A program made the translations under genes and the position numbers. The notes beneath the pieces were generated by a model, which ran no database searches, was not told the DNA's origin, and worked only from the letters and a program-made list of their open reading frames with translations. From positions 38,444 to 102,443 of the forward strand of contig JALHYA010000008.1 in the NCBI GenBank assembly GCA_022868165.1: a stretch of 64,000 nt of DNA. The letters are read 5' to 3'. Every line of letters begins with the position of its first letter. Position 1 is the stretch's first letter. Shown here piece by piece: positions 1 to 64,000 of the stretch. This stretch comes from Patescibacteria group bacterium (lineage in GTDB: Bacteria > Patescibacteriota > Microgenomatia > UBA8517).

Positions 1-1155
1 AGCAAAAATAGCTATCATGTTAAAGAACGAGATGCTACCGATATATACAGTCTTTTTCATCGAGTAAATAATCGCCGTAACGGAAGGAACGGTGAGGATA
101 AAAGGAATCATAGAAACAGTAAGAGCTTGAAAAACCGGCACAGAGGGCAAATATTTTTGACCGAAAAGAATTAATACAAAAGGCTTGGCAACAATAATCC
201 AAACAATTGTCAATAAAATTATACCCAATGTAACAATGGTGGACTTAACCAGATAGACTCTTTCCTTATTTTTATCTCCAAAGCTGGCCATCCGTGGGGC
301 TAAGACCGAAGAAAAACTGGAGGCTAGAATTATCAAAAAGGAAGTCAGCTTGGAAGGAATCGAATAAAGACCGGTTGCCGTAGCACCTGCGAGTGCGGCC
401 AGCATCTGGATATCAAGCCTTCCCGAAATCGAGGTAATTACCCTATTGACCCCCAGCCAACCGGAGAACTTTGCCAGGTCCAAATAAATATCCTTTCTAG
501 GTCTGGCAAACAGAAACTTTATGCCCGTAAAGATAAATCCTGCAATTGCGGAAATAAATACACCCGCCGCGAAAGCAAAAAGGGTCGTTTTTACATTCAA
601 AATTCCAAATTTTATAAATATTAACGGTATTAAAAGTCTGGGAAGTCCGACAAAAATATCTAAAAGCACAGACTTAAAGAAAAGTTTTTTTGCCTGGAGA
701 ATGTAAGGAAGAAATCCCCAAGCAAGAGCAATAAAAGAGATCAAAGAAACTAAGTATGCAACTTGTTTATCGGCCGTTGCCAACCAATGTTCTGCAATAT
801 ATCCGGCAAAAATAACAACCAAAAGAGAAAGAGCAGCAGCTATAACAACCCTCACAACAAAAGCCGCCTTTGCATACTCATCTGCTCTTCGCTTATCACT
901 CCTGGCCAGATGAATAGAAACGAAATTAACCACACCCGAGGAAAGGCCAAAATCCGATAGAGAGATAAGTATGATTATCAAATTGGATGCTGCAGAAAAT
1001 ACTCCAAAGTCACTTACTGTTAGGGCCCTGGCAATAATAATCGTGAAGAGAAAACCCAAAAAGGCACTAAAAATATTACCTCCAAAAAGAATATAGGTAT
1101 CCTTGGCCGTACCCGAAGTCGCTAATCCCAGAATCTTTTGTAGACGCTTTTTCAT
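1..1155 (-). CDS. Wzx/MOP-superfamily oligosaccharide flippase-like protein (N-terminal part; continues past window start)
   Basis: Manual translation of the minus strand from the ATG at 1153-1155 (MKKRLQKILGLATSGTAKDTYILF...) stays open to position 1. I checked the frame at three places (e.g. ...RLDIQMLAALAGATATGLYS..., ...GFIFTGIKFLFARPRKDIYL...). It is multi-TM and hydrophobic, like polysaccharide-biosynthesis (Polysacc_synt) flippases. It is absent from the ORF track because it has no stop inside the window. Confidence 0.55.
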   Translation of the reverse strand, partial: MKKRLQKILGLATSGTAKDTYILFGGNIFSAFLGFLFTIIIARALTVSDFGVFSAASNLIIILISLSDFGLSSGVVNFVSIHLARSDKRRADEYAKAAFVVRVVIAAALSLLVVIFAGYIAEHWLATADKQVAYLVSLISFIALAWGFLPYILQAKKLFFKSVLLDIFVGLPRLLIPLIFIKFGILNVKTTLFAFAAGVFISAIAGFIFTGIKFLFARPRKDIYLDLAKFSGWLGVNRVITSISGRLDIQMLAALAGATATGLYSIPSKLTSFLIILASSFSSVLAPRMASFGDKNKERVYLVKSTIVTLGIILLTIVWIIVAKPFVLILFGQKYLPSVPVFQALTVSMIPFILTVPSVTAIIYSMKKTVYIGSISFFNMIAIFA

Positions 1156-1164
1156 AAAAATAAT

Positions 1165-1932
1165 TTAGATTTTTATTCCGACTCTTCCCGAATAATCAAC
1201 CCTACTTAATAGAATTGGCTTTTTTATTCTTGCAAAATATCCCTCAACCGCTTTCTTCGCACCCCCGAAGTGGCCGTAATCGTCAATTATTATTACTCCG
1301 CCTTTAACCACCTTCGGAAAGAGAAAATTTAACTCGTGAAGCGTTGATTTATACCAGTCTGTATCCAGCCTTAATAAAGCGATCTTGTCCGGGGTTATTT
1401 TTGGAATTGTTTTTTCCACCCGGCCTTTGACATAAATTAGTTTATCGGAGGGGTACCCAGTCTTTTCCATATTTCGTTTAACTTCTTCGAGGGGAGAGTA
1501 TGTCCACAAGTTGTATCCTTTCCTTCTATTTTTACGCCATTCATTAATCACCGATGTTGAGTCTGCAATCAAAAAATCCCGCTTGTCCGGCTTCGTCATT
1601 CCAGCAAAAGTATCGTAAAAATATATATTTCTGTTCGTGTCTTTGAATTGCAATAATGTGTAGGCCATAGCCATAGCACTGCCACCCTTCCATACACCGC
1701 ATTCGACAAAATCTCCACCAACTTCTAATGCTTCGAGATACTCAATAGATTTATATAAAGCGTAGACCTTTTCTTTTGAAGTAAGAGTATGTTTGCGACA
1801 TTTTTCAAATATCGGTAAAAACTCTTTGTCCATATCCGCATCCATATACATCGGTAAACCCTTTAGGGGCACAATTTTGAATCCAAACAAAGCGATCATT
1901 TTTTCAAATAGAGTTCTTAAGGTGTTAATCAT
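1165..1932 (-). CDS. TylF/MycF-family (macrocin-type) sugar O-methyltransferase
   Basis: Motifs GDFVECGVWKGGSAMAMA and LRLDTDWYKST, about 255 aa, as in TylF/MycF/NovP O-methyltransferases acting on deoxysugars. Confidence 0.75.
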   Translation of the reverse strand: MINTLRTLFEKMIALFGFKIVPLKGLPMYMDADMDKEFLPIFEKCRKHTLTSKEKVYALYKSIEYLEALEVGGDFVECGVWKGGSAMAMAYTLLQFKDTNRNIYFYDTFAGMTKPDKRDFLIADSTSVINEWRKNRRKGYNLWTYSPLEEVKRNMEKTGYPSDKLIYVKGRVEKTIPKITPDKIALLRLDTDWYKSTLHELNFLFPKVVKGGVIIIDDYGHFGGAKKAVEGYFARIKKPILLSRVDYSGRVGIKI

Positions 1933-3539
1933 TTCTTAACAAGAAGAACGGCTCTCGCGGACTGATTCTCGTAATCTTCTTCCGCTTTAATTGTAAATAC
2001 GCCCTTAACCTTAAAATTTTGAGATAAGTACTTATCATCTATTTTTTGAGGACTTTCGAAGGCTTGCCTCCACTGAGGCCCCATATAATAATTCTCGTCA
2101 TCCATAAGATAACTGGTCAGAAAAATTGCGTCAAAATCCAAAGTCTTATTTTCCGAAGAAAGCATTTCCGGGGTCAGCGGAAACCAAACAGTCTTTCTTT
2201 CTCCATACCAACTTCCCCATGTATCAAGATTGGTAACAACCACATCCGAAGGGCTGGTATTTTCCCTCAGAAGCTTTGACAAGACTACGTAAACCGGAGG
2301 TTTGCCCGAATTCAAAGCTTTGTTAACAGACCTGGAATCCAGAAAAATTGCTCCTAGCGTTTGCCCGACAATAAAAAACAAAATAAGAATCAGCGAAGCG
2401 GTGCCCACAAGATACTTTTTTTCCTTAAATATGGTTTCGATTATCCAAACGAGTGTTCCAACCGCACATATGTATACAAATGGTATTACGGGATGAATAT
2501 ACCTGAAGAAAGGGATTGTCAGGGCAACCATTAACAGACTCGCCAAAAGGATCGCCAGAGATGTAAATTTGAAAATATTTTGAAACTTATCTTTCTTCCA
2601 CCAGAAAAGACCCAAAACAAATAAGCCAAACATATAAGGAGACATTATTTGGGGCATCAATTTGTAGAAGTTATACAGGTTATAGAATGTTTTCTTCAAA
2701 ATTCCCAAAATCGTAACATTTGTAGCCAAGCCACCCCTTAATGCATCTGAAATTGCAAAGTTTGAAGAGTACTGGAAAAAGGCCTGGAGACCTCGAATAA
2801 ATATCGGATAAACAGGAATTTTAAAGGAAAGAGGATAAAGAATAAATCTGTCTACAGCAAAAAATGCCATAACAAACAGAAATAGCCATAACACTGCCTT
2901 CTTAACCGAAAAGTTTATGGCCAACCACATAAATAATAGGAGTACTATAAACAGGAAACCTTGGGGTCTGGTTAGATAAAGCATGACAAAAATACCAAAA
3001 GCAAGGATATTGCTCCATTTCCGTTTTAAAAGAATAAGGTATGCCGCCAAAACAGCTAAAAAAGAAAAAAGCGTTTCGGAAGCTCCGCTTGTGGCATAAT
3101 CAAGAAAGTTAATGTTTGCTGCCACTGCCAATGAAGACAAAAATCCTACCAAATTTCCGAAAAGCTTTCTGGCCAATAAATATATTGATACAACTAAACC
3201 CAGATAAAAAATTCCCGAAGTTAAAATTACGCTAAAATCCGATGGGCCAAAGAATCTAAAAGCCAAAGATATGGCAAATTGCATAGCCACGGGGACGCCG
3301 CGAGCAGAAAAAAAACTTACCTGCGGTTGCCCAAAAAGCGTGGAGCTAAAAAAGCTAAAATTTGCTTTGTAGCCGTTTCCGGCCAACACATTTCTTGCGA
3401 TATCGGCAAACTTAGCAGCATCGGAAAAGTGTAGGTACCTTGAAGTTGAGAAGGAATAATAAGAGAGGAATAGCAAAACAGAAATCAAACAAAGTAAAAT
3501 AATGGCAATGTTTCTTTTCTCAAATAATTTCTTGTACAT
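1929..3539 (-). CDS. Polytopic GT-C membrane glycosyltransferase, ArnT/PMT-like, with C-terminal periplasmic domain
   Basis: About 12 predicted TM helices. The N-terminal loop RYLHFSDAAKFADIARNVLAGNGY resembles the PMT_2 catalytic loop, and the C-terminal soluble domain resembles that of the downstream ArnT-like paralogs. Start probably the internal M (MYKKLFEKRNIAIILL) at 3539, not the track start at 3623. Confidence 0.5.
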   Translation of the reverse strand: MYKKLFEKRNIAIILLCLISVLLFLSYYSFSTSRYLHFSDAAKFADIARNVLAGNGYKANFSFFSSTLFGQPQVSFFSARGVPVAMQFAISLAFRFFGPSDFSVILTSGIFYLGLVVSIYLLARKLFGNLVGFLSSLAVAANINFLDYATSGASETLFSFLAVLAAYLILLKRKWSNILAFGIFVMLYLTRPQGFLFIVLLLFMWLAINFSVKKAVLWLFLFVMAFFAVDRFILYPLSFKIPVYPIFIRGLQAFFQYSSNFAISDALRGGLATNVTILGILKKTFYNLYNFYKLMPQIMSPYMFGLFVLGLFWWKKDKFQNIFKFTSLAILLASLLMVALTIPFFRYIHPVIPFVYICAVGTLVWIIETIFKEKKYLVGTASLILILFFIVGQTLGAIFLDSRSVNKALNSGKPPVYVVLSKLLRENTSPSDVVVTNLDTWGSWYGERKTVWFPLTPEMLSSENKTLDFDAIFLTSYLMDDENYYMGPQWRQAFESPQKIDDKYLSQNFKVKGVFTIKAEEDYENQSARAVLLVKK

Positions 3540-3622
3540 CGAGACCTGCCTTTGACTGAAATTATACATTAAGGAGCGTGACATATCAGCTATCTTGATA
3601 TAAAATTCAGCAGATATTGACA

Positions 3623-4456
3623 ATGAAAGATAGCGAACAAACTATAATCATTCAGGCCAAAACAAATCCATTAAAAATTAATTGGAAAGAAATTTGGGAA
3701 AGCCGAGATCTTTTTTATTTCCTGACGTGGAGAGACATAAAAATTCGTTATAAACAAACTATTCTGGGGGTATTATGGATTATCATTCAACCACTGGTAT
3801 CAATGGTTATTTTTACCTTAGTGTTTGGAAATTTTGCGAAGATTCCATCGGATAACATTCCTTTTCCCATTTTTGTATTTATAGGACTTTTATTCTGGAA
3901 TTTCTTTTCTGCCGCTCTTTCTAGCTCTGCGAATAGTCTTATTTCAAACGAAAACATACTTAAGAAAGTTTATTTCCCACGTCTGATGGCACCGGTTTCG
4001 TCGACTTTTGCACACATAGTCGACCTGATTCCAACCTTGATTATCTTATTAGGTCTTTTGGTTTATTACAATGTGAGACTAACGCCCCAAATGATGTTCT
4101 TTTTGCCTGTTTTACTTTTTATACTATTGGTATGGGCATTAGGAATCGGGATGTTTCTCGCACCAATAAATGCAAAGTTCAGAGATATCAGATACATCCT
4201 GCCCTTTTTTATTCAATTGGGATTTTTCGTTACACCAGTTGTTTATCCCACAAGTTTCTTTGGCGGTTCTTTGCGTTTTTTCAGGGTCATAAATCCTGTT
4301 GCTGAGGCGATCGAAGTTTCTAGGTCGGGATTTTTCGGAACGAGACCGATGGATTGGTTCATTTTTGGCCTATCTACTCTTTTTGTTTTGGTAACCTTTC
4401 TTATCGGGTTGTATTATTTTAGAACCCAAGAAGATAAATTCATTGATATTTTATAA
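3623..4456 (+). CDS. wzm: ABC-2 type polysaccharide exporter permease (Wzm/TagG/KpsM-like)
   Basis: Six-TM ABC-2 permease of about 277 aa with the typical loop ...YKQTILGVLWIIIQP.... It sits immediately upstream of, and is coupled to, an ABC ATPase. Confidence 0.8.
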   Translation: MKDSEQTIIIQAKTNPLKINWKEIWESRDLFYFLTWRDIKIRYKQTILGVLWIIIQPLVSMVIFTLVFGNFAKIPSDNIPFPIFVFIGLLFWNFFSAALSSSANSLISNENILKKVYFPRLMAPVSSTFAHIVDLIPTLIILLGLLVYYNVRLTPQMMFFLPVLLFILLVWALGIGMFLAPINAKFRDIRYILPFFIQLGFFVTPVVYPTSFFGGSLRFFRVINPVAEAIEVSRSGFFGTRPMDWFIFGLSTLFVLVTFLIGLYYFRTQEDKFIDIL

Positions 4457-4458
4457 AT

Positions 4459-5703
4459 ATGAGTGACATCGTAATAAAAGCCGAGTCGATAAGTAAGCAA
4501 TATATTCTTGATAAATATGGGAGATATTATTCGATTCGCGATTATATCTCCGAAACTCCTCAAAGAATCTTTCATCAGGTCTCTCGGAGGGCAAAAACTA
4601 AAAGTTTTTGGGCTTTAAAAAACATTTCCTTTAAAGTTGAAAGGGGTGAGGTTTTGGGCGTAATCGGTAGAAATGGTGCAGGCAAAAGTACACTACTAAA
4701 AATCTTGTCAAGAATTATGCCTCCGACCAGGGGTAGAGCCACTATCCATGGGAGAGTCGCCAGCATGCTGGAAATAGGCACTGGTTTTAATTCGGAGCTG
4801 ACCGGGCGGGAAAATATTTACCTAAACGGGGCAATTTTAGGAATGAAAAGAAAAGAAATCAATTCGAAATTTGACCAAATTGTTGAATTTTCCGAAATAG
4901 GGCAATTTATTGATGTTCCGGTAAAGAAATACTCTAGCGGAATGTATGTAAGGCTAGCTTTTTCGGTTGCCGCCCATCTTGACCCAGAAATAGTACTTCT
5001 AGATGAGGTCTTGGCGGTTGGTGATTTACCCTTTCAAAGAAAATCGTTAAAGAAAATGAAATCAATTGCGAAAGACGAAGGACGCACCGTTATATTTGTC
5101 AGCCACAATCTTTCGTCCGTAGATTCTTTGTGTAATAAGGCCTTACTTCTTGAAAAGGGCAGGGTGACGGCATATGGGAAAACCAGAGAGGTGATCACAA
5201 AATATGTAACCGGCTTTATGCCCAAAAAGACCCCTATTTCAAAAATGACTTCTCGCGAGGGAACCGGAAAGATAAAGCTTATGGATTTTTGGATAGAAGA
5301 CCAGAATCACAAAAAAACCGCCTTTGTAAGAAGCGGCGATCATTGTTTTTTTGTCTTTAAATACGCCTGTCCTAAAAAAATAAAGGGCGAGACCGTAGAT
5401 GGGGGTTTTACAATTTTTTCTGTTCTGGATCAACCTCTTTTTTCCCACTATCTTTCTTATACTAGACAAGAAATTAGGAATCTTCCGGTTAAAGGAACCC
5501 TTTTTTTTGAATTTCCTAAATTTCCGCTCGCCAGGGGGGAATATAAAATTGGAATTAGCCTAGCTACTAACGGCATTACTGCAGATATAATCCCTTTTGC
5601 TGCGCAAATGTCGGTCCAAGACGGCGACTTTTATCGCCCCAATGTTACTCTAGACCAAAGCAACCCTCCATTTTTTATCGATGGAAAGTGGATTACTGGC
5701 TAG
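4459..5703 (+). CDS. wzt: ABC polysaccharide exporter ATP-binding protein with C-terminal carbohydrate-binding domain (Wzt-like)
   Basis: Walker A GRNGAGKST, an ABC signature YSSGMYVRLAF and a Walker B LLDEV. An extra C-terminal domain of about 160 aa is typical of Wzt proteins that recognise a terminal glycan cap. Confidence 0.8.
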   Translation: MSDIVIKAESISKQYILDKYGRYYSIRDYISETPQRIFHQVSRRAKTKSFWALKNISFKVERGEVLGVIGRNGAGKSTLLKILSRIMPPTRGRATIHGRVASMLEIGTGFNSELTGRENIYLNGAILGMKRKEINSKFDQIVEFSEIGQFIDVPVKKYSSGMYVRLAFSVAAHLDPEIVLLDEVLAVGDLPFQRKSLKKMKSIAKDEGRTVIFVSHNLSSVDSLCNKALLLEKGRVTAYGKTREVITKYVTGFMPKKTPISKMTSREGTGKIKLMDFWIEDQNHKKTAFVRSGDHCFFVFKYACPKKIKGETVDGGFTIFSVLDQPLFSHYLSYTRQEIRNLPVKGTLFFEFPKFPLARGEYKIGISLATNGITADIIPFAAQMSVQDGDFYRPNVTLDQSNPPFFIDGKWITG

Positions 5704-5705
5704 AA

Positions 5706-6734
5706 ATGCTAAATAAGATATTTGTAGTAATTCCGGTACATAATCGGCTCGAATACTCGAAAAAATGTCTTACCTCATTTAAAAATCAGACCTATAAAAA
5801 CTTCGAAGTAATAGTCGTTGATGACGGTTCAGGAGATGGAACGTCAAACTACATAAAGAAAAGATATCCTCAATATACTGTCATAAAGGGGCCCGGAGAT
5901 TGGTGGTGGGCCAAATCGATGGCAACTGGAATAGAATATGCCCTGAAAAATGCTGATAAAAATGATTTCATATTATCTATGAATAATGACTGCTATTTTA
6001 ATAAGGAGTACCTTCGTGAAATTTTAAAGAAAAGTATCTCGAATAACTATGCAATTGTGGGTTCAATAATATTGGATTCGCAGAACCCCACAAGGGTTAT
6101 TGAAGCAGGCATCAAAATAAACTGGAGACATGCTTTGATTTATGGAATAGCCGACAATATATCAAATGACATTCGCTTTTATACCGACAGGGTAGACCTT
6201 AAGGAAATAGATACTTTGCCAGGAAAAGGCACACTTTTCCCAGTCCGAGTTGTTAAAAAAGTCGGGAATTTTAATTACAAAAGGCTTCCCCATTATATCG
6301 CTGACTATGAATTTTTCTGCCGTGCCAAAAAGCACGGGTTCAAACTAGTAGTTTCTAGCCGAGCCAGACTTTATAACTTTGCAAAGAAAACGGGAACCAG
6401 CCATGTTAAAAAACATACCGGTTCCTACAAAGAAGTATTAAATGTTCTTTTTGGTCGAAAATCTAAATTGAATATTATGGATCATACAAATTTTTTGCTT
6501 TTGGCGTGCCCGCACAAATATCTTCTTCGAAACTTTATGGAAGTTTCAAAAAAAATTCGAGGTTATGCTTTAATGCTCTTTCCTTTTTACTATATAAAAA
6601 TTGCACTGGATATTTATTATCGTGGGAAAATGCAATACCAGCTCCTTTTACACAATATTCCTATCTATTTTCGCCAGAATCCAATACTTTCTAAATTGAA
6701 CCTTACAAAAACCAAAATATTTAAAAAGAGATAG
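5706..6734 (+). CDS. Family 2 glycosyltransferase (GT-A)
   Basis: N-terminal IFVVIPVHNRLEYSKKCLTSFKNQTYKNFEVIVVDDGSGDGT, a GT2 signature with a DxD region. Start is likely the ATG at 5706, just after the wzt stop. Confidence 0.75.
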   Translation: MLNKIFVVIPVHNRLEYSKKCLTSFKNQTYKNFEVIVVDDGSGDGTSNYIKKRYPQYTVIKGPGDWWWAKSMATGIEYALKNADKNDFILSMNNDCYFNKEYLREILKKSISNNYAIVGSIILDSQNPTRVIEAGIKINWRHALIYGIADNISNDIRFYTDRVDLKEIDTLPGKGTLFPVRVVKKVGNFNYKRLPHYIADYEFFCRAKKHGFKLVVSSRARLYNFAKKTGTSHVKKHTGSYKEVLNVLFGRKSKLNIMDHTNFLLLACPHKYLLRNFMEVSKKIRGYALMLFPFYYIKIALDIYYRGKMQYQLLLHNIPIYFRQNPILSKLNLTKTKIFKKR

Positions 6735-6751
6735 CTTCACCATTAATATGT

Positions 6752-6769
6752 CGAGAAATCATTTTCTCG
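6752..6769. terminator. Weak hairpin between convergent genes (CGAGAAA-tcat-TTTCTCG)
   Basis: A 7-bp perfect stem with a 4-nt loop overlaps the stop of the minus-strand gene. No flanking U-tract. Confidence 0.2.
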
Positions 6770-7343
6770 CGTCCAAGATAATAGACGTATAGATGAATGC
6801 GTTTCCCTTATTTCTTTCGTCGAATCTTTTTGATCTGTGTATCGGGCCGTCCTCGGAACTCCATTTATTTAAATGAAAACGACCGTTCTCATCAAAATAC
6901 TCCAATAGCTTAATTTCAAATCCGACCGATTTGAAAAGTTGAGAAAATGTTTGATATGTATAAAGAACCTTGTGGTCTTTTGCTCCTGCGCCCGTGCCCC
7001 CGGGCTTTACCCAATCCATATAGCGCTCATTGGGAAAAAAGCCGTCCGGAACTGCCACTCTCACGTACCCGCCTTTCCTGAGATACTTATAACAATTCTT
7101 GGCGGCAATGATTGCTTCTTTCGGCGTCAAATGTTCCCAAACATGTTCCGCCAAAATCGCATCGATTGACCCAGGCTTAAAATTATTCTCCCAATCTTCC
7201 GACTTTATTAAATTCAATTCGTCTTCTTCGGTGGAGATCCAACCGGGCCGCTTTGTTAAGCTAGCTCCTACGATAATTCTGCGGGGCTTCCCCTTTGCCA
7301 ACCTTTTCAACCTTTGTTGTAAGTCCCCCATTTTACGATACAA
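6759..7343 (-). CDS. Putative SAM-dependent methyltransferase (COG4627-like, atypical motif I)
   Basis: ...DAILAEHVWEHLTPKEA...LRKGGYVRV... resembles motif II/III of Methyltransf_11/23 proteins. There is no clean GxGxG motif, so the call is tentative. Confidence 0.45.
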   Translation of the reverse strand: MYRKMGDLQQRLKRLAKGKPRRIIVGASLTKRPGWISTEEDELNLIKSEDWENNFKPGSIDAILAEHVWEHLTPKEAIIAAKNCYKYLRKGGYVRVAVPDGFFPNERYMDWVKPGGTGAGAKDHKVLYTYQTFSQLFKSVGFEIKLLEYFDENGRFHLNKWSSEDGPIHRSKRFDERNKGNAFIYTSIILDARK

Positions 7344-7381
7344 TGCTAAATGTTAGCACAAAAAAAATGTAAATTCACAAT

Positions 7382-8368
7382 ATGGAAAAATGTAAAATAT
7401 GCTACGGCCAGCTAGTTAGAAAATATAAAAATCTTTTTGACAATAGACATGGATATCCAGGAAGATTTTATATTTATCAATGTAGAAACTGTGGATTTAT
7501 GGAAACTTTTCCGCAACTTCGAAGGAACAAATTAACTCAAATATATTCGAAGTATTATCCCCGACAAAATATCGATATAAAACAAGTAGCATTGGCAGGT
7601 AAAAATATTCCCTCCCCCACAGAAATTTACTGGAAAGGTCTGGCCACGTCTTGCCATTTTGCCACGAAAAAACTAGATAAAGTATTAGATATAGGTTCCG
7701 GAGTGGGATATTCCTTAGTCGAAATAAGAAAACTTGGCGGAGAGGCTTGGGGGATAGACCCCGACAACAATGCGAAGAAAATTGCACAAAGACTTAAACT
7801 AAAATTTCATAAAGCCTTCCTAGAAAATTGCCCTTTCCCAAAAAATTATTTCGACTTAATCACCGCATCACAAGTAATCGAGCATGAATCGAACCCTTTA
7901 GAATTCCTAAATTTATGCAAAGAATTTCTTAAAGATAAGGGCAGAATTATCTTAAGTTTTCCCAACACCGATTCCTTATATAGAAAAATTTGGGGCAAAA
8001 ATTGGCTCCACTGGCATATCCCCTATCATTTAAATCACTTTAATAAAAAATCCTTTAGGATTCTGGCGAGAAATTCCGGCCTAAAGATAGTCTCGATAAA
8101 AACAATAACCCCCAACCTTTGGACAATTCTGCAAATTAAGTCGCTTTTAAACAACCCCAAAGAAGGAACCCGAGATATGATGTGGAATGGAGTCGTACAA
8201 AATAGCAAGGATAGTGGAAAGAAAATATCCTTGCTTAATACATTACTTCAACGTCTTCTTCCGCAAATCGAGAAGTTATTGGTTACAAACAGATTTGTTG
8301 ATTTTTTGGGCCTGGGAGAAAGTTTTGTCATCGAACTTAAAGTAATAAAATTGAGGTCAAATATATAA
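7382..8368 (+). CDS. Class I SAM-dependent methyltransferase with N-terminal Cys4 zinc-ribbon
   Basis: N-terminal CKICYG...CRNCGF (CxxC...CxxC) followed by VLDIGSGVGYSL (motif I) and ...FDLITASQVIEH (motif II). This architecture resembles NDP-hexose C-methyltransferases of the TcaB9/TylC3 type. Confidence 0.6.
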   Translation: MEKCKICYGQLVRKYKNLFDNRHGYPGRFYIYQCRNCGFMETFPQLRRNKLTQIYSKYYPRQNIDIKQVALAGKNIPSPTEIYWKGLATSCHFATKKLDKVLDIGSGVGYSLVEIRKLGGEAWGIDPDNNAKKIAQRLKLKFHKAFLENCPFPKNYFDLITASQVIEHESNPLEFLNLCKEFLKDKGRIILSFPNTDSLYRKIWGKNWLHWHIPYHLNHFNKKSFRILARNSGLKIVSIKTITPNLWTILQIKSLLNNPKEGTRDMMWNGVVQNSKDSGKKISLLNTLLQRLLPQIEKLLVTNRFVDFLGLGESFVIELKVIKLRSNI

Positions 8369-8470
8369 CATCCTTAAGCAAACTAAAGTTTGCGGTTCCC
8401 TTTGAATGAGGATGATATATCAGGTTCAATTCCTCCACGAATAAAAATTCGTGGTATCCTTGAAACTGTT

Positions 8471-8668
8471 ATGAAAGTTATTATCGACACCAAGAAATGT
8501 ATTTTTTGCGGTGCCTGTGAAGAATTGACCCTAAAAGCAATAATTTCTCCCGGAGACAAACCGGCTTCCTTAAACCCTAAAGCCAACCTTAATGACCCGG
8601 TGACCAAAGAAAACATTAAAATGGCTGCCGAAACTTGTCCTCAACGAGCTATTAAAATAAAACCCTAA
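8471..8668 (+). CDS. Small 4Fe-4S ferredoxin
   Basis: MKVIIDTKKCIFCGACEE...AETCPQRAIKI gives a CxxCxxC...CP cluster-binding pattern in 65 aa. The track ORF 8390-8668 is probably the same gene with an over-extended N-terminus. Confidence 0.6.
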   Translation: MKVIIDTKKCIFCGACEELTLKAIISPGDKPASLNPKANLNDPVTKENIKMAAETCPQRAIKIKP

Positions 8669-8669
8669 A

Positions 8670-10136
8670 ATGAAACCTCGTCTAACTCTTGTCTATCCAT
8701 CTTATTCTAAAATGCTGGGTACCAACAAATACTATCGATATAATGTTTACGCCGGCCTAGGAAATATTCCCGAACGCCCACATATCGGCCTTGGCTATCT
8801 TTCTCAATATCTTCTCGACAAGGGCTATGACCACGATTTTATCGATATGAATCTTCTAAAATCATATTCTGAATTTAAAAAAAGAACCAAGCGTTATGCC
8901 CCCGATATTATCGGTCTTACGATGGTTACCCCCGGCTACCTTAAGGGCTACAAACTAATCAAAAGAATTAAAAAAGATTTCCCAAAAAGTAAGATAATAG
9001 TCGGCGGCCCCCACATCACCCTTGTTCTAACCAAATTATTCAAAGACTGCCCGGAAATTGATGTCGGGTTTGTTTCGGAAGCCGAGCAAAACTTAGTTGA
9101 TTACCTTAACCAAGGATGCCGCCCGGAAAAAATAAACGGAATTCTCTATAAAAAGGGTAAAAAGGTTTACTTTAATCCTCCGGTTCTAGAGCCGGACATT
9201 AACAAATTTCATTTTCCCAAATATGAAAAATTTGATCTCCCCCATTATTCCGGAATCGGTCTTTATACTTCCCGCGGCTGCCCTTTTAGGTGTATCTTTT
9301 GCAATGTCGAGTCATACAGACGCAAGGCCGTTCGAGTTCGCTCTGCAGAAAGTGTCTTGGCAGAAATAGATTACTGGTATAAAAAGGGGCAGTCCTTATT
9401 CCCAATTGAGGATGATAATTTTACCTTTAGCCGTCAGCGCACAATTGACCTTTGCAATGCAATTGAGAAACACCGTTACCCGAGCATTATTTTTGCTCTA
9501 GGCCAAGGGGTACGTGCCGATAAAGTGGATAAACGCCTACTCAAAAAAATGTACTCGGTAGGTTTTAAGTATATAACCATCCCCGCCGAAGCGGGCAACG
9601 ACAAAACTCTCCGCAGTCTTCGAAAAGGCGAAACAATAAAACAAATTGAATATGCTATTAAAAACGCTTGTGACTTGGGATTCGAGGTCAGAGTCTTATT
9701 CGTCGTTGGAGCGCCCGGAGAAACATGGAAAGACTTAGAAGATTCGTTTAAGTTGGCTCAGAAGTATCCCGTTATGTATTGTCGATTTAATAATCTGATG
9801 CCGATTCCGGGAACTGCGCTTTTCGATTGGGTTAAACAAGAAAAACTTTTTTTGCGTCCACCTGAAAAGTTTCTCAACAGCCACGACCTTGACTACACCG
9901 AACCTTTTTACCAGACACCCGAATTTAGCGCGGCCGAAAGAAAGCGGGCTATTATTGTTTCAGACCAAATTAACCAAAAGCTTTTTTATCGTTATCTCGC
10001 ACGCAAACTTTCGATTCTTGGGCCGTTCAAATATCCAACGGCTTTTATGGCCTCTCGTCGTTTCACACAATTGTTTTTAATTAAATATCCTTATCTTTAC
10101 AAAACCGCTCTACTTCTTCGCCGTAAAATGGCATAG
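8670..10136 (+). CDS. B12-binding-domain radical SAM enzyme (class B radical SAM)
   Basis: An N-terminal cobalamin-binding-like Rossmann segment (DIIGLTMVTPGY...KIIVGGPHITL) is followed by the canonical CPFRCIFC (CxxxCxxC) radical-SAM motif. Confidence 0.8.
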   Translation: MKPRLTLVYPSYSKMLGTNKYYRYNVYAGLGNIPERPHIGLGYLSQYLLDKGYDHDFIDMNLLKSYSEFKKRTKRYAPDIIGLTMVTPGYLKGYKLIKRIKKDFPKSKIIVGGPHITLVLTKLFKDCPEIDVGFVSEAEQNLVDYLNQGCRPEKINGILYKKGKKVYFNPPVLEPDINKFHFPKYEKFDLPHYSGIGLYTSRGCPFRCIFCNVESYRRKAVRVRSAESVLAEIDYWYKKGQSLFPIEDDNFTFSRQRTIDLCNAIEKHRYPSIIFALGQGVRADKVDKRLLKKMYSVGFKYITIPAEAGNDKTLRSLRKGETIKQIEYAIKNACDLGFEVRVLFVVGAPGETWKDLEDSFKLAQKYPVMYCRFNNLMPIPGTALFDWVKQEKLFLRPPEKFLNSHDLDYTEPFYQTPEFSAAERKRAIIVSDQINQKLFYRYLARKLSILGPFKYPTAFMASRRFTQLFLIKYPYLYKTALLLRRKMA

Positions 10137-10150
10137 TTGACTTATCTGCA

Positions 10151-10840
10151 TCAATAGCAGGCCTCAACAAATATTCTCTTTAATGGAAATTTTTCATTTA
10201 ACAAAAGACTCTCCGATTCTTTAATAAATTCTCCCGAGCCGCTTAAGTAAATTCCCGTATTGGAATAAGAAAATCCTTTGGCAATTTTTGAGATTGTGTT
10301 ATTTATATGCCCGGTTTCTCCCTTCCAATCTTTTTCGGGCTTAGATAAAATAATTTTAAATGAGAAATTTCGGTTGGCTTTTGCGTAAGACTTAAGTAAA
10401 TCTTCCAGCACAATATCTTTTTTAAATCTCAAACCCCAAAGAAAAAATATCTTCTTGTCTTTACTTTTTAAAAGCTCTTTAATCATGGGCAAAAAAGGTG
10501 CAATTCCACAACCTGTGGCTGCAAAAATATGATTGTCCAATCTTTTATTTAAGAGGAAATTCCCTCTTGGGTTTAACGTTTTGATGACTTGCCCCTTTTT
10601 AATAGATTTTAAATAGGTGGTCCCGGGACCTCCCGGCGAGATATCTACAAAGATATCCCAAAATGGAAGTTCTTCCGGAAGACTGGCGATGGAATAACAG
10701 CGAAAAATATTATCTTTAACTTTAATCGTCACAAATTGGCCAACTTTATATTTAAAATCCCGGTTTTTGGATTTTAATTTTATTAAGTTAAACTTCCCGT
10801 TGAGTACCTTATTCGATATTACCTCGTGTTCGGAAAACAT
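10151..10840 (-). CDS. Ferredoxin-NADP reductase-like FAD/NAD(P)-binding oxidoreductase
   Basis: FAD-binding RCYSIASLP (RxYS motif) and an NAD-binding AATGCGIAPFLPM region, as in FNR, PDR and AscD(E3)-type reductases. No fused ferredoxin domain. Confidence 0.65.
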   Translation of the reverse strand: MFSEHEVISNKVLNGKFNLIKLKSKNRDFKYKVGQFVTIKVKDNIFRCYSIASLPEELPFWDIFVDISPGGPGTTYLKSIKKGQVIKTLNPRGNFLLNKRLDNHIFAATGCGIAPFLPMIKELLKSKDKKIFFLWGLRFKKDIVLEDLLKSYAKANRNFSFKIILSKPEKDWKGETGHINNTISKIAKGFSYSNTGIYLSGSGEFIKESESLLLNEKFPLKRIFVEACY

Positions 10841-10894
10841 ATATTGACAATATCCGAATATAGATTAATGTCAATAGATGTACAGAATCTTTAA

Positions 10895-12079
10895 ATGAAA
10901 ACAATCTATTTTGACAACGCGGCAACAACTCCGGTCGATAAAAAAGTTATAAAAGAGATGTCTCCATTCTTCAATATCAGATATGGCAACTCATCTGAGT
11001 ACCATTCTCTAGGGCTAGATTCTAAAGCAGCAATTGAAGCCTCCAGGAGAAAAATTGCAAACTTTTTGGGATGTAAACCTTCGGAAATAATTTTTACATC
11101 CTCGGCGACCGAATCGATTAATCTTTCTCATAAGGGTTTAATTGAAAATATTCTCGAAGAGTTCAAGGGTTTGAAACTTAAGCCGCATATCATCACAACC
11201 CAAATCGAACATAAGGCGGTTTTGGAGACCTGTAGACACTTAGAAAAACTTGACTGGGCAGAAGTAACCTATCTTCCGGTTGACACCCACGGTCTAATAA
11301 AACTAAGTACGCTCAAAAAGATGATAAGGGAAAACACTGTTTTGGTATCTATTATGTATGTTAATAATGAGGTCGGGACAATTGAACCCGTTTCGGATAT
11401 AGGAAAATTGATTAAAAAAGAAAATCTTAAACGAAAACATAAGATACTTTTCCATACGGATGCGACTCAAGCAGTTCAATATCTGGATTGCAAAGTAAAT
11501 AAGCTTGGAGTCGATTTTCTTTCTTTAACTGGACATAAAATTTATGCCCCAAAGGGGATCGGAGCTCTTTTTGTCCGCAAGGGGATTTCCCTAATCCGCC
11601 AAATCGACGGAGGTGCACAGGAAAATGGTTTGAGATCAAGCACGGAAAATGTCCCCTACATCGTTGCTCTGGGAGCAGCCATAGAGCAAATCAAAAAACA
11701 AAAATCTCGTGCAAACGTCAAAAAGAACCGCGATTTCTTAATAAAACAGGTTTTGCAAATCCCCGGAGTAATTCTTACGGGGCACCCCAAATCGCGGGCA
11801 CCACACATTGCGTCTTTTATTATTAAGGGTATCGAAGGAGAATCTGTAGTTCTTAGACTTTCTGAAGAGGGAATCTATGCATCATCCGGTTCTGCTTGCA
11901 CCTCTGCAAGTCTAGAACCTTCGCATGTATTAACGGCGATGGGCTTTATCCCCGAAGAAAGCCATGGTTCAATTAGACTTTCCTTGGGAAAAAATTCTAC
12001 AAAAAGTGAGGTCTTATTTTTAATGTCTAAATTGCCGAAAATAATTGAGGATTTAAGAAAAATGTCCCCACTAAACTAA
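10895..12079 (+). CDS. nifS: Cysteine desulfurase (NifS/IscS family, PLP-dependent)
   Basis: N-terminal IYFDNAATTPVDKKV, PLP-lysine context SLTGHKIYAPKGIGALFVRKG and an active-site Cys loop SSGSACTSASLEPSHVL. Confidence 0.85.
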   Translation: MKTIYFDNAATTPVDKKVIKEMSPFFNIRYGNSSEYHSLGLDSKAAIEASRRKIANFLGCKPSEIIFTSSATESINLSHKGLIENILEEFKGLKLKPHIITTQIEHKAVLETCRHLEKLDWAEVTYLPVDTHGLIKLSTLKKMIRENTVLVSIMYVNNEVGTIEPVSDIGKLIKKENLKRKHKILFHTDATQAVQYLDCKVNKLGVDFLSLTGHKIYAPKGIGALFVRKGISLIRQIDGGAQENGLRSSTENVPYIVALGAAIEQIKKQKSRANVKKNRDFLIKQVLQIPGVILTGHPKSRAPHIASFIIKGIEGESVVLRLSEEGIYASSGSACTSASLEPSHVLTAMGFIPEESHGSIRLSLGKNSTKSEVLFLMSKLPKIIEDLRKMSPLN

Positions 12080-12083
12080 ACCT

Positions 12084-12500
12084 ATGGAAGATTTTTCTGA
12101 ATATTATTCGCCTCTTGTTTTGAAACACGTTTCCAAGCCTCAAAATATGGGAAAAATAAAAAACCCGGATGGGGTTGCAATGGTTGGTAACCCTGTCTGC
12201 GGAGATATTATGAAATATTATATTAAGGTTGAGAACAAAAAAGGAACTCTCTATATAAAAGATATTAAATTTCAGACTCTCGGATGCGGGGCGGCTATCG
12301 CAACTTCAAGCATCCTAACCACTTTAGTCAAAGGAAAATCACTTAATGAGGCGTTGAAAGTTACTAAAGGCACTATAGTGAAAGTTCTGGGTGGGCTACC
12401 GACCGCCAAGATACATTGTTCTGTTCTAGCAGACGAGTGTTTTAATCTGGCCGTTAAAAACTACAAACAGAAGTTAAAAACCAAACGTCAGCGAAAATAA
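12084..12500 (+). CDS. nifU: Fe-S cluster assembly scaffold (NifU/IscU-like)
   Basis: Three conserved Cys in IscU spacing (GNPVCGDIM..., TLGCGAAIATSS, KIHCSVLADE). Directly downstream of nifS. Confidence 0.75.
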   Translation: MEDFSEYYSPLVLKHVSKPQNMGKIKNPDGVAMVGNPVCGDIMKYYIKVENKKGTLYIKDIKFQTLGCGAAIATSSILTTLVKGKSLNEALKVTKGTIVKVLGGLPTAKIHCSVLADECFNLAVKNYKQKLKTKRQRK

Positions 12501-12506
12501 CTGGAG

Positions 12507-13604
12507 CTACTTTTCAAAAAATTTCTTGATCGCCCTTACAACCTCATCAACTTGCGCTTGCGTCATCATAATATGGCAAGGCAAAGAAACAACACTTTTA
12601 GCCAACATTCTGCAAACAGGTATTTTTGCTTTTCCGTAATCTTTTTTCAGAAAAGGTTGGTCCGGGATTGGAACCGGGAAATGAATTAAAGTAGGAATCC
12701 CCTTAGTGGCCAAATATTTTCTCAGCTCGTCTCTTTTAGAAGTTTTTATCACAAATTGATGAAAATTCGAATCGTCCCATTTTTCAGGAAGTATTAGCTT
12801 TAAACCTTTAATATTTTTAAGTTTCTCTATATACCTTTTTGCAATTTTTCTCTTTTTCCTATTATCTTGGTTCAGATATTTTAATTTGACTCTTAAAAGT
12901 GTGGCCTGTAGTTCATCCAATCTGCTATTCAAGCCATATCTTAGGTGTACATATTTAGACTCTTGTCCGTAGTCGCGAATTTCGGCACAGATTTTCGCAA
13001 CCTTTTTGTTGTTAGTAACAATAGCACCAGCATCTCCGAAGGCTCCCAGATTTTTAGTCGGATAGAAACTAAAGCACCCGACATCTCCAAAAGTTCCCAA
13101 TATTTTCCCCTTGCATATTGAGCCGTGAGCTTGGGCTGTGTCTTCTATCAAAAATAGGTCGTGTTTCTTACAAATTTCCTTAATCTTATCTATCTCTGCC
13201 GGCTGCCCATAAAGATGCACCGGCATTACAGCTTTGGTTTTCTTTGTAATAGCTTTTTCTATTAAATCGGCGTTTATTTGGGCCACTTCGTTGGCATCTA
13301 CAAAGACCGGTTTAGCTCCAGCTGCGATTATTGAAAGCGTAGTCGCTACCGCCGAAAGAGGTGTTGTTATTACTTCATCGCCCTTGCCTATGCCTAAAGC
13401 CATTAAGGATATTTGAAGCGCTTCCAAACCATTTCCGACCCCTATGCAATATTTGACTTTCAGATACTCTGAAAATTCTCCTTCAAATTTTTTGACCTCT
13501 TCTCCTAAAATGTACCAACCCGAGTGTAAAACTCTTCGAAAAGCTTTGTCATATTCGCTAAACCTTAGCTCTGCCTCTTTTGGAAAATCGTTAAACTTTA
13601 CCAT
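12507..13604 (-). CDS. DegT/DnrJ/EryC1/StrS-family PLP-dependent nucleotide-sugar aminotransferase
   Basis: Motifs ...CIGVGNGLEALQ..., ...FSFYPTKNLGAFGDAGAIVT... and a 365 aa length typical of sugar aminotransferases (ArnB/WecE/FdtB/PseC family). Confidence 0.85.
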   Translation of the reverse strand: MVKFNDFPKEAELRFSEYDKAFRRVLHSGWYILGEEVKKFEGEFSEYLKVKYCIGVGNGLEALQISLMALGIGKGDEVITTPLSAVATTLSIIAAGAKPVFVDANEVAQINADLIEKAITKKTKAVMPVHLYGQPAEIDKIKEICKKHDLFLIEDTAQAHGSICKGKILGTFGDVGCFSFYPTKNLGAFGDAGAIVTNNKKVAKICAEIRDYGQESKYVHLRYGLNSRLDELQATLLRVKLKYLNQDNRKKRKIAKRYIEKLKNIKGLKLILPEKWDDSNFHQFVIKTSKRDELRKYLATKGIPTLIHFPVPIPDQPFLKKDYGKAKIPVCRMLAKSVVSLPCHIMMTQAQVDEVVRAIKKFFEK

Positions 13605-14028
13605 GTGTTTTTACCCTCTTCTTCAACATATATCTAAACTGTTCATAATCTCGAATATAATCCCCGGGGTCAAATATTTTAGAGGCCAAGACCAGCAGTA
13701 TTGTGTTCTTATCCATATCCAACATCTCGTGCCAAACCATAGGTTCTAACATCATTCCATCCTCAGGGTTTGTCAAAACAATTTCTTCCCTATCCTTTCC
13801 ATCATCGACAACCATTCTTACCTTTCCTTTTATACAAAACAAAATTTGTCGTGTCGTTTTGTGGACGTGTTTTCCCCTTGGAAGGCCCGGCAATGCGGAA
13901 AAAATATAATAAATTCTTTTTATCTCAAAGGGGATTTGGTCCGGATATTGGGCGAAACACAAAAAAGCATCATCGTATATTTTCGGTACTTTAATAATAT
14001 GAATTAGACTTTTTTTGTTTTTGGCCAT
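13591..14028 (-). CDS. fdtA: dTDP-4-dehydro-6-deoxyhexose 3,4-ketoisomerase (FdtA/QdtA, WxcM-like cupin)
   Basis: KRIYYIFSALPGLPRGKHVHKTTRQ...MVWHEM...LVLASKIFDPGDYIRDYEQF closely matches FdtA motifs (KRVYYIF, PRGxHAHK, AVWHEM, LASDxYDxxDYIR). Confidence 0.8.
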   Translation of the reverse strand: MAKNKKSLIHIIKVPKIYDDAFLCFAQYPDQIPFEIKRIYYIFSALPGLPRGKHVHKTTRQILFCIKGKVRMVVDDGKDREEIVLTNPEDGMMLEPMVWHEMLDMDKNTILLVLASKIFDPGDYIRDYEQFRYMLKKRVKTHGKV

Positions 14029-15023
14029 AGATAACTTCTAGCCCTCCAATAAACCGGGCCAATAAGCCTTGATAACGAATTTTTGACCTTTTGGCCAGAT
14101 TCAATTCTGGGTCCGACAATTGTAAATGAAGCGTCTATTTTTCTCAACTTAAGAAGCTGTTTTCCAATCTCTTCTTTATATGGTTCGTAAATTACATCTA
14201 ATGTGGTCTTTTTTAGATTGTAACCATGTGTATTTTCGAAGGAGTTGTCTCCTAATATTTGAAATTGGTGAAAATGATAACAAATTAACCGGGAGCAGTT
14301 TATGTAAATTTGGCCTTTCTTTTCGCTTACCTTATATTGGCCAATGTTCCACGGCGCGGCATCTATACCTATATTTTTGGAAATCTGAAGTCCCTTGTAG
14401 AGTTTGGGCCACTCATTCAGGTAGAGTTGGTCTCCCAGTTTTCCGTCTTCAAGTCTCCAATAACACCAATCCAAACATTGCCTTCTCCATCTTTTTAAAC
14501 ATTTAATGCCTTCGACATCTTTCCTAAAAATCTGAAAAGCGACATTAAATCTCCCCGAAGTTCCTATTTTCGATTCTTCACCCTTGGGAAATCTATGTTC
14601 AACGGAATAGATAGACTTATTTCCCATTTCCCTGTAAACGGGACTTACCGGAGAATAAAAATATAAATCGGCATCTAAATAACATACATACTCAATCTCT
14701 GGATTTTTTCTAAAAATATATAAAGGTAAAGACGGGGTGGATGTCCAATAATACTCGATCATTGTTCTGGTTTTCTTTGCCTTCAACAACGCTTTATCTT
14801 CAAAGTCTTTAAGTTTTATTACTTTAACTCCCTTTAGCTTGAGTTTTTCCAAAATTTTTCTGGTATAGTCGTCGAAAGCTAAAATCCAAAGTCTTGCGTC
14901 GGGATTGCGTCTTATAAAAGACGCGTGCATGGACAATCCCTTTAAAAGGTATCCCTTGTCAAAATATGTACAATAAATAATGTTTTTTGAGGTGGGTGTC
15001 ATTAAATTAGTTTCTGCATTCAA
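14004..15023 (-). CDS. Putative GT-A fold glycosyltransferase (DxD-containing, nucleotide-diphospho-sugar transferase-like)
   Basis: Soluble 339 aa protein with YLDADLYF (DxD). I recognise no clear family, so the GT8/GT32-like assignment is tentative. Confidence 0.35.
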   Translation of the reverse strand: MNAETNLMTPTSKNIIYCTYFDKGYLLKGLSMHASFIRRNPDARLWILAFDDYTRKILEKLKLKGVKVIKLKDFEDKALLKAKKTRTMIEYYWTSTPSLPLYIFRKNPEIEYVCYLDADLYFYSPVSPVYREMGNKSIYSVEHRFPKGEESKIGTSGRFNVAFQIFRKDVEGIKCLKRWRRQCLDWCYWRLEDGKLGDQLYLNEWPKLYKGLQISKNIGIDAAPWNIGQYKVSEKKGQIYINCSRLICYHFHQFQILGDNSFENTHGYNLKKTTLDVIYEPYKEEIGKQLLKLRKIDASFTIVGPRIESGQKVKNSLSRLIGPVYWRARSYLWPKTKKV

Positions 15024-15747
15024 AATAGCACTCCAGTCTCCCTGGCCAATTTGAAGTATAAGTTTTAACTCGTTTAAATTTTATCCCCAGAAATTTATTT
15101 AAATCTTTTACCGAGGAGAATTCGTTTTTATGTTCCATATTATGATAACCTTTATCAGAAAATACCGGTGTTGAACCCATCAGAAGTCCATCCGGTTTCA
15201 TCATTTTCCTAATTTTTTCTAGCAATAATAATCCATCGCGTTTTGAGAAGTGCTCAATCACAGCAAATAACAAAATTAAATCAAATTTTTTGTCCTTGGG
15301 CTCCCACTTTAAAATATTTCGATTGATAAACGTTACATTAGACCGGTTGTAATATCTTTTTGCGTGGCTAATGGCACGAGAGTCAAGGTCTATAGCCAAC
15401 ACTTCCTTCGCTACGGCAGAATAAAAAAGGCCACTAAAAATACCGTCGCCGCATCCGATATCGAGCACGCTGCTGTTTTTCTTTATAACTCTATTGACAA
15501 AAAATGCTCTCTCGAGCCAAAAAATATTATCTATTCCTCTTAAATAATCAAAACGATGATCAAACCAGCTAATACCTTGCAAGCTCCAAATAGATGTATA
15601 AAATCTCCCAATTAATCTTGAAAAACGGATTAATAAATCAGCACTTCTGCTTAAAAGAAAAAACTGAAATTTGCCAAAACGATATACGATTTTCGATAAA
15701 AAGCGGTTCTTTAAAAAAATAAAAACTTTTATTTTATCTTTCATCAA
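15007..15747 (-). CDS. Class I SAM-dependent methyltransferase
   Basis: VLDIGCGDGIFSG (motif I) and ...ILLFAVIEH... (motif II). Confidence 0.7.
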   Translation of the reverse strand: MMKDKIKVFIFLKNRFLSKIVYRFGKFQFFLLSRSADLLIRFSRLIGRFYTSIWSLQGISWFDHRFDYLRGIDNIFWLERAFFVNRVIKKNSSVLDIGCGDGIFSGLFYSAVAKEVLAIDLDSRAISHAKRYYNRSNVTFINRNILKWEPKDKKFDLILLFAVIEHFSKRDGLLLLEKIRKMMKPDGLLMGSTPVFSDKGYHNMEHKNEFSSVKDLNKFLGIKFKRVKTYTSNWPGRLECYFECRN

Positions 15748-15759
15748 ATTGTTGTTGGC

Positions 15760-16875
15760 TTATAAATATTTTTCTATTATTTCTGCAAGTTCTTTCATTC
15801 TTTTTGGGTAACCATGTTCCTTGAGAGTCCTTATTTGACCGGCGTCGGCAATTTTTTTCCTCTTCTCGTCCTTTTTCAAAAAATATTTGACCTCTTGGAT
15901 TATATCTAAAGCGTTCCTATAAGAAATCATTTCTCTACCGTCGATAAACAAATCATTTAAATTTTTCTTATAATCTGTCAGTAGCATAGTTCCCATTCCC
16001 GTTGCCTCATATAATCGCATATTGTTCGCATATTTCCCGGAAACACTAATGTGCCTGTTGAGAACGATTTTGCTTTGTGCCAGTATCTTGTACATTTCAA
16101 GTCCCCAGGCTTCGCCATGATAATTTTTCCGAAGAGGAGATAACGGCGATAAAAATTCGATTCCCTGTCCCCAAACATGAATCGGGATTTGCTTTGCTAC
16201 TTCCTCCAAAATCTTTGTTCCTTTTCGATGATATGGAGTGAAACTTCCAATAAATGTAACATTATAAATTCTTTCTTGCTTGCCGACCTTTTTTAAAACT
16301 CTTGGTTCGAAGGCTAATTTGTGGTATTCGCTTTTTATTCCCATTTTGCGAAACATTTTTACGTAGTGAGGAAAGGAAGTAATTATCAAATCAAAACATT
16401 TTAAATTTTCTTTCGAAGGCAGCGGGCTGGCAATTTGACCAACCAACAGGCGGCAATATTTTTTAACTTTGTTAAGCGCTTGCAGGGACAACACCCCTAA
16501 GTTTTGGAAATATACAACATCGGCATCGGCTCTTTTTATTTGCTCCAAAGCTATTTGCTCTAGCCAACTGGGTTGGCCCAGTATTTTATTTACATAAGGA
16601 AGAGCCTGAAACTTTGAAAGAATATTATCTCTTCCAATTTTTAGGCCGTTTTCGTCTGCCCACTTTTTCTGAAGAATTTCATCGTTTATTATCAAATCTT
16701 CCGCATCATAACCAAGTTTCCTTAAGTTAAACGAAAAAAAGTCCGATGTTCCAAAAGAACTAGCCAATAAATTTAAATGAATTTGTTTGTAGCTTTTCCG
16801 AATAAGCGATTCGTTCTTTCGCCAAAAGCTTTTTAGAAAATCGGGATAATAAGTATCAACAAAGATAATTTTCAT
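15760..16875 (-). CDS. CgeB-like glycosyltransferase (Glyco_trans_1_2 family, GT-B)
   Basis: C-terminal ...NRHISVSGKYANNMRLYEATGMGTMLLTD... resembles the conserved CgeB/DUF3880 GT region. Confidence 0.45.
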   Translation of the reverse strand: MKIIFVDTYYPDFLKSFWRKNESLIRKSYKQIHLNLLASSFGTSDFFSFNLRKLGYDAEDLIINDEILQKKWADENGLKIGRDNILSKFQALPYVNKILGQPSWLEQIALEQIKRADADVVYFQNLGVLSLQALNKVKKYCRLLVGQIASPLPSKENLKCFDLIITSFPHYVKMFRKMGIKSEYHKLAFEPRVLKKVGKQERIYNVTFIGSFTPYHRKGTKILEEVAKQIPIHVWGQGIEFLSPLSPLRKNYHGEAWGLEMYKILAQSKIVLNRHISVSGKYANNMRLYEATGMGTMLLTDYKKNLNDLFIDGREMISYRNALDIIQEVKYFLKKDEKRKKIADAGQIRTLKEHGYPKRMKELAEIIEKYL

Positions 16876-16876
16876 T

Positions 16877-18028
16877 TTAGTTATCTAAAATTTTTCTAAG
16901 GTTGTGGGCTTCGACAGTCTGCGAAAAATATTTGATTACTCTTTTTCTTCCTTCATTGCCCATCTTGCTTCTAAGTTCTGCATCGTTCCCTAATTTTACA
17001 AATGCTTTTGCTTGCGCTTCCACATCACCCGGATTAATAAGAATCCCAGTTTTATTGTTTACAACTGTTTCTGCTGGTCCACCACTAGTCGTTGCGACTA
17101 CCGGAATCCCGTAAGACATAGCTTCTAATATTGCAACTCCTAAGGCTTCTGTTTGATGCGACTTTTCTCCTTTAATATTATGCTCGGTAAATATATCTGT
17201 ATCCTTAAATAACGAGATTGCGGTCGGCCTATCTACCGCTCCTAAGATTTTTATTCTTTCCGAATATTTAGATTTATTTCTAATTGACAAACATCTATCT
17301 CTTAATTCTCCATCTCCGGCAATAACAAGATCTCCGGCAAACCCCATTTCGCATGCTCTTTCGAACGCCATGGTGGTTCTGTCTGGAGATTTAAAATCTA
17401 CCAATCGACCTAGATGAAGAATTTGAACACGACCGTTTTTTTTATGCACAACTTTATGCGATGGGATTTGCACACCTAAATATTTAACGACAATTCTTTC
17501 TGGTAAAATCCCAAAATCCTTTACTAAAATTCTTTTTGTATATTTTGAGTTTGCAAGGAGGATTGCCCTCTGCGAGAGATCTCTTATTCCATTTTTGTAA
17601 TCCTTACTGAAATGTTTCTTTTGAGGATTGTTATCTTCTCTGATATCCAAATGGATATCGTAACCATGGAAGTGAACAAAAACTTTAATGCTCCTGTTCT
17701 TTTCCCAAACATCAGTAAACCGCAAAGCAAAATCCCCATAATTGACCAAAACAGTATTAATTTTGTAATGATAAATAACATTATTGATAATTTCGCTTGG
17801 TGTAAGCGCCACTTTTTTCCCTAATAGACGAGAGAGAAGCCTTCTAACGGCAGTTTCGTAATTTGAAAGACAAATTATAGGAATAGAATTTTTCCAAAAT
17901 CTGTCACGGCCACTATTCCACAAACAAATTACCTTTAACTGTTTTCCCAAGTCATCCATCATGTTGTCCATCCAACTTTCAGAAAAAGTTTTCCAATTAG
18001 GCCTTAGAAATAAAACATTATTATTCAT
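16877..18028 (-). CDS. GT4-family glycosyltransferase (GT-B, retaining)
   Basis: EX7E-type motif EALGVAILEAMSYGIPVVATTSGGPAETV and upstream GRLVDFKSPD. Start is likely the ATG at 18026-18028, which overlaps the FkbM stop (ATGAATAA). Confidence 0.8.
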   Translation of the reverse strand: MNNNVLFLRPNWKTFSESWMDNMMDDLGKQLKVICLWNSGRDRFWKNSIPIICLSNYETAVRRLLSRLLGKKVALTPSEIINNVIYHYKINTVLVNYGDFALRFTDVWEKNRSIKVFVHFHGYDIHLDIREDNNPQKKHFSKDYKNGIRDLSQRAILLANSKYTKRILVKDFGILPERIVVKYLGVQIPSHKVVHKKNGRVQILHLGRLVDFKSPDRTTMAFERACEMGFAGDLVIAGDGELRDRCLSIRNKSKYSERIKILGAVDRPTAISLFKDTDIFTEHNIKGEKSHQTEALGVAILEAMSYGIPVVATTSGGPAETVVNNKTGILINPGDVEAQAKAFVKLGNDAELRSKMGNEGRKRVIKYFSQTVEAHNLRKILDN

Positions 18029-18914
18029 TTTTAGGAAAACAATACACATCAAAAACATCATAGGGATATTCAATTTTTCCTTTTCTAAAAATGAGATTAA
18101 CAAAATGGTCAGTTTCAAAAGTGAACATTAAATAATTCAGGCGTTTAAGAAAATTGTAAACTTTTTCTATCGAGTGGCCCGATCTCAATGCGGTATCCCT
18201 GTTAAATTCCACAACCAACTTTGGTTTCATCTTGACTAAGGTCCTCTTGGCGCCCAGTAGGGTATAGTATTCAGATCCTTCTATGTCAATCTTGATAAAA
18301 TCGACATGTTTAATTCGATTTTTAATTAGATAGTTATCTAGAGTCGTCGTCTCAACAACACGCCCTCTCATTTTTACTTTTTTATCTGTGATATAACCTA
18401 AGCCACTACAATGTTTAATGATCTTGATGTTAGGAAAAATCCTATCGTTAGAAAAAACAAAAAAAGATTTTCCCGATTTATTTGAAATAGCCAAATTTTC
18501 GCATTTTACCCACGAAAAATTATTAATCCTAACGTTTGTTTTCAGTTTATCGAATATTTCTTCCGAGGGCTCAAAGCTTATTACTCTTCCTTTTTCTCCG
18601 ACTAGACTAGAGAAAAGAAGCGTAAACCAGCCTCTCTCCGCACCCATATCTATTACTGTTTGTCCAGGAAAAATCAAACGGGAAACGACAGAGGACATTC
18701 TAGTATCGTAGACTCCAAAAAAATATATGCCGTATGACATATAATCGGACGGAGAAACGAACATTTTAAATCCATAATTGGTCGAAACTTCAACTTCCCG
18801 ATGAGAAGCTATCTTCCTAATCTTGTCCCTTGCAAACATATTTAGTTTGTCCTGAAATACTCCTGGTTTTCTGACTATCCAAAGGCATATGTATCTAAAA
18901 AAACGTTCTATCAT
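18021..18914 (-). CDS. FkbM-family methyltransferase
   Basis: VIDMGAERGWFTLLF...GRVISFEPSEEIFDKLKTNVRIN...NLAISNKSGKSFF, the Methyltransf_21/FkbM signature. Confidence 0.75.
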   Translation of the reverse strand: MIERFFRYICLWIVRKPGVFQDKLNMFARDKIRKIASHREVEVSTNYGFKMFVSPSDYMSYGIYFFGVYDTRMSSVVSRLIFPGQTVIDMGAERGWFTLLFSSLVGEKGRVISFEPSEEIFDKLKTNVRINNFSWVKCENLAISNKSGKSFFVFSNDRIFPNIKIIKHCSGLGYITDKKVKMRGRVVETTTLDNYLIKNRIKHVDFIKIDIEGSEYYTLLGAKRTLVKMKPKLVVEFNRDTALRSGHSIEKVYNFLKRLNYLMFTFETDHFVNLIFRKGKIEYPYDVFDVYCFPKNE

Positions 18915-19561
18915 TATTTCTTTGCTACCAGAATTAGATATGTACAATTCACGCCACTTGCCACAACTCTCTCTCTTTTCGACAATATATACTGGGTAAT
19001 TTGAAATAGAACGGCCACGGGATCTTGAATAAATTTAGGAAGACGAAGAACTATTCCGTCTTGTAAAAGCTGAAGTCCTGTACTTCTTAAACCCATAATG
19101 TCGTGGAGGTCTATTACTTTTAAGCCCGAAGCTGTCACTATTTTTCTCAGACCATCAGGAGTCCATCGCCAAAAGTCAGCTGGATCCGGGTGATACATCC
19201 AAAAACCGTGCGTTGTTAGAAACAAAAGACCATTTTTCTTCAAAACCCGCTTGCTTTCTCTTAAATACAACGCGGGGTCGGGCACATGTTCCAATACCTG
19301 CGTCGACAAAACAATATCGACGGTACTACCGGATACCGGCAAGGTTCCGTTTCTTTTTAAGTGTCGATTTGCATTTTTGTTCCGATTTAAGTCGACCTCT
19401 ATATAATTTGTCGAGTTCCCCCGAAAAATACTTTTATATCGTTTCTCTCCACATCCGTAATCCACAATCGTTAGGCCTTTTTTATTTTCCAGAAACTTGA
19501 TATAAAATTTTTCGACTTCTTCTCGAAGCCATCTTGCCGCATTAAATCTTTGTATTTCCAT
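18914..19561 (-). CDS. Class I SAM-dependent methyltransferase (Methyltransf_11-like)
   Basis: TIVDYGCGEKRY (motif I) and VDIVLSTQVLEHVPDP (motif II). Confidence 0.7.
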   Translation of the reverse strand: MEIQRFNAARWLREEVEKFYIKFLENKKGLTIVDYGCGEKRYKSIFRGNSTNYIEVDLNRNKNANRHLKRNGTLPVSGSTVDIVLSTQVLEHVPDPALYLRESKRVLKKNGLLFLTTHGFWMYHPDPADFWRWTPDGLRKIVTASGLKVIDLHDIMGLRSTGLQLLQDGIVLRLPKFIQDPVAVLFQITQYILSKRERVVASGVNCTYLILVAKK

Positions 19562-21470
19562 TTAGTTTTTTGTAATCGAAGAAATATAAATTTGGCAATA
19601 CTTCTTGCGAGTTGCAAACTATTTCGTTATTCAGTTTTCTAAGGTAGAAAGCATTGTCATCTTCATATGGAAAGCGTTTTACCACCTTAGTTCTGTCAGA
19701 AATACATGTATTCGGAGTTGCCGTCCAAAATTCCATTTTCTTTTCTATTGCGGCAGGAATAACCTCGTCTATCTTTAACCCCTCAAGAGGTGGATTTTCA
19801 TAATAGCAGTTGGTCATAAAAGAACGCATCATACCGTCGTTCTCATACCAAATCATATCCGGATCAAATCGGGCTAAAGGAACTGCTTTTCCGTCAGGAG
19901 GATTTTCACACCAGAAAGTGGCCTCAGCCATTCGGGGTACAATATATCTTACCCAATCATAAATATTTGCTCTGCCTATTGAATAGTTAATTTCATTCCA
20001 ATTTAAAAACTTCAAGCTGTTTGTTTCTTTCACAACATCGACATAATTAAAAAGCACCGTTATGGATAGAAAAACTAATGCAAAATTTTTCATTAGATTA
20101 AGAAAATCATCAGAGAAATCCGCGAAGAACTGAACTGATATAAGGACCATTAATAAAAGTTGCAAATGTTGGTGGTATCTGTCCAAAAAGCCAGAAAAAT
20201 ACTTGAGCATTAAAAGCTCAAGTAAAAATGACGCTATAAGAAAAAGGCTAATTAGCTTTACCTTTCGGTTTTTATTGAGAAGTACTATTAAAGGCGAAGC
20301 GAAAACCATAATGTGCAAAAATTTATTGCCCGAAAGAAGCGTTTTTATAATTGGATAAAAGTTTTGCATATTAACTTTTGTTGTCCAGCCGCTAAAAAAT
20401 CCGGAACCCCAAGGACAATCCGCCGCATATCTACCAGCGCAATGAAAGATGAAGGGATAAACTGGGTTGCCGTAGAAATACAAGTTTTTAAGGTACCAAT
20501 ATCCTCCAAAAATAGTTAACAAAAGGAAAGATTTAATTATTGTTCTTCTATTAATTATTTTTATGTATTTTTTTCGGAACCAGAAAACTATGAAGGAGGA
20601 AACCAATAGAAAAGAAGCAAACGCTGTCAAAACCGTATATTTTGTACCAAACGCCAATGCCCAAAAAAGCATGGATAATAACAAAGATTCTCGTTTTGGC
20701 TTCAGCAAAAATGCAATTCCGTAAACCAGACCAATTAGAAGAAAAGAGAAAGTCCCGACATCAACGAAGCCTAAAGTTGAAACAAAAACTATTCCCTGTC
20801 GCAAGCTTAAAAAGATAAAAACAAACAGAAAGCCGACTAGATAGTTGAAGTGGGCTCTCAGCATTCGAAAAGCAAATAGTAAACTTGTCGCCAAAATCAA
20901 AAAATGGAAGAGCCTTGCTATGGAATAGGTTCTAGTTAGAGAAAAAATAAGTATAAAAAACGTGTCCAGATTCCGAGGTAGGTTCATATATAAACCACCG
21001 TTAAATTTCCAAAAAACACCAAGGTCTCTCACAAGCGCAGAGGGAGAAATAAAATGATATGCCATTTCGTCTGAATAATATGGTGGCAGCGAAGCTCTAA
21101 CAAAGACTGCGGGCAATAAAAAGGAAATTAATAAAATCGGAATTCTTACTTCCCAAAGTGCCTTGCCAAGATTAACTATCTCTTTGTTTTTAAGATAATT
21201 AGGAATCGAAATTAAAGAAAGCGCTACAACACTAATAATTAATGGTGTTCTCTGGGGAAGAACAATAAAACCCAATAGAAACCAGATAAAAACAAATACC
21301 CCTAAACCAATAATCCAATTTATTATTCTCGACTCATCATCCTTTTCGCGTCTTATCAAGATCTTTTTTACAAAGGTTCCGAGAATATCTAAAAATATAA
21401 AAAGAATCAAAAAATAAGAAAGCGTTTGAAAATTAAGAGGCTGAAAAAAATCAGAAAGTTTTAATAGCAT
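19542..21470 (-). CDS. Large polytopic membrane protein, GT-C-like, with Cys-rich C-terminal extracytoplasmic domain
   Basis: About 13 predicted TM helices. The loop PPYYSDEMAYHFISP is a DE-containing motif reminiscent of PMT_2/ArnT catalytic loops. The roughly 230 aa C-terminal soluble domain has 6 Cys. Confidence 0.4.
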   Translation of the reverse strand: MLLKLSDFFQPLNFQTLSYFLILFIFLDILGTFVKKILIRREKDDESRIINWIIGLGVFVFIWFLLGFIVLPQRTPLIISVVALSLISIPNYLKNKEIVNLGKALWEVRIPILLISFLLPAVFVRASLPPYYSDEMAYHFISPSALVRDLGVFWKFNGGLYMNLPRNLDTFFILIFSLTRTYSIARLFHFLILATSLLFAFRMLRAHFNYLVGFLFVFIFLSLRQGIVFVSTLGFVDVGTFSFLLIGLVYGIAFLLKPKRESLLLSMLFWALAFGTKYTVLTAFASFLLVSSFIVFWFRKKYIKIINRRTIIKSFLLLTIFGGYWYLKNLYFYGNPVYPFIFHCAGRYAADCPWGSGFFSGWTTKVNMQNFYPIIKTLLSGNKFLHIMVFASPLIVLLNKNRKVKLISLFLIASFLLELLMLKYFSGFLDRYHQHLQLLLMVLISVQFFADFSDDFLNLMKNFALVFLSITVLFNYVDVVKETNSLKFLNWNEINYSIGRANIYDWVRYIVPRMAEATFWCENPPDGKAVPLARFDPDMIWYENDGMMRSFMTNCYYENPPLEGLKIDEVIPAAIEKKMEFWTATPNTCISDRTKVVKRFPYEDDNAFYLRKLNNEIVCNSQEVLPNLYFFDYKKLNGNTKI

Positions 21471-21532
21471 AGCTGTCCGTATTTTTGATTCTGCTGTATT
21501 ATATCAACTTTTACTTGTATTATTGGTTTATT

Positions 21533-22087
21533 ATGGCGGTCGCAGACATCACAACACCTATTAGAGCCAAGCTTATTGTCGGTTCTTACAAAGGCTGGAT
21601 GAAAAAGGGTAGTAAGGTTCTTGATGTCGGTTGCGGAACGGGCATTGTCGCTGACGAATTGGCTCACAAGCTAAAAATAAAAGTTGTGGGATGTGATATC
21701 GACCAATATCTTGTTAGAAAAATACCATTTAAAAAGATAGCTTCCGGCTCACACCTTCCTTTTAAATCTCGAGAATTCGATGCTGTTATGTTAAATGATG
21801 TCTTGCATCATACCGAGTACTCTATACAGGAAAAGCTTTTATCCGAATCTCTGCGTGTCGCAAATAAAGTGCTAATTTTTGAACTAAGGCCTACGACAAT
21901 TGGGAAAGTACTCGATTTCATTATTAATAAAATCCACAATCCAAAAATGCCAATACCATTTACCTACCGTAGCGATAAAGAGTGGGAAAAGCTTTTCAGA
22001 AAAAATCATTTGAAGTTCAAAAAAAAGAAAGTTGTTTCCCCTTTTTATTATCCTTTCTCTCACATATCTTACCGAGTCAAAAGATAG
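21533..22087 (+). CDS. Class I SAM-dependent methyltransferase
   Basis: VLDVGCGTGIVADELA motif I. Start is probably the internal M (MAVADITT) at about 21533, because the track start at 21485 leaves only 14 bp to the divergent gene. Confidence 0.65.
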   Translation: MAVADITTPIRAKLIVGSYKGWMKKGSKVLDVGCGTGIVADELAHKLKIKVVGCDIDQYLVRKIPFKKIASGSHLPFKSREFDAVMLNDVLHHTEYSIQEKLLSESLRVANKVLIFELRPTTIGKVLDFIINKIHNPKMPIPFTYRSDKEWEKLFRKNHLKFKKKKVVSPFYYPFSHISYRVKR

Positions 22088-22097
22088 GTATGCTTCT

Positions 22098-22841
22098 AAT
22101 ATGAAAAATAAACTGGGACATCAGAAAAAATATTTTAACGAGATTGCAGAAAATTATCACTCTCTTTCTTCTAGTAGTATTGCCAGCGCAGAAAAATTAA
22201 AAAAGGCTACAAGGGAATTTATAAAAGGCAATGTGTTAGATGTGGGCAGCGGAGGAATTATCAATTATGATATTCGAAATGCAAGAAAGCTGGTTCTATC
22301 TGATATTGCCGTAGAAACATTAAAAAATCCCCAAATAATAGAGAATGGCAAGTTACATACGATTAAGAACAACAAAATTAGTTTTGTTGAAGCTAGCGCT
22401 CTAAGTTTGCCCTTTAAAAAGAATTCATTCGATACGGTAATAATGGTTACTACCGCCCACCATTTATCTGAAAATTCATTATCAAAAACAAAACGCAATA
22501 TACTAAACGCATTTTCCGAAATTAATAAAGTTTTGAAAAAGGATGGAATATTTATTATCCATGAATGTTTTTTGTTTCCTCTCCTAAAGTTTCTTCAAGA
22601 AATATTTTTTGAACCTTCTTTTTGGCTACTTTTTAAAGTTGGTAAACCCCTTCCCTACTTCATGTCCGAAAGACAAATAGTGCAATATTTGAAAACTGCT
22701 GGATTTAGAGTTATCAAAAGGAAGAGCATTCCATCCGGAGAAAAGATTTATCTACCGCTATTTCCAAAATTATCTCCCCCGGGTAAAATCTGGGACAAAC
22801 TTCTCAAAAGTGAGGTCTACATAACAAAGAAGATACGATAA
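22098..22841 (+). CDS. Class I SAM-dependent methyltransferase
   Basis: VLDVGSGGIINYD motif I and FDTVIMVTTAHHL motif II. Start is likely the internal M (MKNKLGH), after the upstream stop. Confidence 0.65.
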   Translation, partial: NMKNKLGHQKKYFNEIAENYHSLSSSSIASAEKLKKATREFIKGNVLDVGSGGIINYDIRNARKLVLSDIAVETLKNPQIIENGKLHTIKNNKISFVEASALSLPFKKNSFDTVIMVTTAHHLSENSLSKTKRNILNAFSEINKVLKKDGIFIIHECFLFPLLKFLQEIFFEPSFWLLFKVGKPLPYFMSERQIVQYLKTAGFRVIKRKSIPSGEKIYLPLFPKLSPPGKIWDKLLKSEVYITKKIR

Positions 22842-22847
22842 TTTATT

Positions 22848-23654
22848 TTAAGAATCTTTAAAAGTGTCGATATATTTTCCAAACAACCAAACCATTATCC
22901 CATTTATTTTTCTTTTCTTGAGCTCGCCGAAAAGTTGTCTGTAAGAATTCCATTTGTTTTTCAAATAGGAATCTTTTAGAGAGGTACTCTTTTTGTGATA
23001 TCTGTATCTGACCAATCTTTTAGGTACGATAACTAACATACCCCTATCCATAACCTCTAACGCAAACTTCCAGTCTTCCCCGCCGAAGTTATAATTTGAG
23101 TCAAACTTTAACTCTTTTATTTTGTCTGCCCTGAAAACCTCGTGCGATAGCTGACAGAGATAAAAAGCGCTGCGGGGCATAGTTTTGCGGTGGAAAAGAT
23201 AGAAAAGTAATTGAAATATGTCTCTAATAGCTGAGAGGATATAAATTTTTATTTTGAAGCCCGCAGGCATATCTTTATCAAAAAGCGGGGACGACATCGC
23301 AACCGAGCCAACATAATTCCCTTTTGAAATGTTTTTGATTGATTGCCTCAAAAAATCCTTTTTCCAAATGTCATCGGCATCCAAAAACACCACAAAGTCC
23401 GTATTGATAAAATTAAGAGCTTGATTGCGCGCCGGTCCGGACTTTAAATTCTTGCGATTTCTGATAACTTTAACCTGGGGCAAACTCTTTTTTATTATCG
23501 GCCCCAAAGGTTCCGGCGAACAGTCGTCTACAACGATAATTTTAATGGAGTAATTTCCTTTTTGGCTATAGACACTCCTTAGCGTTTCCAGAAGAAGCTC
23601 AGGTTTTGAATAGGCAGGTATTATTACGGTAACGCTAATCTTATCTTTTGGCAT
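22848..23654 (-). CDS. Family 2 glycosyltransferase
   Basis: ISVTVIIPAYSKPELLLETLRSVYSQ...IIVVDDCSPEP and FLDADDIW (DxD). Confidence 0.75.
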   Translation of the reverse strand: MPKDKISVTVIIPAYSKPELLLETLRSVYSQKGNYSIKIIVVDDCSPEPLGPIIKKSLPQVKVIRNRKNLKSGPARNQALNFINTDFVVFLDADDIWKKDFLRQSIKNISKGNYVGSVAMSSPLFDKDMPAGFKIKIYILSAIRDIFQLLFYLFHRKTMPRSAFYLCQLSHEVFRADKIKELKFDSNYNFGGEDWKFALEVMDRGMLVIVPKRLVRYRYHKKSTSLKDSYLKNKWNSYRQLFGELKKRKINGIMVWLFGKYIDTFKDS

Positions 23655-24444
23655 AAATATATCCGATTTTATTTTCTATGTCGTTGTATCGGTGAGTCAG
23701 TCTAAATCCGTTATCTTTCAAGATATTAATTAAATCGTGATGATTTTGTTTGGAATTCATCTCGTGAAACTCCAAGGCAACTGTCTTTACTCTTTTCAAA
23801 ATATAACCGGGGCAGTAAGCCAAAATGTCATATTCCGCTCCCTCGCAGTCGATTTTCAGATAGTTACAAACTTTAATTTTGTTGTCTAAAAAGATATCCT
23901 CCAGAGTAACTGTTTTTATTGTTTCAAATTTTCTTTCCTCGCGGCTCTTATAGATGCTGCTCAAGCCCGTTTTCCCCAACTCATACAATTTAATCTTTCC
24001 CTTACCTTTATATACCGCCAGTTTAAAAGGTATTATCTGTCTTTCCATTCCATTTAAAAGAATATTTTCATTAAGTTGGTCAAAAGCCATGCTTCCCGGT
24101 TCATAACTATATATTTTTGCCTTTTGCATCTTAAGTGCTGCTAGAATCGAAAAAGCTCCAATGTTGGCTCCAATATCTATTACAGTAGCTTGACGCAGAG
24201 AGGATTTAATTTTGTATTCGTTTGATGCAAAAACTTCTTTTATTATCCACGCATCCATAAAATCTTTCGCTTTAAACCTTAGACCATTTCTTAATCTTAA
24301 AATCCGCCCCTTTTTAAAACTTATTACACCAAATGCCCCCAGGGGTACAGTTGGCCAATTTTCAATAATATTTATTAGTTTAAACGAGGAAATAAAATAC
24401 TTTAGTAATCTATACGCCTTTGGGTAAGATTTCGGTTGGTTCAT
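23641..24444 (-). CDS. FkbM-family methyltransferase
   Basis: VIDIGANIGAFSILAA...IYSYEPGSMAFDQLNENI...KLAVYKGKGKIKLY. Confidence 0.75.
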   Translation of the reverse strand: MNQPKSYPKAYRLLKYFISSFKLINIIENWPTVPLGAFGVISFKKGRILRLRNGLRFKAKDFMDAWIIKEVFASNEYKIKSSLRQATVIDIGANIGAFSILAALKMQKAKIYSYEPGSMAFDQLNENILLNGMERQIIPFKLAVYKGKGKIKLYELGKTGLSSIYKSREERKFETIKTVTLEDIFLDNKIKVCNYLKIDCEGAEYDILAYCPGYILKRVKTVALEFHEMNSKQNHHDLINILKDNGFRLTHRYNDIENKIGYIYAKR

Positions 24445-24448
24445 CTAT

Positions 24449-25534
24449 TTATTTTAAATCCGGCAACCGATTTACCAAGTGAGTCTTGATTGTTTCTATC
24501 AGAAAAACCCATATAAATGTAATTGCATCAATCGACGATAATAAAATTTTCGTACCCAAATGCTCATCGGGCAAAAAAAGAATTATCAAAATCGTAAAAA
24601 AGAGAAGAAAAATTGTAATTGGAACGAGGGGAACAGAATTCAGAAATGTGGAAATAAGATTGGGTTTCCCCTCTATTGCGAAAGAAAAGTATTCCAACGC
24701 CAAAAGGCTCAGAAAAACTACAAAGAAGAAGAGTAGGAAAAAGCTGGTAAATCCAAAACTATAAGGAAGAGATATAAATGCCAAAACCAAAAAAAGAAGC
24801 ATTGTTAAAACCAAAAATATTGGCTTAAGAAGCAAAATTGCTTTAAGGTGCCGCCAGCCGTCGGCCCATCTTGCCAAATGCGGGGGTCTTCCCCTCTTAT
24901 CTTTGTAAAAGTAAATTGGGACCTCCATATATTTTCCGTGTTTAATCGCAGTTTTTAATAAAAGCTCGCTCGCCCACTCCATTCCGGCAGATTTCATATT
25001 TAGCAGTTTATAAAAAGACTTTTTGACCATTCGCATTCCGGAATTACAATCCGAAGTCGGTATCCGGTAGGCAATGCGGATAAGAAATGTCAAAACCGGA
25101 GTCCCTAAATATCTGTGAAGAATTGGCATTGCCCCCCTCGATATTGTTCCTCTTAACCTGGAGCCCAATACCAAGTCGGGTTTTTCTTCGATTGTGTTTT
25201 TAAACTTCTTTAGGTTTTTAAAAGGATAGCTTAAGTCCGCATCGGCAAAAACAACAAACTCTCCCCTACTCTTCATTATTCCCCAGTGAAGTGCTGCACC
25301 ATATCCTTTAATAGGAACGTTGATTACCCTTATTTCCTTTATCTTTTTTAGAATTTCCCATGAGCCATCCGTACTTCCGTTATCAGCAACTACTATTTCC
25401 CAATCTTTCGGGAAAAACTTCTTGGCATTTTTTTTGGCGTCTGCCACCGCTCTCGCAATTGTTTTCTTCTCATTAAGGCAGGGAATAAGCAAGCTTATGG
25501 TTGGCCGCTTTGACATAGCCGAATTATACAACAA
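24449..25534 (-). CDS. Membrane-anchored GT2, polyprenyl-phosphate glycosyltransferase-like (GtrB/ArnC/DPM1-like)
   Basis: GT2 N-terminal domain (ISLLIPCLNEKK...EIVVADNGSTDGS, ADADLSYP) followed by a C-terminal TM segment cluster (about 3-4 helices), the architecture of polyprenol-P sugar synthases. Confidence 0.65.
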   Translation of the reverse strand: MLYNSAMSKRPTISLLIPCLNEKKTIARAVADAKKNAKKFFPKDWEIVVADNGSTDGSWEILKKIKEIRVINVPIKGYGAALHWGIMKSRGEFVVFADADLSYPFKNLKKFKNTIEEKPDLVLGSRLRGTISRGAMPILHRYLGTPVLTFLIRIAYRIPTSDCNSGMRMVKKSFYKLLNMKSAGMEWASELLLKTAIKHGKYMEVPIYFYKDKRGRPPHLARWADGWRHLKAILLLKPIFLVLTMLLFLVLAFISLPYSFGFTSFFLLFFFVVFLSLLALEYFSFAIEGKPNLISTFLNSVPLVPITIFLLFFTILIILFLPDEHLGTKILLSSIDAITFIWVFLIETIKTHLVNRLPDLK

Positions 25535-25579
25535 AAGGCTAAAGCCTGAAGTTTTCTTGAATGCTGTTATAAGCGAAGC

Positions 25580-25610
25580 TTGAAACAGCTTATTTAAAAG
25601 CTGTTATAAT
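25580..25610 (+). promoter_or_regulatory. Candidate sigma70-type promoter (-35 TTGAAA, 19-nt spacer, -10 TATAAT) overlapped by nested inverted repeats
   Basis: TTGAAA at 25580-25585 and TATAAT at 25605-25610, with the ATG at 25631. Inverted repeats GCTGTT(25563-68)/AACAGC(25584-89) and AACAGCTT(25584-91)/AAGCTGTT(25598-605) overlap the -35/-10 elements. Confidence 0.35.
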
Positions 25611-25630
25611 GTGCTACTTTTGAAATTTTA

Positions 25631-26866
25631 ATGCATAAAAATCGCCTTAAAAATTATTATCTGGAGGATACAAAGAAACTCATAAAATTTCTTGTCCCCA
25701 AAGATGCCAAAACATTAATCATGGAAAAGAGCAATTTTAGACCAAAGGGCAAATACGATTTTATTGTGGTCAACGAACTAATTGGGGATATCGAAGATGT
25801 CCAAGAATTTTTCTCGAGAATAAGAACACTTTGCGACAACAAGGCGCGAATCTTGGTGACTTATTACAATTTTCTCTGGAGGCCAATAATCAAGTTTGCA
25901 ACCTTTATGGGCTGGAGAAAAGACACCAGCGAACAAAATTGGCTTGACAACAACGATATAGCTAATCTTCTTGAACTCGCCGGTTTGGAAATCGTCACCA
26001 GTCAAAAAAGACTCCTATTCCCAATCGAAATTCCTATTCTGTCCCAATTTGTCAATCGCTGGATAGCTCCGCTTCCTGTAATAAATACTTTTTGTCTTAA
26101 AACATGGACGCTGGCAAAATTAAAACAAGAAAAAAGGAAAGAATATAGCGTTTCGATAGTAGTCCCGGCCAGAAATGAAAAGGGTAATATCCCCCATATA
26201 GCGAAGTCTATTCCTAAAGTTGGCACTCGACGGGAAGTAATTTTTATAGAAGGTCATTCTCAGGACAATACATGGGACGAGATTCAGAAACTTTTTAAAT
26301 CGAAGGCTGCGAAAGGTGTATCAATCAAGGCCTTTCAACAGAAGGGTGTGGGCAAGGCAGATGCTGTGCGAATGGGATTTGATAAAGCCAAGGGGGACAT
26401 TTTAATGATTTTAGATGCCGACCTTACCGTAGCCCCAAAAGAATTGCCAAAATTCTACAACGTGCTTTCTAATGGACAGGCAGAATTTGCGAACGGCTCG
26501 AGACTGGTCTACCCCATGGAAAAGGAAGCAATGAACACCCTCAATATTTTGGGAAACCGAACTTTTAGCTGGTTATTTACTTGGATTCTTGGCCAAAGAT
26601 TCAAGGATACTCTCTGCGGAACAAAAGCCCTATTTCGAAAGGATTATTTGAAGATAGTCAAAAATAGAGGTTTCTTTGGAGATTTCGACCCCTTCGGAGA
26701 TTTTGATCTAATATTCGGGGCAATTAAACAAAACCTCAAAATCGCGGAAATACCCATACGCTACAGGGAAAGGGTCTATGGAATGACCAATATACGACGG
26801 TTCAGACACGGCTGGTTACTGCTGAAAATGACTTGGTTTGCTTATAAAAAATTTAATATCCTTTAG
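25631..26866 (+). CDS. Two-domain protein: N-terminal methyltransferase-like (motif-I-less) domain fused to GT2 glycosyltransferase
   Basis: C-terminal GT2 (VSIVVPARNEKGNIPH..., LDADLT, DPM1-like). The N-terminal roughly 170 aa (DFIVVNELIGDIEDVQEFF...ARILVTYY) looks like the post-motif-I half of a class I MTase. Confidence 0.6.
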   Translation: MHKNRLKNYYLEDTKKLIKFLVPKDAKTLIMEKSNFRPKGKYDFIVVNELIGDIEDVQEFFSRIRTLCDNKARILVTYYNFLWRPIIKFATFMGWRKDTSEQNWLDNNDIANLLELAGLEIVTSQKRLLFPIEIPILSQFVNRWIAPLPVINTFCLKTWTLAKLKQEKRKEYSVSIVVPARNEKGNIPHIAKSIPKVGTRREVIFIEGHSQDNTWDEIQKLFKSKAAKGVSIKAFQQKGVGKADAVRMGFDKAKGDILMILDADLTVAPKELPKFYNVLSNGQAEFANGSRLVYPMEKEAMNTLNILGNRTFSWLFTWILGQRFKDTLCGTKALFRKDYLKIVKNRGFFGDFDPFGDFDLIFGAIKQNLKIAEIPIRYRERVYGMTNIRRFRHGWLLLKMTWFAYKKFNIL

Positions 26867-27602
26867 TAGCTATAAGATTAACGTATGACATTTTTCCCTG
26901 GTTTTTGCCGTAAAGGCGGTTTTTATAATCTTCTTCCAAATAACTTATTTTAAATCCTGAGCTTTTGAGAAGCTTAAGAAAATTTCTTGCGGATGCTCCT
27001 GCTCGTCTAAGGTAGAAAAACGAAAATTCGCTTAATAATATTAGCTTTTTCGTTCCTTTTAAAATTTTTGCCATTCCGAGAAGAACTTCGTATTCGAATC
27101 CCTGGGTATCAATCTTAATAAAATCTATCTGGTGGCCATCAAAATATTTGTCAATTGCAATAACCCTTGTAGGTACAATTTTTCTCTTTTCCCCATTATT
27201 GTAAGTAAGGTGGTCAACATTTAATGTGTTCGAAACATAAAGATTTATTGTTCCGTTTTTCTTCCCTACTGCAAGATTGTTTAACTTTACGTTCTTCAGT
27301 CGACCACATAGCCTTTTTAGATTCCTGAAATTATTTTTTTCCGGTTCGAACGCATATACTTTTCCTTTCCTGCCTACCAAATCCGATAAAATCAAAGTAA
27401 AAAAACCTATGTTTGCCCCTATATCAAGAACAATCATCCCCGGTTTTATGACTTTCTTAATAAACTCTATTTCCTCTCTTTCGTTAAACCGCTTATACAA
27501 AAAATACAAATTTTTATACAAAGCGAAGTTTGTTTTATAGAGGCGGTTTATGAAAGCAAAAGGTAGTGTCGGATCAATAATATCCATTAGGTTATTTATC
27601 AT
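26853..27602 (-). CDS. FkbM-family methyltransferase
   Basis: VLDIGANIGFFTLILSDLVGRKGKVYAFEPEKNNFRNLKRL...NLAVGKKNGTINLYV. Confidence 0.75.
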   Translation of the reverse strand: MINNLMDIIDPTLPFAFINRLYKTNFALYKNLYFLYKRFNEREEIEFIKKVIKPGMIVLDIGANIGFFTLILSDLVGRKGKVYAFEPEKNNFRNLKRLCGRLKNVKLNNLAVGKKNGTINLYVSNTLNVDHLTYNNGEKRKIVPTRVIAIDKYFDGHQIDFIKIDTQGFEYEVLLGMAKILKGTKKLILLSEFSFFYLRRAGASARNFLKLLKSSGFKISYLEEDYKNRLYGKNQGKMSYVNLIATKGY

Positions 27603-29130
27603 TATTCCCGATGCAATGGCTAGATTTAATTATTCCCATATCATCCGTACCGGGTATGGATTCAAATTTTAAAGAACGATTCTTGTATTTCTCAAGGAAA
27701 AGAACCGAAGACGACCTTTGAATATAAAGCTGGTCCCAGCAGGCATCGAAAACTCCAACTTCCTGACCGTTTCCAAGTATAATTGTATTCAAAGTATATC
27801 TTAATTGATATAGGTTTGGCTTATATAAGGCGATTTCTTTAATAAACATTCCTGCGTGTTCTCTTGCCCATAATAGTGAAAAATCTTTTGTTCTCCCCCA
27901 TTCCCAGACCACAGCACTCGCTGGCGGATGAGAGACTATATATTGCTCAAGTACGGCCTCTTTTTGCGAGGCCAGCAGAATATTCGAATAATTTAATCTA
28001 ATATTTGTCAATACGACGGGAATTAAAACAATGGCAAAAGCAACCTTGATAACGTTGGGCAACTTATTAAGCACAACACAAGCCATGTAGACGGCCAAAA
28101 CATAGTTGGCAAGTTGATAATAATTCAGGGGGTATTTGGAAAAAATCGCCAATGAAATAACGGTTCCAATTGCCGTCATTACAAGTGGCGAGATAATTTT
28201 TAGCTTTCCCGTAGCAATTCGAACTCCAACGGCCAAAACAGAAACTATAATCAAAAGAAAAGGAAATTTCTCTCGACTGATCAGGCTTTTTATCGATATA
28301 AGATATGACCCCAAATCAAACAAGGCTTTTTTACCTCCCCCCTGTATTCCGGTAGTCGAAGCCAAGGTAGTTACCCATTTTAATAACTGCGGATAGGTAT
28401 GTCTTATAGGCCAAGTAGAGATTAAGAATCCAGCAGCAATTACAAATCCAGAAAAGATTAGGTTATAAATTTTTTGTTTATTTTTGAGACCATTCAAAGT
28501 AAACACCAGGGCTATCGTAATAAAAGTAACCGGAAAATTTGTAAATTTATTGGCAAGAGCTATTCCTGCGAGAAAAGACATAAATATTAAAGTAATTGGA
28601 GATCTGGACTCTACAAAGAAAGAAAATATCAATAGCCACAGAGAAACCAAGAAAAACGATAGTGTCTCAGGAACTAAAGATGTGCCGAAATATGGAAATT
28701 GACTAAAGATATATAAAGATAGCCAAGCAAGAATGATAGCAATTTTGGATTTTGTAGATTTGAATATTGATAACAAAAATATTCCAACCGAGAGACTCAA
28801 CAGAAAAGCCTGAAAATACCTGATGAGGTGATAAATATATTGGACATTCTCAAAAACCCACGCAATAAAGTGGACCCCTAATATAAAGTGCGTGTACAAG
28901 CCAAGCGGCAATAGAACATAAGAAAAAAGTAATATTGTCGGGGTTCCAGGATGAACATAAAATACAATTCTTTTGGCAGAAACATATAGCAAAGAATTGC
29001 TTAAATAAGGAACGTCGGGATCTATTGTGTAAAATGTAGATGCCGGCCCAATACGGAATAAGATACTTGCGGCCAAAAGAAAGGTTAATAAAGAAAAGGT
29101 CGTTATAATAACAATCCAAGATTTTCTCAT
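27592..29130 (-). CDS. Polytopic membrane protein, putative GT-C glycosyltransferase
   Basis: About 12-13 TM helices, 512 aa, no recognisable soluble catalytic domain. It sits in a GT-rich operon and the assignment is by context only. Confidence 0.3.
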   Translation of the reverse strand: MRKSWIVIITTFSLLTFLLAASILFRIGPASTFYTIDPDVPYLSNSLLYVSAKRIVFYVHPGTPTILLFSYVLLPLGLYTHFILGVHFIAWVFENVQYIYHLIRYFQAFLLSLSVGIFLLSIFKSTKSKIAIILAWLSLYIFSQFPYFGTSLVPETLSFFLVSLWLLIFSFFVESRSPITLIFMSFLAGIALANKFTNFPVTFITIALVFTLNGLKNKQKIYNLIFSGFVIAAGFLISTWPIRHTYPQLLKWVTTLASTTGIQGGGKKALFDLGSYLISIKSLISREKFPFLLIIVSVLAVGVRIATGKLKIISPLVMTAIGTVISLAIFSKYPLNYYQLANYVLAVYMACVVLNKLPNVIKVAFAIVLIPVVLTNIRLNYSNILLASQKEAVLEQYIVSHPPASAVVWEWGRTKDFSLLWAREHAGMFIKEIALYKPNLYQLRYTLNTIILGNGQEVGVFDACWDQLYIQRSSSVLFLEKYKNRSLKFESIPGTDDMGIIKSSHCIGNNDK

Positions 29131-30149
29131 TACAAAAGAACATCATCTAGTCTGTCTGAAAGAAAGTTCGGTTTCCACTTGGAAAATCTTTTCTCCATCT
29201 TGAAGGCATCACAATAAATAACACTATCTACCAGAAGAGACGCTCTCCAAAATAAATTGTAAAGACTCGGAGGTAAATAGTCCTCGGTTTTATAAATTAT
29301 TGGTCTAAATAAGGCTGCAAATTTCCAAAATAACAGAGGTAATTTTATTTGATGATACCTATAACCCATTCTTTTATACATCATTTGTGCAATTTTTTGC
29401 AGAGTTAACGACTCCGTACTAACGTTATACACTTCGCATTCTCCTGCCTTCGGTGGCCTTTCCGATGCCAATATTATTGCCCTGGCTGCATCTTCTACAT
29501 GAACAAAGCTTGAAAGCCCGGGCCAATTAAACCTTACTACAAAAGAATTCTTTTGTATCAACTTTCCTATAAAATCGAAGAAGCTATTTTTGCGAAAATT
29601 TTTACCATATACGGTTGGGTATCTTAGAACGGTTAACCTAAAGTTTTTTTCTTTACACGCTTTTTTGACAAACTCTTCGGCTATCAGTTTTGTTTTGGAG
29701 TATCCATTGGTAGGATTCGGGGTTAATTTCTCGTCAAATGGTCTTCTGCAATCTCTTCTACCGCTCATTATGGCGGTCGTGCTGATGTGAATAAAATGAG
29801 TTCGCGGTCCAAGTGTTTTTAAATACCGTAATAAATTTTTTGTCCCCTTATCGTTACAGTCGTAACTAGATGAACTTGTATCGGTGGCTCCTGCCAAATG
29901 AATAACTATTTTCGGAGCTTTATAGATGGTTCCCAGACCACTCTTGGTAACCAAATCTATTTTTTTCATTCTAACGCCCAATTTAGATAAAGTTTGCCTT
30001 CCTTTAATTTCCATCTCATTATTTTTATTCCACACAAGACACAAAATTGAAGAAGGTTTATGCTTTTCAACAAGGAGTGAAACTAATCTTTTTCCTATAA
30101 AGCCTGTAGCCCCGGTTACTATTATCACGCTCGAAGTATAGCATAGCAA
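29130..30149 (-). CDS. NAD-dependent nucleoside-diphosphate-sugar epimerase/dehydratase (extended SDR)
   Basis: N-terminal IIVTGATGFIGKRLV (GxxGxxG Rossmann) and 339 aa. Confidence 0.75.
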   Translation of the reverse strand: MLCYTSSVIIVTGATGFIGKRLVSLLVEKHKPSSILCLVWNKNNEMEIKGRQTLSKLGVRMKKIDLVTKSGLGTIYKAPKIVIHLAGATDTSSSSYDCNDKGTKNLLRYLKTLGPRTHFIHISTTAIMSGRRDCRRPFDEKLTPNPTNGYSKTKLIAEEFVKKACKEKNFRLTVLRYPTVYGKNFRKNSFFDFIGKLIQKNSFVVRFNWPGLSSFVHVEDAARAIILASERPPKAGECEVYNVSTESLTLQKIAQMMYKRMGYRYHQIKLPLLFWKFAALFRPIIYKTEDYLPPSLYNLFWRASLLVDSVIYCDAFKMEKRFSKWKPNFLSDRLDDVLL

Positions 30150-30166
30150 TTTTGCTACTTTAATCC

Positions 30167-30196
30167 TTGAAAACGTTTTTGCTCAAATGTTACAAT
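30167..30196 (+). promoter_or_regulatory. Candidate promoter (-35 TTGAAA, 18-nt spacer, extended -10 TGtTACAAT) for the plus-strand islet
   Basis: TTGAAA at 30167-30172 and TGTTACAAT at 30188-30196. The GTG start at 30203 lies about 7 nt after the -10, implying a leaderless or very short-leader transcript. Confidence 0.35.
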
Positions 30197-30202
30197 TCGT
30201 AG

Positions 30203-30685
30203 GTGAAGATTCTTCTTAGACAAATAAAAATACTTCTGACTATTTTCCTCTCTCTATTTGCTTTTTCCCTTGTCTTTTCTAGGAACGCAGCTCCGGATTC
30301 GCCGTTCCTTTTTAAAGTGAGAAGGCTGCAAGAAAAAACTTTGATGTTCTTGAAATTTAGTCCCGAGAGCAAAGCCAAATATTATGAATTCCTTCTTGAA
30401 AGAAGACTAAAAGACCTTTCCACGGTCATAAGAGATGGAGAACCCTCTTTTATACTGTCTTCCTCTTTAAGATATTCAACAACGGCAGGACAGCTAACTG
30501 AGTTAATTCAAAAAAATAAAATGAAATCCGAAGTGGCATCGGTTTCAAGCATATTTAAAGAACACCAAAAGAGTTTGTCCGAGCTTATCAATTCATATCC
30601 CAAGGATAGAGACGGAGAGTGGAAATATATCCAGGACGACATTAATTATCTAGACACTTACTCCAGATATTTATTCGAATTATAA
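30203..30685 (+). CDS. Secreted hypothetical protein (signal peptide, helical)
   Basis: N-terminal KILLRQIKILLTIFLSLFAFSLVFSRNAA is a typical Sec signal peptide. No recognisable domain. GTG start. Confidence 0.4.
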   Translation: MKILLRQIKILLTIFLSLFAFSLVFSRNAAPDSPFLFKVRRLQEKTLMFLKFSPESKAKYYEFLLERRLKDLSTVIRDGEPSFILSSSLRYSTTAGQLTELIQKNKMKSEVASVSSIFKEHQKSLSELINSYPKDRDGEWKYIQDDINYLDTYSRYLFEL

Positions 30686-30704
30686 TCTTGTTTCAACAAC
30701 TACA

Positions 30705-32378
30705 ATGCAAAAAATAATTAGCCATTTTCTGCCGTTTCTGCTCTTTGTTTTTTTGGCAGGAACCTACTTTTTTGCTTTTTTATCTCAAAATTATGCAAAG
30801 GGAACTTTTGCTACCGATGAACCAGGGGTAGTCATATCTAGTTTAATCCCAAGCAGATCGTTAGCTGCTATTTTTAAAGATGCAGCTATCACCGCACAAC
30901 CACCATTGGAAAGCATTATTAGAGAAAAAATCTATGTTCCATTGGGGAAAGCCTTGGGAGTCAGTAAGATATATCCTGAGTTTTTTCACAGGTTTATATC
31001 CTTCCTGTGGTGGATTATTCCAATTGGTTACCTCTGCCTTCATTTTAAAGAGTTTTCCAGACAAAGAAAACTTACAATAACTTTTGCCTTTTTGTTAATT
31101 GTTAGTACGCCATTTATGAGGTTTTATCTCGCTGAAGCAAGACACTATTCCGCTATCGCCGCCACGTTCGCAACGATGCTGATTATTCTTTTAAGCGACA
31201 ATGTTACCTACTACCAATTAAGATATCGTTTTCTCGTCATATCCTTATTGCCCCCATTACTTCACATTATTTCCTTTCCCTATTGGTTCATCTTAGTTGT
31301 TTTCTTTTTTTATCGGCTAAAGCAAGAGTCTTTTCAAAAGCATAAGGCCCAATTCTTCGATTTGATTACAATCTATGGAATCTATCTTCCTTTTATAATA
31401 TGGATGTACTTTCAAATATCAAAAATTGCTGCTGACTGGCAACGCCCGGATCTAAAAAACATAAGCTTTAGTTTCATTAATATATATTTGAAGTGGACCA
31501 TCGATTGGATATTTTACCAGACCCCCCTTTACCCCATTTTCAAAATCATTCCAAATATATTAAAAAATAACCTTGTAACCCTTTTTGGCATTTTTTCGAT
31601 TCCCTCTTTTCTTTTACTAATTCGTAAAATCTTTCTTTATAATAACAAAGTTCTCGACGTTACGGCAATTTTCCCAATTATAATTACATTTATATGGCCC
31701 CTAACCATTGCCGCAGTAACATTCAGAAGCGGCTATTTCTCTGGAGAAAGATATTCAATTGCAATGCTAACGATTATTTTTTTCGGCCTCTCGAGTATTA
31801 CCTCCAAACTCTTATATAAAATCAAGAATAATAAGATCCGTCACCTTTCTATCTCTCTTGTATTTATTTTAATAGCCTTTTCCCTGTTCCCCAAAATAAT
31901 TTCGGCTAAATATTTCAATTTAGAAACAGCCGAAAACCGTTTTGTAAAAGAAAACAAAAATTTATTAATGGATGGCCGCAACTTTTTAATACTAGATAAT
32001 GGCGGGTATTCATCCTCCATCGCCACATTGGCAGTTATCTTCAATGTCCCTTTAAGAACTCATTACATTGCCTGCCGCGAAGGAACATTCTATTCCAACG
32101 GAAAAAACATTCTAAATGATTGGCTAAAAAGTCATTCCAAAGATAAAGTCTATTTCTTAACAACCGGGATGGATTTGGAAGGAAATAATAAAATAATCTG
32201 GGAATCAGGTCTTGAAAAATTATATCTTCTGGCCAGCTCTATCGGTACCTCCAGTCTTTGCAGTAACCTTGACACATTTGGAGAGTGTTACATGCGTTGT
32301 ACTAAAGGTTATGATCTTTCACCAGACGGACGAAGCATTCCGGGCACGGTATCCTGGCTGGGTATTTATCGCCCCTAA
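30705..32378 (+). CDS. Polytopic membrane protein, putative GT-C-like
   Basis: 557 aa with about 11 TM helices and a C-terminal soluble segment that has several Cys. Function unknown. Confidence 0.3.
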   Translation: MQKIISHFLPFLLFVFLAGTYFFAFLSQNYAKGTFATDEPGVVISSLIPSRSLAAIFKDAAITAQPPLESIIREKIYVPLGKALGVSKIYPEFFHRFISFLWWIIPIGYLCLHFKEFSRQRKLTITFAFLLIVSTPFMRFYLAEARHYSAIAATFATMLIILLSDNVTYYQLRYRFLVISLLPPLLHIISFPYWFILVVFFFYRLKQESFQKHKAQFFDLITIYGIYLPFIIWMYFQISKIAADWQRPDLKNISFSFINIYLKWTIDWIFYQTPLYPIFKIIPNILKNNLVTLFGIFSIPSFLLLIRKIFLYNNKVLDVTAIFPIIITFIWPLTIAAVTFRSGYFSGERYSIAMLTIIFFGLSSITSKLLYKIKNNKIRHLSISLVFILIAFSLFPKIISAKYFNLETAENRFVKENKNLLMDGRNFLILDNGGYSSSIATLAVIFNVPLRTHYIACREGTFYSNGKNILNDWLKSHSKDKVYFLTTGMDLEGNNKIIWESGLEKLYLLASSIGTSSLCSNLDTFGECYMRCTKGYDLSPDGRSIPGTVSWLGIYRP

Positions 32379-32379
32379 T

Positions 32380-34107
32380 TTACTTTAGAATAAGCCTTTC
32401 ATTAAACAACAGGCCATCAAGGTTACTTTCCATAAAAGTCTTATAGGCCGCCTCTGGCGTTCCCACGATCGGGTATCCGTGAAGATTGAAGGATGTATTA
32501 AGAATTGCCCCAACTCCGGTTTCATTCTTAAATTCTTTGATGATGGCATACCACCCTGGATTCCAGCTCTTGCACACCGTCTGGGGTCTTGCAGATAAAT
32601 CCTGTGGATGCAAAGCGGCGATGAAACTTCTGGCGGCAGGCTTTGTATCAAAAGCCTCTATCATATACGGGGAGGCTTTACTGTTTAAAAGATATCTTTC
32701 CATGTCTTCGCTAAGAATTGAGGCAGCAAAGGGCATCCAAAAATCTCTTTGTTTTATTGCTTGATTAATTTTTCTTACATTGTTAAGGCTTCTGGGATCG
32801 GCCATAATACTTCGATTACCCAAGGCTCTTGGCCCCCACTCGTCCCGACCTGAAAACCTCGCGATAATCTTCCCATTGGCAAGAAGCTTGGCTATTTTTT
32901 TAGGACTTACTCTTTTTGCTTTTTTGATTATATTTTTAGATTTCAAAAAATCGGAAATTTGCTCTTCAGTAAACTCCTGCCCATAATAAAGGTCTCTTAA
33001 TTTTGTTTTTCGAGGTTTAATCTTACTCTCTTTGCAATATCTATAGTATCCCTCCAGGGCTGCTCCTACCGGCGTGCCACCGTCATCGGCGGCAGGATAA
33101 AAAAAGGCACCTTTTACTTCCGGCAGTTCTCTAATTAATTTGTTAGCTTTAACGTTTAAAAACGAGCCACCTGCACAAACAACCCTGTTAACATTAGTCT
33201 CTCTAATAGCATTTTCAACCCACTCTATAACTAGCTGTTCGTGAAGCTCTTGTGTCGCTGCAGAAATATTATCAAATCTTTTTTCAGCTAAAATCTTTCT
33301 ATAGATAGGTTGAAGTTTCTTAAGATATTTCCCACTAATATTTTCAAATTCAAGCGGTTTTTTGGGATTTATTCTAATTATGTCTCTAAGTTCATCTATT
33401 ATGTACTCTGATCTTCCGTATGGTGCCAAACCCATAACTTTGTATTCGTGTTCCCAACGCTTTAATCCGAGATATCCAGTAATTTCAGAATAAAGGTTGT
33501 TGGACAAACTGTCATAAAAACTGGTCTCCGATATTCTTTTGATATTATTGCCTTCTCCCACACTAACAGTCGCCGATATGCCGTCTCCCATACCGTCAAG
33601 CGTTAAGATAAGTGATTTATCTTGCCAAGGTCTTTGATAATAAGCACATGCGGCGTGCGTTTGGTGGTGCTCAACAAAAATGATAGGTTTTTTCCTTATG
33701 TCCAACTTTTCAAATAAAGCATAGAGGCCCGGTCGTCCACGAAGCTTACCAAGCATTTTGACGGCAAGTTTCATAATCTTTGTATTATGAATGTGCGGTG
33801 CCACTAACTCCTGGACTGTATGTATGGGATTTTTCTCAACCTGAAGGGGGTTGCCCACTCTTAAATAACAGCCAACGGCAATAAGAGTAACATCTTCTGG
33901 TTTTAATCGCGCTATTTCGAACACCTTTTGAATAGCCAGTGCGGGTACACCAGAATAGTTCTTAATATTATTTAGTCTTTCCTCATTAATAGCGGCAATA
34001 ACAGCCCCGTTTAGTATAAGGGCGGCACCAGCATTGTGTCCGTCGTGAACACCAAGCACTAAAATGTCTCCTTTGCTTTTGCCAGATGTGGTTTGTTTAG
34101 ATTTCAT
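32380..34107 (-). CDS. Carbamoyltransferase (NodU/CmcH/NovN/TobZ family)
   Basis: N-terminal ILVLGVHDGHNAGAALILNGAVIAAINEERLNNIKNYSGVPALAI and HHQTHAACAYY (metal-binding His motif), 575 aa. Confidence 0.8.
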   Translation of the reverse strand: MKSKQTTSGKSKGDILVLGVHDGHNAGAALILNGAVIAAINEERLNNIKNYSGVPALAIQKVFEIARLKPEDVTLIAVGCYLRVGNPLQVEKNPIHTVQELVAPHIHNTKIMKLAVKMLGKLRGRPGLYALFEKLDIRKKPIIFVEHHQTHAACAYYQRPWQDKSLILTLDGMGDGISATVSVGEGNNIKRISETSFYDSLSNNLYSEITGYLGLKRWEHEYKVMGLAPYGRSEYIIDELRDIIRINPKKPLEFENISGKYLKKLQPIYRKILAEKRFDNISAATQELHEQLVIEWVENAIRETNVNRVVCAGGSFLNVKANKLIRELPEVKGAFFYPAADDGGTPVGAALEGYYRYCKESKIKPRKTKLRDLYYGQEFTEEQISDFLKSKNIIKKAKRVSPKKIAKLLANGKIIARFSGRDEWGPRALGNRSIMADPRSLNNVRKINQAIKQRDFWMPFAASILSEDMERYLLNSKASPYMIEAFDTKPAARSFIAALHPQDLSARPQTVCKSWNPGWYAIIKEFKNETGVGAILNTSFNLHGYPIVGTPEAAYKTFMESNLDGLLFNERLILK

Positions 34108-35553
34108 TTAATATCCCAGAAATTGCCTGGATGGTATTGCTATCGTATTACTTCCTACTTTCCCTCCATATACTACCGATATTCCCCCGGGATAGAAAAC
34201 TTTAAAAAAATTGTTATTCGATAAAACATCTTTCAGAACTTGAGTAGGACTCCAAGGAAGAGTTGAATCGTCTTTGGTATCGTAAAAAACGATCGTTTTT
34301 CCTTTATAATTTTCGGCGTTTGTCTGAAAGTACACATAAACATTTTTGGCCGTTTTTGCGCCCTGTGTTATCCAATTCGTTTGATAGGTCAACCTGAGAG
34401 TCAAAATCGATAACAATAGCCAAATGGTTATCAGAAACAGATTTATGATTCTTGATTTAAGATTTATGATTAGATATCCGACTAACATAACTACACCCAC
34501 CAAAGGCAAAGTTAGATAGAAAGTGAATTTGTGCAAAGGCAGAAAAAGAACAGGAACCAAAGTTATAATGAACCACGCGACGCAAAAAAGAATCAAAATT
34601 GTAGATTTACGATTTAAGATTTTAGACTTAAAAGTTAAGAAAAAAATCGATACTGTTTCAACAACAAACAATATAAAAATCGGAATAATCTGACTGGACC
34701 AAAATTTAAAGAGATTGGGATTTAAATGCAGGCCCGGACCTACAAAATCCACCAGCATTTCCGGAAGATTAAATGACCAAAGACCATACCACCCCAATGT
34801 ATTAACGACCCTTTTTATTGAAAAGTCCCAAATATAGCTATCTCCTGTCGCAAATCCATAATGAAAAACCCGTAAATAAAAGTAGCCGGAAAGTATTAAG
34901 AAATAGGGCATGATTAGGCCGGCAAAACGCTTGACTGGTAAACCGGCTTTTTGGTTTCTGGAATAAAAAAATAACAACGTCAGGATGAAAGGCAAGACTA
35001 CTGCGGTTTCCTTGGACATTAGAGCCAAAATAAATGCGGCTATTGAAATCAAATAATAATTTAACCTTGTTTTTTGAAGAAAATCAAAAAAGTAAATTGA
35101 GGCAGCCAAGAAAAATAGTGCCAGCGACAATTCCTGAAAAGCTCCCGCGTAATAAAGGTGGGCAAAATGGGTAGCCGACGTTGCATAAAGAAATGCGGAG
35201 AGCAACGAGATTGTCTCGGATTTTGTTAGTCTTTTAACTAAAAGGTAGACAAGATAAATTATCAGGAAAAAGACGGCAAAAGAAATTAGCCGGTAACTAA
35301 TCGGTTCTAATCCGGATATTGTCCTCCCCAAAAAATAATAAACCTGAACAGACAGAGGCCTGTAATTCGGGAAACCGCCGGAAGAAGACAATAAGTTAAA
35401 GAAACTTAGGAAATCTTTTAGGTTTTGCGCTTTTGAAATAGCGAGGTGAAAAAAATCATCATTAGTAAAAAATGTCGAAAAGGCTGGATAAAAGAGAAGA
35501 AGAGAAATAAGAAATGTTAGGAAAAGATAATGTATGCTCTTAAAAATCCTCAT
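34108..35553 (-). CDS. Polytopic membrane protein, putative GT-C glycosyltransferase
   Basis: About 12 TM helices and an N-terminal loop FFTNDDFFHLAISKAQ (acidic DD motif in the first extracytoplasmic loop). First gene position after a coupled 9-gene operon. Confidence 0.35.
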   Translation of the reverse strand: MRIFKSIHYLFLTFLISLLLFYPAFSTFFTNDDFFHLAISKAQNLKDFLSFFNLLSSSGGFPNYRPLSVQVYYFLGRTISGLEPISYRLISFAVFFLIIYLVYLLVKRLTKSETISLLSAFLYATSATHFAHLYYAGAFQELSLALFFLAASIYFFDFLQKTRLNYYLISIAAFILALMSKETAVVLPFILTLLFFYSRNQKAGLPVKRFAGLIMPYFLILSGYFYLRVFHYGFATGDSYIWDFSIKRVVNTLGWYGLWSFNLPEMLVDFVGPGLHLNPNLFKFWSSQIIPIFILFVVETVSIFFLTFKSKILNRKSTILILFCVAWFIITLVPVLFLPLHKFTFYLTLPLVGVVMLVGYLIINLKSRIINLFLITIWLLLSILTLRLTYQTNWITQGAKTAKNVYVYFQTNAENYKGKTIVFYDTKDDSTLPWSPTQVLKDVLSNNNFFKVFYPGGISVVYGGKVGSNTIAIPSRQFLGY

Positions 35554-36338
35554 TGGTTGTTTAACAAAAATATTGCCACTACCCTACCTATATTGTGTAA
35601 ATAGTGTAACAAAAGTAAAACAGGATTATCTGTATATTTTTCTACAATTTCTTCATCTTCTTTGAGGGTTTTTTTAAATGAGGAAGACGATATGGAACCC
35701 TCGCTAATCCTAAAGCTGGAAAGGTTTGATTTAAGAATCGCCGGCATTTGTACCCGACCGAGCTTTAGCCACAAATCATATTCCATCACAGCAGTTTTTG
35801 TTCCGGTAAACGGGCCATATTTTTTGTAGGCCTTTGAGCTTAGAAAAACCGAAGGCTGCATCAAGTAATTGACAATAAGCAACGATGGATAATGGTTAAT
35901 GGTTAATAGGTAATTTTTATACTTAGTGACCAAGGGAGATATCTTCTTGCCTTTACTGTCTATCATGTCTCCTCTTCCTGCCAACCAAAGAGTCTTTGGA
36001 TGATTGGCAAAATATTCGCCGACCTTTATCAACGCTCCTTTTTTGTAAACATCATCGGCGTTTATATATGCCAGAATAGCTCCCGTCGCCTTCTTCAACC
36101 CATTATTAATAGCATCAACCTGTCCCTTGTCTTTCTTAGATTCCCAACCGATAATTCTCGGGTATTTCGCGGCATACTTCTTAATTATCTCCACGGTTCC
36201 ATCTGTCGAGCCGCCATCTTGAACTATCACTTCCAGGTTTGGATATTTCTGGTCGGCGATTGATTGGAGAGTTGCCTCTATATATTTGACTTTATTGAAA
36301 GACGGAACAATCACGGAGATTTTCGGAAGGCTTCTCAT
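35550..36338 (-). CDS. Family 2 glycosyltransferase
   Basis: ISVIVPSFNKVKYIEATLQSIADQKYPNLEVIVQDGGSTDGT. Confidence 0.75.
   Translation of the reverse strand: MRSLPKISVIVPSFNKVKYIEATLQSIADQKYPNLEVIVQDGGSTDGTVEIIKKYAAKYPRIIGWESKKDKGQVDAINNGLKKATGAILAYINADDVYKKGALIKVGEYFANHPKTLWLAGRGDMIDSKGKKISPLVTKYKNYLLTINHYPSLLIVNYLMQPSVFLSSKAYKKYGPFTGTKTAVMEYDLWLKLGRVQMPAILKSNLSSFRISEGSISSSSFKKTLKEDEEIVEKYTDNPVLLLLHYLHNIGRVVAIFLLNNQ
35887..35914. repeat. Near-tandem heptamer repeat (GTTAATG x3)
   Basis: ggataatggttaatggttaataggtaat inside the GT2 CDS. Related heptamer tracts occur at 42010 and 44847. Confidence 0.4.
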
Positions 36339-36341
36339 TCA

Positions 36342-36686
36342 TTATTTTCTTTTTGGAACCCTGACTCTGTTTTTCGCTTCTTTTCGAACAAATTCTTCAA
36401 ATTTTTTTTCAATATGTCTAGTTCTAATATATGAAGCCGAGGCAACATAAATTGCCAAAATAAGGCCGCCAACAACCATTAAATCAAAGACCCTGGATAT
36501 TGCAAAGGTTAGCGCAAAGGTTCTCAGTATCTCCGGAAAGATAATGGCAAAAATGGTACAAATCCAAATAATAACCCAGGATAATATTTCTACACTGTTA
36601 AGTTCCCTTCTTTTGTAATGAAGGAGAGCGAGATAGACCATCATCAAAGAAAAAAGGATGGCAACTATTTGTAAACCAATTATCAT
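36342..36686 (-). CDS. Small 3-TM membrane protein (DUF2304-like), partner of DPM1-like GT2
   Basis: 114 aa with three hydrophobic helices and a basic C-terminus. This position and size are typical of the small membrane partner found next to polyprenol-phosphate GT2 genes. Confidence 0.4.
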   Translation of the reverse strand: MIIGLQIVAILFSLMMVYLALLHYKRRELNSVEILSWVIIWICTIFAIIFPEILRTFALTFAISRVFDLMVVGGLILAIYVASASYIRTRHIEKKFEEFVRKEAKNRVRVPKRK

Positions 36687-37342
36687 TTAAAAATCCTCCA
36701 GCGAATTACATCAAAAAAGATGCTGAATGCATCCAGAATTGTAACTCCCTTAACCTTGTCATAGTATAAAGTCGACACAGGCACTTCGCAATAATGCAGG
36801 CCTTTGCGAGCGGTTAGAATAGCTATCTCTGTTTCAACTCCATAACCTGTTGATTCCCAATTAAGCTTCTTAAAGGCTTTCCTCGTTATTGCTTTAAAAC
36901 CACAAATCAGGTCAGAAATATAAACTCCAAAAAGTAAAGATATTGTTACCGAGGCCATTTTATTACCGAGGTATCTGTCGACCGGAACCCCATACCCTAA
37001 ATTTCTTGAGCCGAAAACCACATCGTATTTACCCGATTTTAATTTCTCAATAAAAACATTTATATCTTCCGCTTTATGCTGGCCGTCGGAATCCATAAAA
37101 ATCACTGCGTCTGCACCCATATCAAAAGCCTCCTCCACACCGGTCTTTAACGCAGCTCCTTTGCCAAGGTTTACGCGATGTCGAAAAACGTAGGGAGTAT
37201 ACCTTCGTGCAATTTGATAGGTTTTGTCTGTTGAGCCATCGTCAACCACCACAACCGATTGTTTGGCCTTCCTTAACGAAGCAAGGACAGCACCAATCCT
37301 TTTCTCCTCATTATATGCCGGAACTACGACGAAAATTTTCAT
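36683..37342 (-). CDS. GT2 polyprenol-phosphate sugar synthase (DPM1-like, soluble)
   Basis: MKIFVVVPAYNEEKRIGAVLASL...VVVVDDGSTDKT and MDSDGQH (DxD), 219 aa, matching Dpm1/GtrB catalytic domains. Confidence 0.7.
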   Translation of the reverse strand: MKIFVVVPAYNEEKRIGAVLASLRKAKQSVVVVDDGSTDKTYQIARRYTPYVFRHRVNLGKGAALKTGVEEAFDMGADAVIFMDSDGQHKAEDINVFIEKLKSGKYDVVFGSRNLGYGVPVDRYLGNKMASVTISLLFGVYISDLICGFKAITRKAFKKLNWESTGYGVETEIAILTARKGLHYCEVPVSTLYYDKVKGVTILDAFSIFFDVIRWRIFK

Positions 37343-38469
37343 GCAATCCAGTAGCCTCGCACGAAAAGCGAGGTTGCTACGGCAAGTGTAGCAAAAAGAA
37401 GCAGATATACCAGAAGTTTGACCGTTTTATGCTGTTTGGAAAGCCACAGGGCCATAAGGAGAAATCCCGGGAAAAGAATTAAAGCATACCGGGGAAAAGA
37501 AGAAAAGCTGCCGGCGAGACTCGGAATAAGAAATCCTAAGGCCAGATACACAGAATAGCTTAATCTAAGTCTAAGAAAAGAAAGAACGGAAAGAACCAAA
37601 AACAAAATAGCGGTAATAATTTCAAGATACGTACTGAATACGACCGGAAAATATGAATAATTCAGACTGGGCAATATTTTAAAGAAGTACCTATAAAAAA
37701 CTTGGGGAAAAAGCACGAAATTCGAAGAACGCTGTGCTCCGAAAATGCCAACCGTATGTAAAAAATTCAGCGGATCACCCGTGACTATATATAAATAATG
37801 CATATAGATTCCAAGTCCCAAAGGAACAAGAAAAATCCAGACAACCAATAGCCAAGATTTTCTGCGGGCCTGCCACCATTCCACAAGCAAAGCAGGAAAA
37901 AGCGCCAGTCCCAAAATTCGGGTCAGAGAAGATAATCCACCCAAAGTTCCCGACCAGAACCATCTTGATTTTCTGGCAAAATAAAATGACCAAGCCGCTA
38001 AAGCAAAAAATAAAGACTCCGTGTAATAACTTCCGAAATAAAACGAGGTCGGAAAAAGAAGAGTCAAGAAAATTGTTGTAACCGCTATCTCCTTCTCATA
38101 ATCAAGTCGGACAAGTTTCCACAAACCGACCAATCCGGCCAAAAAAGCTACGTTGGAAATCACAAGACCCGAAATGGCTAGGTTTATGAAAGAATGACCA
38201 AAAGACAGAAATCTTGCCAACAGCGGGAACAGAGGGAAAAAGAAGTATGTTAACGGCTGATAGCCCTGATAAGAAATTGCTAAGTAATGTTCTCCGTCAA
38301 AGTTGAGCCAGGACCAAAACCACGGGGCAGAAGGATAATTGGCCAGTCCCCCACCCAGAAAATTTTTCTGCAGCGTCAAAAATAGCGGCGCAAGAAAAAC
38401 AAAAAGAATCAGAAGTGCTCTCCAGGAAAGAAAACTTAACAACAACAATTTAATTTCTTTCTTCGTCAT
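37339..38469 (-). CDS. PIG-V/GT76-like (Mannosyl_trans2) polytopic mannosyltransferase
   Basis: WLNFDGEHYLAISYQGYQPLTYFFFPLFPL closely matches the PIG-V/Gpi18 signature (WDxEHYLxIAxxGY...AFFPxFPL). About 9-10 TM helices. Confidence 0.6.
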   Translation of the reverse strand: MTKKEIKLLLLSFLSWRALLILFVFLAPLFLTLQKNFLGGGLANYPSAPWFWSWLNFDGEHYLAISYQGYQPLTYFFFPLFPLLARFLSFGHSFINLAISGLVISNVAFLAGLVGLWKLVRLDYEKEIAVTTIFLTLLFPTSFYFGSYYTESLFFALAAWSFYFARKSRWFWSGTLGGLSSLTRILGLALFPALLVEWWQARRKSWLLVVWIFLVPLGLGIYMHYLYIVTGDPLNFLHTVGIFGAQRSSNFVLFPQVFYRYFFKILPSLNYSYFPVVFSTYLEIITAILFLVLSVLSFLRLRLSYSVYLALGFLIPSLAGSFSSFPRYALILFPGFLLMALWLSKQHKTVKLLVYLLLFATLAVATSLFVRGYWIA

Positions 38470-39494
38470 TCCCCAACAACTTTCCTATATACCTTGACCG
38501 TTTCCTTGGCAGTTTTATCCCAGGAGAAATCTTTTATTCTTCTAAGGCCTTTTTCTATCAGTTCTTCTCTCAAATTTCTGTTCTCGATAACTCTTTTTAT
38601 GCCTGCCGCAATATCTTTGGGATTTCCAGGGTCAACAAAAATCGCTGCATCATCTCCAATCTCGACCAGCGCTTGCGTTTTTGATGCCACCACCGGAACT
38701 CCACAGGCAAAGGCCTGGACAACCGGCAAACCGAAGCCTTCATAAAATGATGGCTGGCAATAAACAGTCGCGAGGTTGATTATTTTTACCAAATCTTCAT
38801 CGGGAACATAACCCAAGCGTAATGAGTGACTTAAGATTAAAGATTTATGAGTTAAGAGATGGGAAAGTTCGGGGTGAATTAAACTCATCTTCTCCAAATC
38901 CGCGGCTTGCTTACCGACTATGACAAGGGGTGTATTAATAATCTTGCAGGCTTCAACCAAAGCGGGGATGTTTTTGTTGTAGTTGATGTCGCCAACATAG
39001 AGAACAAAGCGCTCGGGTAAACCGTAGCGCTTTACAACATCCGACATCCAGCTTCCCACCTCCAACTTCCTGAACATTTCGCCGGCTGCCTCGTAGGTAA
39101 CGAAAATTTTCTCGGCAGGGATTCCTAGAAATCTAACAATATCTTTCTTGGAGGTCTCCGAAACCGTAATTATTGCATCGGCTTTCTTAACTGCATTTTT
39201 TTGAATCCGATAGCGGATTGCCCCTTTTAGTCCGGACGGATACTGCTTCGGATAAATAAGCGGTATAAGGTCATGAATTGTAACTATGGTTTTGACATTA
39301 TTATTGACAGGAAGCGTTAAAAAGAAAGGATTGAAATACGGATAGTGGATTATGTCAAAATCTTTCTCGACCAATTCTATTTCTTTAAGTTTTTCTAAGT
39401 GGGATATCAGTTGTGACGTATAAAATCCCACTCCCCTTACAACATCTCCGGAAATCAACGGCTTCGTGTCAACCTTAACTTTTATTTTGTTCAT
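38466..39494 (-). CDS. GT4-family glycosyltransferase
   Basis: VYCQPSFYEGFGLPVVQAFACGVPVVASKTQALVEIGDDAAIFVDP (EX7E motif). Confidence 0.8.
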   Translation of the reverse strand: MNKIKVKVDTKPLISGDVVRGVGFYTSQLISHLEKLKEIELVEKDFDIIHYPYFNPFFLTLPVNNNVKTIVTIHDLIPLIYPKQYPSGLKGAIRYRIQKNAVKKADAIITVSETSKKDIVRFLGIPAEKIFVTYEAAGEMFRKLEVGSWMSDVVKRYGLPERFVLYVGDINYNKNIPALVEACKIINTPLVIVGKQAADLEKMSLIHPELSHLLTHKSLILSHSLRLGYVPDEDLVKIINLATVYCQPSFYEGFGLPVVQAFACGVPVVASKTQALVEIGDDAAIFVDPGNPKDIAAGIKRVIENRNLREELIEKGLRRIKDFSWDKTAKETVKVYRKVVGE

Positions 39495-40288
39495 TTCCAG
39501 TTAATCAATTTGTTTTTAACCGAAGGATTGTTGAGTATTTGCCAATATTTAAAATAAGCAATTGGAAAATGTAGTCCGGAGAAAAGATCGAAAACAAATC
39601 CATACATTCCGTCCCTAATACCTCTATGCCTAATAAGAAGCATCACAAATGTCCATAGGGGCTTCGCCGTTGACCACCAAAACAAATGGAATACATCGAC
39701 TGGATATTTTTTATTTTCAAGCTCTAGGGCAGTAAGAGTTGTGTAACGATTCGCGTTTACCAGATACTTATTGAAAGTCGGTGCCGTATGGTGCTCCATC
39801 GGGTTCTCCAGCGTTCCGACGGAGCCATCTATTTGAGCTTGCTCGTGAACGCTGACTTGAGGAAGGTGACCCTTTCCTCTTCTGAATAGTCTGATTGTAG
39901 AATCCGGCCACATCCCGCTTCCTTTCATCCAGTGACCCAAAAAGTAATTTTTTCTTTTTATCCAAAACCCGTTATTTTTTTCTTTTGGGCTTTCAACAAC
40001 TTTTCGAATTTCGTTAGCAAGTGCGGGAATAACTCTCTCGTCGGCATCGAGCTGTAATATCCAATCCCCCGTTGCCGAATCAATCGCCTTTTGTTTTGTA
40101 ATGTGGAAAAGCGGTTCATGCTTAACCTTAAAAACCTTTGCACCCAGACTTTCCGCTATTTCTCGAGTTTTGTCCGTTGAAGATTCATCAAAAACGATTA
40201 TCTCGTCGACAATCTCCTTAACCGACCTCAAACATTCGGCTATATTTTTCTCCTCGTTAAAAGTGGCAAGAACAACTGAGAGTTTCAT
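39491..40288 (-). CDS. Family 2 glycosyltransferase (paralog of the GT2 at 62476-63222)
   Basis: MKLSVVLATFNEEKNIAECLRSVKEIVDEIIVFDESSTDKT. The C-terminal NYFLGHWMKGSGMWPDSTIRLFRRG parallels NFLLGHEMHWGGWWPDYVLRLIRKD in the other copy. Confidence 0.75.
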   Translation of the reverse strand: MKLSVVLATFNEEKNIAECLRSVKEIVDEIIVFDESSTDKTREIAESLGAKVFKVKHEPLFHITKQKAIDSATGDWILQLDADERVIPALANEIRKVVESPKEKNNGFWIKRKNYFLGHWMKGSGMWPDSTIRLFRRGKGHLPQVSVHEQAQIDGSVGTLENPMEHHTAPTFNKYLVNANRYTTLTALELENKKYPVDVFHLFWWSTAKPLWTFVMLLIRHRGIRDGMYGFVFDLFSGLHFPIAYFKYWQILNNPSVKNKLINWK

Positions 40289-41550
40289 ATTAGTTTTGCT
40301 ACCCGCTCACCCAATTCTATCGCAAAATTTGAACCTCTATCCCATGGGTGAATTTGCTGCATATTGGCGATATAAAGACCTTTAATGGGACTTTCCAACG
40401 AAGGCATTTTTTGGGAATAATTAAGCGGAGCTATCGGCTGGGCAAAAAATGCTGGAAACTTGTATGCCTTCTTAATCCAAGACTTATCAAAGTCCGGACT
40501 TATCTTTTTGAGATGTGGAGTAAATTCCTCTATCAGCTGCTCTGTGGAATAATCAAAAAACGGATGAGTCGGCTCCAAATAATTACCGACATAAAGAAGT
40601 CTTTCTCCATCATAATATTTTGGGTCCATGAAATTCGTGTGCTCTACTACTGCCAAAAACGGCATTTTGTCGTTAACGTTAAGCCAGTAGGTCCCGTCTT
40701 TGAAAAATTGTTGCTTAAGTGAAAGGAGTAAATTAAATGCCGCTATTCCTTTTAAACTTAAGAGCTTCTTTTTGTATAAATCCGGTAATTGTGATGTCAG
40801 TTTAACGAAGTAAAGAAAAGGCAAGGTGCAAATAACCTTATCAAAGATATATTCCCCCTTTTTGGTCTTTACGGTCAAGTTTCCACCCTTTTTAATAATA
40901 TTTTCAACCCGGGTGTCGTAATATATTTTTGCCTTGTTTGTTTCTAGTATTTTTTTCTCGAGAGCGTCTACATATGCCTGAAAACCCCCTTCGGGGTAAA
41001 CCAAGGTTGCACTTCTTTTTTTAATTCTTGCCCAAAACCATGAGGCCGGAATATCTTTGGCATATTTACCGAATTTAGACCTAAAAAGAGGCTCCCATAG
41101 AACTTTCCATGATTTATTTCCCATCGTTTTTCTTAAAAATTTTTCCGCCTTAACTCCTTCAAGAGATTTCCACGAAGAAAAATACCTTAAATAGGCAATA
41201 ACAACACCGGTTCTAATCCTATCGATCACTGAAAGGTGGGGAAACTTCAAAAGTTTTATCGGAGAATCAATTTGATAAACTTTGCCTTTATAAAGGGTGG
41301 ATGTTTGGGCGCGCTCAAAAATAAGTTTAACTCCAATCCTTTCGGCGAGGCTGCGTATCGGCCAGTCTGACGTAAACCAATGGTGATAATGTTTTTCGAT
41401 TGTCCATATCCAATTCGACTCTTTAAAGCCAAGGGCCAGCCCTCCGGGTTTTGAGTCCGCCTCAAAGACGGTAACATCCATTCCCTTTTGGGTTAATTTC
41501 TCTGCGGCCGCAAGGCCTGTAAATCCTGCTCCGATTATTCCTACTTTCAT
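40285..41550 (-). CDS. NAD(P)/FAD-dependent oxidoreductase (amine-oxidase / protoporphyrinogen-oxidase-like fold)
   Basis: N-terminal KVGIIGAGFTGLAAAEKLTQKGMDVTVFEADSKPGG (dinucleotide-binding motif), YPEGGFQAYVDAL and a C-terminal GLYIAN...GSNFAIELGERVA, as in HemY/amine-oxidase family proteins. Confidence 0.6.
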   Translation of the reverse strand: MKVGIIGAGFTGLAAAEKLTQKGMDVTVFEADSKPGGLALGFKESNWIWTIEKHYHHWFTSDWPIRSLAERIGVKLIFERAQTSTLYKGKVYQIDSPIKLLKFPHLSVIDRIRTGVVIAYLRYFSSWKSLEGVKAEKFLRKTMGNKSWKVLWEPLFRSKFGKYAKDIPASWFWARIKKRSATLVYPEGGFQAYVDALEKKILETNKAKIYYDTRVENIIKKGGNLTVKTKKGEYIFDKVICTLPFLYFVKLTSQLPDLYKKKLLSLKGIAAFNLLLSLKQQFFKDGTYWLNVNDKMPFLAVVEHTNFMDPKYYDGERLLYVGNYLEPTHPFFDYSTEQLIEEFTPHLKKISPDFDKSWIKKAYKFPAFFAQPIAPLNYSQKMPSLESPIKGLYIANMQQIHPWDRGSNFAIELGERVAKLI

Positions 41551-41553
41551 TTT

Positions 41554-43209
41554 TTAGTTTGCGACTATCTCGAAATATATGTATCCGTTTTCACCATAAA
41601 TTTTCTTGACTATATTCGCCTCATTCGGAATTTCGTCGGGGGTTCCAATTATCATGCTATTCGGGTTTCCGGTCTGAATTTTAGCAAAATCGATGGGCTC
41701 AAAGTAATATTTGCCGAAATTTCGCACAGTTGAGAACCCGTACTTATCCCTTGGAATCAGGGTGTGCTCTTTTTGGAACTGCGCCGGAGGATACTTCATG
41801 GAATAACCGTCTACGCCGTAGAAAAGAAAAAGAATGTATGGCTGGTCGTATCGGTCGGTAATAAATACCTTTTGATATTTGAACTGATTTGCTTCGACAT
41901 ATGAGACCAATTCTTTTACTCCGTACTGTGAAGAAAACGGATATTCTTTTGCAATATGGACGTAATACATGTGTAAGTATCGCGTGAGAGACCACGCGAT
42001 TACAATGATCAATGACCAATGGCCAATGGCCAATAAAGATTTTCTTTGTCGTTTTAGCCAATCCAGAATTGTAATAAGACCGAAGGAAGAGATAATAACC
42101 AAAGGTATAACCATATTTTGTGCCCTCAAGGCAGAGGGAGACTGAAAGGTTAGGGCTGATGCCAATGGGGCGATAATCAACCAAAGCAACACTACTCCCC
42201 ATCCCTTGGAGTTTTTGACGACTGCCATAAGTCCGGCGGCCAAAAACAAAATATCGAAAAGATACATTTGCCCCGTTTCCGGTACTTTATTTCTTTGAAC
42301 GCTGTCTCCCGTCATAAACAAAAATTCTCCGTCGAAGTGTTTTGCCCAATTTCCCAAAAACGCCAGGCCATAATTAACCGCTTTGTTATGATAAACTTTT
42401 GCCACCAAGCTGGTAAAATCACCGTGTTCCCCTCTTTGCTCATTGATTCTAGACAGGGGTCCGGGATCTGCAAAAAGTCCAACTCCTGCTATCCTGGAAA
42501 GCACGGCTGTTCCCGTCAAATCCTTAGCCAAAGGCACCAACAAAAGAATTAAGAATAAGGAATTAAGAATTAAGAACTTAATATTCTGTTTCTTAAATAA
42601 TACCTTTCGATAAATAATTACCAATCCCAATCCTAAAAGCGGGGCAACTATCCTTGCTGCGTGGTAGGCATATAAAGATAGAGCAAATGCAATAACGGAG
42701 AGCGCAAAATATAGAATAACCCACTTCGTGGTAGAATTTTTTAGTCCCTTTAAGAAAAGCCAAACACCCAGAACTATTAGAAACGTTGCCGTATTTACTT
42801 CCCAGCCGCCCCGGGAAAACTGCAAGTGCCATGGACTAATTGCCAGAAAGAAACTTGATGCCAGCGCAAGCCTTTCGTCATCAAACAGCTCTTTTATCAA
42901 AAAGTACAAGATAACTACCGTCAAAACTCCTAAGGCTGCCCCGGGAATTCTAACCGACCAAACATTAAGACCGAAAAATTTTACAAACGGAAGAACCACG
43001 TAGAAGTAAAGTCCGGGTTTGTAATCGTTGAAAGATTGAAAATGAATGGGCCAAGAATTCCCGTGTTCATCCATTCCTGTTTGTATCAGGGAATAGACGT
43101 TATACCCTATTGCCGCCTCATCCGCATTAAGAGCCGGATAATCTCCAAGGCGGTAAAACCTTAAGATAAAGGCAAGCAAAATAATCGCCAAAAGAATAAA
43201 TTTCTTCAT
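41554..43209 (-). CDS. ArnT/PMT-family (GT83/GT39-like) polytopic glycosyltransferase, paralog 1
   Basis: LNADEAAIGYNVYSLIQTGMDEHGNSWPIHFQSFNDYKPGLYFY is the hallmark ArnT/PMT first periplasmic loop (DExxxxY...G.DE.G...P...F.D.KP). 551 aa with a conserved C-terminal domain. Confidence 0.8.
   Translation of the reverse strand: MKKFILLAIILLAFILRFYRLGDYPALNADEAAIGYNVYSLIQTGMDEHGNSWPIHFQSFNDYKPGLYFYVVLPFVKFFGLNVWSVRIPGAALGVLTVVILYFLIKELFDDERLALASSFFLAISPWHLQFSRGGWEVNTATFLIVLGVWLFLKGLKNSTTKWVILYFALSVIAFALSLYAYHAARIVAPLLGLGLVIIYRKVLFKKQNIKFLILNSLFLILLLVPLAKDLTGTAVLSRIAGVGLFADPGPLSRINEQRGEHGDFTSLVAKVYHNKAVNYGLAFLGNWAKHFDGEFLFMTGDSVQRNKVPETGQMYLFDILFLAAGLMAVVKNSKGWGVVLLWLIIAPLASALTFQSPSALRAQNMVIPLVIISSFGLITILDWLKRQRKSLLAIGHWSLIIVIAWSLTRYLHMYYVHIAKEYPFSSQYGVKELVSYVEANQFKYQKVFITDRYDQPYILFLFYGVDGYSMKYPPAQFQKEHTLIPRDKYGFSTVRNFGKYYFEPIDFAKIQTGNPNSMIIGTPDEIPNEANIVKKIYGENGYIYFEIVAN
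42010..42034. repeat. Near-tandem heptamer repeat (CAATGRC x3.5)
   Basis: aatgaccaatggccaatggccaat, encoding LAIGHWSLII within the ArnT-like paralog 1. Confidence 0.4.
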
Positions 43210-43233
43210 AACTTCATAAGTTTCAAGCTTTGC

Positions 43234-44895
43234 TTATTTCACCTCCACTATTCTAAAAGCAACTGTACCATCGAGATATCTTATTTCTTTTATTGGCTTT
43301 ACAAAGTTTGAATTATTGGCATCTTCGGACGGAATAATGATGGGATCAGCAACAACTAATGTTCCGTGCTCTTTTTTATTAATCGGCCAATCTATTGCCG
43401 TGAACTGAATATTATCAAGTTTGGTGTGATATCCTACGTCAGCTACGTTTTCGCTGGGGACAAGCTCAGCCGTTTTTTGATATTTGGCGGGGTCGTACCG
43501 CTGAAAAAACAAAAAATAAATATAGGGCTGTGCAAACGATTGCTGTACTTTTATGGTCTTATACTGCGACTGGATTGAGGTAACCGTTTGGACTATTTGT
43601 TTGTAGCCATAATCCCAATATTGAGAGTTATGCTTCAGTTGATGGACAAAATATTCTTCTAAGAAATAAGAATAGTTAATCAAATAAATAAAAACAAAAA
43701 GACCCAAGAGCCATTTTTTCCATTTGAAAAGTTGGGTTAACCCTACTGCCGACATTATTATCAGAGGAACAGCGAGAGCGAATGCGCGAACGGAGTGGAC
43801 CTCGTTGCGAGATAAAGCTGCCGGAAGGGGTGCCAGAACCATCCATAGGAATACAAACAGAACTTCTTTCTTTACTCCCATGCGAACAAGGCCAATAAAT
43901 CCGGCAATTAGAAGAATTAAATCCGCAAAAATAAATACGCCGACATAGGGAGCCGATTGCCTCGGATTGGACCAGTCGCCCTCAAAAAACAGGAACCTTC
44001 CTGAAAAATGATTAAACCACCTACCCAGAATTGCTCTCTTAAAATTTAGCGTTTCCGAATGGAAAATATAATAGGAAAGACTGCCGATTTTTTCGTTTCC
44101 TTCCGACAAAAAAGCCGTGAGAGATTCTGTTGTCCTCGGGTAGGAAAAAATACTAAAGACGTTAAGTCTGCCTGTTTCTCCTCGAAAAAGACTGATGAAA
44201 ATAGGAATTGCTATTACGATTCCTATGAGGACCGAAGCTCCAAGTATTTTCTTGGATGCAGAAAATATTTCGCGCCAATAAAGTAAAAGCAAAATTATCA
44301 CTACAATCCCTGTCGCCAGTTTTGCCCCTTGGTAAGCAAGAAGGGTTAGAGAAAAGAAAATCGAGGATAAAATCAAGAACTTTGGTTTTTCCAAAAATTT
44401 CAGGAAGAAGTAAATTCCTGCCAAAGTAAGGGTGAGGGCTATATTTGCTTCCCATGCCCCACGAGACAGATATAGAAACCAGGGGTTGATGGCCGCAAGG
44501 AATGCGGCACAGATGGCCAGTAACTTATTATTAGCAAATAGTTTTGAAACGATAAGATATATAAGGAAAACCGAAAAAATACCTGCAAGGGCGCTGGGAA
44601 ATCTGGTAGCAAACTCCGTCAAACCAAAAACGGCTACCGGAGGAACAGTTAAATAAACATAAAGTCCGGGTTTATAATCGCCGAAGGATTTGAAAATAAC
44701 CGGCAAAAACTTTCCGTATTCGTCTCTTCCGGTTTTTATTATCGAGAAAGCGTTATAGCCCAATGCCGCTTCGTCCGCGTCAAGCGAGGGAGGATTGGAA
44801 CCCAAGTTCCAAAAACGCAATATTGCGGCCAAGAGAAAAATTATAGTTAATGGCCAATGGCTAATGGCTAATTTTCTAATTTGCATATATTTCAA
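43234..44895 (-). CDS. ArnT/PMT-family polytopic glycosyltransferase, paralog 2
   Basis: LDADEAALGYNAFSIIKTGRDEYGKFLPVIFKSFGDYKPGLYVY. Confidence 0.8.
   Translation of the reverse strand: MKYMQIRKLAISHWPLTIIFLLAAILRFWNLGSNPPSLDADEAALGYNAFSIIKTGRDEYGKFLPVIFKSFGDYKPGLYVYLTVPPVAVFGLTEFATRFPSALAGIFSVFLIYLIVSKLFANNKLLAICAAFLAAINPWFLYLSRGAWEANIALTLTLAGIYFFLKFLEKPKFLILSSIFFSLTLLAYQGAKLATGIVVIILLLLYWREIFSASKKILGASVLIGIVIAIPIFISLFRGETGRLNVFSIFSYPRTTESLTAFLSEGNEKIGSLSYYIFHSETLNFKRAILGRWFNHFSGRFLFFEGDWSNPRQSAPYVGVFIFADLILLIAGFIGLVRMGVKKEVLFVFLWMVLAPLPAALSRNEVHSVRAFALAVPLIIMSAVGLTQLFKWKKWLLGLFVFIYLINYSYFLEEYFVHQLKHNSQYWDYGYKQIVQTVTSIQSQYKTIKVQQSFAQPYIYFLFFQRYDPAKYQKTAELVPSENVADVGYHTKLDNIQFTAIDWPINKKEHGTLVVADPIIIPSEDANNSNFVKPIKEIRYLDGTVAFRIVEVK
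44847..44873. repeat. Near-tandem heptamer repeat (TAATGGC x3)
   Basis: taatggccaatggctaatggctaat, encoding LAISHWPLT near the N-terminus of ArnT-like paralog 2. Confidence 0.4.
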
Positions 44896-46564
44896 AAGCA
44901 GGATTTCCGTCCAAAAACTTAATTGTTTCCAATTTCTTCCACTCCGAAGGGTAATTTCCGGGACCGGTTATCAATAAACATTTGGAAATTGTGCAATCCA
45001 CACTGCCTTTGCTTTCCAGAACAAATGTTTGTCCACTTTTGGGAATCTGCCAATCATTCACAAAATAAAACTTATCGAGCCTGTCTACCCAATACCAACC
45101 GGACTGGAAAAATCTTATCGCACTGGAGTCATTTTGATATTTGGCCGGGTCCCAGGGCCAATAGAAGAGGAAAAATTCGTGCGGCTCCCCGTATTTTTTG
45201 GTAACAATTATCTTGTCGTACTTGGAATAGTTTGCCTTGGTGTATTCGACAGCCTGTCTATATCCATACTGCCAGGACCACGAATAAGTTCGCGGATACT
45301 TTATAAAGTAGTTGATAAGATAGCTTTCGGCAAAAAAGTATATACCGATTAAGTAAAGCGCAACTAATATGCTCTTATATTTTCCGGCAGTTTTTTTGTT
45401 TAAATAATCAAAAACAAAAAATGCGCCAAGTGCCGATAAAATTTGTGGCAATGGCAGCATTGTCGAAATCCTGGTCACGGCAAAGTGCTCATTGGTAATA
45501 GCTCCCGGTATCGGACTTAATAGAAGCCAAACTAAAATAAATTGATAATCCGTAGAATCTTTCGCTCGTTTAAGAAGTATTAAGAGTCCCAGATAAAAAA
45601 ACGGCAAGTTGATTAAATAAGAAAGCCCAAAACCCGGAAGGCTATATTGATATTGAGTTCCCCCGTTTAGAAAAAGGAATTTTGGCGAGAAATATTCAAG
45701 ATAATTCTTTGTAAATTGAGAAGCGAAATAGGTTGGACGGTTATAAACAACTTTTGAAATTAAAACGGGGAGTTTTGAATTATTTCTATTCTCGATAATT
45801 TTATTTACCGCTGATTGATTTATTATAAAAAGCCACTGGCCTCTGGCTCTGGAGCTGGGTTCCAATATTATTGCGGCGGCCAACACAAGGAACGACAAAA
45901 CCACAGATATCAAAAGAGCAAACAAAAATCCACCCTTTTTAAATAACGACTTAAAATCTTGACGATAAATAATAACCGCGGCAACCAAAATCATCGGAGA
46001 GAAAATTCTTGTTGAATGATAAGCAAAGAGCGACAAAAAGAGCGAAACAAGCGACAAGGGCAAAAGATATTTGCTTTTATGCCAATTGAAAAATGCTGCC
46101 ATAGCTGTAACAAGAAGAAAAATGGAAACGTTTTGTTGAAGCACAATTCGTGAGGTAAACAACGTCCATGGCTCAACTGCAACCAAAAAAGATGCCAATA
46201 AAGCCAGCCCCCGCCGCTTCGTTAATCCTAACGCCAGGAAGTATGTTGCGACTACTGTTAATACGCCCAATATCACATGAGGAAAACGAATCGAAAATGC
46301 GTTTAGCCCAAAAACTACAATCGATGGAATCGTAATATATAAATTTAAAGGTAGAGGATAATCTCCATAAGCCCGAAAGTTTACTAAAGGAAATTTCTGT
46401 CCCCATTGATCGGCACCAGTCTTTAATATCGAATAAGCGTTATAACCGTGCGAAATCTCGTCCCAATTAAGCGCTGGTGGAAATTTATCCAGGTAAGCAA
46501 ATCTGAGAGCAAAGGCAAGAATAACAGTAAAAACAAATAAGGCCAAATATTTATATTTCGTCAT
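44876..46564 (-). CDS. ArnT/PMT-family polytopic glycosyltransferase, paralog 3
   Basis: LNWDEISHGYNAYSILKTGADQWGQKFPLVNFRAYGDYPLPLNLY. Confidence 0.75.
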   Translation of the reverse strand: MTKYKYLALFVFTVILAFALRFAYLDKFPPALNWDEISHGYNAYSILKTGADQWGQKFPLVNFRAYGDYPLPLNLYITIPSIVVFGLNAFSIRFPHVILGVLTVVATYFLALGLTKRRGLALLASFLVAVEPWTLFTSRIVLQQNVSIFLLVTAMAAFFNWHKSKYLLPLSLVSLFLSLFAYHSTRIFSPMILVAAVIIYRQDFKSLFKKGGFLFALLISVVLSFLVLAAAIILEPSSRARGQWLFIINQSAVNKIIENRNNSKLPVLISKVVYNRPTYFASQFTKNYLEYFSPKFLFLNGGTQYQYSLPGFGLSYLINLPFFYLGLLILLKRAKDSTDYQFILVWLLLSPIPGAITNEHFAVTRISTMLPLPQILSALGAFFVFDYLNKKTAGKYKSILVALYLIGIYFFAESYLINYFIKYPRTYSWSWQYGYRQAVEYTKANYSKYDKIIVTKKYGEPHEFFLFYWPWDPAKYQNDSSAIRFFQSGWYWVDRLDKFYFVNDWQIPKSGQTFVLESKGSVDCTISKCLLITGPGNYPSEWKKLETIKFLDGNPAFEIYAN

Positions 46565-48246
46565 TAATTAGTCTTTTTCTTTCCGTTAAAAACAATCGTT
46601 CCCAAAATAATTGCGGCAGATAAAATGCTTAATATATCCGAAGCTTTTCTTGGCGGAGTTTCTCTCCAAAAAACATTGATTTGGGATTTTCCACCCGAAA
46701 CCTCAATGCCTATATCTCCATGGGGCTCGAGAACTTTGGTTGATAAAGATATACCGTTAACCGTTACATACCATCCGGGAAAAGAGTAGGAATGAAACTC
46801 GACTGTTCCCTTTCCTTCTACTGTCGCAGAATAGCTCACCAAAGAATTTTCTCGAATATCGTCTATTTTTACGTCCTTCGAGGTAAACTTTGCGGAAGGA
46901 AGAGAGTCCGGCCTTTTTTGCACAGCCAGCGGTAGAAGAAGATAATCTTCGCTATAATTTTTGTATTCAGGAGAAAGCTCACTGGCCATACCCACGGTTG
47001 TATTTCTTGCAAAAAATCTTTTGAGAAAATAATTATCATCGGGATAGTAATAACCGCTTGGCTTGAAATAGGAAAAATTAATCGCGATTACCAAAGCCGA
47101 GAGGCCAATAGTCAGTTCTTTTCGATATTTTTTGACAGAATCAAAGAAAATTACGAAAGCGGAGGTTAGAAAAGTGGTAAGCATCAAAAGTCGCCAGGGA
47201 AACTGAATATATGTGGATAGAGAAAATACCTTCCATAAAAAGTTCGACCTTATATTCATTAGGAAGAGGGTGAACAAAACGCTTGCGGCAATAAAGATGT
47301 AAAAAAGTCTTTTTTCTTTAGACAATTTTTTAATCATAAATATACTCAAAATAATTAAGACCCAATTTATAATTCCTACCTGGAAGGAAATGTCGTCGTT
47401 GGGTCCAGGAAGCGAAGCTCCATAACGGAAAGGAGAATATATAAGCTGTTTGATAAAGGGAAAGTGATCGATGTAATTGAAAGGTGTTTGGGGATTGAGA
47501 AGGTTTTTTTCAAAAAATGCAGGGATTACGAAAAAGGCAGCACTGAAAAAGCCCAGTACCATTCCGATACCTGCCCTGACAAGACTAACAAAAGATTTTG
47601 AATTTATCGCTAGAACAATTGCATAAATTACGGCAATTGGTAAAAACATGATGGCCGAAAGATTGTGGGTAATGAGAAGGACTCCCGTAACCAATCCTAA
47701 AAAGCCTATCGACCTTAACTTTTTCTCTCCAAAAACTTTATTAATCGTCCAGAGAAGAAGTGGAAAAATGGTAAACGATAGTGCCTCTCCGATGGCACCG
47801 CGAACATACAAATCAACAGCACGGTATGGCGTAAAAATGTATAGAATACTTCCTAAAAGTGCAGCCCAAGTATCGGTGTGCTTCCTCAACCACATATACA
47901 TAAAAATTCCGGAAAGAGGAATCGAAACCAGAAAAACCATCTTTAAAGAAAAAATCAAGGAGTGACTGAAAAAGTAAACCAACGACCCGAGATAAAACGG
48001 AAAAACATAATAGAAGTTAAAAAGCGGGTATCCATACTCATAGCTCATATCGGGAACCCATCGTGGGGGAATTTGGCCTGATGAAATCGCCCTTATCATT
48101 TCGTAGAGGTCTGCTATGTGCGGCTCGTCGGAGAAATGAAAAAAACCGCTTCTTAAAAGAGGGATAGAGGCCAAAAGGCTGGCCACAAGAATAGCGACTA
48201 TAAAAAACCACTTACTTCTTGTTAATTTTGTCCAATATTGCTTCAT
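46564..48246 (-). CDS. Polytopic membrane protein, second GT-C-like paralog family (member A)
   Basis: 560 aa. The N-terminal loop SGFFHFSDEPHIADLYEMIRAISSGQIPPRWVPDMSYEYGYPLFNFYYVFPFY is shared with the next gene. About 12 TM helices and a C-terminal beta-rich soluble domain. Confidence 0.4.
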   Translation of the reverse strand: MKQYWTKLTRSKWFFIVAILVASLLASIPLLRSGFFHFSDEPHIADLYEMIRAISSGQIPPRWVPDMSYEYGYPLFNFYYVFPFYLGSLVYFFSHSLIFSLKMVFLVSIPLSGIFMYMWLRKHTDTWAALLGSILYIFTPYRAVDLYVRGAIGEALSFTIFPLLLWTINKVFGEKKLRSIGFLGLVTGVLLITHNLSAIMFLPIAVIYAIVLAINSKSFVSLVRAGIGMVLGFFSAAFFVIPAFFEKNLLNPQTPFNYIDHFPFIKQLIYSPFRYGASLPGPNDDISFQVGIINWVLIILSIFMIKKLSKEKRLFYIFIAASVLFTLFLMNIRSNFLWKVFSLSTYIQFPWRLLMLTTFLTSAFVIFFDSVKKYRKELTIGLSALVIAINFSYFKPSGYYYPDDNYFLKRFFARNTTVGMASELSPEYKNYSEDYLLLPLAVQKRPDSLPSAKFTSKDVKIDDIRENSLVSYSATVEGKGTVEFHSYSFPGWYVTVNGISLSTKVLEPHGDIGIEVSGGKSQINVFWRETPPRKASDILSILSAAIILGTIVFNGKKKTN

Positions 48247-49876
48247 ACGAAAAAAGGGAAATTACCGATAATGCTCCAATCAAGCTGATAATATCTGCCA
48301 AGCTCCTATACCATGGCTTAATTAGTCTTGCTTCTATTTTTGCATCGCCTGCAGGAACTTTAAAGCTAACCAGTCCCAACTGGCCTGTGGCCTGCGCTTT
48401 AACACCGCCACCATTCACTATAACTTCCCAATTTGGGAAATCAAAAGCAGGCAAAGAAACATATCCACCACCGCTTCCCGTTTTTACGTCAACCTTGTAC
48501 CAATTTGTACCTCTTTCGAAACTTACAGTATTAACTACCCCTTCGAGAACAATCAACGAATTGGGCACTTTGGAGGTAGGAGCCTTTGAAGCGCTTTTGG
48601 GTAAATAGTCATAAATACTCGCCGTAATTTGCCTCTCCAGGTTATCTCCCGAAAGTTTTTGGGCATCGGTAATATCGAACCAATCTTTGGGCCTGTAAAA
48701 ATTTCCGTAAAGAGCAAAAGTAGCTATCAGCAAGATTAGGACCAAAACCCAATAAATTTTCCCTTTAAAGGCTGATGCAAAAATTGCACCAAGGACCGAA
48801 GAGCAGAAGGTGGCCAACAGCATAAACCTCCATGGAAACTGAAGGAATTCCATAAAAGGTAGCGCTTTCCAAATAAAAGTAGAGCGTTCATGAGACAAAA
48901 AAGCGGCCAAAATAAAAAAGGCGACAAAAAATATTGAAGTGGTTTTGATTTCTTTCTTTTTGGTAATCAGTCCGTAGATGAATCCCAGTACAGCCGCAAA
49001 TGTACCGATTGGACCGAGACCCAAAAAAGCACTGTCATTCGGACCGGCAATTGATGGTCCATAGCCCCATCTTGTGGAAATAAAGATTTGTTTAAGGTTA
49101 ATAAAATGGGCCAAATAGTTAAAATAGCCGGACGTCAAAGTTTCAAGATGTACCAAATTTCTCTCGATAAAAAGTGGCAGCCAGAAAAAAGCGGATATTG
49201 CCAACCCGATGGCACCTGAAATTATGACTCGACCCAAGGTTTTCTTATCAATTTTTAGTTGGATAATTCTTAGAATTATCCAGCCGGCAACCAAGGGAAT
49301 GGTCATTAAAACGGTCAGGTTGTGGCAAATCATATAAATCCCCACGCTAATGGTAAAAATCCCCATCGAAATTTTGTTTTTGTTTTTAATAAGGTTTTCA
49401 AAACCCCAAAGAACCAGAGGCAAAGCCATAAGACCCCACGCCTCACCCATTCCCCCTCTAACAAAAATCTCGGCTGCTCTAAATGGAGCATACAAATATA
49501 GTATCGTTCCAAATAAAGATGCCTCTTTTGAAAAAAGATTTCTTAGAAAAAGGTAAAAGAAGATTGCCGAAAGGATTACGCTCAAAATAAATCCTGCCTT
49601 GACGGAATCGATAAAACCCAAGCCTCCAAGGTGAACAAGCTCCATTGCATAGTAAGGAAGGGGCGCATAATAGATATATAGCGGGTAACCATATCCGTAT
49701 CCCAAATCGGGCACCCATCTGCAAGGAATCTGGCCATCTTTAATACAACTATCCATATCTTTAAGTCGAATAATCTGCATATCGTCATACATCGAGAAGA
49801 ATCCCGGTCGAACCAAACTTTTTACTACGGGGATAATCAAAATCGTCAAAATTAAAATCCAGAGAATCTTTTTCAT
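48212..49876 (-). CDS. Polytopic membrane protein, second GT-C-like paralog family (member B)
   Basis: PGFFSMYDDMQIIRLKDMDSCIKDGQIPCRWVPDLGYGYGYPLYIYYAPLPYY, the same loop motif as member A. Start is likely the internal M (MKKILWILIL) at about 49876. Confidence 0.4.
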   Translation of the reverse strand: MKKILWILILTILIIPVVKSLVRPGFFSMYDDMQIIRLKDMDSCIKDGQIPCRWVPDLGYGYGYPLYIYYAPLPYYAMELVHLGGLGFIDSVKAGFILSVILSAIFFYLFLRNLFSKEASLFGTILYLYAPFRAAEIFVRGGMGEAWGLMALPLVLWGFENLIKNKNKISMGIFTISVGIYMICHNLTVLMTIPLVAGWIILRIIQLKIDKKTLGRVIISGAIGLAISAFFWLPLFIERNLVHLETLTSGYFNYLAHFINLKQIFISTRWGYGPSIAGPNDSAFLGLGPIGTFAAVLGFIYGLITKKKEIKTTSIFFVAFFILAAFLSHERSTFIWKALPFMEFLQFPWRFMLLATFCSSVLGAIFASAFKGKIYWVLVLILLIATFALYGNFYRPKDWFDITDAQKLSGDNLERQITASIYDYLPKSASKAPTSKVPNSLIVLEGVVNTVSFERGTNWYKVDVKTGSGGGYVSLPAFDFPNWEVIVNGGGVKAQATGQLGLVSFKVPAGDAKIEARLIKPWYRSLADIISLIGALSVISLFSYEAILDKINKK

Positions 49877-49877
49877 A

Positions 49878-51560
49878 CTATTTTGCAGTAAGGACTTGGG
49901 AAGACGGATCAACAATCAAAATTGCCGGCTTTCCGTCGGGATAATAGACCGTATGGAGAGCAATTACCTTTCCGGGAAATTCCTCAGGTTTTCCAATAAA
50001 TAGAATTCCCGGTTTATCTTTATTATTATCATAATACAAACTCCCAAATCTATACTTACCTAGCCAGTATCCTTCCAGTCCATCTAAATAAAGAAAACCT
50101 TCTTGCTCATATCTCAACCATGTTTTCGACGCCAGTTGAACTTCGTGAGGGTCCCATTTTTCATAAAACTGTACCCAAATATTCGAAGCCCCCAGGCCCC
50201 TGCCTACATAAATCATCTCATAATTGCCCGCAATTTTGTTTACGTAAATAAAGGCTTCCTTCTCTCCGTATTGCATTGATTCGGCCGAGCCGTAAGGGGT
50301 ATGGTATAAATAGTCTTCAGTAAACACCAGCAGAGAGCCGAAGATTACTATTCCCAGAATTGAAAAGGTTGCAATTCTCCATGCTCCACGCAATTTTTCT
50401 TTGACGAAAGAGTAAAAGATGAAAAATCCGTAAGCTGAAAAAATTTCGATTGCCGGAAGCATTACTACAGCTCTATTTGCCGCATATCCTGGTCCCTTCG
50501 TCATTGCGGCGGCAAAGGGAGAAAGAACAATCCATAAAAATAAAAATCCAAGCAGCAAAGAATCCTTTTTTCGAATCAGGGCCACAAGCGCCAACACGAT
50601 AAATATTATTTCGAAGAAGTACATCACTCCCCTCCCAGGAATCATTCCATAGGACCACTCTCCTGCTCCCTGGAAGAATAAGAAATATGGAGAAAGATAG
50701 GAAAAATAATTCTGTAAAAATAAGTGTTCCACATATGCAGGTTTGTTTGAGAACACTCTGGCAACGCTGTCTGGAAGACCCAAAAGTACAGCTTCATATC
50801 TGCGCGTGCTTACCGCAGCCCATTTATCTGTGGGGTTGGTAATTAAGATATCGGATCCTCTTTTTCCAGCACCGAAAAAGAATGTCGAAAAAGCAGCCAC
50901 AAAGAAAAAAAGAAACACCAATATTGAAAGCCACTGACGTTTAAGCGAAAATTTTCTATAGAAAAAGATTGATAAAAGAAAAATGATGACTGGAGTAAAA
51001 AGCCGCGCACCATGATAAGAAAAGAGGTTAAGTCCAAACGATAGAGAGGCCAGAATCATCCATTTTGGTTTTTCAAGTCCCTTCAAAAAAGCCCAGATGC
51101 CCAGGGGAATAAAAAATGTACTTAGGTTTACTCCCAAACCTACTCGAGAAAGAGATATGTTCCAAGGAGAGATTGCCAAAAGCAAGGCGGACATAAGCGC
51201 AATTAATTCATTTTCCTTGTGTTCGCTGAACAATTTTTTGACCATAAGATATGTTGCAAGAACTGCCAAGGTTCCAAAGAGCGCACTCGGAAATCTTGTA
51301 GAGAATTCATTCAGTCCAAATACTGCAACTGAAGGTATCGTCAAATACCCATATAAAGGGAGTTTAAAATCTCCTAATGAGCGAAAAAGCAAAGGCCAAC
51401 TTACTCCCCATTGGTCGTGGCCGGTCTTTAACAGCGAGTAGGCATCATATCCTAAAGAAGCCTCGTCTTGGGTAAATCCGACAGGATGCAAACTTATATT
51501 CCATAAACACAAGAAAAAGGCCAGGATAATAATTAAACCCAAGACAAATTTGCGAATCAT
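49878..51560 (-). CDS. ArnT/PMT-family polytopic glycosyltransferase, paralog 4
   Basis: GFTQDEASLGYDAYSLLKTGHDQWGVSWPLLFRSLGDFKLPLYGY. Confidence 0.8.
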   Translation of the reverse strand: MIRKFVLGLIIILAFFLCLWNISLHPVGFTQDEASLGYDAYSLLKTGHDQWGVSWPLLFRSLGDFKLPLYGYLTIPSVAVFGLNEFSTRFPSALFGTLAVLATYLMVKKLFSEHKENELIALMSALLLAISPWNISLSRVGLGVNLSTFFIPLGIWAFLKGLEKPKWMILASLSFGLNLFSYHGARLFTPVIIFLLSIFFYRKFSLKRQWLSILVFLFFFVAAFSTFFFGAGKRGSDILITNPTDKWAAVSTRRYEAVLLGLPDSVARVFSNKPAYVEHLFLQNYFSYLSPYFLFFQGAGEWSYGMIPGRGVMYFFEIIFIVLALVALIRKKDSLLLGFLFLWIVLSPFAAAMTKGPGYAANRAVVMLPAIEIFSAYGFFIFYSFVKEKLRGAWRIATFSILGIVIFGSLLVFTEDYLYHTPYGSAESMQYGEKEAFIYVNKIAGNYEMIYVGRGLGASNIWVQFYEKWDPHEVQLASKTWLRYEQEGFLYLDGLEGYWLGKYRFGSLYYDNNKDKPGILFIGKPEEFPGKVIALHTVYYPDGKPAILIVDPSSQVLTAK

Positions 51561-51580
51561 AAACCTTATCTAAGATGATA

Positions 51581-53245
51581 TCAGTTCTTGGTGTAAACGT
51601 AAAAAATAGGAGTTCCGTCTGGGCCTCTGGATGTAAATATTAAGTTCAACTTTCCTGTATTAAAAATTTCGGGGTTGGTTACATCCTTCACGGCCGAAGC
51701 CACTATCAAATCTCCATGTTCCCCCAAATTTTCAACCGGTTTTTTGATATCTCCAAAATAATACTTACTGCCAAGCTTGAATCCGTTAAAGCTCGGGGCA
51801 ATGTTATCTGAAAAGGTGTCCCTTTCGAATTGTTTTTGGAAAAGTTTCATATCATATCCGTACCAAAAGAGAAACCTTTGAAGCATCGGTTCATGAGTAC
51901 TGTTTAGATATACCCTGTTATAACTTCCGTCGATGCCTTTAACATATTGGAGGGTTTCTTTAAAACCGTATTGCCATTGGCGCCACGTTTCATTGGGCCA
52001 AACAACAAAATAGCGATTCATAAACCTGGAAACCTCAAAAACCATAACCAGAGCGACCAAAATCACAATAATATTTCTGACTAACGGTCTTTTTAATTTT
52101 GTTAGAAAGTCAAAGCCAGCGGCGGAGAAAAAAATCAGCGGGGGAAGCATCAAAATAAGTCTTGATGCGTGCGTTCCTCCACCCTGAGTAAGGCTGGAGG
52201 GAATGGGGGCCAGTATAAGCCAAAGTGGAAAAATCCAGTTTAGCTTCTTGGAGGGTTTGCTTGTTGCAGCAAGGACAATTAGCACGACTCCGATTAGCAC
52301 AAGAAAAAAATCGAAATGGTACATCTCTCCAAATTCGTCTATGGAGCCGCGGGGATTGGGATCACCTTGAGCAAAGAGAAAATTGGAAGAAAAAGATTGC
52401 ATGTAATTACTGAAAACCAGGGAAGTTATAACTGTAGCCTTATTGTAAAAAAGTCTTCCAAGTATTCCATGTTCAAATACTCTTTCGTTTTCTACCCTGG
52501 CTACTATTTCAGCGGCGGGAGCAACGCTAATGTCCGATATCCTTCTGATGGTCTTTCCTTTTACTGTCCAAAGCAGGTAAGGTCCCAAAAACAAGATGGT
52601 GATTAGCGCCACCAACATGAGCTTTTTGATGCCGTATGAAAATACCTCCCGCCGAAAAATTATCAAAAGTCCCAAGACAAATAGGGGCACAAAAAGCGAA
52701 GAGACTGCATAAGAGTAAATGCTCAAGGAGAAAAGTATTGCGGACAGAATAAGATATTTGTAATTTTTTAGACCCTTAAGAAAAAGGTAGGTACCAAAAA
52801 TTATAAAGGGCAAAAGGATTCCCGCGTCGTTGGCTTCCCTGGAAAAATTGAAGTGCCAAGGAGAAAAAGTCATAAACAGTGAAGCGATTATTCCTAATTT
52901 CTTCCCGACAAGTTCCTTTACGAGAAGATAAAATGCAAGAATCGTCAAAAATCCCATTAAAACGGCCGGGCCTCTTACCCCTGTCTCGTTAAGACCGAAA
53001 AGTTTGATAAACGGAACATCCATGTAAAGCTGCATCGGTAGGCGGTATTCCGCAAAGCTATGGAAAAGAACAGGAAAAGAAGTTCCGAGATAATCTTTAC
53101 CGGTTGTCAAAATCGAATTCGCCTGAAGACCGACATCTAGTTCGTCACCGAAAAGCGAAATTGGAACACGGTTTATTTGCCAAATCCGAAAGTACGCACC
53201 GAGAAGAAAAGCAGCTATAACAATAATTGGAATTATTTTTTTCAT
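51581..53245 (-). CDS. ArnT/PMT-family polytopic glycosyltransferase, paralog 5 (divergent)
   Basis: LFGDELDVGLQANSILTTGKDYLGTSFPVLFHSFAEYRLPMQLY is a divergent version of the same loop. It also has the shared C-terminal domain. Start is likely the M (MKKIIPIIV) at about 53245. Confidence 0.65.
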   Translation of the reverse strand: MKKIIPIIVIAAFLLGAYFRIWQINRVPISLFGDELDVGLQANSILTTGKDYLGTSFPVLFHSFAEYRLPMQLYMDVPFIKLFGLNETGVRGPAVLMGFLTILAFYLLVKELVGKKLGIIASLFMTFSPWHFNFSREANDAGILLPFIIFGTYLFLKGLKNYKYLILSAILFSLSIYSYAVSSLFVPLFVLGLLIIFRREVFSYGIKKLMLVALITILFLGPYLLWTVKGKTIRRISDISVAPAAEIVARVENERVFEHGILGRLFYNKATVITSLVFSNYMQSFSSNFLFAQGDPNPRGSIDEFGEMYHFDFFLVLIGVVLIVLAATSKPSKKLNWIFPLWLILAPIPSSLTQGGGTHASRLILMLPPLIFFSAAGFDFLTKLKRPLVRNIIVILVALVMVFEVSRFMNRYFVVWPNETWRQWQYGFKETLQYVKGIDGSYNRVYLNSTHEPMLQRFLFWYGYDMKLFQKQFERDTFSDNIAPSFNGFKLGSKYYFGDIKKPVENLGEHGDLIVASAVKDVTNPEIFNTGKLNLIFTSRGPDGTPIFYVYTKN

Positions 53246-55056
53246 GTCCAGTTGGTCAACCATCCGGATAGCATAACAAGCATCCAAATTGAACCGGCAT
53301 TGTTTTCCTTTCTTTCCTGATGGGCATTCCAGATTTTTTCAATCTTGCTTCGGTCAATATAATCATACAATTTTGGATTCCTAATTGCCTCATAGGCGAA
53401 ATCTTTGAGTTCTCCCCTTATCCATTTTGCAACAGGGATGCCAAAACCCTTTTTGGGCCTTTTGGCTACTTCAGGCAGCTTCCTTTTAAGAAGATTTCTT
53501 AAAAGAATTTTTGTTTCCAGTAGATTTACATGGTTGCGAGGATAGGAATATGCATAATCGATAACGTCGTTGTCCAAATATGGGACTCTTACCTCCAAAG
53601 AGTTATACATCGAAGCCCTGTCGGTCTTAACCAAAAAATCATCTCTCAAATAGGTGTAATAATCTGTAATTTGCGCCTGACGAACGGGGTTGACACTATC
53701 GAGCTTCGGCATCACCTTACTTAGCCAAGAAAATTCCGGTTTCTTATAGAGAATGTTTTCGCCTCTAAAAAAGGTACGCATCATATATAAGTGTCTGTCT
53801 ACGGGCTCTTTACGAACTCCCTTTAAAACTATTTTGGCCAACTCCTTGGGTGGATAATTTTTGTCCGATTCCGGAAGCATATTTAAAAGAAAAATAGATG
53901 AATCCAAAACGAATTTGGGCAAGTATTTTAGCTTCTCGGCAATAATTTGCGCCTGATAGGTAGGATATCCTCCGAAAAGTTCGTCTCCTCCGTCACCGCT
54001 AAGGGCTACGGTCACATATTTTCGTGCAAGCTTGCTGACTTTGTAGGTGGGAAAAAAGGAAGCATCGGCCAGGGGCTCATCAAGAAGTTTGGTAAGAGAT
54101 TTATATAAATCGGGAATTTCTTTTACTTCAAAAGTTTCACTGTAATGTTTGGTTCCCAACTTTTTCGCAACAGTCTTTGCATACTGCGATTCGTCAAAGC
54201 TCTGTTCCTTAAAACCTATGGAAAACGATTTCAAACTTTTTATTTCAGAAATAAAACAGGAAAGAAGGCTTGAATCAAGACCACCACTAAGAAGCACGCC
54301 CACCGGGACATCCGCATGAAGTTGACCAACAACGGCATCTCTTAACAGCTCTTTCAACGGTTTTTCCGACATGGGTTTTGAAGGATTGATTTCAAAAAAT
54401 TTCCTTATTGTTAATCCCCTTTTTGAAAAAGTGAGCGAATGTCCGGGAAGAAGTTTAACTATACCCTCAAACATTGATTTTTCCGATGGAATATAGCCGA
54501 AATAGCAATAAAGACTAAGCGCATCTTTATCTACTTTTCTATTAAATCCCGGGACTTTCAAAATAGTTTTGACTTCCGAACCGAAGACAAGCTTGTTCCC
54601 CGACCGGGAAAAATATAGAGGTTTTATTCCCGCCCTGTCCCTTGCGATAAATAACTCTTTCTTCTTGTCATCCCAAATTGCGAAAGCAAACATCCCGTTT
54701 AAATATTTGGCCATGTTGTAGCCGTATTTTTCGTAAAGATGAAGTAAAACTTCGGTATCGCTTTCGGTCTTAAATTCGTGTCCGTCCCTTTTGAGTTCTT
54801 GAACAAGTTCCCGATAGTTATAAATTTCCCCGTTATAGATTACGGTTAAGCTTTCGTCCTCATTTTTGATTGGCTGGTCACCCGTAACCAAGTCGATAAT
54901 ACTTAAACGTCGCACTCCGAGACCTGCTTTTTTGTCGCTACTTACAAAAATGCCCGAAGAATCGGGTCCCCGATAAACAATCTCCCCTATCATGAAGGAA
55001 ATTACCGAGGGGTTAACGCCCGAAGAAAAATCAACGTATCCCGCTATCCCGCACAT
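53242..55056 (-). CDS. Asparagine synthetase B-like glutamine amidotransferase (class II GATase + PP-loop synthetase)
   Basis: N-terminal MCGIAG (catalytic Cys2) and the PP-loop SGGLDSS. 604 aa. Confidence 0.85.
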   Translation of the reverse strand: MCGIAGYVDFSSGVNPSVISFMIGEIVYRGPDSSGIFVSSDKKAGLGVRRLSIIDLVTGDQPIKNEDESLTVIYNGEIYNYRELVQELKRDGHEFKTESDTEVLLHLYEKYGYNMAKYLNGMFAFAIWDDKKKELFIARDRAGIKPLYFSRSGNKLVFGSEVKTILKVPGFNRKVDKDALSLYCYFGYIPSEKSMFEGIVKLLPGHSLTFSKRGLTIRKFFEINPSKPMSEKPLKELLRDAVVGQLHADVPVGVLLSGGLDSSLLSCFISEIKSLKSFSIGFKEQSFDESQYAKTVAKKLGTKHYSETFEVKEIPDLYKSLTKLLDEPLADASFFPTYKVSKLARKYVTVALSGDGGDELFGGYPTYQAQIIAEKLKYLPKFVLDSSIFLLNMLPESDKNYPPKELAKIVLKGVRKEPVDRHLYMMRTFFRGENILYKKPEFSWLSKVMPKLDSVNPVRQAQITDYYTYLRDDFLVKTDRASMYNSLEVRVPYLDNDVIDYAYSYPRNHVNLLETKILLRNLLKRKLPEVAKRPKKGFGIPVAKWIRGELKDFAYEAIRNPKLYDYIDRSKIEKIWNAHQERKENNAGSIWMLVMLSGWLTNWT

Positions 55057-56012
55057 TAAAACCTTTCAATTTCTTTAATCTCATAGATTGGTTTTCCCTG
55101 CGATTCAAAATATGTACGAACCTGAAGTTCCGCCAAAAGGCCCATCAAAATGAATTGTGTGCCTAAAAGAACCAAAAAAACGGCTATAAGAAAAAGCGGA
55201 TCCGTATGAACAAAAATTCCCAAGAAAATTTTTCTGTATGCGACAGCAAGAAGAGAAATTCCTCCAAAAAAAAGGCTGCCCAAACCTAAACTTCCGAAAA
55301 CATATGAAGGCTTTGTCCCGTAAGAACTTAAAAACTTCACCGTAATTAAATCGATTATGGTTTTTATAATTCTGCTATAGCCATATTTTGATTTGCCCTT
55401 GAGTCTTGGTCTATGGTTAACAACTACTTCGGCAACCTTCGCCCCTTTTAGGTAGACCAGAACTGGAAGAATCCGATGCAATTCCCCATATAGCTGCAGA
55501 TCCTCCAGGAATTCTTTTTTAACAACCCTTGCCGAACAGCCTACGTCATGGAAGGGGTAGTTAAAAAGAACTTGGATCAATTTATTGGCACTCACTGAGA
55601 AAATTCTCCTTACGGTTTTATCTTTCCTTTGCTTTCTCCAACCAAAGGCGGCATCATAACCTTCGTTGATTTTTTCCAAGAATTTAGGTAGAGCTCCAGG
55701 GTCATTTTGCAAATCCGCATCCAAAAACGAAACAAGGTTGCCAGAAGATTTATCGATTCCTGCCGAAATTGCTGCGGTCTGCCCGAAATTTTTCCTGAAA
55801 GAAACTATTTTAATCCTTATATCTCCATCTTTAGTCTTTTTAACCGCATTTTCCAAAACAGAGGCTGAAGAGTCGGTGCTTCCGTCATTTACATAAACAA
55901 TCTCCGTTTCCATGCCGAGCTTCCTTAAAACACCAATCAACTCTTTGTGGAGTATGGGCAAGTTGTTTTCCTCATTAAAAAAAGGAACAACGACCGAAAG
56001 AGAATTGTTCAT
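55056..56012 (-). CDS. Membrane-anchored GT2 polyprenyl-phosphate glycosyltransferase (ArnC/GtrB-like)
   Basis: LSVVVPFFNEENNLPILHKEL...EIVYVNDGSTDSS and a DAD motif, plus two C-terminal TM helices (...LGLGSLFFGGISLLAVAY...LIAVFLVLLGTQFILMGLLAE) as in ArnC/GtrB. Confidence 0.75.
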   Translation of the reverse strand: MNNSLSVVVPFFNEENNLPILHKELIGVLRKLGMETEIVYVNDGSTDSSASVLENAVKKTKDGDIRIKIVSFRKNFGQTAAISAGIDKSSGNLVSFLDADLQNDPGALPKFLEKINEGYDAAFGWRKQRKDKTVRRIFSVSANKLIQVLFNYPFHDVGCSARVVKKEFLEDLQLYGELHRILPVLVYLKGAKVAEVVVNHRPRLKGKSKYGYSRIIKTIIDLITVKFLSSYGTKPSYVFGSLGLGSLFFGGISLLAVAYRKIFLGIFVHTDPLFLIAVFLVLLGTQFILMGLLAELQVRTYFESQGKPIYEIKEIERF

Positions 56013-56057
56013 TTATCTAAAGGAAATTATATATCATTTGGGAGGCTAATACCTGTT

Positions 56058-57497
56058 TTAAGAAACTCGATACCAGGCGTTAACATCGAGAAAATAAATT
56101 TCTTTTATTGCCATTGCGCACAGAAACGCCAATATTGCCAATACAACCAATTGATAAACTCTTTTCATCCAAATCTTATCAATAAAAATCGTTCCGGCAA
56201 ACACGGACAGCAAAAAAACCAAAGCGACTCTAAGCCACGGAACAAACTTGCTGAAACCTTCAATCCCATAAAGCCTATGCAAACTAGTACCGAATGGAAA
56301 AAGGGAAATTCCAAGAAAGGCAAAGAAATTAGGTTCTCGAAGTACTTTCTCTATAAAATATGCTAATTCGATAATTATTAAAGAAAGGAAGGGAAATCTG
56401 TACCAACCAAAACTCTCGCTTCCGAAAATTATAAAAACAATCAAATAAGAAAACACAGAAATTGTCAGAATTGTCGTCCCTCTTCTCTTTTTCCATTCTG
56501 CAATTGAGACAATAAAAGTTGCTACCCAGGATGCTAGAATCCAGCCGTCGCTAAGGAATTTTGTTGCGGTGATTTTAGACTGCGTAACGGCTGAAAGAAA
56601 AACCTCCGCTCCGGAACCGTAAAGGCGTCCTGCTTGGGCAAAAAATACATTTTTAAAAACTTCCCAATCGTAATATGCCCCATAAGCGAAGAATGCCACA
56701 AGTCCCGAAATTCCTATTATAAAAACAAGCGTCAGATTACGAAGTTTTTCTCTCTTCGAGTCATAGGCCAAGATAATCAAAAGCAAACTGATAAGAACAG
56801 CAATTCCGGAAAGTTTGAAGAGGATAGCTACCGCAGAAATAATTGCCGCCAATATAAGAAATGCTCGTTTTTTCTTCTTTAGGTATAAATCCGCCAGAAT
56901 TAGTGCTCCAAGAAAAAGAGGGATATAACCGTTTTCTGCAAGAACAAGACGTGAAGAAATTACTGCAGTGGGGATAATAGAGTATAGAAGTGCCGAAAGA
57001 AGACCAACCCATTTATTATAAAGTCTGGTGGCCAAAACGAAAATGAGAAAAGTTGTTAATATAGCGATCCTAAGCATTGGTCTTCGTATAATACCCACGC
57101 CTGTTTGGTAGAACTGCCGGGCCCCCTTTAGATAGGAATAACCCCCAATAATAAGTGCGAAGCCGGGTGGATGATCAAACCATGGTTTGGTCATTCGAAA
57201 TGCAAAATGCTCAGGATCGTTTGTGTCCAAATTATCGACATTGATTTTTTCGTACCAGATATTTTGGCCTGCATCTACTATTCCGGTCCAGCCAATCGGG
57301 ATTCCTTGTTGGATTAAGCTCAAGCCCACCCAAGCAAAATCATATTCATCTGCCGTTTCGCCCGGATGAGGAACAGTGTCGTAATTATAAGAACGTAATT
57401 TGTTCCCCAATAAAAGAATCGCAAAGAGGGCCAGAATAATAATTATTTCTTTTTTGGCTATCCGCCAAATATTTTTTGCCATTTTTGCGAAAGCCAA
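56058..57497 (-). CDS. Polytopic membrane protein, distant PMT_2/GT-C-like
   Basis: The loop HPGETADEYDFAWVGLSLIQQGIPIGW has a DE...motif like the ArnT loop. About 12 TM helices. Confidence 0.4.
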   Translation of the reverse strand: MAFAKMAKNIWRIAKKEIIIILALFAILLLGNKLRSYNYDTVPHPGETADEYDFAWVGLSLIQQGIPIGWTGIVDAGQNIWYEKINVDNLDTNDPEHFAFRMTKPWFDHPPGFALIIGGYSYLKGARQFYQTGVGIIRRPMLRIAILTTFLIFVLATRLYNKWVGLLSALLYSIIPTAVISSRLVLAENGYIPLFLGALILADLYLKKKKRAFLILAAIISAVAILFKLSGIAVLISLLLIILAYDSKREKLRNLTLVFIIGISGLVAFFAYGAYYDWEVFKNVFFAQAGRLYGSGAEVFLSAVTQSKITATKFLSDGWILASWVATFIVSIAEWKKRRGTTILTISVFSYLIVFIIFGSESFGWYRFPFLSLIIIELAYFIEKVLREPNFFAFLGISLFPFGTSLHRLYGIEGFSKFVPWLRVALVFLLSVFAGTIFIDKIWMKRVYQLVVLAILAFLCAMAIKEIYFLDVNAWYRVS

Positions 57498-58279
57498 ATA
57501 ATTATAAATAATATATAATATTTGATTGGTCCATGATAAATCTTACTGCCTGGAATTAACCTTCTCCACTGGTTTTTTCTATCTGCTACTTTCTTCCCGC
57601 TTGCTCCTAAGTAATGAACAATCTCGGCATCCGGCAAAAAATAGACTTTAAGCCCTGACTTCCAAACCCTTCTGCAATAGTCGAAATCTTCAAGATAAAA
57701 AAAGTATCTCTCGTCTAAAAGTCCAACTTTTTTTAGTCCTAGAGGAGTAATTAAAAACGCGGTCGCAACCGCTATGTCGACCGTTCGCGGGTTCGTTCCC
57801 TCAGGAGAATATTTCTCATAGGCTCCTTTTTGCCCCAGCCAATATTCTTTTATCGCACCGCAAATTGCAGGGAAGTTGTAACAGGAAGCCTGGATACTTC
57901 CGTCGGGATTAAGAAGTTTGGCCCCGATAACACCAGCATCTTGGGTTTTCTCGGCGAAATGCATAAGCGTTCCTAACGCTTTTGCCTTAACCTTAGTATC
58001 TGAGTTAAGAAGAAGTATATATTTACCTTTCGCAACTTTTATTCCCTGATTATTTGCCCTGGCAAATCCCAAGTTCTGACGATTCTCCAGAAGTTTAAAA
58101 TTAGAAAGAGTCGATTGATATTCTCGAAGCATACTAACGGAATCGTCTTTCGAATCGTTGTCGACAACCAGGATTTCGTAATTCACTCCCGAGGAATTTT
58201 TCAGGATAGACTCTATACACTCACGGGTCAGTTTTTCTGTGTTAAAACTGACGATTATTATTGATAATTCCGGTTTCAT
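57458..58279 (-). CDS. Family 2 glycosyltransferase
   Basis: LSIIIVSFNTEKLTRECIESILKNS...EILVVDNDSKDDS. Confidence 0.75.
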   Translation of the reverse strand: MKPELSIIIVSFNTEKLTRECIESILKNSSGVNYEILVVDNDSKDDSVSMLREYQSTLSNFKLLENRQNLGFARANNQGIKVAKGKYILLLNSDTKVKAKALGTLMHFAEKTQDAGVIGAKLLNPDGSIQASCYNFPAICGAIKEYWLGQKGAYEKYSPEGTNPRTVDIAVATAFLITPLGLKKVGLLDERYFFYLEDFDYCRRVWKSGLKVYFLPDAEIVHYLGASGKKVADRKNQWRRLIPGSKIYHGPIKYYILFIIIWLSQKWQKIFGG

Positions 58280-58291
58280 TCTTGAGACGTA

Positions 58292-59206
58292 CTACGTCTT
58301 AAATCTGGCAAAAATCGCTTCATCTGAAACTACGCCTTCTTTACTTTCCTTCTTTCTCTCTCTTAATACGATTCTCAATTTCTTCGCAGCCATAAATACT
58401 ATTGCCAAATATCCCGGGTGTGTCAGAATTCTTTTCAATAAACCGGCCATGTGTTTCCTGAAAAGTTGAGGAGAAACCAAATTCTTCCAAATGAAAAGCA
58501 ACTGATTCCGTTCTTGAATTTTACTAAACTTCTTTTTTGAAATCCGATTTACTGTTGCGGACAAGTTGGGGCTTACGTTGGCATCGGGATGCCAGAAAAG
58601 CCGATGACCTCTCTTAAGCGCTCTGTAAGATATATCAACGTCCTCCCAATATGCAGGAGAAAACAGCGACTCATCCATTCCGCCCAAACTCATCCAGATG
58701 TTTTTTCGGTAAATGGCCCCGCCGGCGTTAATAAAAAACGTATGATGGGGCGTACTATCTTCTGTTCCGGGAAGATAAACTATAAATCCGTCTTTAAAAT
58801 CTCCCTTTGACCACCCATAGCCACTTTCGTGAAAGGAAATAGCGAAAATACTGGGGTCTTTTCTCATAAAAGGTAAAATGTTTTCTATAAAATTCTTTTC
58901 CGGAAAAACATCGTTATTCAAAAGTACAATATAATTTCCTTTTGACATCCTAACTCCCGTGTTTACTGCTGCCGAAAAGCCTCGGTTAACTTTGTGTTTG
59001 ATCAATCTAACTGATGGAAAATTCTTTTTCACAAAACTTGCGCTGTCATCAGGTGAACCGTCGTCAACCACGATTATCTCCTGAATACAATTATTGGGAT
59101 TTTGCTGGGCCTCAATATCGCGGGGCAAGTTCTTGGCAAGAAGCTCTTTTCCGCCGTAATGAGGAATAACAATACTTATACTGGGTTTTTCGTCATGACT
59201 AATCAT
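58292..59206 (-). CDS. Family 2 glycosyltransferase
   Basis: ISIVIPHYGGKELLAKNL...IIVVDDGSPDDS and LLNNDV. Confidence 0.75.
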   Translation of the reverse strand: MISHDEKPSISIVIPHYGGKELLAKNLPRDIEAQQNPNNCIQEIIVVDDGSPDDSASFVKKNFPSVRLIKHKVNRGFSAAVNTGVRMSKGNYIVLLNNDVFPEKNFIENILPFMRKDPSIFAISFHESGYGWSKGDFKDGFIVYLPGTEDSTPHHTFFINAGGAIYRKNIWMSLGGMDESLFSPAYWEDVDISYRALKRGHRLFWHPDANVSPNLSATVNRISKKKFSKIQERNQLLFIWKNLVSPQLFRKHMAGLLKRILTHPGYLAIVFMAAKKLRIVLRERKKESKEGVVSDEAIFARFKT

Positions 59207-59942
59207 TCAAATCTCCTCTAAATACCACCCTGTAGGTTGGCCAAAAGTGTATTATATTCAATACAGGCAAGAAAAAAAGGAGCTTGTGATAAAGGTTTGT
59301 CAGAATTGGCACCTCGCTAAATCCCAAAAGCAGCAAGCCTAACCATAGAAAAGAATTGGTATTTCCTTTTTCTTTAACCCGGATCGATTTTTTATGTTCT
59401 TTGGCCCCCCGGAAAATATAATCCTTAATTTCCTTTTCGTCAGGCAAGCCATTCAGCCTGTGCTCCGTCAGAAATTCCATTTCTTTCTTGTGTGTCAATT
59501 TATAATACATTGAAATTATCCTATCTATAATCGCCGAAAGTCTCCCCCTGGGAAAAGAGAGATAAACTCTATCTTTAGCTATCCTAATCATTTCGGAAAC
59601 GGCCTTTTTCCTTATTCCCAAGGGCAAATGTTCCATCATATCTACGCTAACTACGATATCAAAAGAGCGATCTTTGAAAGGAAGTTTGTCTGCTGAGGCT
59701 TTAACTATTTTGAAACCCTCTCCTTTAGCTTTCCCAAAAACAATATCTGTACCCGTAATATCAAATCCTTTTGAAATATAAGTTGCCAGTCCGAATTCAC
59801 CGGAACCTACATCTAGAATTTTTGTCCCCTCACCGAAGTTTCGTTTTATATCGTTTGCAATGGGCAAATATCTTAATGCAACTGTTATATCCCAATTGGG
59901 ATATTTACGAGAGAGAAAACCCTTGAGATTTTCACTTTTCAT
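59199..59942 (-). CDS. Class I SAM-dependent methyltransferase (Methyltransf_11-like)
   Basis: ILDVGSGEFGLATYISKGFDITGTDI (motif I) and FDIVVSVDMMEHL (motif II). Start is probably the internal M (MKSENLKG) at about 59942, avoiding a 180-nt overlap. Confidence 0.65.
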   Translation of the reverse strand: MKSENLKGFLSRKYPNWDITVALRYLPIANDIKRNFGEGTKILDVGSGEFGLATYISKGFDITGTDIVFGKAKGEGFKIVKASADKLPFKDRSFDIVVSVDMMEHLPLGIRKKAVSEMIRIAKDRVYLSFPRGRLSAIIDRIISMYYKLTHKKEMEFLTEHRLNGLPDEKEIKDYIFRGAKEHKKSIRVKEKGNTNSFLWLGLLLLGFSEVPILTNLYHKLLFFLPVLNIIHFWPTYRVVFRGDLND

Positions 59943-61497
59943 TTGTAATTTTTCTTTCCTGAATTGTAATTTCTCCGAAAGATTGTTGGCCAATGAGAGT
60001 AGACTTTGCATCTTCTTCGCCCTGCGCCAAATTGACATACATTTCAGGAATTCCATAAGTGGACTCAATAATATAAAAGTGTTCGATAACACCTGCGGCT
60101 GGTCTGGCAAGGTTATTCCCCAATTGCCCTACTTGATCCCTGCCGGTCCAGGAAGGCAAATATCCGTATTTTTGTTTACCATACCAGTTATATAAATACG
60201 ACCAGAGCGTATTTATGTATAGTGGCCTTGTTAGAGTATTTATGCTAAAACCTTTACCATTTGCTTTTTCATATGTATAGTCAATCGTCTTAAGCTGATT
60301 TGCCAAAGTAGATTCTCCCTGAATAACAAGATTTGTCTGCCCTTTTTTATTTTCAAATAAAATTTTTATTGAATTGAAAAGCAAAATCAAAAATATTACC
60401 CCTATAAATAAATATTTGTATTGAGAAAGAAATTTCCAAATAAATATCCCCACAAACACGGCTATTCCGGCTGTCACACCAGACATTGCATGAGGAATGC
60501 CTGAACCCCCAAACGGTAATGCAAATATATAGACAAATATATATGTTGCCAAAAAAGGTTCCCATGATATCAAGTCGCTTCCGCGGTTTTTGACCCAATG
60601 CAAAAGTGCAGAAAAAAGAAGAATAACACCGACCAGACCACCAAATGAGACTTTTAATGGGAATATTGTATAGGCTAAACTTTTTCCTAATTGGTTAAGG
60701 TAAATAACCAAAAAGTTGCCGAACTCTAAGGTTTGAGGAGCCATGTCCTGACTGGAAAGAAGATAATAAATTCCGGAAATTCCTCTAAACCCAAATTTGA
60801 ACTCGGCCAAAATCATCGACGAAACGGCAAAAATTAAAGAGCCCAGAAAAATCATCACATCTTTCCGTCGGACTTCTTTTCTAAATAGCCAGAGCCAGAA
60901 AATCACCGGAAGTAAATGATATCCGAGAGCGACATTGCTCTGGATACTAAATCCCAAACCGAAACCCGCAACCAATGGACCAATTACGGATTTACCTTTC
61001 AGCCACAAATAAAGCCCGATGTAAATAAGCGGAACAAACCAGATTGCCATTGTGGGATTTGAAAGCCAAGCGGCATATTGCGTAGCCTCGAAAGAGAACG
61101 CAAAAATTAATGATGCAATCAGCGCCGGGGTATGCTTTTTTGTTAAAAGATAGGTAAGTAAATAAACACCAAAAACGGTTAGGGCATTTAGAAAACCCAT
61201 AAAATATGCGGCTCCGATTGGACTTCCCCTGCCAACAAGATAAGCGAGAGCCAGGACATAATAATAAAGAACACCGTGATAAAGACCGGGTATTCCGTTC
61301 ACGGAGGGACCAAGAATTTTTATATGACCGCCCAATATCTCTTGTACAACAAAGGCGTCGCGGGCTTGATCAAAGGCAAAAGAAACAGCCTTAGCCGGCA
61401 GATACCACCACCTAAGAATTATTGCCAAAATAAAAATGGCAAAAAGAATAAATTTATAATATCTTTTTAATACTTGTTCTAAATTGTTCATAGCCAT
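59932..61497 (-). CDS. Polytopic membrane protein, putative GT-C glycosyltransferase
   Basis: About 13 TM helices and an N-terminal loop FAFDQARDAFVVQEILGG, plus a C-terminal soluble domain of about 130 aa. Confidence 0.35.
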   Translation of the reverse strand: MAMNNLEQVLKRYYKFILFAIFILAIILRWWYLPAKAVSFAFDQARDAFVVQEILGGHIKILGPSVNGIPGLYHGVLYYYVLALAYLVGRGSPIGAAYFMGFLNALTVFGVYLLTYLLTKKHTPALIASLIFAFSFEATQYAAWLSNPTMAIWFVPLIYIGLYLWLKGKSVIGPLVAGFGLGFSIQSNVALGYHLLPVIFWLWLFRKEVRRKDVMIFLGSLIFAVSSMILAEFKFGFRGISGIYYLLSSQDMAPQTLEFGNFLVIYLNQLGKSLAYTIFPLKVSFGGLVGVILLFSALLHWVKNRGSDLISWEPFLATYIFVYIFALPFGGSGIPHAMSGVTAGIAVFVGIFIWKFLSQYKYLFIGVIFLILLFNSIKILFENKKGQTNLVIQGESTLANQLKTIDYTYEKANGKGFSINTLTRPLYINTLWSYLYNWYGKQKYGYLPSWTGRDQVGQLGNNLARPAAGVIEHFYIIESTYGIPEMYVNLAQGEEDAKSTLIGQQSFGEITIQERKITNEK

Positions 61498-62479
61498 ATT
61501 TATTACACGTTTCGATTGCCTCTTTCATAACACCCTTAAAAAGAATTCTATCATTTATAAGCTTTATGCTCTTTTTAATTAACTGTCCGATTGTTGTCCA
61601 TCCATAACCGTTAATCCCTTCGGAAATTATCTCTTTATGTCCGCCGGCAAAAAGGACGATTGGAACATCACCGGCACACATTGCCTCTACCACCGATATC
61701 CCAAAATGTTCTACTCTTTCGGGCTCCTTCTCTTCATTTATTCCAAATCCTGCCGCGGACCAAAATATTTTTGCCCTGCCATATAAATCCTTTAGCGTTT
61801 TAAAGTCGGGGCTCTGAAAAATCTCCACAGGATAATGTTCAGCCATTTTCTTTAATTTTTCGATATAATTTCCTACCCCTACCTCCACTCCCCCGGCCAA
61901 AACCAATCGCCAATCTCTATAACCCTTGTCATACAACTTCTTGAAAGCCTCAATTAAAACATCCTGCCTTTTTGCTTGCTTGAGTTGAGAAAATCTACCT
62001 ACCGAAAGAATCATTTTTTCTTTTCTTTTTGGTTTTATTTTCTCTACATCTACAGGGGGGTAAATTACAATACTTTTGACTCCGTATTCTTTGTCAATAA
62101 AACTTTTTGTGAAATTAGAATTGCAGATAATTTTATTAATCCTGAAAAGTTTCATTCTGTTAAGCAGTGTTTTCCCGTTAACGTCGTCGAATGGAACCTG
62201 AAAGTGAAGAAAATTCTTGCGGGCTTTAAGGGTAGGAATGCTCCCGTCGGATACCCAAAAACAAATATCATAACCGTCCCCGCGTTTTACATCGGGAACA
62301 AAATTTACACCGTCAAGGACGATGCCAAACCTGTCCTCTAATTTCCGCTTAATATCTGACATTTCCCATTGAACATCTACCTGATAACCTACATCGAAAA
62401 GAGCAGTCGCTACCGCCATCGAGTATCGCTCTCCACCCCCCAACGTATCCAGGTAAGGATTGTATATTGCAGCCTTCAT
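61454..62479 (-). CDS. GT4-family glycosyltransferase
   Basis: GRFSQLKQAKRQDVLIEAFKKL...EHFGISVVEAMCAGDVPIV (EX7E). Start is likely the internal M, giving a 4-bp overlap with the upstream stop. Confidence 0.8.
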   Translation of the reverse strand: MKAAIYNPYLDTLGGGERYSMAVATALFDVGYQVDVQWEMSDIKRKLEDRFGIVLDGVNFVPDVKRGDGYDICFWVSDGSIPTLKARKNFLHFQVPFDDVNGKTLLNRMKLFRINKIICNSNFTKSFIDKEYGVKSIVIYPPVDVEKIKPKRKEKMILSVGRFSQLKQAKRQDVLIEAFKKLYDKGYRDWRLVLAGGVEVGVGNYIEKLKKMAEHYPVEIFQSPDFKTLKDLYGRAKIFWSAAGFGINEEKEPERVEHFGISVVEAMCAGDVPIVLFAGGHKEIISEGINGYGWTTIGQLIKKSIKLINDRILFKGVMKEAIETCNKYGYEQFRTSIKKIL

Positions 62480-63222
62480 TTTTCTATTTGCATCTCCCAC
62501 AACTTTGCATAGGTTATCATTCGTGAATACATTTGATAGATTATTTCAATTATTCCAATTGGTCCGTCCAAAAAACCGAGCTTCAGCACTCCCCTATACC
62601 AAAATTCCCTAGAGGCAACACTAAAGAATCTCCACCAAGTCATTTTTGGGTGATGGGATTTAAAAAGAAGTCTGGCTTCTATTTCGGACCAATTGTTAGT
62701 TTTCTCCACCATTTCGCTCAACGAACGGTGTGTGATATGCACAAATGGATTTTTTAGTTTTCCAACATTGCCTTCGATTTTCGGCTGTTCATGAAGATCG
62801 CCTTCCCATCCTATTAGTGCATCTTTTCTAATAAGCCTTAGGACATAGTCCGGCCACCATCCTCCCCAATGCATTTCGTGACCCAAAAGAAAATTCCTAC
62901 GGGGGATTGCATAGGCCGCATCCGTTCCCTCCAAAATCGTCCTTTTTATCTCTTCTCGAAGTTCTTCTGTTACTCTCTCGTCAGAGTCAATATAAAATAA
63001 CCAGTCCGACTTAGCGCTTTTTGCACCCAAATTTCTCCATTTGGAAAAATCGCCATCTTTTGTCTCGACAACCTTTACCCCCAATCTTTTTGCTATCTCG
63101 ACCGTTTCGTCGGTAGAGCCAGTATCAACCAAGATTATTTCGTCAACCCAGCCAACCGATTGCAAACAATCTTCAATCAGTCCCCCAGCATTTTTGGCTA
63201 TTATTATTGCGCTTGTTTTCAT
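62476..63222 (-). CDS. Family 2 glycosyltransferase (paralog of 39491-40288)
   Basis: MKTSAIIIAKNAGGLIEDCLQSVGWVDEIILVDTGSTDETVEIAKRLG. Confidence 0.75.
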   Translation of the reverse strand: MKTSAIIIAKNAGGLIEDCLQSVGWVDEIILVDTGSTDETVEIAKRLGVKVVETKDGDFSKWRNLGAKSAKSDWLFYIDSDERVTEELREEIKRTILEGTDAAYAIPRRNFLLGHEMHWGGWWPDYVLRLIRKDALIGWEGDLHEQPKIEGNVGKLKNPFVHITHRSLSEMVEKTNNWSEIEARLLFKSHHPKMTWWRFFSVASREFWYRGVLKLGFLDGPIGIIEIIYQMYSRMITYAKLWEMQIEK

Positions 63223-64000
63223 GGCCAACTCCCCCTCCCAAACTTCATCAAATAAAAATCCCGAATTCCTATTTTCTGCCATTCTCTTCCTTTTAGCAGC
63301 AACTTTATGCTTTCCTTAATTAGAGCAAGCTTTGCCCTAAGCGGAGCATACTTCAGACCAAACAGCATTCGGTTTCGAGTGATAAAGTAGTCGTTTAAAT
63401 CGCTTCCAATTCCGGAGGTCTGAGAAACCTTATGCCAAAGATATGGTTTTGGAGAATAGACAATTCTCAAACCCATTCTTTTTATCCTCAAGCATAGGTC
63501 TGCATCTTCGAAATATGCAAATAGTTTCTCGTCGAGCATACCTACTCTTTTTATCACCTCGGCCGGAACAAAAAGACACGCACCAGTCCCAAAATCTATT
63601 TGCCTTAATTGGTCGAATTGTCCCCTATCTACTGCATCAACTCCATGATTGCTGGCATAAACGTTTTTCCAGTCAATATCTCCACCGGCCGCCCAAATAA
63701 CTTTTCCCAAATCGGATTTTTTGTACCTTTCTTTATGAAATTCATAGCCGGGAGTAAAATATATTTTTGGTGAAATTGCTCCAACATTATGGTTTCTTTC
63801 TAACGCGTTCAGAAAATCGACGAAGATGTTTTTATCGACGATCGTATCATTATTCAAAAGAACAATATAATCGGCATCTTCTTTTAATGCATCCTTTATC
63901 CCTACATTGTTTCCCCTACAGAAACCCAAATTTTCTTTATTGATAATTTGGCGAATAGAGAAACCGTTTTTAGATGCAGTACCCGAAAATTTTTCAACTG
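63219..64000 (-). CDS. Family 2 glycosyltransferase (rhamnosyltransferase-like), N-terminus beyond window end
   Basis: ...GFCRGNNVGIKDALKEDADYIVLLNNDTIVD...YFEDADLCLRI.... The reading frame stays open upstream of 63929 (...KRFSIRQIINKENL...), so the true start is outside the window. Confidence 0.6.
   Translation of the reverse strand, partial: VEKFSGTASKNGFSIRQIINKENLGFCRGNNVGIKDALKEDADYIVLLNNDTIVDKNIFVDFLNALERNHNVGAISPKIYFTPGYEFHKERYKKSDLGKVIWAAGGDIDWKNVYASNHGVDAVDRGQFDQLRQIDFGTGACLFVPAEVIKRVGMLDEKLFAYFEDADLCLRIKRMGLRIVYSPKPYLWHKVSQTSGIGSDLNDYFITRNRMLFGLKYAPLRAKLALIKESIKLLLKGREWQKIGIRDFYLMKFGRGSWP

What the first reader, a model, noticed from the sequence alone, without database searches (positions are those of the whole stretch)
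8390..12500. Self-contained redox/Fe-S module (ferredoxin, B12-radical-SAM, FNR-like reductase, NifS, NifU) embedded in a nucleotide-sugar pathway
A 65-aa 4Fe-4S ferredoxin is translationally juxtaposed (stop 8668, start 8670) to a B12-binding radical-SAM enzyme (CPFRCIFC motif). It is followed by a convergent FNR-like flavoprotein and a cysteine desulfurase/IscU pair. Immediately next door are an FdtA ketoisomerase and a DegT aminotransferase. This looks like an NAD(P)H to FNR to ferredoxin to cobalamin/radical-SAM electron chain, with dedicated Fe-S assembly, serving a sugar-modifying radical reaction (C-methylation, epimerisation or deoxygenation of a dTDP-6-deoxyhexose intermediate). Class-B radical-SAM enzymes acting on nucleotide sugars within O-antigen- or glycoprotein-type loci are essentially uncharacterised. 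In a small genome the NifS/NifU here could instead be the only housekeeping copies, which would itself be notable for where they sit.
Basis: partly seen in the sequence, partly recalled or inferred. Interest (0 to 1): 0.75.

Follow-up and report, generated by a model that had tools for sequence, protein, structure and literature searches.

The report
Ferredoxin–radical SAM pair beside Fe-S operon
All five redox and iron-sulfur genes are really there, but they form two separate units: a conserved ferredoxin plus B12-type radical-SAM pair that travels with surface-sugar genes, and a reductase plus NifS/NifU iron-sulfur assembly unit found across the lineage, which sit side by side only in this organism's closest relatives.

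Summary
Window 8471-12500 encodes a 65-aa single-cluster ferredoxin, a 488-aa B12-domain radical-SAM enzyme starting 1 nt after the ferredoxin stop, a convergent 229-aa FNR-type flavoprotein, NifS and an IscU-type NifU. FdtA and DegT lie next door, inside a 64-kb glycan superlocus of a Patescibacteria (Microgenomates/Gottesmanbacteria-like) MAG.

Comparative genomics splits the module into two units.

1. **Ferredoxin + rSAM pair.** They are adjacent in 9 of 11 ortholog loci, against 0 of 11 and 1 of 144 for more distant relatives. The ancestral neighbours are a polyprenyl-P-hexose-synthase-like GT2, an FkbM methyltransferase and roughly 630-aa membrane proteins, not FdtA/DegT.
2. **FNR<->(ArsR-type Cys-rich regulator)-NifS-NifU.** This divergent unit has a conserved palindromic operator. 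It occurs across Patescibacteria in unrelated neighbourhoods, always near a small ferredoxin and various radical-SAM genes.

The two units share a contig only in the ≥77%-identity subclade (5/5). They do so in none of 12 more distant orthologs on contigs of at least 15 kb.

The rSAM belongs to no named subfamily and is equidistant from OxsB, MgmA, AprD4, CysS, TsrM and TokK. An NAD(P)H→FNR→Fdx→rSAM chain is plausible. "Dedicated" Fe-S assembly and a dTDP-3-keto-6-deoxyhexose substrate are not supported.

The parts
8471..8668 (+). 65-aa single-cluster [4Fe-4S]-type ferredoxin (CxxCxxC...CP); proposed electron donor to the rSAM
   Evidence: Pfam Fer4/Fer4_15. Sequence read. Orthologs are adjacent to the rSAM in 9 of 11 loci. 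Same family as the ferredoxins next to FNR in other Patescibacteria.
8670..10136 (+). 488-aa class-B-type (B12-binding domain) radical SAM enzyme of an uncharacterised subfamily
   Evidence: Pfam B12-binding + Radical_SAM. No NCBIfam equivalog reached. About 41 orthologs at 57-80% identity, then a drop to ≤47%. AF2 model with pLDDT 78, equidistant from OxsB, MgmA, AprD4, CysS, TsrM and TokK.
10151..10840 (-). 229-aa FNR-family flavoprotein (FAD_binding_6 + NAD_binding_1, no Fe-S domain)
   Evidence: Only 52 homolog clusters, those with a source name labelled Patescibacteria/Parcubacteria. Divergent from NifS-NifU in all six contexts examined.
10844..10874 (.). Palindrome TTGACA-N19-TGTCAA in the FNR<->NifS intergenic region; candidate operator and overlapping divergent promoters
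   Evidence: Unique in the window. Conserved in sequence and position in L002, L162, L165, L168, L169 and L170. One sigma-70-like match on the FNR side.
10895..12079 (+). NifS/IscS-type (MisS-like) cysteine desulfurase
   Evidence: Aminotran_5 260 bits. TIGR03402 448 bits, below the 530.75 cutoff. GHK and SSGSAC motifs. At least 120 ortholog clusters at 58-71% identity.
12084..12500 (+). IscU-type single-domain NifU (MisU-like) Fe-S scaffold
   Evidence: NifU_N 136 bits. TIGR03419 153 bits, below the 187.9 cutoff. Three conserved Cys.
12507..13604 (-). DegT-family sugar aminotransferase; a neighbour not conserved with the rSAM
   Evidence: Pfam 372 bits. Orthologous copy only in L162, 64% identity.
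13591..14028 (-). FdtA-type (WxcM C-terminal) ketoisomerase; a neighbour not conserved with the rSAM
   Evidence: Pfam 136 bits. Found only in L162 among all loci held at that point.
7382..8368 (+). Class-I SAM methyltransferase directly upstream of the ferredoxin
   Evidence: Methyltransf_23 89 bits. 59%-identity ortholog at the same position in L002.
24449..25534 (-). GT2 (polyprenyl-P-hexose-synthase-like). In more distant genomes its ortholog is the immediate divergent neighbour of the rSAM.
   Evidence: 54-63% identical to the GT2 next to the rSAM in L001, L004/L083, L084, L085 and L164. Best NCBIfam resemblances are AglJ, Dol-P-hexose transferase and PpgS, all below cutoff.
23641..24444 (-). 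FkbM-type methyltransferase, part of the ancestral rSAM neighbourhood
   Evidence: Methyltransf_21. 34-40% identical to the MT about 1.9 kb upstream of the rSAM in five loci.
22848..23654 (-). GT2 (about 270 aa), part of the ancestral rSAM neighbourhood
25631..26866 (+). Methyltransferase-GT2 fusion, part of the ancestral rSAM neighbourhood
   Evidence: 57-60% identical to genes 1.7-4.9 kb from the rSAM in L164 and L004/L083. Pfam.
19542..21470 (-). 642-aa protein without a Pfam family, inferred to be a polytopic membrane protein from its hydrophobic sequence. Its homologs lie in tandem next to rSAM orthologs.
   Evidence: 33-51% identical to 1-3 copies per locus in L001, L004/L083, L084, L163 and L164. 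No Pfam or NCBIfam hit. Translation read.

Best explanation
The interval is a lineage-specific juxtaposition of two units.

Unit A is a two-gene cassette: a small [4Fe-4S] ferredoxin translationally coupled to a class-B-type radical SAM enzyme. It belongs to the surface-glycan machinery of Microgenomates. Inferred: the ferredoxin delivers the low-potential electron needed for reductive SAM cleavage, and possibly for keeping cobalamin reduced. Also inferred: the enzyme performs a radical tailoring step on a sugar that is made or carried by the neighbouring polyprenyl-P-hexose-synthase-like GT2, FkbM methyltransferase and large membrane proteins. The most likely chemistry is methylation at an unactivated carbon.

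Unit B is FNR<->(ArsR-type, five-Cys regulator)-NifS-NifU with a conserved palindromic operator. This is the organism's minimal (MIS/NIF-type) Fe-S assembly operon, co-regulated with an NAD(P)H-dependent reductase. It is most likely housekeeping rather than dedicated. In this window the regulator gene has been lost and the operator kept.

Inferred electron flow: NAD(P)H → FNR → small ferredoxin → radical SAM cluster, and probably also → NifU-bound cluster assembly. Placing unit A next to unit B is a recent rearrangement within one subclade. It fits a wider Patescibacterial tendency to keep ferredoxin and radical SAM genes near the FNR/NifS/NifU unit.
For: Shown:
- Domains and motifs of all five proteins.
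- Fdx-rSAM adjacency holds in 9 of 11 ortholog loci despite changes of side and strand. It is absent in 155 more distant relatives except one.
- Every rSAM ortholog context whose genes were annotated is a glycan locus. So is the closest outgroup at 47% identity.
- The block of roughly 630-aa proteins, FkbM MT, GT2(355 aa)<->rSAM and GT2(270 aa) is conserved. Its orthologs lie at window 19542-26866.
- FNR, NifS and NifU lie within 10 kb of the rSAM only in L002 and L162. Contig-length matching gives 5/5 for the ≥77%-identity clade and 0/12 for orthologs at ≤68% identity on contigs ≥15 kb.
- The divergent FNR<->NifS-NifU arrangement is present in all six contexts sampled, which span 46-61% FNR identity. 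Each also has a 60-65-aa ferredoxin within 6.5 kb and at least one rSAM within 10 kb.
- Those rSAMs are different paralog families, 26-36% identical.
- The ferredoxins next to the rSAM and next to FNR form one family, 45-54% identical across the two settings.
- The operator palindrome and the Cys-rich ArsR regulator are conserved.
- NifS orthologs are abundant across Microgenomates.

From the literature: two-gene NifS/IscU-like pairs of non-diazotrophs are classed as MIS, and their electron donors are stated to be unknown (PMC13066941).
Against: - No experiment or structure links FNR, ferredoxin and rSAM physically.
- FNR accompanies only about a quarter of close NifS orthologs on long contigs (7 of 29). 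It is absent from the long contigs that carry most rSAM orthologs, so neither partner strictly needs it nearby.
- No control set of NifS loci without FNR could be inspected, so the enrichment of rSAM genes around the FNR unit is not quantified.
- Sole-copy (housekeeping) status of NifS/NifU is untested, because only 64 kb of the genome is visible.
- Cobalamin binding is unproven. AprD4 has the same fold without cobalamin, and no cobalamin-supply genes were seen in the window.
- The methylation assignment rests only on what most characterised class-B enzymes do.
Confidence: 0.55

Rival explanations
1. The five genes form one dedicated, self-contained module. NifS/NifU build clusters specifically for the ferredoxin and rSAM, FNR feeds them, and the rSAM modifies the dTDP-3-keto/3-amino-6-deoxyhexose made by the adjacent FdtA/DegT.
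For: The genes are contiguous and tightly packed. The same arrangement, including DegT and in L162 also FdtA, recurs in the two closest relatives L002 and L162.
Against: - rSAM orthologs at 58-68% identity have no FNR, NifS, NifU or FdtA within 10 kb, nor FNR on the same long contigs.
- The FNR-NifS-NifU unit occurs without this rSAM, next to ribosomal, RimK or pilus genes.
- NifS orthologs are widespread in Microgenomates.
- The conserved partners of the rSAM are GT2, FkbM MT and membrane proteins, not FdtA/DegT.
Confidence: 0.1
2. The adjacency is incidental. FNR works only for Fe-S assembly, supplying electrons or Fe(II) to NifS/NifU as Fdx/FdxR do in ISC, or acting as a Fre-like flavin or ferric reductase. 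It has no role in rSAM activation, and the rSAM's ferredoxin is reduced by some other system.
For: - FNR's invariant partner is NifS-NifU, with a shared operator.
- Most rSAM orthologs lie far from any FNR.
- FNR resembles Fre-type NAD(P)H-flavin reductase as much as the reductase halves of oxygenases.
Against: - All six FNR contexts sampled also carry a small ferredoxin and rSAM genes of differing families nearby.
- In L168 and L169 the ferredoxin gene starts 3 nt after the end of the FNR gene.
- FNR is present in only a subset of NifS-bearing genomes. That is unexpected if it were a core part of Fe-S assembly.
Confidence: 0.2
3. The rSAM does not act on a sugar at all. It modifies the polyprenyl carrier, another lipid or a protein, as the class-B enzymes HpnP/HpnR, lipid-cyclising enzymes or RiPP methylases do. 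It merely sits in a cell-envelope locus.
For: NCBIfam scores are equally weak for RiPP (ApyD), hopanoid (HpnJ), BchE, P-methylase and lipid families, at 80-118 bits. The outgroup locus L172 contains an LPG_synthase_TM gene.
Against: The immediate conserved neighbours are glycosyltransferases and sugar-type methyltransferases in every ortholog locus. No precursor-peptide or lipid-biosynthesis genes were seen there.
Confidence: 0.12

Closest known systems
Class B (cobalamin-dependent) radical SAM enzymes: OxsB, TsrM, TokK, CysS, MgmA, and by established knowledge the sugar C-methylases GenK and Fom3
   Same: N-terminal Rossmann B12-binding domain, CxxxCxxC radical SAM barrel and C-terminal helical domain. 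Foldseek E 1e-14 to 2e-20, TM about 0.6 normalised to the query. Pfam B12-binding and Radical_SAM are both above cutoff.
   Different: Only 13-19% identity to any solved member. It scores far below every named NCBIfam subfamily cutoff. It has a dedicated, adjacent mini-ferredoxin and sits in a glycan-assembly locus rather than a natural-product cluster. Cobalamin use and the reaction are unknown.
AprD4, a radical SAM 1,2-diol dehydratase acting on an aminoglycoside sugar
   Same: Equally close in fold (E 1.5e-19, TMq 0.65). It acts on a sugar and needs a partner reductase.
   Different: By established knowledge AprD4 does not use cobalamin. Identity is 15%, and the sequence match covers only the rSAM core.
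Two-gene minimal Fe-S systems (MIS MisS/MisU; NIF-like NifS/NifU of Helicobacter and clostridia)
   Same: A class-I cysteine desulfurase followed by a single-domain IscU-type scaffold, with no chaperones or carriers. Classed as MIS in PMC13066941.
   Different: Here the pair is divergently coupled to an FNR-type reductase and, in relatives, to a five-Cys ArsR-type regulator with a palindromic operator. Scores fall below the TIGR03402 and TIGR03419 equivalog cutoffs.
ISC ferredoxin/ferredoxin reductase, and the E. coli Fpr-flavodoxin system that activates radical SAM enzymes
   Same: An NAD(P)H-dependent FNR-family flavoprotein plus a small one-electron carrier that could serve Fe-S assembly and/or rSAM reduction. 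Inference from established knowledge and PMC13066941.
   Different: The carrier is a 65-aa [4Fe-4S]-type ferredoxin, not a [2Fe-2S] Fdx or a flavodoxin. No functional data exist.
E3 / AscD (CDP-6-deoxy-delta-3,4-glucoseen reductase) of 3,6-dideoxyhexose pathways
   Same: An FNR-fold reductase found in sugar loci. One source (JGI) gives this name to two homologs.
   Different: By established knowledge E3 carries a plant-type [2Fe-2S] domain and partners the E1 dehydrase. This protein has no Fe-S domain, and its conserved partner is NifS/NifU.

Membership tests
Class B (B12-binding) radical SAM | CxxxCxxC motif binding the SAM-cleaving [4Fe-4S] cluster | tested here: met
   CPFRCIFC at residues 204-211. 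C204, C208 and C211 are invariant in 24 orthologs. Radical_SAM 78.9 bits against a 29.5 cutoff.
Class B (B12-binding) radical SAM | N-terminal Rossmann-type cobalamin-binding domain | tested here: met
   PF02310 52.1 bits against a 32.1 cutoff. GGPH at 112-115 is invariant. The fold matches OxsB, TsrM and TokK over both domains.
Class B (B12-binding) radical SAM | Actual cobalamin binding and use | not testable with these tools
   AprD4 has the same architecture without cobalamin (established knowledge). This needs reconstitution and spectroscopy.
Named class-B subfamilies (ApyD, HpnJ, BchE, P-methylases, BzaD, MJ_1487, MgmA type, HpnR, KedN5) | Score at or above the curated NCBIfam cutoff | tested here: not met
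   The best are 117.9 bits (ApyD, cutoff 750), 115.8 (HpnJ, 577.6) and 113.2 (BchE, 481). None is close to its cutoff.
Single-cluster [4Fe-4S] ferredoxin | CxxCxxC...CP ligand set in a protein of about 60 aa | tested here: met
   C10, C13, C16 and C55 followed by Pro. Fer4 24.8 bits against 21.1, and Fer4_15 23.0 against 22.4. The motif is conserved in 13 homologs.
FNR-family flavoprotein reductase | FAD_binding_6 + NAD_binding_1 domains with RxYS, GxGxAP and a C-terminal aromatic residue | tested here: met
   41.9 and 56.7 bits. RCYS at 47, GCGIAP at 110, terminal Tyr at 229.
FNR-family flavoprotein reductase | Membership of a named equivalog (Fre, Fpr, MmoC, BenC and others) | tested here: not met
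   The best is 89.6 bits (MmoC C-terminal half, cutoff 500). Fre-type PRK08051 scores 70.5 against 230.
E3 / AscD sugar-deoxygenation reductase | Fused plant-type [2Fe-2S] ferredoxin domain and an E1 (RfbH-type) partner | tested here: not met
   No Fer2 domain. The neighbouring DegT scores 169 bits against a 423 cutoff for RfbH.
MIS/NIF-type two-gene Fe-S assembly system | Class-I cysteine desulfurase with PLP-Lys and a catalytic Cys loop, directly followed by an IscU-type scaffold with three Cys | tested here: met
   GHK at 213-215 and SSGSAC at 330-335. NifU Cys at 39, 68 and 112. The genes are 4 nt apart.
MIS/NIF-type two-gene Fe-S assembly system | Equivalog scores for TIGR03402 (NifS) and TIGR03419 (NifU_clost) | tested here: not met
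   448.2 against 530.75, and 153.3 against 187.9. These are the best-scoring models but fall below cutoff.
MIS/NIF-type two-gene Fe-S assembly system | It is the only Fe-S assembly system of the genome (housekeeping) | not testable with these tools
   Only 64 kb of the genome is visible, and no SUF or ISC genes occur in it. Indirect support comes from lineage-wide conservation.
FdtA/FdtB dTDP-3-amino-3,6-dideoxyhexose pathway as the source of the rSAM substrate | Co-occurrence of FdtA and its aminotransferase with the rSAM across genomes | tested here: not met
   FdtA was found only in L162 among the loci held. An orthologous DegT occurs only in L162.

The most novel reading that the evidence does not exclude
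In Patescibacteria, an FNR-type reductase and a 60-65-aa [4Fe-4S] ferredoxin form the so-far unidentified electron-donor arm of the minimal MIS (NifS/IscU-like) Fe-S system. The same arm would be the general reductant for an expanded, diversified set of class-B radical SAM enzymes that tailor surface glycans, for example by radical C-methylation of lipid-linked sugars. All of this would be controlled by a five-Cys ArsR-type Fe-S-sensing repressor acting on a conserved palindrome.
Probability: 0.25. Interest if true: 0.7.

Novelty: new variant of a known kind. Interest (0 to 1): 0.5.

Why it matters
1. **Radical chemistry on glycans.** No class-B radical SAM enzyme has been characterised in a glycan-assembly locus; literature searches here found none. 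A conserved ferredoxin-rSAM cassette next to polyprenyl-P-sugar synthase-like GT2s points to radical chemistry on the surface sugars of ultra-small episymbiotic bacteria. Their envelopes are poorly understood.

2. **Electron donor of minimal Fe-S systems.** The electron donor of the minimal MIS Fe-S system is explicitly listed as unknown (PMC13066941). A reductase co-regulated with NifS/NifU, plus a neighbouring ferredoxin, gives a concrete candidate that can be tested.

3. **Annotation practice.** Tight gene clustering in reduced genomes should not be read as a dedicated pathway without checking synteny.

Tried and rejected
- **Subfamily assignment of the rSAM.** NCBIfam, PDB sequence search and fold search gave no nearest characterised enzyme. 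All are equidistant.
- **E3/AscD-type reading of FNR.** Rejected: no [2Fe-2S] domain, and its conserved partner is NifS/NifU.
- **Pattern scans of genome and metagenome collections.** These returned mostly distant paralogs at 26-41% identity and only six close ortholog loci. They were useful mainly as a negative control for ferredoxin adjacency.
- **Promoter and terminator scan of 8200-12700.** Counts were no higher than in shuffled sequence. Only the palindrome-associated site was of interest.
- **tRNA and Rfam scans of the window.** Nothing found.
- **Literature searches** for class-B rSAMs in CPR, glycan or O-antigen loci, and for Fe-S systems of CPR. Nothing specific.
- **Sole-copy status of NifS/NifU.** Not testable; context look-ups and collection scans were exhausted.
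- **Control set of NifS loci lacking FNR.** Could not be inspected for the same reason.

Full report
**1. Observation**

The window is about 38% GC and has no tRNA or Rfam hits. Nearly every ORF scanned belongs to glycan assembly. These include Wzm/Wzt, many GT2/GT4 enzymes, PMT-type GT-C proteins, about ten methyltransferases and a carbamoyltransferase.

The five genes of the finding are present as described:

| Gene | Coordinates | Key features |
|---|---|---|
| Ferredoxin | 8471-8668 (+), 65 aa | CIFCGAC...CP |
| Radical SAM | 8670-10136 (+), 488 aa | starts 1 nt after the ferredoxin stop; B12-binding + Radical_SAM; CPFRCIFC |
| FNR-type flavoprotein | 10151-10840 (-), 229 aa | RCYS, GCGIAP, C-terminal Tyr; 14 nt between the convergent stops |
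| NifS | 10895-12079 (+) | GHK and SSGSAC motifs |
| NifU (IscU-type) | 12084-12500 (+) | three Cys |

DegT and FdtA follow on the minus strand. Each of the five occurs once in the window. The proteins are deposited as MCJ7805524.1 and MCJ7805525.1, "Patescibacteria group bacterium", on a 123-kb contig. The closest named relative of the rSAM is from a Gottesmanbacteria MAG.

**2. The radical SAM enzyme**

It matches no named NCBIfam subfamily. The best scores are about 115 bits, against cutoffs of 480-750 (ApyD, HpnJ, BchE). RiPP, hopanoid, P-methylase, BzaD and lipid models all score alike. PDB sequence matches are weak and mostly confined to the radical SAM core.

An AlphaFold model built from 24 orthologs has mean pLDDT 78 and pTM 0.77. 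It shows the class-B architecture. Foldseek places it equidistant from OxsB, MgmA, AprD4, CysS, TsrM and TokK, with E 1e-14 to 2e-20 and 13-19% identity.

Homolog searching finds about 41 ortholog clusters at 57-80% identity. There is then a sharp drop to ≤47% in a large family of roughly 480-aa proteins from many phyla.

**3. What travels with the rSAM**

I examined eleven ortholog loci; L001=L003 and L004≈L083 are duplicates.

A CxxCxxC...CP mini-ferredoxin lies next to the rSAM in nine of them:
- upstream on the same strand in L001/L003, L002 and L162, as in the window itself;
- directly downstream on the same strand in L004, L083, L084 and L085;
- downstream on the opposite strand in L164.

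The P0018 contig, for which no DNA could be fetched, also has it upstream. Of the other two loci, L163 has an rSAM-SPASM gene in that position instead, and L086 is cut at the contig end.

The same test is negative in 0 of 11 relatives at 33-55% identity and positive in only 1 of 144 below 33%. The pairing is therefore real, clade-specific and kept through rearrangements.

An all-against-all comparison of neighbours shows a conserved block in the 58-68%-identity orthologs:
- one to three membrane proteins of about 630 aa,
- an FkbM methyltransferase,
- a GT2 of about 355 aa, divergent from the rSAM,
- the rSAM with its ferredoxin,
- a GT2 of about 270 aa,
- often an MT-GT2 fusion.

In the window, the orthologs of all of these lie 10-17 kb away, at 19542-26866. 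The 355-aa GT2 is 54-63% identical to its counterparts. It most resembles polyprenyl-phosphate hexose synthases, though below their cutoffs.

The closest outgroup, at 47% identity, also sits among GT2, GT4 and epimerase genes plus three other rSAMs. FdtA was found with the rSAM only in L162, and an orthologous DegT likewise.

**4. What travels with FNR, NifS and NifU**

tblastn finds FNR, NifS and NifU within 10 kb of the rSAM only in L002 and L162, the 77-78%-identity relatives.

I also matched contig lengths between the rSAM and FNR hit lists. The ≥77%-identity subclade shares a contig with FNR in 5 of 5 cases on informative contigs. Orthologs at ≤68% identity on contigs ≥15 kb do so in 0 of 12.

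The FNR family is small, with 52 clusters; those that carry a source name are labelled Patescibacteria or Parcubacteria. In every context examined, FNR is divergent from NifS-NifU. These contexts span 46-61% FNR identity and include Parcubacteria. The surroundings differ otherwise: ribosomal L11-L12 and RimK genes in L165/L170, pilus genes in L166.

The intergenic region carries a conserved palindrome, TTGACA-N19-TGTCAA. In all relatives an ArsR-type HTH of about 86 aa with five conserved Cys sits between it and NifS. The gene caller had missed this HTH in L162 and L165. The window has lost that gene, with no match anywhere in 64 kb, but keeps the palindrome at 10844-10874.

NifS orthologs at 58-71% identity are very numerous in Microgenomates. 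Only 7 of 29 on contigs ≥20 kb share a contig with an FNR-family member. Two contigs of about 864 kb have NifS but no FNR hit. FNR is thus an accessory of the Fe-S unit in a subset of genomes.

**5. Links between the two units**

All six FNR contexts have a 60-65-aa ferredoxin within 6.5 kb. In L168 and L169 the ferredoxin gene starts 3 nt after the end of the FNR gene. All six also have at least one rSAM within 10 kb, usually among glycan genes.

Those rSAMs are different families. In Microgenomates they are class-B-like paralogs, 26-36% identical to each other and to the window enzyme. In Parcubacteria they are unrelated rSAMs beside an HxsD gene.

The ferredoxins beside rSAM orthologs are 45-54% identical to those near FNR, so they form one family. 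This gives a transitive genomic link, FNR–Fdx–rSAM. It is the main support for the electron chain, which otherwise remains an inference.

I could not inspect NifS loci without FNR as a control, because the look-ups were exhausted.

**6. Interpretation**

The best reading is two units brought together in one subclade (confidence about 0.55).

- **Unit A:** ferredoxin plus class-B-type rSAM, a glycan-tailoring cassette. Radical methylation of a sugar is the most likely chemistry by analogy with most class-B enzymes. The substrate may be lipid-linked, given the polyprenyl-P-hexose-synthase-like neighbour. Both points are inferred.
- **Unit B:** the lineage's minimal MIS/NIF-type Fe-S operon with a co-regulated reductase, most likely housekeeping.

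A recent review states that the electron donors of MIS systems are unknown (PMC13066941). That makes FNR plus the small ferredoxin a concrete candidate.

The rivals are:
- a fully dedicated module acting on the FdtA/DegT product (0.1), contradicted by synteny;
- incidental adjacency, with FNR serving only Fe-S assembly (0.2);
- a non-sugar substrate (0.12).

**7. Novelty and score**

The components are all of known kinds. Three things are new:
- an uncharacterised class-B rSAM subfamily with a dedicated ferredoxin in glycan loci;
- an FNR/ArsR/NifS/NifU operon architecture with a conserved operator;
- their recurrent co-location with rSAM genes in Patescibacteria.

I rate this a new variant of a known kind, interest 0.5. 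It is testable and relevant to two open questions, but it has no surprising mechanism yet and carries important untested assumptions: cobalamin use, sole-copy status and electron transfer.

Noticed in passing
window 10841-10894 (palindrome 10844-10874); compare L162 9513-9807 and L165 9704-9961: In all relatives an ArsR-type HTH of about 86 aa with five conserved Cys (C-x2-C-x5-C ... C-x2/3-C) lies between FNR and NifS, behind a conserved TTGACA-N19-TGTCAA palindrome. The window keeps the palindrome but has no such gene anywhere in its 64 kb. This may be a deleted Fe-S-sensing autoregulator. The gene caller missed the gene in L162 and L165.
   Followed up: partly
window 41554-53287 (minus strand): Tandem array of seven GT-C-type membrane proteins of 550-570 aa. 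Five are PMT/PMT_2 paralogs, 28-34% identical to each other. Two PTPS_related paralogs (46564-49915) are interleaved. Further PMT_2 genes lie at 1929-3623, 34108-35553 and 56058-57497.
   Followed up: partly
L002 11466-12896 (minus strand): In the 77%-identity relative, a second class-B-like rSAM (476 aa, 29% identical to the first) is inserted between the rSAM and FNR. It has no counterpart in the window.
   Followed up: partly
L001 17351-20422, the P0018 contig (no DNA fetched), L165 11650-13987, L170 11676-15441: Genes resembling a nucleotide-heptose pathway recur near the Fdx/rSAM or FNR units in relatives: SIS isomerase, GHMP kinase (in L165 and L170 fused to an NTP-transferase) and a HAD phosphatase. 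They were not seen among the window ORFs that were scanned.
   Followed up: no
L166/L167 10867-16705: In Parcubacteria the FNR-HTH-NifS-NifU unit and a 65-aa ferredoxin lie beside an HxsD-family gene and four radical SAM genes. These are unrelated to the window rSAM.
   Followed up: no
window 35550-38469 (minus strand): A GT2-DUF2304-GT2-unknown (376 aa) block matches the block 3.8-6.7 kb downstream of the rSAM in L164. In the P0018 contig, DUF2304 directly precedes the ferredoxin-rSAM pair.
   Followed up: partly
window 32380-34107 and 40285-41550 (minus strand): A carbamoyltransferase (NodU/CmcH type) and a flavin amine-oxidase-family protein are embedded among the glycosyltransferases. This suggests carbamoylated or otherwise unusual sugars.
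   Followed up: no
window 1-64000: Many of the longest ORFs begin at TTG or GTG, and several neighbouring ORFs overlap by 30-180 nt (for example 59199-60110 with 59932-61497). The true start codons of a number of genes are therefore uncertain.
   Followed up: no

Follow-up and report, generated by a model that had tools for sequence, protein, structure and literature searches.

DUF2304 proteins bind or stimulate sugar synthases in two described bacterial systems: GacJ binds and activates GacI in the addition of GlcNAc side chains to the Group A carbohydrate of Streptococcus pyogenes, and Rv3632 stimulates PpgS (Rv3631) in the GalN modification of mycobacterial arabinogalactan in M. tuberculosis. 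Each system also includes a GT-C transferase that uses a lipid-linked donor, GacL in the first and Rv3779 in the second, and the Wzx protein GacK has been proposed to flip monophosphate-linked sugars. Here, we describe part of a glycan locus, over 30 kb long, in a Patescibacteria (Microgenomates-group) bacterium. The locus would decorate a cell-surface polymer or surface proteins through a bacterial lipid-phosphate-sugar plus GT-C route. We put the probability of this reading, with its two modules, at roughly 70%.

The window, i.e., the whole stretch of 64,000 nucleotides that was analyzed, comes from the genome of a tiny uncultured CPR bacterium (Patescibacteria/Microgenomates) and carries a same-strand gene train that extends from beyond position 63929 down to 32380. 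The train comprises at least 26 genes, and its biggest intergenic gap is 45 nt. An initial annotation had delimited a nine-gene operon at 34108-41550. This range holds eight tightly packed ORFs, all on the (-) strand, and nine are reached only if the carbamoyltransferase at 32380-34107 or the GT-C at 41554-43209 is counted; nor is the operon bounded there, given the extent of the train. The genes discussed below are, in the order of the train:

56058..57497, (-) strand: PMT_2 GT-C, 479 aa (PF13231, 3e-10), adjoining the ArnC-like GT2
55056..56012, (-) strand: ArnC/GtrB-type GT2, 318 aa (PDB ArnC 9bhc, 5e-45; GtrB 5ekp, 6e-33)
41554..53287, (-) strand: seven tandem GT-C paralogues, 551-568 aa, five PMT/PMT_2-like and two PTPS_related-like (Pfam)
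40285..41550, (-) strand: FAD flavoenzyme, 421 aa, PRK07233/NF005560 family, amine-oxidase/PPO/phytoene-desaturase fold
39491..40288, (-) strand: soluble GT2 glycosyltransferase, 265 aa (PF00535, 1e-19)
38466..39494, (-) strand: GT4 (GT-B) glycosyltransferase, 342 aa (PF00534, 1e-29)
37339..38469, (-) strand: PIG-V/Gpi18-like GT-C membrane glycosyltransferase, 376 aa, predicted GT-C fold, orthologues passing PF04188
36683..37342, (-) strand: short TM-less GT2, 219 aa, predicted GacI/PpgS/DPMS-type polyprenyl-phosphate sugar synthase
36342..36686, (-) strand: DUF2304 small membrane protein, 114 aa (PF10066, 9e-15, 55 bits, cut-off 25.5)
35550..36338, (-) strand: GT2 glycosyltransferase, 262 aa (PF00535, 1e-30), third gene of a mobile cassette
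34108..35553, (-) strand: polytopic PMT_2-type GT-C, 481 aa (PF13231, 7e-11)
32380..34107, (-) strand: NodU/CmcH-type carbamoyltransferase, 575 aa (Carbam_trans_N, 1e-37; Carbam_trans_C, 1e-57)

The family calls made at the outset (GT2s, DUF2304, GT4 and an Amino_oxidase FAD protein) are all verified by profile matches, and so is the close packing: read on the sequence, six junctions are ATGA overlaps in which an ATG start shares 4 nt with a TGA stop, two are gaps of 3 nt (41551-41553 and 36339-36341), and the spacing at 34107/34108, where the carbamoyltransferase follows as the last gene of the train, is 0 nt. Runs of ATGA overlaps are commonplace in compact operons. Two observations make the start codons credible: the N-termini of the FAD protein (MKVGIIGAGFTG) and of a GT2 (MKIFVVVPAYNEE) coincide with conserved domain starts, and orthologues cover 100% of the length of the 376-aa protein. 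The DUF2304 start is preceded by GGAGG at a distance of 9 nt, and a scan for promoter and terminator consensus sequences gave no signal above chance level. By its sequence, the terminal carbamoyltransferase is likely a sugar O-carbamoylase.

Module A (37342-34108) begins with the 219-aa GT2, in which the DDGS and DSDGQH motifs are present and hydrophobicity prediction finds no convincing TM segment. Its closest solved relative is the DPMS of P. furiosus (PDB 5mlz, E 7e-13, residues 1-215), and its NCBIfam matches include PpgS (4.9e-36, 124 bits) and AglJ (1e-31). The soluble DPM1-like GT2 with a small 3-TM partner proposed initially is indeed there: the gene of this TM-less DPMS relative has an ATGA overlap with that of the DUF2304 protein, for which three TM segments are predicted. 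Mannose as the sugar fares less well. The top NCBIfam match, PpgS, is a GalNAc synthase, and since 124 bits is far under the equivalog cut-off of 370, the 219-aa GT2 is not a PpgS orthologue and its sugar specificity is not transferable; below threshold, the match leans weakly toward a HexNAc over mannose.

The inheritance of this module was followed through 36 metagenome loci, all non-duplicate and each extending at least 5 kb downstream. In these, the PpgS-like GT2 and the DUF2304 gene are found together in 15 of 15 occurrences, accompanied by the 262-aa GT2 in 14 and followed by the 481-aa PMT_2 GT-C in 10, some of the remainder being truncated by contig ends. The pair thus belongs to a cassette with these two genes. 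By analogy, GT2 and DUF2304 are predicted to form a synthase and activator of the known bacterial GacI/GacJ (PpgS/Rv3632) type, the DUF2304 protein being the predicted partner and activator of the GT2 encoded just before it: it would hold the TM-less enzyme at the membrane and activate it there. With a nucleotide sugar as donor, the GT2 would load a sugar onto polyprenyl phosphate at the cytoplasmic side of the membrane, a flippase would move the product across the membrane, and the 481-aa PMT_2 GT-C, the putative and most likely cognate transferase, would place the flipped sugar on an acceptor outside the membrane. The 262-aa GT2 may act as an additional cytoplasmic transferase. Models built for the search detected no GtrA, LPG_synthase_TM or Wzx flippase in the window, where polytopic proteins of unknown family remain. 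The train also encodes what homology indicates is a second polyprenyl-phosphate sugar synthase, the 318-aa ArnC/GtrB-type GT2, whose C-terminal part includes a hydrophobic membrane region at residues 238-298 (about 2 TM predicted).

Module B (40288-37339) centers on the 376-aa protein. A Kyte-Doolittle scan gives it at least eight hydrophobic TM segments, and its first external loop bears an invariant NFDGEHY motif, with N55, F56, D57, G58 and H60 unchanged across 32 relatives. The longer motif NFDGEHYLAISYQGYQPLTYFFFPLFPL, which the initial annotation had quoted as a PIG-V signature, is present. This claim survives at the level of the family and not of the single protein: the protein in the window has no Pfam match even at E=10 and so fails PF04188, a result that the initial annotation had itself named as refuting its reading, whereas 13 of 32 orthologues match that profile, and the four scanned individually score 27-36 bits (cut-off 22.4). 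The family link to PIG-V is rescued by these orthologues, which also match the PMT_2 and GT87 profiles and whose relatives JGI names "Gpi18-like mannosyltransferase." An AF2 model (pLDDT 86) supports a GT-C fold: Foldseek retrieves the GT-C enzymes STT3, ALG9/12, ArnT, PimE and AftB and the GT-C-like subunit PIGU, all as weak matches (E 4e-4 to 5e-2, TM 0.4-0.5). The PIG-V-like protein would accordingly be a GT-C transferase that takes a lipid-linked donor.

The neighborhood of the PIG-V-like gene is conserved on its upstream side. Among 31 related loci, GT4 is found immediately upstream in 28, and the upstream side also holds the GT-C array in 26 and the 265-aa GT2 in 25; GT4 has the same immediate position in L003, L006, L009, L021 and L085-L087. 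The GT-C paralogues of the array share 28%-34% pairwise identity, and their order 560b-562-553-551 is kept in L003 and L006. GT2, GT4 and the PIG-V-like gene are a conserved block following the array of PMT-like paralogues, and it is to these upstream partners, GT4, a GT2 and the array, that the PIG-V-like gene is tied.

These patterns bear on the link drawn in the initial annotation, which saw in the 219-aa GT2 and the 376-aa protein a eukaryote/archaea-type pair of Dol-P-Man synthase and GT-C. A lipid-phosphate-sugar synthase feeding a GT-C is still the best reading; the eukaryote/archaea-type label is what has to go, as GT2, DUF2304 and GT-C together are a characterized arrangement already documented in bacteria (GacI/GacJ/GacL and PpgS/Rv3632/Rv3779). 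A Dol-P-Man synthase of that type, dedicated to providing the PIG-V-like mannosyltransferase of the adjoining upstream gene with polyprenol-P-mannose, seems unlikely to us. The ATGA overlap in the window, DPMS as best solved relative and the PF04188 matches of the orthologues would fit such a pairing, but the GT2-DUF2304 pair, constant in itself, directly adjoins the PIG-V-like gene only in the window, in L009 and in 4 of the 36 metagenome loci, and 21 of the 36 lack it within 9 kb downstream of that gene. Loci that do have the pair carry it together with a PMT_2 GT-C of its own; elsewhere a Wzx flippase or an ABC-2 transporter follows the PIG-V-like gene instead, and the best curated match of the GT2 is the HexNAc synthase PpgS rather than a mannose synthase.

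Those other neighbors, Wzx (Polysacc_synt) immediately after the PIG-V-like gene in L085-L087 and an ABC-2 exporter in L003, would also suit a Wzy/WaaL-like polymerase or ligase acting on a flipped diphosphate-linked oligosaccharide that the products of the preceding cytoplasmic GT2 and GT4 genes had built, and the 376-aa protein is similar to polymerases in size and TM count. Wzx may, however, flip monophosphate-linked sugars too, as proposed for GacK. The profiles matched by the orthologues (PF04188, PMT_2, GT87) are those of GT-Cs, and what Foldseek retrieves are monophosphate-donor GT-Cs (ALG9/12, ArnT, PimE, AftB) and OSTs, the best 50 matches containing neither Wzy nor WaaL entries. We consider a polymerase or ligase just as improbable as the dedicated mannose pairing and favor a GT-C transferase with a lipid-linked donor.

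The FAD enzyme, encoded between the GT-C array and module B, belongs by profile match (NF005560, 426 bits, cut-off 252; Pfam Amino_oxidase, 1e-28) to the large, widespread and uncharacterized family PRK07233. The initial annotation found it unusual in this context. It is a conserved, optional member, present in 11 of 31 related loci, and it also occurs in GT-C loci of other phyla: among 54 homologue loci drawn from CPR, Chloroflexota and Proteobacteria, 44 encode a GT-C, DUF2298, LPG_synthase_TM or ArnC-like GT2 within 5 kb. The family is recurrently adjacent or fused to GT-C, ArnC-like GT2, GtrA and MprF-type flippase-like domains, with fusions of the types LPG_synthase_TM+FAD and GtrA+FAD+GT2+GT2. 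Iodobacter violaceini carries an isolated four-gene cassette of DUF2298, GT2, LPG_synthase_TM and FAD; in Chloroflexota, the neighbor is mainly a flippase-like protein alone, itself without a proven role in glycosylation. We propose that the FAD enzyme is an optional tailoring component that most probably works on the lipid-linked donor at the membrane, on either the sugar or the polyprenyl chain. The PRK07233 family is a lead in this respect, as a candidate fourth component of lipid-linked glycosylation systems.

Two more ordinary roles can be weighed against this proposal. Placement in a glycan locus, an N-terminal dinucleotide-binding motif common to both proteins and the many invariant Arg, His, Tyr and Trp residues of the family, which would suit a phospho-sugar ligand, could point to UDP-galactopyranose mutase (UGM; Glf) or another nucleotide-sugar enzyme of an ordinary furanose pathway; this is very improbable, because the protein has no GLF Pfam match, its profile aligns UGM over residues 2-58 only and MAO over the full length, its AF2 model (pLDDT 93) retrieves PPO (2ive), PDS (5mog, TM 0.84) and MAO at the top of the Foldseek matches with no UGM among the best 50, and the family fusions are with membrane flippase-like domains. 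Least probable of all is the role of a housekeeping enzyme, a protoporphyrinogen oxidase or a carotenoid desaturase present by chance. The JGI label of relatives (protoporphyrinogen oxidase), the structural ranking of PPO and PDS and weak NCBIfam matches to HpnE, HemY and CrtI would favor it, but those matches are far under their cut-offs (HemY 51 vs. 98, HpnE 73 vs. 283, CrtI 48 vs. 238), three phyla keep the family next to, or fused with, glycosylation and flippase genes, and no Pfam-annotated protein pointed to a haem or carotenoid gene, either in the window, where annotation covers about 45 of 55 ORFs of at least 150 aa, or in the related loci examined.

Several known systems share parts of this organization. 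Eukaryotic DPM1-DPM2/3 likewise has a TM-less catalytic GT2 anchored by a small membrane protein, although DUF2304 is neither DPM2 nor DPM3, and the locus shares with PIG-V/Gpi18 (GT76) a GT-C that carries the motif region W..(F/W)D..(H)Y..IA..GY....FFP, matched by PF04188 in the orthologues, although the window protein fails that profile; a GPI pathway context is missing here, mannose specificity is unsupported and linkage between the two genes is inconsistent. For the FAD enzyme only, we take the formation and use of decaprenyl-P-arabinose by DprE1/DprE2/Rv3789 (GtrA-like)/AftA as an analogy: there, too, a flavoenzyme is encoded with a GtrA/flippase-like protein, often an SDR, and GT-Cs using a lipid-phosphate sugar. 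DprE1, however, has a vanillyl-alcohol-oxidase fold and the FAD protein that of PPO/PDS/MAO, and an SDR is near the FAD homologue in only 11 of 54 loci and is missing from the minimal Iodobacter cassette.

GtrA/GtrB/GtrV and ArnC/ArnE-F/ArnT follow the same logic of synthase, flippase and GT-C, and the 318-aa GT2 (55056-56012), whose gene adjoins that of a PMT_2 GT-C, is clearly homologous to ArnC/GtrB. Module A differs in using a TM-less synthase with DUF2304 instead of a synthase with its own TM helices, and the search of the window gave no GtrA. Among curated families, the 219-aa GT2 matches PpgS best; Rv3632 is likewise a DUF2304 protein, and Rv3779 a GT-C, described as a separate, non-adjacent gene, while here the GT-C lies within the same four-gene cassette. 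Compared with the Gac system, this locus has 11 or more GT-C genes instead of a single one, including one that is PIG-V-like, a CPR host and a train that includes a flavoenzyme and a carbamoyltransferase, with no Wzx or GtrA found in the window. What it shares with Gac is a short GT2 synthase gene with a DUF2304 3-TM gene immediately downstream, in the same order as gacI-gacJ, a GT-C transferase in the same locus, like GacL, and, in orthologous CPR loci, a Wzx beside a GT-C, like GacK.

The initial annotation placed a nine-gene operon at 34108-41550. The ORF listing, together with a direct reading of the junctions, gives eight genes there, all on the minus strand. The tight packing it described holds: six start/stop overlaps are of the ATGA type, two gaps measure 3 nt, and the junction to the next gene is 0 nt. 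The limits themselves are arbitrary: the eight genes belong to a same-strand train of at least 26 genes that runs from beyond 63929 to 32380 with a widest gap of 45 nt, and glycan genes reach back to about 12.5 kb.

Genes of the train discussed here, in window positions, with the source of the assignment where one applies
32380-34107, minus strand: NodU-like carbamoyltransferase (Pfam/NCBIfam)
34108-35553, minus strand: PMT_2 GT-C glycosyltransferase, 481 aa (Pfam)
35550-36338, minus strand: GT2 glycosyltransferase, 262 aa (Pfam)
36342-36686, minus strand: DUF2304 protein, 114 aa
36683-37342, minus strand: short GT2 glycosyltransferase, called GT2_219 here
37339-38469, minus strand: PIG-V-like protein, 376 aa
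38466-39494, minus strand: GT4 glycosyltransferase (Pfam)
39491-40288, minus strand: GT2 glycosyltransferase, 265 aa (Pfam)
40285-41550, minus strand: FAD enzyme, 421 aa
41554-53287, minus strand: seven tandem GT-C paralogues of 551-568 aa, five PMT/PMT_2-like and two PTPS_related-like
Upstream of 40285-41550: AsnB-type amidotransferase, another GT-C, and further GT2, GT4 and methyltransferase genes (Pfam/NCBIfam)

The start codons of the eight genes are credible, since the FAD protein starts with its GxGxxG motif, the GT2s open at conserved N-termini and orthologues span 100% of the 376-aa protein. The nearest relatives are Woesebacteria and other Microgenomates. Upstream of 43209, longest-ORF calls that open on TTG or GTG produce long apparent overlaps of 20-179 nt (for example 59199-60110 with 59932-61497); these are probably mis-called starts, and the real spacing of this upstream part is likely as tight as in 34108-41550. 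A scan for promoters and terminators returned matches at chance level only. A DUF5667 gene on the plus strand (30203-30685) converges on the end of the operon, and DUF5667 genes also lie inside two orthologous glycan loci, L085 and L087.

GT2_219 has the features of a polyprenyl-phosphate sugar synthase. It matches PF00535 (3.7e-29) and, among NCBIfam models, PpgS (4.9e-36) followed by the archaeal AglJ. Its closest solved relative is the Pyrococcus dolichol-phosphate mannose synthase (DPMS 5mlz; 7e-13 over residues 1-215, the whole catalytic domain), and no convincing transmembrane (TM) segment is predicted in it; it is thus short, DPMS/GtrB-like in its catalytic domain and devoid of a C-terminal TM anchor. 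Directly downstream, joined by an ATGA overlap, lies the gene of the 114-aa DUF2304 protein (PF10066, 55.2 bits against a cut-off of 25.5), with three predicted TM segments. GT-C genes are present in the same locus, the 481-aa PMT_2 protein two genes downstream and the PIG-V-like protein directly upstream.

This arrangement is known from bacteria. In S. pyogenes, the GT2 GacI produces GlcNAc-P-undecaprenol and forms a complex with GacJ, a DUF2304 protein with three TM segments encoded directly downstream of gacI, which lowers the Km of GacI for Und-P about 17-fold and increases its Vmax by a factor of more than 300. Transfer of the sugar to polyrhamnose is then carried out by the GT-C protein GacL, with GacK, a Wzx protein, as the proposed flippase for the lipid. 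In M. tuberculosis, PpgS (Rv3631) and Rv3632 yield polyprenyl-P-GalNAc, the donor for the GT-C protein Rv3779. The window holds the same parts in the same order, which argues that it works like them and leaves the earlier label of a eukaryote/archaea-type mannosyl pair unsupported. The assignment to mannose is likewise unsupported, the best curated match of GT2_219 being a polyprenyl-P-GalNAc synthase. That match falls far under its cut-off (124.3 bits against 370 for NF058614), so GT2_219 is not a PpgS equivalog and can be said only to work like PpgS and GacI. By analogy with GacI/GacJ, GT2_219 would make a polyprenyl-monophosphate sugar and would be stimulated by the DUF2304 protein. Home-built HMMs for GtrA, LPG_synthase_TM and DUF2298 found none of the three in the window, where polytopic proteins with no Pfam match remain.

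To establish which GT-C belongs with this synthase, we collected 80 metagenome loci carrying orthologues of the 376-aa protein. Single-sequence phmmer searches of neighbouring genes were too insensitive; clustering combined with Pfam scans on the cluster representatives, and home-built HMMs, took their place. For the 80 loci the annotation used HMMs made from verified members. Downstream counts are based on the 36 loci that, with duplicates removed, extend 5 kb or more downstream, and upstream counts on 31 loci with enough flank. The PpgS-like GT2 and DUF2304 occur together in 15 of 36 loci, and neither is ever found without the other. They are joined by the 262-aa GT2 in 14 of these 15 and by the 481-aa GT-C in 10, some contigs ending early. 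Direct adjacency of the pair to the PIG-V-like gene is seen in only 4 of the 36 loci. Elsewhere, that gene is followed by a Wzx flippase and a GT2 (L085-L087) or by an ABC-2 exporter. Upstream of it are a GT4 (28/31), a GT2 of the 265-aa type (25/31), an array of PMT-like GT-Cs (26/31) and, less often, the FAD gene (11/31).

On these counts the locus consists of two modules: a mobile four-gene cassette of GT2 synthase, DUF2304, GT2 and PMT_2 GT-C, and a conserved core of GT-C array, optional FAD gene, GT2, GT4 and PIG-V-like GT-C. The most economical pairing is of the synthase with the 481-aa GT-C of its own cassette; the PIG-V-like enzyme could also use this donor, but nothing indicates that it does. 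Several orthologous loci carry additional genes within the block: a Y1 transposase lies between GT2 and GT4 of an otherwise conserved block in L086 (6678-7361), an AbiEii/DUF6922 toxin-antitoxin-like pair lies between GT2 and GT4 in L087 (7978-8896), and an adh_short SDR is found at a similar position in L003 and L086.

The PIG-V-type motif that drew attention to the 376-aa protein is present, and its core (N55, F56, D57, G58 and H60) is invariant among 32 relatives. The protein itself does not reach the PF04188 gathering score of 22.4 bits, and relaxing the Pfam scan to E=10 brings up no match either; by the Pfam criterion, this sequence falls outside the PIG-V family. Its orthologues, at 54-61% identity, match PF04188 in 13 of 32 cases, PMT_2 in nine and GT87 in six. 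Five of them scanned singly all exceed the PF04188 cut-off (27.5-36.1 bits), aligning to profile positions of about 46-205 of 443, the N-terminal third, and relatives are labelled "Gpi18-like mannosyltransferase" by JGI. A profile of the 32 orthologues found nothing at E<=10 among PDB sequences. The AF2 model (pLDDT 86, pTM 0.89) was matched by Foldseek exclusively to GT-C membrane enzymes (STT3/PglB/AglB, ALG9, ALG12, ALG3, ArnT, GPI-MT-I, PimE and AftA/B) and the GT-C-like subunit PIGU, with modest scores (E 4e-4 to 5e-2, TM 0.4-0.5). The GT-C fold comes with an invariant acidic residue, D57 of the NFDGEHY motif in the first extracytoplasmic loop, which is presumably the counterpart of a catalytic Asp. 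We conclude that the protein is a GT-C transferase lying at the edge of the PIG-V family. Nothing seen in the window suggests a GPI pathway.

Nearly all of the window from about 12500 to 64000 is devoted to glycan biosynthesis, at least roughly 50 kb of the 64 kb, with genes for a DegT aminotransferase, FkbM and SAM methyltransferases, numerous GT2s and GT4s, an SDR, AsnB and the carbamoyltransferase. One GT2 upstream in the train is of the ArnC/GtrB type (PDB ArnC match, E 5e-45). There are at least 11 GT-C genes, among them the tandem array and those at 56058-57497, 34108-35553 and 1929-3623. The array paralogues share only 28-34% identity and their order is kept in other Microgenomates genomes, which rules out recent tandem duplication and makes the array an ancient, maintained one. 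Four large proteins have no Pfam match (59932-61497, 27592-29130 and 19542-21470 on the minus strand, 30705-32378 on the plus strand). Two of them, of 521 and 512 aa, are polytopic with 10-13 predicted TM segments, and the 521-aa protein weakly resembles a GT-C paralogue (E 8e-5). Among such proteins may be the missing flippase, a polymerase or more GT-C-like enzymes.

The FAD enzyme, which has the Amino_oxidase fold, is a full member of the NCBIfam family PRK07233 (NF005560), scoring 426.1 bits against a cut-off of 252 (E 1.4e-127) with residues 1-420 aligned to profile positions 1-427 of 435. At E<=1e-30 the family comprises 1268 clusters (50% identity), from Microgenomates/CPR, Chloroflexota (41-43% identity) and a few Proteobacteria. 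An ordinary role in galactofuranose synthesis does not apply: the enzyme is not Glf, having no GLF Pfam match, a family profile that aligns to the UDP-galactopyranose mutase (UGM) 4dsg over the dinucleotide-binding motif only (residues 2-58), and no UGM among the Foldseek top 50. Scores for HemY, CrtI and HpnE (51.1, 48.2 and 73.3 bits) lie under the NCBIfam cut-offs of 97.85, 238.1 and 283.05, and the enzyme has only its fold in common with them. The best Foldseek matches of its AF2 model (pLDDT 93) are protoporphyrinogen oxidases (PPO), plant phytoene desaturase (TM 0.84) and monoamine oxidases, while the family profile aligns at full length to MAO-A and MAO-B only. Hydrophobic-moment analysis describes a helical domain rich in Trp, Lys and Arg and not clearly amphipathic. 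Invariant residues of the enzyme include H53, H55, H56, R112, K158, R174, R178 and R404. A literature search on PRK07233, LPG_synthase_TM, DUF2298, Agl23 and GT-Cs in Patescibacteria found nothing relevant.

Among 54 loci of homologues flanked by 6 kb or more, 44 encode a PMT_2 GT-C, DUF2298, LPG_synthase_TM or an ArnC-like GT2 within 5 kb of the FAD gene, mostly abutting on the same strand. DUF2298 is a polytopic membrane protein that we infer to be GT-C-like, and LPG_synthase_TM resembles the flippase domain of MprF. Fusions join the FAD domain to LPG_synthase_TM, as an MprF-type flippase-like TM domain (P0383, 824 aa), and to GtrA and two GT2 domains in the order GtrA, FAD, GT2, GT2 (P0363, 1447 aa); of two others, P0243 (666 aa) carries a SAM methyltransferase and P0343 (835 aa) has 400 aa of unannotated sequence at its N terminus. 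Iodobacter violaceini HSC-16F04 (NZ_JAAOLX010000003.1, about 418.9-424.4 kb; L067 5832-11308) encodes a same-strand cassette of DUF2298, ArnC-like GT2, LPG_synthase_TM and PRK07233 FAD enzyme, isolated among unrelated genes (an AraC regulator, YidB, a ferredoxin and an OmpR/histidine-kinase pair). In Levybacteria-type genomes the FAD gene is followed first by a GT-C gene, next by one for either a second GT-C or DUF2298, and finally by one for an SDR epimerase or LCP. The block, recorded in Levybacteria/Chisholmbacteria-type genomes and one Limnocylindrales MAG (L008, L010, L014, L017, L020, L022, L029, L040, L041, L065, L068 and L070, around 7.5-16 kb each), always lies immediately downstream of genes for pilus assembly, which encode PilO, a protein of 100 aa and an Ig-like protein of 460 aa, an adjacency that could point to glycosylation of pilin or surface proteins.

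From this linkage, the fusions, the Iodobacter cassette and the Levybacteria-type order, we argue that in GT-C glycosylation systems the FAD enzyme would work on a lipid-linked substrate of the membrane. We tentatively propose, with a probability of roughly 0.35, that it is an unrecognised fourth component of polyprenyl-phosphate-sugar/GT-C systems, membrane-associated and remodelling the lipid-linked donor before or after flipping. Tailoring of the lipid-linked sugar is our leading candidate, itself held at less than even odds: the enzyme would oxidise the donor sugar on the way to an epimer, a keto sugar or an amino sugar, or isomerise its ring, a role analogous to that of DprE1, which is non-homologous and has a different fold. 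An SDR is near the FAD homologue in only 11 of 54 loci. Modification of the carrier ranks a close second: the enzyme would desaturate or saturate the polyprenyl chain to give a dedicated carrier lipid, as suggested by its nearest characterised relatives in sequence and fold (HpnE, CrtI/CrtD and phytoene desaturase), which act on isoprenoids; PPO, whose substrate is a tetrapyrrole, is also among these relatives. A soluble sugar substrate is unlikely, and an unrelated function more unlikely still.

CPR/Patescibacteria genomes are very small, and we know of no experimental work on the glycans of their surface, through which they probably attach to host cells. Likening the cassette to GacIJL and PpgS provides a concrete, testable mechanism and a corrected gene pairing. 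The flavoenzyme family is the more valuable by-product and the part worth following up, being linked or fused to lipid-sugar synthases, flippase-like proteins and GT-Cs; the four-gene cassette of the cultured Iodobacter strain offers a tractable model for a flavoenzyme step in lipid-linked glycosylation. Taken together, the gene arrangement first observed is confirmed, and its interpretation is retained in part, as a bacterial scheme like that of GacIJL and PpgS and not as a eukaryote/archaea-type pair. Unusual in this locus are the PIG-V-like GT-C, the conserved ancient array of GT-C paralogues and the associated flavoenzyme of an uncharacterised family; its core is a new CPR instance of the known bacterial lipid-phosphate-sugar/GT-C glycosylation scheme.

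Follow-up and report, generated by a model that had tools for sequence, protein, structure and literature searches.

Two overlapping genes of a Patescibacteria contig encode divergent PF10131 proteins that are probably lipid-donor GT-C glycosyltransferases

In the 64,000-nucleotide stretch of Patescibacteria DNA analysed here (the window), two adjacent genes, ORF A and ORF B, encode proteins that align over their full length with 32% identity (E 2e-77), in agreement with a preliminary description of two neighbouring paralogs of 555-560 aa. They are the only two copies of their family in the window. The genes are tightly packed, with the ATG of ORF B lying 1 nt past the stop of the upstream gene, the start codon of ORF A lying 35 nt within ORF B, and the TAA of ORF A overlapping the ATG of the next gene (TAATG); this is the packing on which translational coupling had been proposed. 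A TTG-extended frame of ORF B runs out to 49915. The flanking genes encode PMT_2/PMT-type GT-C proteins, so that the pair is indeed set inside an ArnT-like array, an arrangement that is common elsewhere, 62 of 79 related loci having PMT_2-type ORFs no more than 8 kb away. Coordinates of the genes and their features are summarized in Table 1.

Table 1. Features of the ORF A/ORF B locus, with positions given in the window.
Feature	Coordinates	Strand	Details
ORF A	46564..48246	minus	560 aa, ATG start; A-type member (cluster A) of the PF10131/YfhO-like GT-C clade; last gene of the cassette
ORF A, EL1	47986..48144	minus	residues 35-87; F35, D40, H43, GQIPPRWVPD 57-66, YGYPLFNFYY 71-80
ORF A, QFPWR motif	47191..47205	minus	residues 348-352; start of long helix 350-393
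ORF A, C-terminal beta-sandwich	46657..46884	minus	about residues 455-530; DSSP strands 460-527; predicted extracytoplasmic
ORF A, C-terminal TM anchor	46591..46656	minus	residues 531-552 (model helix); hydropathy peak 535-553
ORF B	48212..49876	minus	554 aa from ATG at 49876; B-type, orthogroup B5; first gene of the cassette, clusters with first-position paralogs of related loci
ORF B, EL1	49643..49801	minus	residues 26-78; D31-D32, C44, C52, GQIPCRWVPD
PMT_2-type GT-C paralogs, upstream	49878..51560, 51581..53245	minus	PF13231, E 3.5e-12 and 7.5e-17
PMT/PMT_2-type GT-C paralogs, downstream	44876..46564, 43234..44895, 41554..43209	minus	PF02366/PF13231
GT2, two C-terminal TM helices	55056..56012	minus	318 aa; PF00535; TM peaks 238-296
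GT2, PpgS/AglJ/dolichyl-P-hexose-transferase-like	36683..37342	minus	219 aa; PpgS model full length, E 4.9e-36, under cutoff
DUF2304 protein	36342..36686	minus	three TMs; 55 bits

The family had been described as unnamed and possibly uncharacterised, and only the second part of this holds, for the literature searched. Both proteins exceed the whole-protein gathering threshold of PF10131 (PTPS_related; 26.4 bits), with modest scores of 51.1 bits for ORF A and 33.8 bits for ORF B, and ORF A, whose sequence equals that of a Patescibacteria entry at NCBI (100% identity), is named after the family there ('6-pyruvoyl-tetrahydropterin synthase-related protein'). The match covers residues 76-403 of ORF A (roughly residues 70-410 overall, the core from TM2 to about TM10), corresponding to positions 1-316 (ORF A) and 3-332 (ORF B) of a 621-position model whose C-terminal half is unmatched. 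The threshold is likewise exceeded by each of the 56 aligned homologs, of which 35 also touch PMT_2 and 8 touch YfhO, and PF10131 itself has been placed in the GT-C clan CL0111 (PMC7801869). Some clade members are missed by PF10131 entirely (L003 6648..8372, L004 6706..8343), and some, together with distant relatives, match no Pfam family whatever. At E<=1, Pfam gave no match to either the N-terminal 99 or the C-terminal 168 residues of ORF A searched alone, nor does any model cover its first extracytoplasmic loop; this loop and the C-terminal domain thus lie outside all Pfam models. NCBIfam contains no model for ORF A or ORF B, and PDB sequence searches with ORF A and with a 56-sequence profile returned nothing meaningful. 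In the literature searched on PF10131, COG5617, IPR018776, COG4485, DUF6541, and PF09586, no paper characterises a family member. Judged from their profile matches, the two proteins belong, as divergent members, to a catalogued PF10131 GT-C branch without a characterised member in that literature. As neither protein contains a PTPS domain, the family name is, on the same grounds, a misnomer for them; a pterin-synthase function was rejected for this reason.

The motif GQIPxRWVPDxxYxYGYPL, which had first drawn attention to the pair, occurs exactly in both proteins in the first loop after TM1 (EL1), as GQIPPRWVPDMSYEYGYPL following FSDEPH in ORF A and as GQIPCRWVPDLGYGYGYPL following MYDDMQ in ORF B. 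A chance motif was ruled out by the E value of the paralogy (2e-77) and by hundreds of homologs. The acidic residue of the loop, D40 of ORF A, is conserved across homologs as had been anticipated (250 of 254, with E in 3 more), while the residue after it is E or D in 175 of the 254, and this second acidic position is thus not conserved. Elsewhere in EL1, R62 (253), P60 (244), G72 (250), and P74 (252) are retained in nearly all 254 sequences, as are R149 (248), E154 (251), H194 (252), E246 (238), D284 (240), and R352 (253) among other polar residues. These near-invariant polar residues are located in the first loop and in a long loop (250-291), as in GT-C active sites, and D40 of ORF A and D31 of ORF B are candidate catalytic aspartates. 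A forced global profile alignment places D40-E41 on the 'DE' motif of PMT_2, with a probability of 55.6% and low local confidence. A pair of cysteines in EL1 is present in 43/43 B-type sequences and in 0/211 others; such perfect co-variation in an extracytoplasmic loop is as expected for a disulfide, for which C44-C52 of ORF B is the candidate. Further downstream, Q348, P350, W351, and R352 of the QFPWR motif are each found in 250-253 of the 254 sequences, and the motif persists in distant homologs, as QFPSR in Roseomonas and as QFPWR in Lactococcus. R352 is a candidate phosphate-binding residue by comparison with the arginine conserved ahead of TM10 in STT3/ALG9-type GT-Cs (PMC7801869).

Structure prediction and Foldseek searches were performed with ORF A, and the fold of ORF B was taken as fixed by its full-length homology. 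The AF2 model (pLDDT 91.5, pTM 0.91) and hydropathy agree on TM1, a loop of ~50 residues, a polytopic helical core, a beta-sandwich, and a final TM helix, bearing out the N-terminal loop, TM core, and beta-rich C-terminus described previously. The final helix (531-552), followed by a Lys-rich tail, was absent from that description. Residues 394-530 form an extracytoplasmic region that separates helix 350-393 from the terminal helix, and Lys/Arg-rich termini at both ends fit an N-in/C-in topology. The beta-sandwich carries a conserved FPGW motif (P490, W492), and its partial Foldseek matches are to accessory beta-sandwich domains of GH30/GH146 enzymes. Against the PDB, the model gave 13 matches at E<=1e-3, GT-C enzymes without exception, including STT3 (E 1e-4), AftD, AftA, EmbC, AglB, PglB, ArnT, ALG9, Pmt4, and DPY19; query-normalised TM-scores were moderate at 0.35-0.46 (0.41-0.46 without EmbC), a range in which GT-C sub-families are not separable. 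Together with clan membership, the loop aspartate, and operon context, this GT-C-only match upholds the earlier suggestion of a GT-C-like glycosyltransferase distinct from its ArnT neighbours, and both proteins are probably lipid-donor GT-C-type glycosyltransferases.

The database name, and the fact that YfhO itself has been raised, as an untested proposal, as a possible lipid-intermediate flippase (PMC5836110), could be taken to mean that these proteins are transporters, lipid flippases, or pterin-related enzymes. We regard this as very improbable, given that the single transporter among the Foldseek matches has a probability of 0.08, that the PTPS catalytic domain is absent, and that the near-invariant polar residues are placed as in GT-C active sites. 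Profile matches of ORF A and ORF B to Pfam likewise stay within the GT-C clan, and no transporter or other non-glycosyltransferase family was found save one sub-threshold match of ORF B to MFS_MOT1 (E 0.047, 14.5 bits vs a cutoff of 30). The transporter reading, supported by neither fold nor profile, was rejected.

Within the GT-C clan, the closest comparisons are with YfhO and PMT_2/ArnT. YfhO is the GT-C of the CsbB/GtcA/YfhO system for GlcNAc-glycosylation of teichoic acids in B. subtilis, S. aureus, and Listeria (PMC5836110, PMC8035078), and the B. subtilis protein spans the membrane 13 times, its final two TMs being separated by an extensive extracellular region (PMC5836110). ORF A and ORF B share with it a polytopic core and an extensive extracytoplasmic stretch ahead of the last TM and after the one before it, as well as pairing with a GT2 C55-P-sugar synthase, for which a candidate GT2 is present here. 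However, B. subtilis YfhO exceeds them in length by ~300 residues, their extracellular region comprises ~135 rather than 389 residues, their family occurs in fixed multi-paralog cassettes of CPR genomes, and teichoic acid is not assumable as their acceptor. Neither of the two proteins matches the YfhO model (PF09586; gathering threshold 28.5 bits) at E<=0.1, and its threshold is passed by clade members P0105 (46.7 bits), P0009 (32.2 bits), and the upstream B-type paralog of L003 (48.6 bits, the top YfhO score among the matches listed). D..FH..R and QFPWR occur together in a relative on a Lactococcus plasmid, in which a C-terminal W-x-x-V-x-V-N-G motif precedes a terminal TM. The PF10131 model, for its part, extends neither to the EL1 signature nor to the C-terminal beta-sandwich and terminal TM of the two proteins. 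ORF A showed no similarity to a flanking PMT_2 gene in BLASTP. Only profile-profile comparison links the family to its PMT_2 neighbours, and the match is confined to the TM2-TM6 core (residues 76-216; hhalign probability 95.9%, E 5.5e-9). Both groups have an Asp about 8-10 residues past TM1 and a predicted lipid-phosphate sugar donor, whereas EL1 is unrelated in sequence save for that Asp, the C-terminal domains are dissimilar, and a terminal TM anchor is missing from the neighbours.

The cluster in which the pair resides is rich in cytoplasmic GT2/GT4 enzymes, two of which, in the same co-directional cluster as ORF A and ORF B, may supply the donor. The 318-aa GT2 resembles ArnC (E 1.2e-52) and PgfS (E 4.7e-37) over its full length, both under equivalog cutoffs, and is a candidate polyprenyl-phosphate sugar synthase (ArnC/GtrB/PgfS-like); the 219-aa GT2 and the DUF2304 protein (together 36342..37342) are a candidate second lipid-sugar donor module. 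In a distant Roseomonas homolog, the gene overlaps a GT2 gene. No GtrA-type flippase was found among the window ORFs scanned, the sole small multi-TM ORF being DUF2304; the flippase gene may lie elsewhere, or a different kind of flippase may be used. Use of a lipid-linked donor by ORF A and ORF B is predicted from operon context.

Abundant GT2/GT4 genes could also build a lipid-linked oligosaccharide, and the top Foldseek matches are STT3, AglB, and PglB; a Polysacc_synt (Wzx-type) flippase gene lies near one related locus, and one homolog has a sub-threshold O-antigen_lig match. These observations would suit OST/ligase-like enzymes that transfer a preassembled glycan en bloc from polyprenyl-diphosphate rather than single sugars from polyprenyl-monophosphate. 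We nevertheless consider such enzymes unlikely, as the model fits STT3 (TM-scores 0.42-0.46) no more closely than AftD/ArnT (0.41-0.46), and sequence profiles match PMT_2 and YfhO and never STT3 (PF02516), which is unmatched by ORF A, ORF B, or any of the 56 homologs. Moreover, a WWD-type motif is absent from both translations, the C-terminus is a small beta-sandwich as opposed to the large STT3 periplasmic domain, and the operon contains monophosphate-type sugar synthases (ArnC-like, PpgS-like).

For single-sugar transfer, a mechanism can be proposed by analogy with multi-component transmembrane glycosylation systems (GT2, flippase, and GT-C). The cytoplasmic GT2 enzymes of the operon would load sugar on polyprenyl phosphate, the lipid-sugar would be flipped to the outer leaflet, and the outward-facing active sites of A and B would pass the sugar to an envelope acceptor, which could be a surface protein or a glycopolymer. 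The post-TM1 Asp (D40 in A, D31 in B) may serve as catalytic base or acceptor-activating residue, the donor phosphate may be held by R62, K102, R149, and R352 (QFPWR), and the C-terminal beta-sandwich, tethered by the last TM helix, may bind the acceptor glycan. We infer donor, acceptor, and catalysis, and the activity is a predicted one, because no PF10131 or clade member is characterised in the searched literature. The most likely role of ORF A and ORF B is the transfer of sugars from lipid-linked donors to the cell surface; that they are, more fully, anciently diverged paralogs of a Microgenomates-wide YfhO/PTPS_related GT-C branch performing lipid-donor surface glycosylation as proposed appears reasonably probable.

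Pairing of such paralogs is not confined to the window, as 71 of 81 related loci contain 2-4 tandem copies of the family with ~30% identity between cassette groups. Typing of copies as A or B was based on alignment-based clustering; earlier regex typing left many copies unclassified. In Microgenomates-group genomes the cassettes are fixed, and the canonical gene order is B5-B4-A (38 loci), followed by B5-B4-A-B3 (7 loci) and B5-A (4 loci), the last being the form found in the window. Fusion proteins were also observed, P0121 (B+A) and P0239 (with a PMT_2-type unit), which could be frameshift or assembly artefacts. Based on the fixed gene order across many species and occasional fusion, A-type and B-type products most likely cooperate, whether by acting one after the other on one glycan or by forming a heteromeric enzyme. 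Physical association, to which fixed order, translational overlap, and fusions point, would also be expected if one paralog were catalytic and the other a non-catalytic GT-C-fold scaffold, acceptor-binding, or regulatory partner in a heteromer; EL1 does differ, with a Cys pair and DD in B-type and D-x in A-type, and in a review of Gram-positive systems it is speculated that acceptor binding by small GT-Cs may require partner proteins (PMC8035078). Retention of the Asp, R62, R149, E154, and QFPWR in both groups is, however, unexpected for a degenerate subunit and makes this division of labour decidedly unlikely. Cooperation of two active paralogs could extend to an obligate, Microgenomates-specific hetero-oligomeric GT-C enzyme for a lineage-specific surface glycopolymer or protein glycan, in which the A-type loop and a B-type loop stapled by a disulfide would form distinct donor or acceptor sites and B5-A would be the minimal form, but we offer this as speculation that is more doubtful than probable.

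The fixed cassettes, the B-type Cys pair, and the likeness to YfhO in architecture and motifs go beyond database content. While no new kind of system is implied and practical gains are modest, annotation can be corrected to GT-C glycosyltransferase, away from 'pterin synthase-related', a catalytic-loop signature lacking in the Pfam model is defined, and heteromer formation or sequential action of A and B becomes a testable hypothesis. The two genes belong to one of the large GT-C families without a known reaction for any member. A search with a profile of the clade retrieved 22,609 cluster representatives when the cutoff was E<=1e-3 and 6,382 when it was E<=1e-30. To our knowledge, Microgenomates have tiny genomes and no cultured representatives; retention in such genomes of 2-4 paralogs in fixed order beside many other GT-Cs suggests heavy investment in extracytoplasmic glycan assembly. 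Nothing specific emerged from a literature search for GT-C, ArnT, or PMT in connection with CPR taxa. Multi-paralog GT-C systems include yeast Pmt1-Pmt2, mycobacterial EmbA-EmbB, and the ALG3/9/12 series, in which, as here, several diverged GT-C paralogs are kept together, presumably acting on one glycan. For A and B, by comparison, association is suggested by gene order, overlap, and fusions; solved structures from such systems (6p25, 7bvc, 9s6s) were among the fold matches of ORF A.

Two paired paralogs sharing a loop signature, as claimed in the preliminary description, occupy positions 46564-49876 of the minus strand. These membrane proteins, ORF A and ORF B, align end to end with 32% identity (E 2e-77), and the signature in their first extracytoplasmic loop after TM1 (EL1) reads GQIPPRWVPDMSYEYGYPL in ORF A, preceded by FSDEPH, and GQIPCRWVPDLGYGYGYPL in ORF B, preceded by MYDDMQ; the window contains no third family copy. 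The upstream PMT_2 gene has its stop one base before the ORF B ATG, the ORF A ATG is 35 nt within ORF B, and the ORF A TAA overlaps the ATG of the next gene (TAATG), junctions that fit co-translation within one long co-directional cluster.

The family is not unnamed, as had been supposed: both proteins exceed the Pfam gathering threshold (26.4 bits) of PF10131 'PTPS_related' (ORF A, 51.1 bits; ORF B, 33.8 bits), and an NCBI record, '6-pyruvoyl-tetrahydropterin synthase-related protein [Patescibacteria group bacterium]', is 100% identical to ORF A. The family, listed in the GT-C clan (CL0111) as of unknown function (PMC7801869), is already catalogued, and the exact ORF A protein is already in NCBI. 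PF10131 was matched by 56/56 aligned homologs, of which 35 also touch PMT_2 and eight YfhO (PF09586), some above threshold. The match is partial (model positions 1-316 of 621, residues ~70-410), and the earlier inability to map the signature has a real basis, since neither the N-terminal 99 residues (TM1 and signature loop) nor the C-terminal 168 residues match Pfam even at E<=1, although the proteins themselves fall inside a catalogued family. Some clade members and distant relatives match no Pfam family, NCBIfam holds no model for ORF A/B, and sequence searches of the PDB returned no relative. Absent from the databases and papers searched are the EL1 signature, a Cys pair in the paralog group of ORF B, the YfhO-like architecture of the family, and its fixed multi-paralog cassette across Microgenomates.

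Given the 56-sequence alignment, AlphaFold2 models ORF A confidently (pLDDT 91.5, pTM 0.91). All significant Foldseek matches in the PDB are GT-C enzymes (STT3, AftD, AftA, EmbC, AglB, PglB, ArnT, ALG9, Pmt4, DPY19; TM-scores mostly 0.41-0.46), which, with the clan membership of PF10131, bears out the proposed GT-C-like fold class; a non-glycosyltransferase function has no support. The small C-terminal domain separately matches glycoside hydrolase accessory beta-sandwiches. Plain BLASTP detects no similarity between ORF A and a flanking PMT_2 gene; compared profile to profile, the family and the flanking PMT_2 paralogs match at 95.9% probability across residues 76-216 (TM2-TM6 core). Because STT3, AglB, and PglB head the fold matches, OST- or ligase-like en bloc transfer is conceivable, if less probable; however, TM-scores do not separate GT-C families, the STT3 profile signal is absent, and monophosphate-type synthases are present.

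Counted over 254 homologs (ORF A numbering), the signature is real and well conserved, with P60 kept in 244, R62 in 253, G72 in 250, and P74 in 252; also nearly invariant are R149 (248), E154 (251), H194 (252), E246 (238), D284 (240), and Q348, P350, W351, and R352 of QFPWR (250-253 each). Lack of a conserved acidic loop residue would have argued against a GT-C reading; D40 is nearly invariant (250/254, E in 3 more), so the loop does carry one. At the second acidic position only 175/254 have E/D; when a global profile alignment is forced, D40-E41 lines up with the PMT_2 neighbours' 'DE', at low local confidence. One catalytic and one non-catalytic member is a possible arrangement, but the candidate catalytic residues are kept in both A and B groups. 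C44 and C52 of ORF B occur together in 43/43 B-type proteins and are absent from 211/211 others; given this co-occurrence and the basic N- and C-termini, the pair fits a disulfide in an extracytoplasmic loop.

Searched with a profile of the clade, 1.84 billion cluster representatives yielded 22,609 proteins at E<=1e-3, of which 6,382 reach E<=1e-30. Among the best 80 loci in species-representative genomes, all those informatively titled are Microgenomates-group CPR bacteria (Woese-, Davies-, Shapiro-, Collier-, and Levybacteria), and many other records bear apparent placeholder titles. Microgenomates-type cassettes in L007-L009, L014 (same contig as L004), L016, and many other loci lie in MAGs titled 'uncultured Gammaproteobacteria' or 'Pseudomonadales' (binchicken/SRP co-assemblies), titles that look like placeholder or wrong taxonomy. 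Two to four co-directional, abutting family copies occur in 71/81 loci. Alignment-based clustering yields one A group and several B groups (~30% identity between groups, 41-62% within) in fixed order: B5-B4-A in 38 loci, B5-B4-A-B3 in seven, and B5-A in four, the last being the order in the window. This gene order was found in neither Pfam, the NCBI protein name, nor papers from the literature search. The pattern recurs, amid PMT_2 GT-Cs and GT2 genes, in the three homolog loci inspected with pre-computed gene calls, and PMT_2-type ORFs lie <=8 kb from the cassette in 62/79 loci. Very long predicted proteins (P0121, P0122, P0128, P0138, P0239; P0128, 3329 aa) contain 2-4 family units or a PMT_2-type GT-C fusion, P0121 joining B-type and A-type units and P0239 a family unit and a PMT_2-type unit; these could be either natural fusions or frameshift/assembly artefacts.

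Coordinates of ORF A, ORF B, neighbouring genes, distant homologs, and ORF A model segments
Feature	Position	Strand	Remark
ORF A	46564..48246	minus	560 aa
ORF B	48212..49876	minus	554 aa counted from ATG at 49876
Carbamoyltransferase, NodU/CmcH-type	32380..34107	minus	within glycosylation cluster
219-aa GT2 + DUF2304 protein	36342..37342	minus	GT2 similar to PpgS, AglJ, dolichyl-P-hexose transferases
FAD oxidoreductase, amine-oxidase fold	40285..41550	minus	NCBIfam PRK07233 'hypothetical protein', 426 bits vs cutoff 252
AsnB-type amidotransferase, glutamine-dependent	53242..55056	minus	in glycosylation cluster
Polytopic membrane ORF	19542..21470	minus	no Pfam match
Polytopic membrane ORF	27592..29130	minus	no Pfam match
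Polytopic membrane ORF	30705..32378	plus	no Pfam match
Polytopic membrane ORF	37339..38469	minus	no Pfam match
Polytopic membrane ORF	59932..61497	minus	no Pfam match
Roseomonas homolog	L083 4953..6677		plasmid p546-2
Lactococcus lactis homolog	L084 4578..6278		plasmid
TM1	residues 12-31		ORF A AlphaFold2 model
Loop with helix 42-55	residues 32-81		ORF A AlphaFold2 model
Polytopic helical core	up to residue 393		ORF A AlphaFold2 model
Beta-sandwich	residues 460-527		ORF A AlphaFold2 model
Terminal TM helix	residues 531-552		ORF A AlphaFold2 model

The pair belongs to a minus-strand glycosylation cluster (~34.1-63.9 kb). One of its GT2 enzymes, of 318 aa, carries two TM helices at the C-terminus and resembles ArnC and PgfS over its full length, scoring below the equivalog cutoffs; besides this and the PpgS/AglJ-like GT2, the cluster includes several more GT2 and GT4 enzymes. 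The 114-aa DUF2304 protein directly after the PpgS/AglJ-like GT2 has three TMs, and no other ORF in the window is both small and multi-TM; this protein may serve a lipid-sugar donor as helper or flippase. The layout is that of Gram-positive multi-component transmembrane glycosylation systems, which pair a GT2 C55-P-sugar synthase with a flippase and a GT-C; YfhO, the closest characterised GT-C of this kind, spans the membrane 13 times and has a large extracellular region between its final two TMs (PMC8035078, PMC5836110). No GtrA-type flippase was found among the window ORFs scanned. From this layout and the likeness to YfhO, we propose A and B as lipid-sugar GT-Cs. They would be outward-facing transferases supplied with polyprenyl-phosphate sugars by the operon's own enzymes, with D40 (A) or D31 (B) as putative catalytic residue; conserved arginines and a lysine may hold the donor phosphate, the beta-sandwich may engage the acceptor, and the paralogs would act jointly, in sequential steps or as a heteromer.

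Below cutoff, the amidotransferase is similar to the model for XrtA/PEP-CTERM-system amidotransferases; together with the carbamoyltransferase it suggests amidated and carbamoylated sugars. The FAD protein, likewise encoded in the cluster, has the PMT_2 array on one side and a GT2 gene on the other; Woesebacteria locus L002 (16780..18054) has a counterpart at 50% identity in the same arrangement.

The distant Roseomonas homolog, whose gene overlaps a GT2 gene, retains D..FH, FPRW, QFPSR, a C-terminal GW motif, and the terminal TM. The Lactococcus plasmid relative retains similar features, the two sharing the D..FH loop, QFP[WS]R, and terminal TM, and the GW motif being additional in the Roseomonas protein. 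Both are 'hypothetical protein' or unannotated and match no Pfam family above threshold; part of the superfamily escapes current family models. The five Pfam-less polytopic ORFs in the window have 8-12 hydropathy peaks and each an Asp-containing loop directly after TM1 (e.g. TIDPDVPY, FATDEPGV, NFDGEHY, FAFDQARDA); these ORFs resemble additional GT-C candidates, as yet unclassified, and counting them would give the window ~14 GT-C-like genes.
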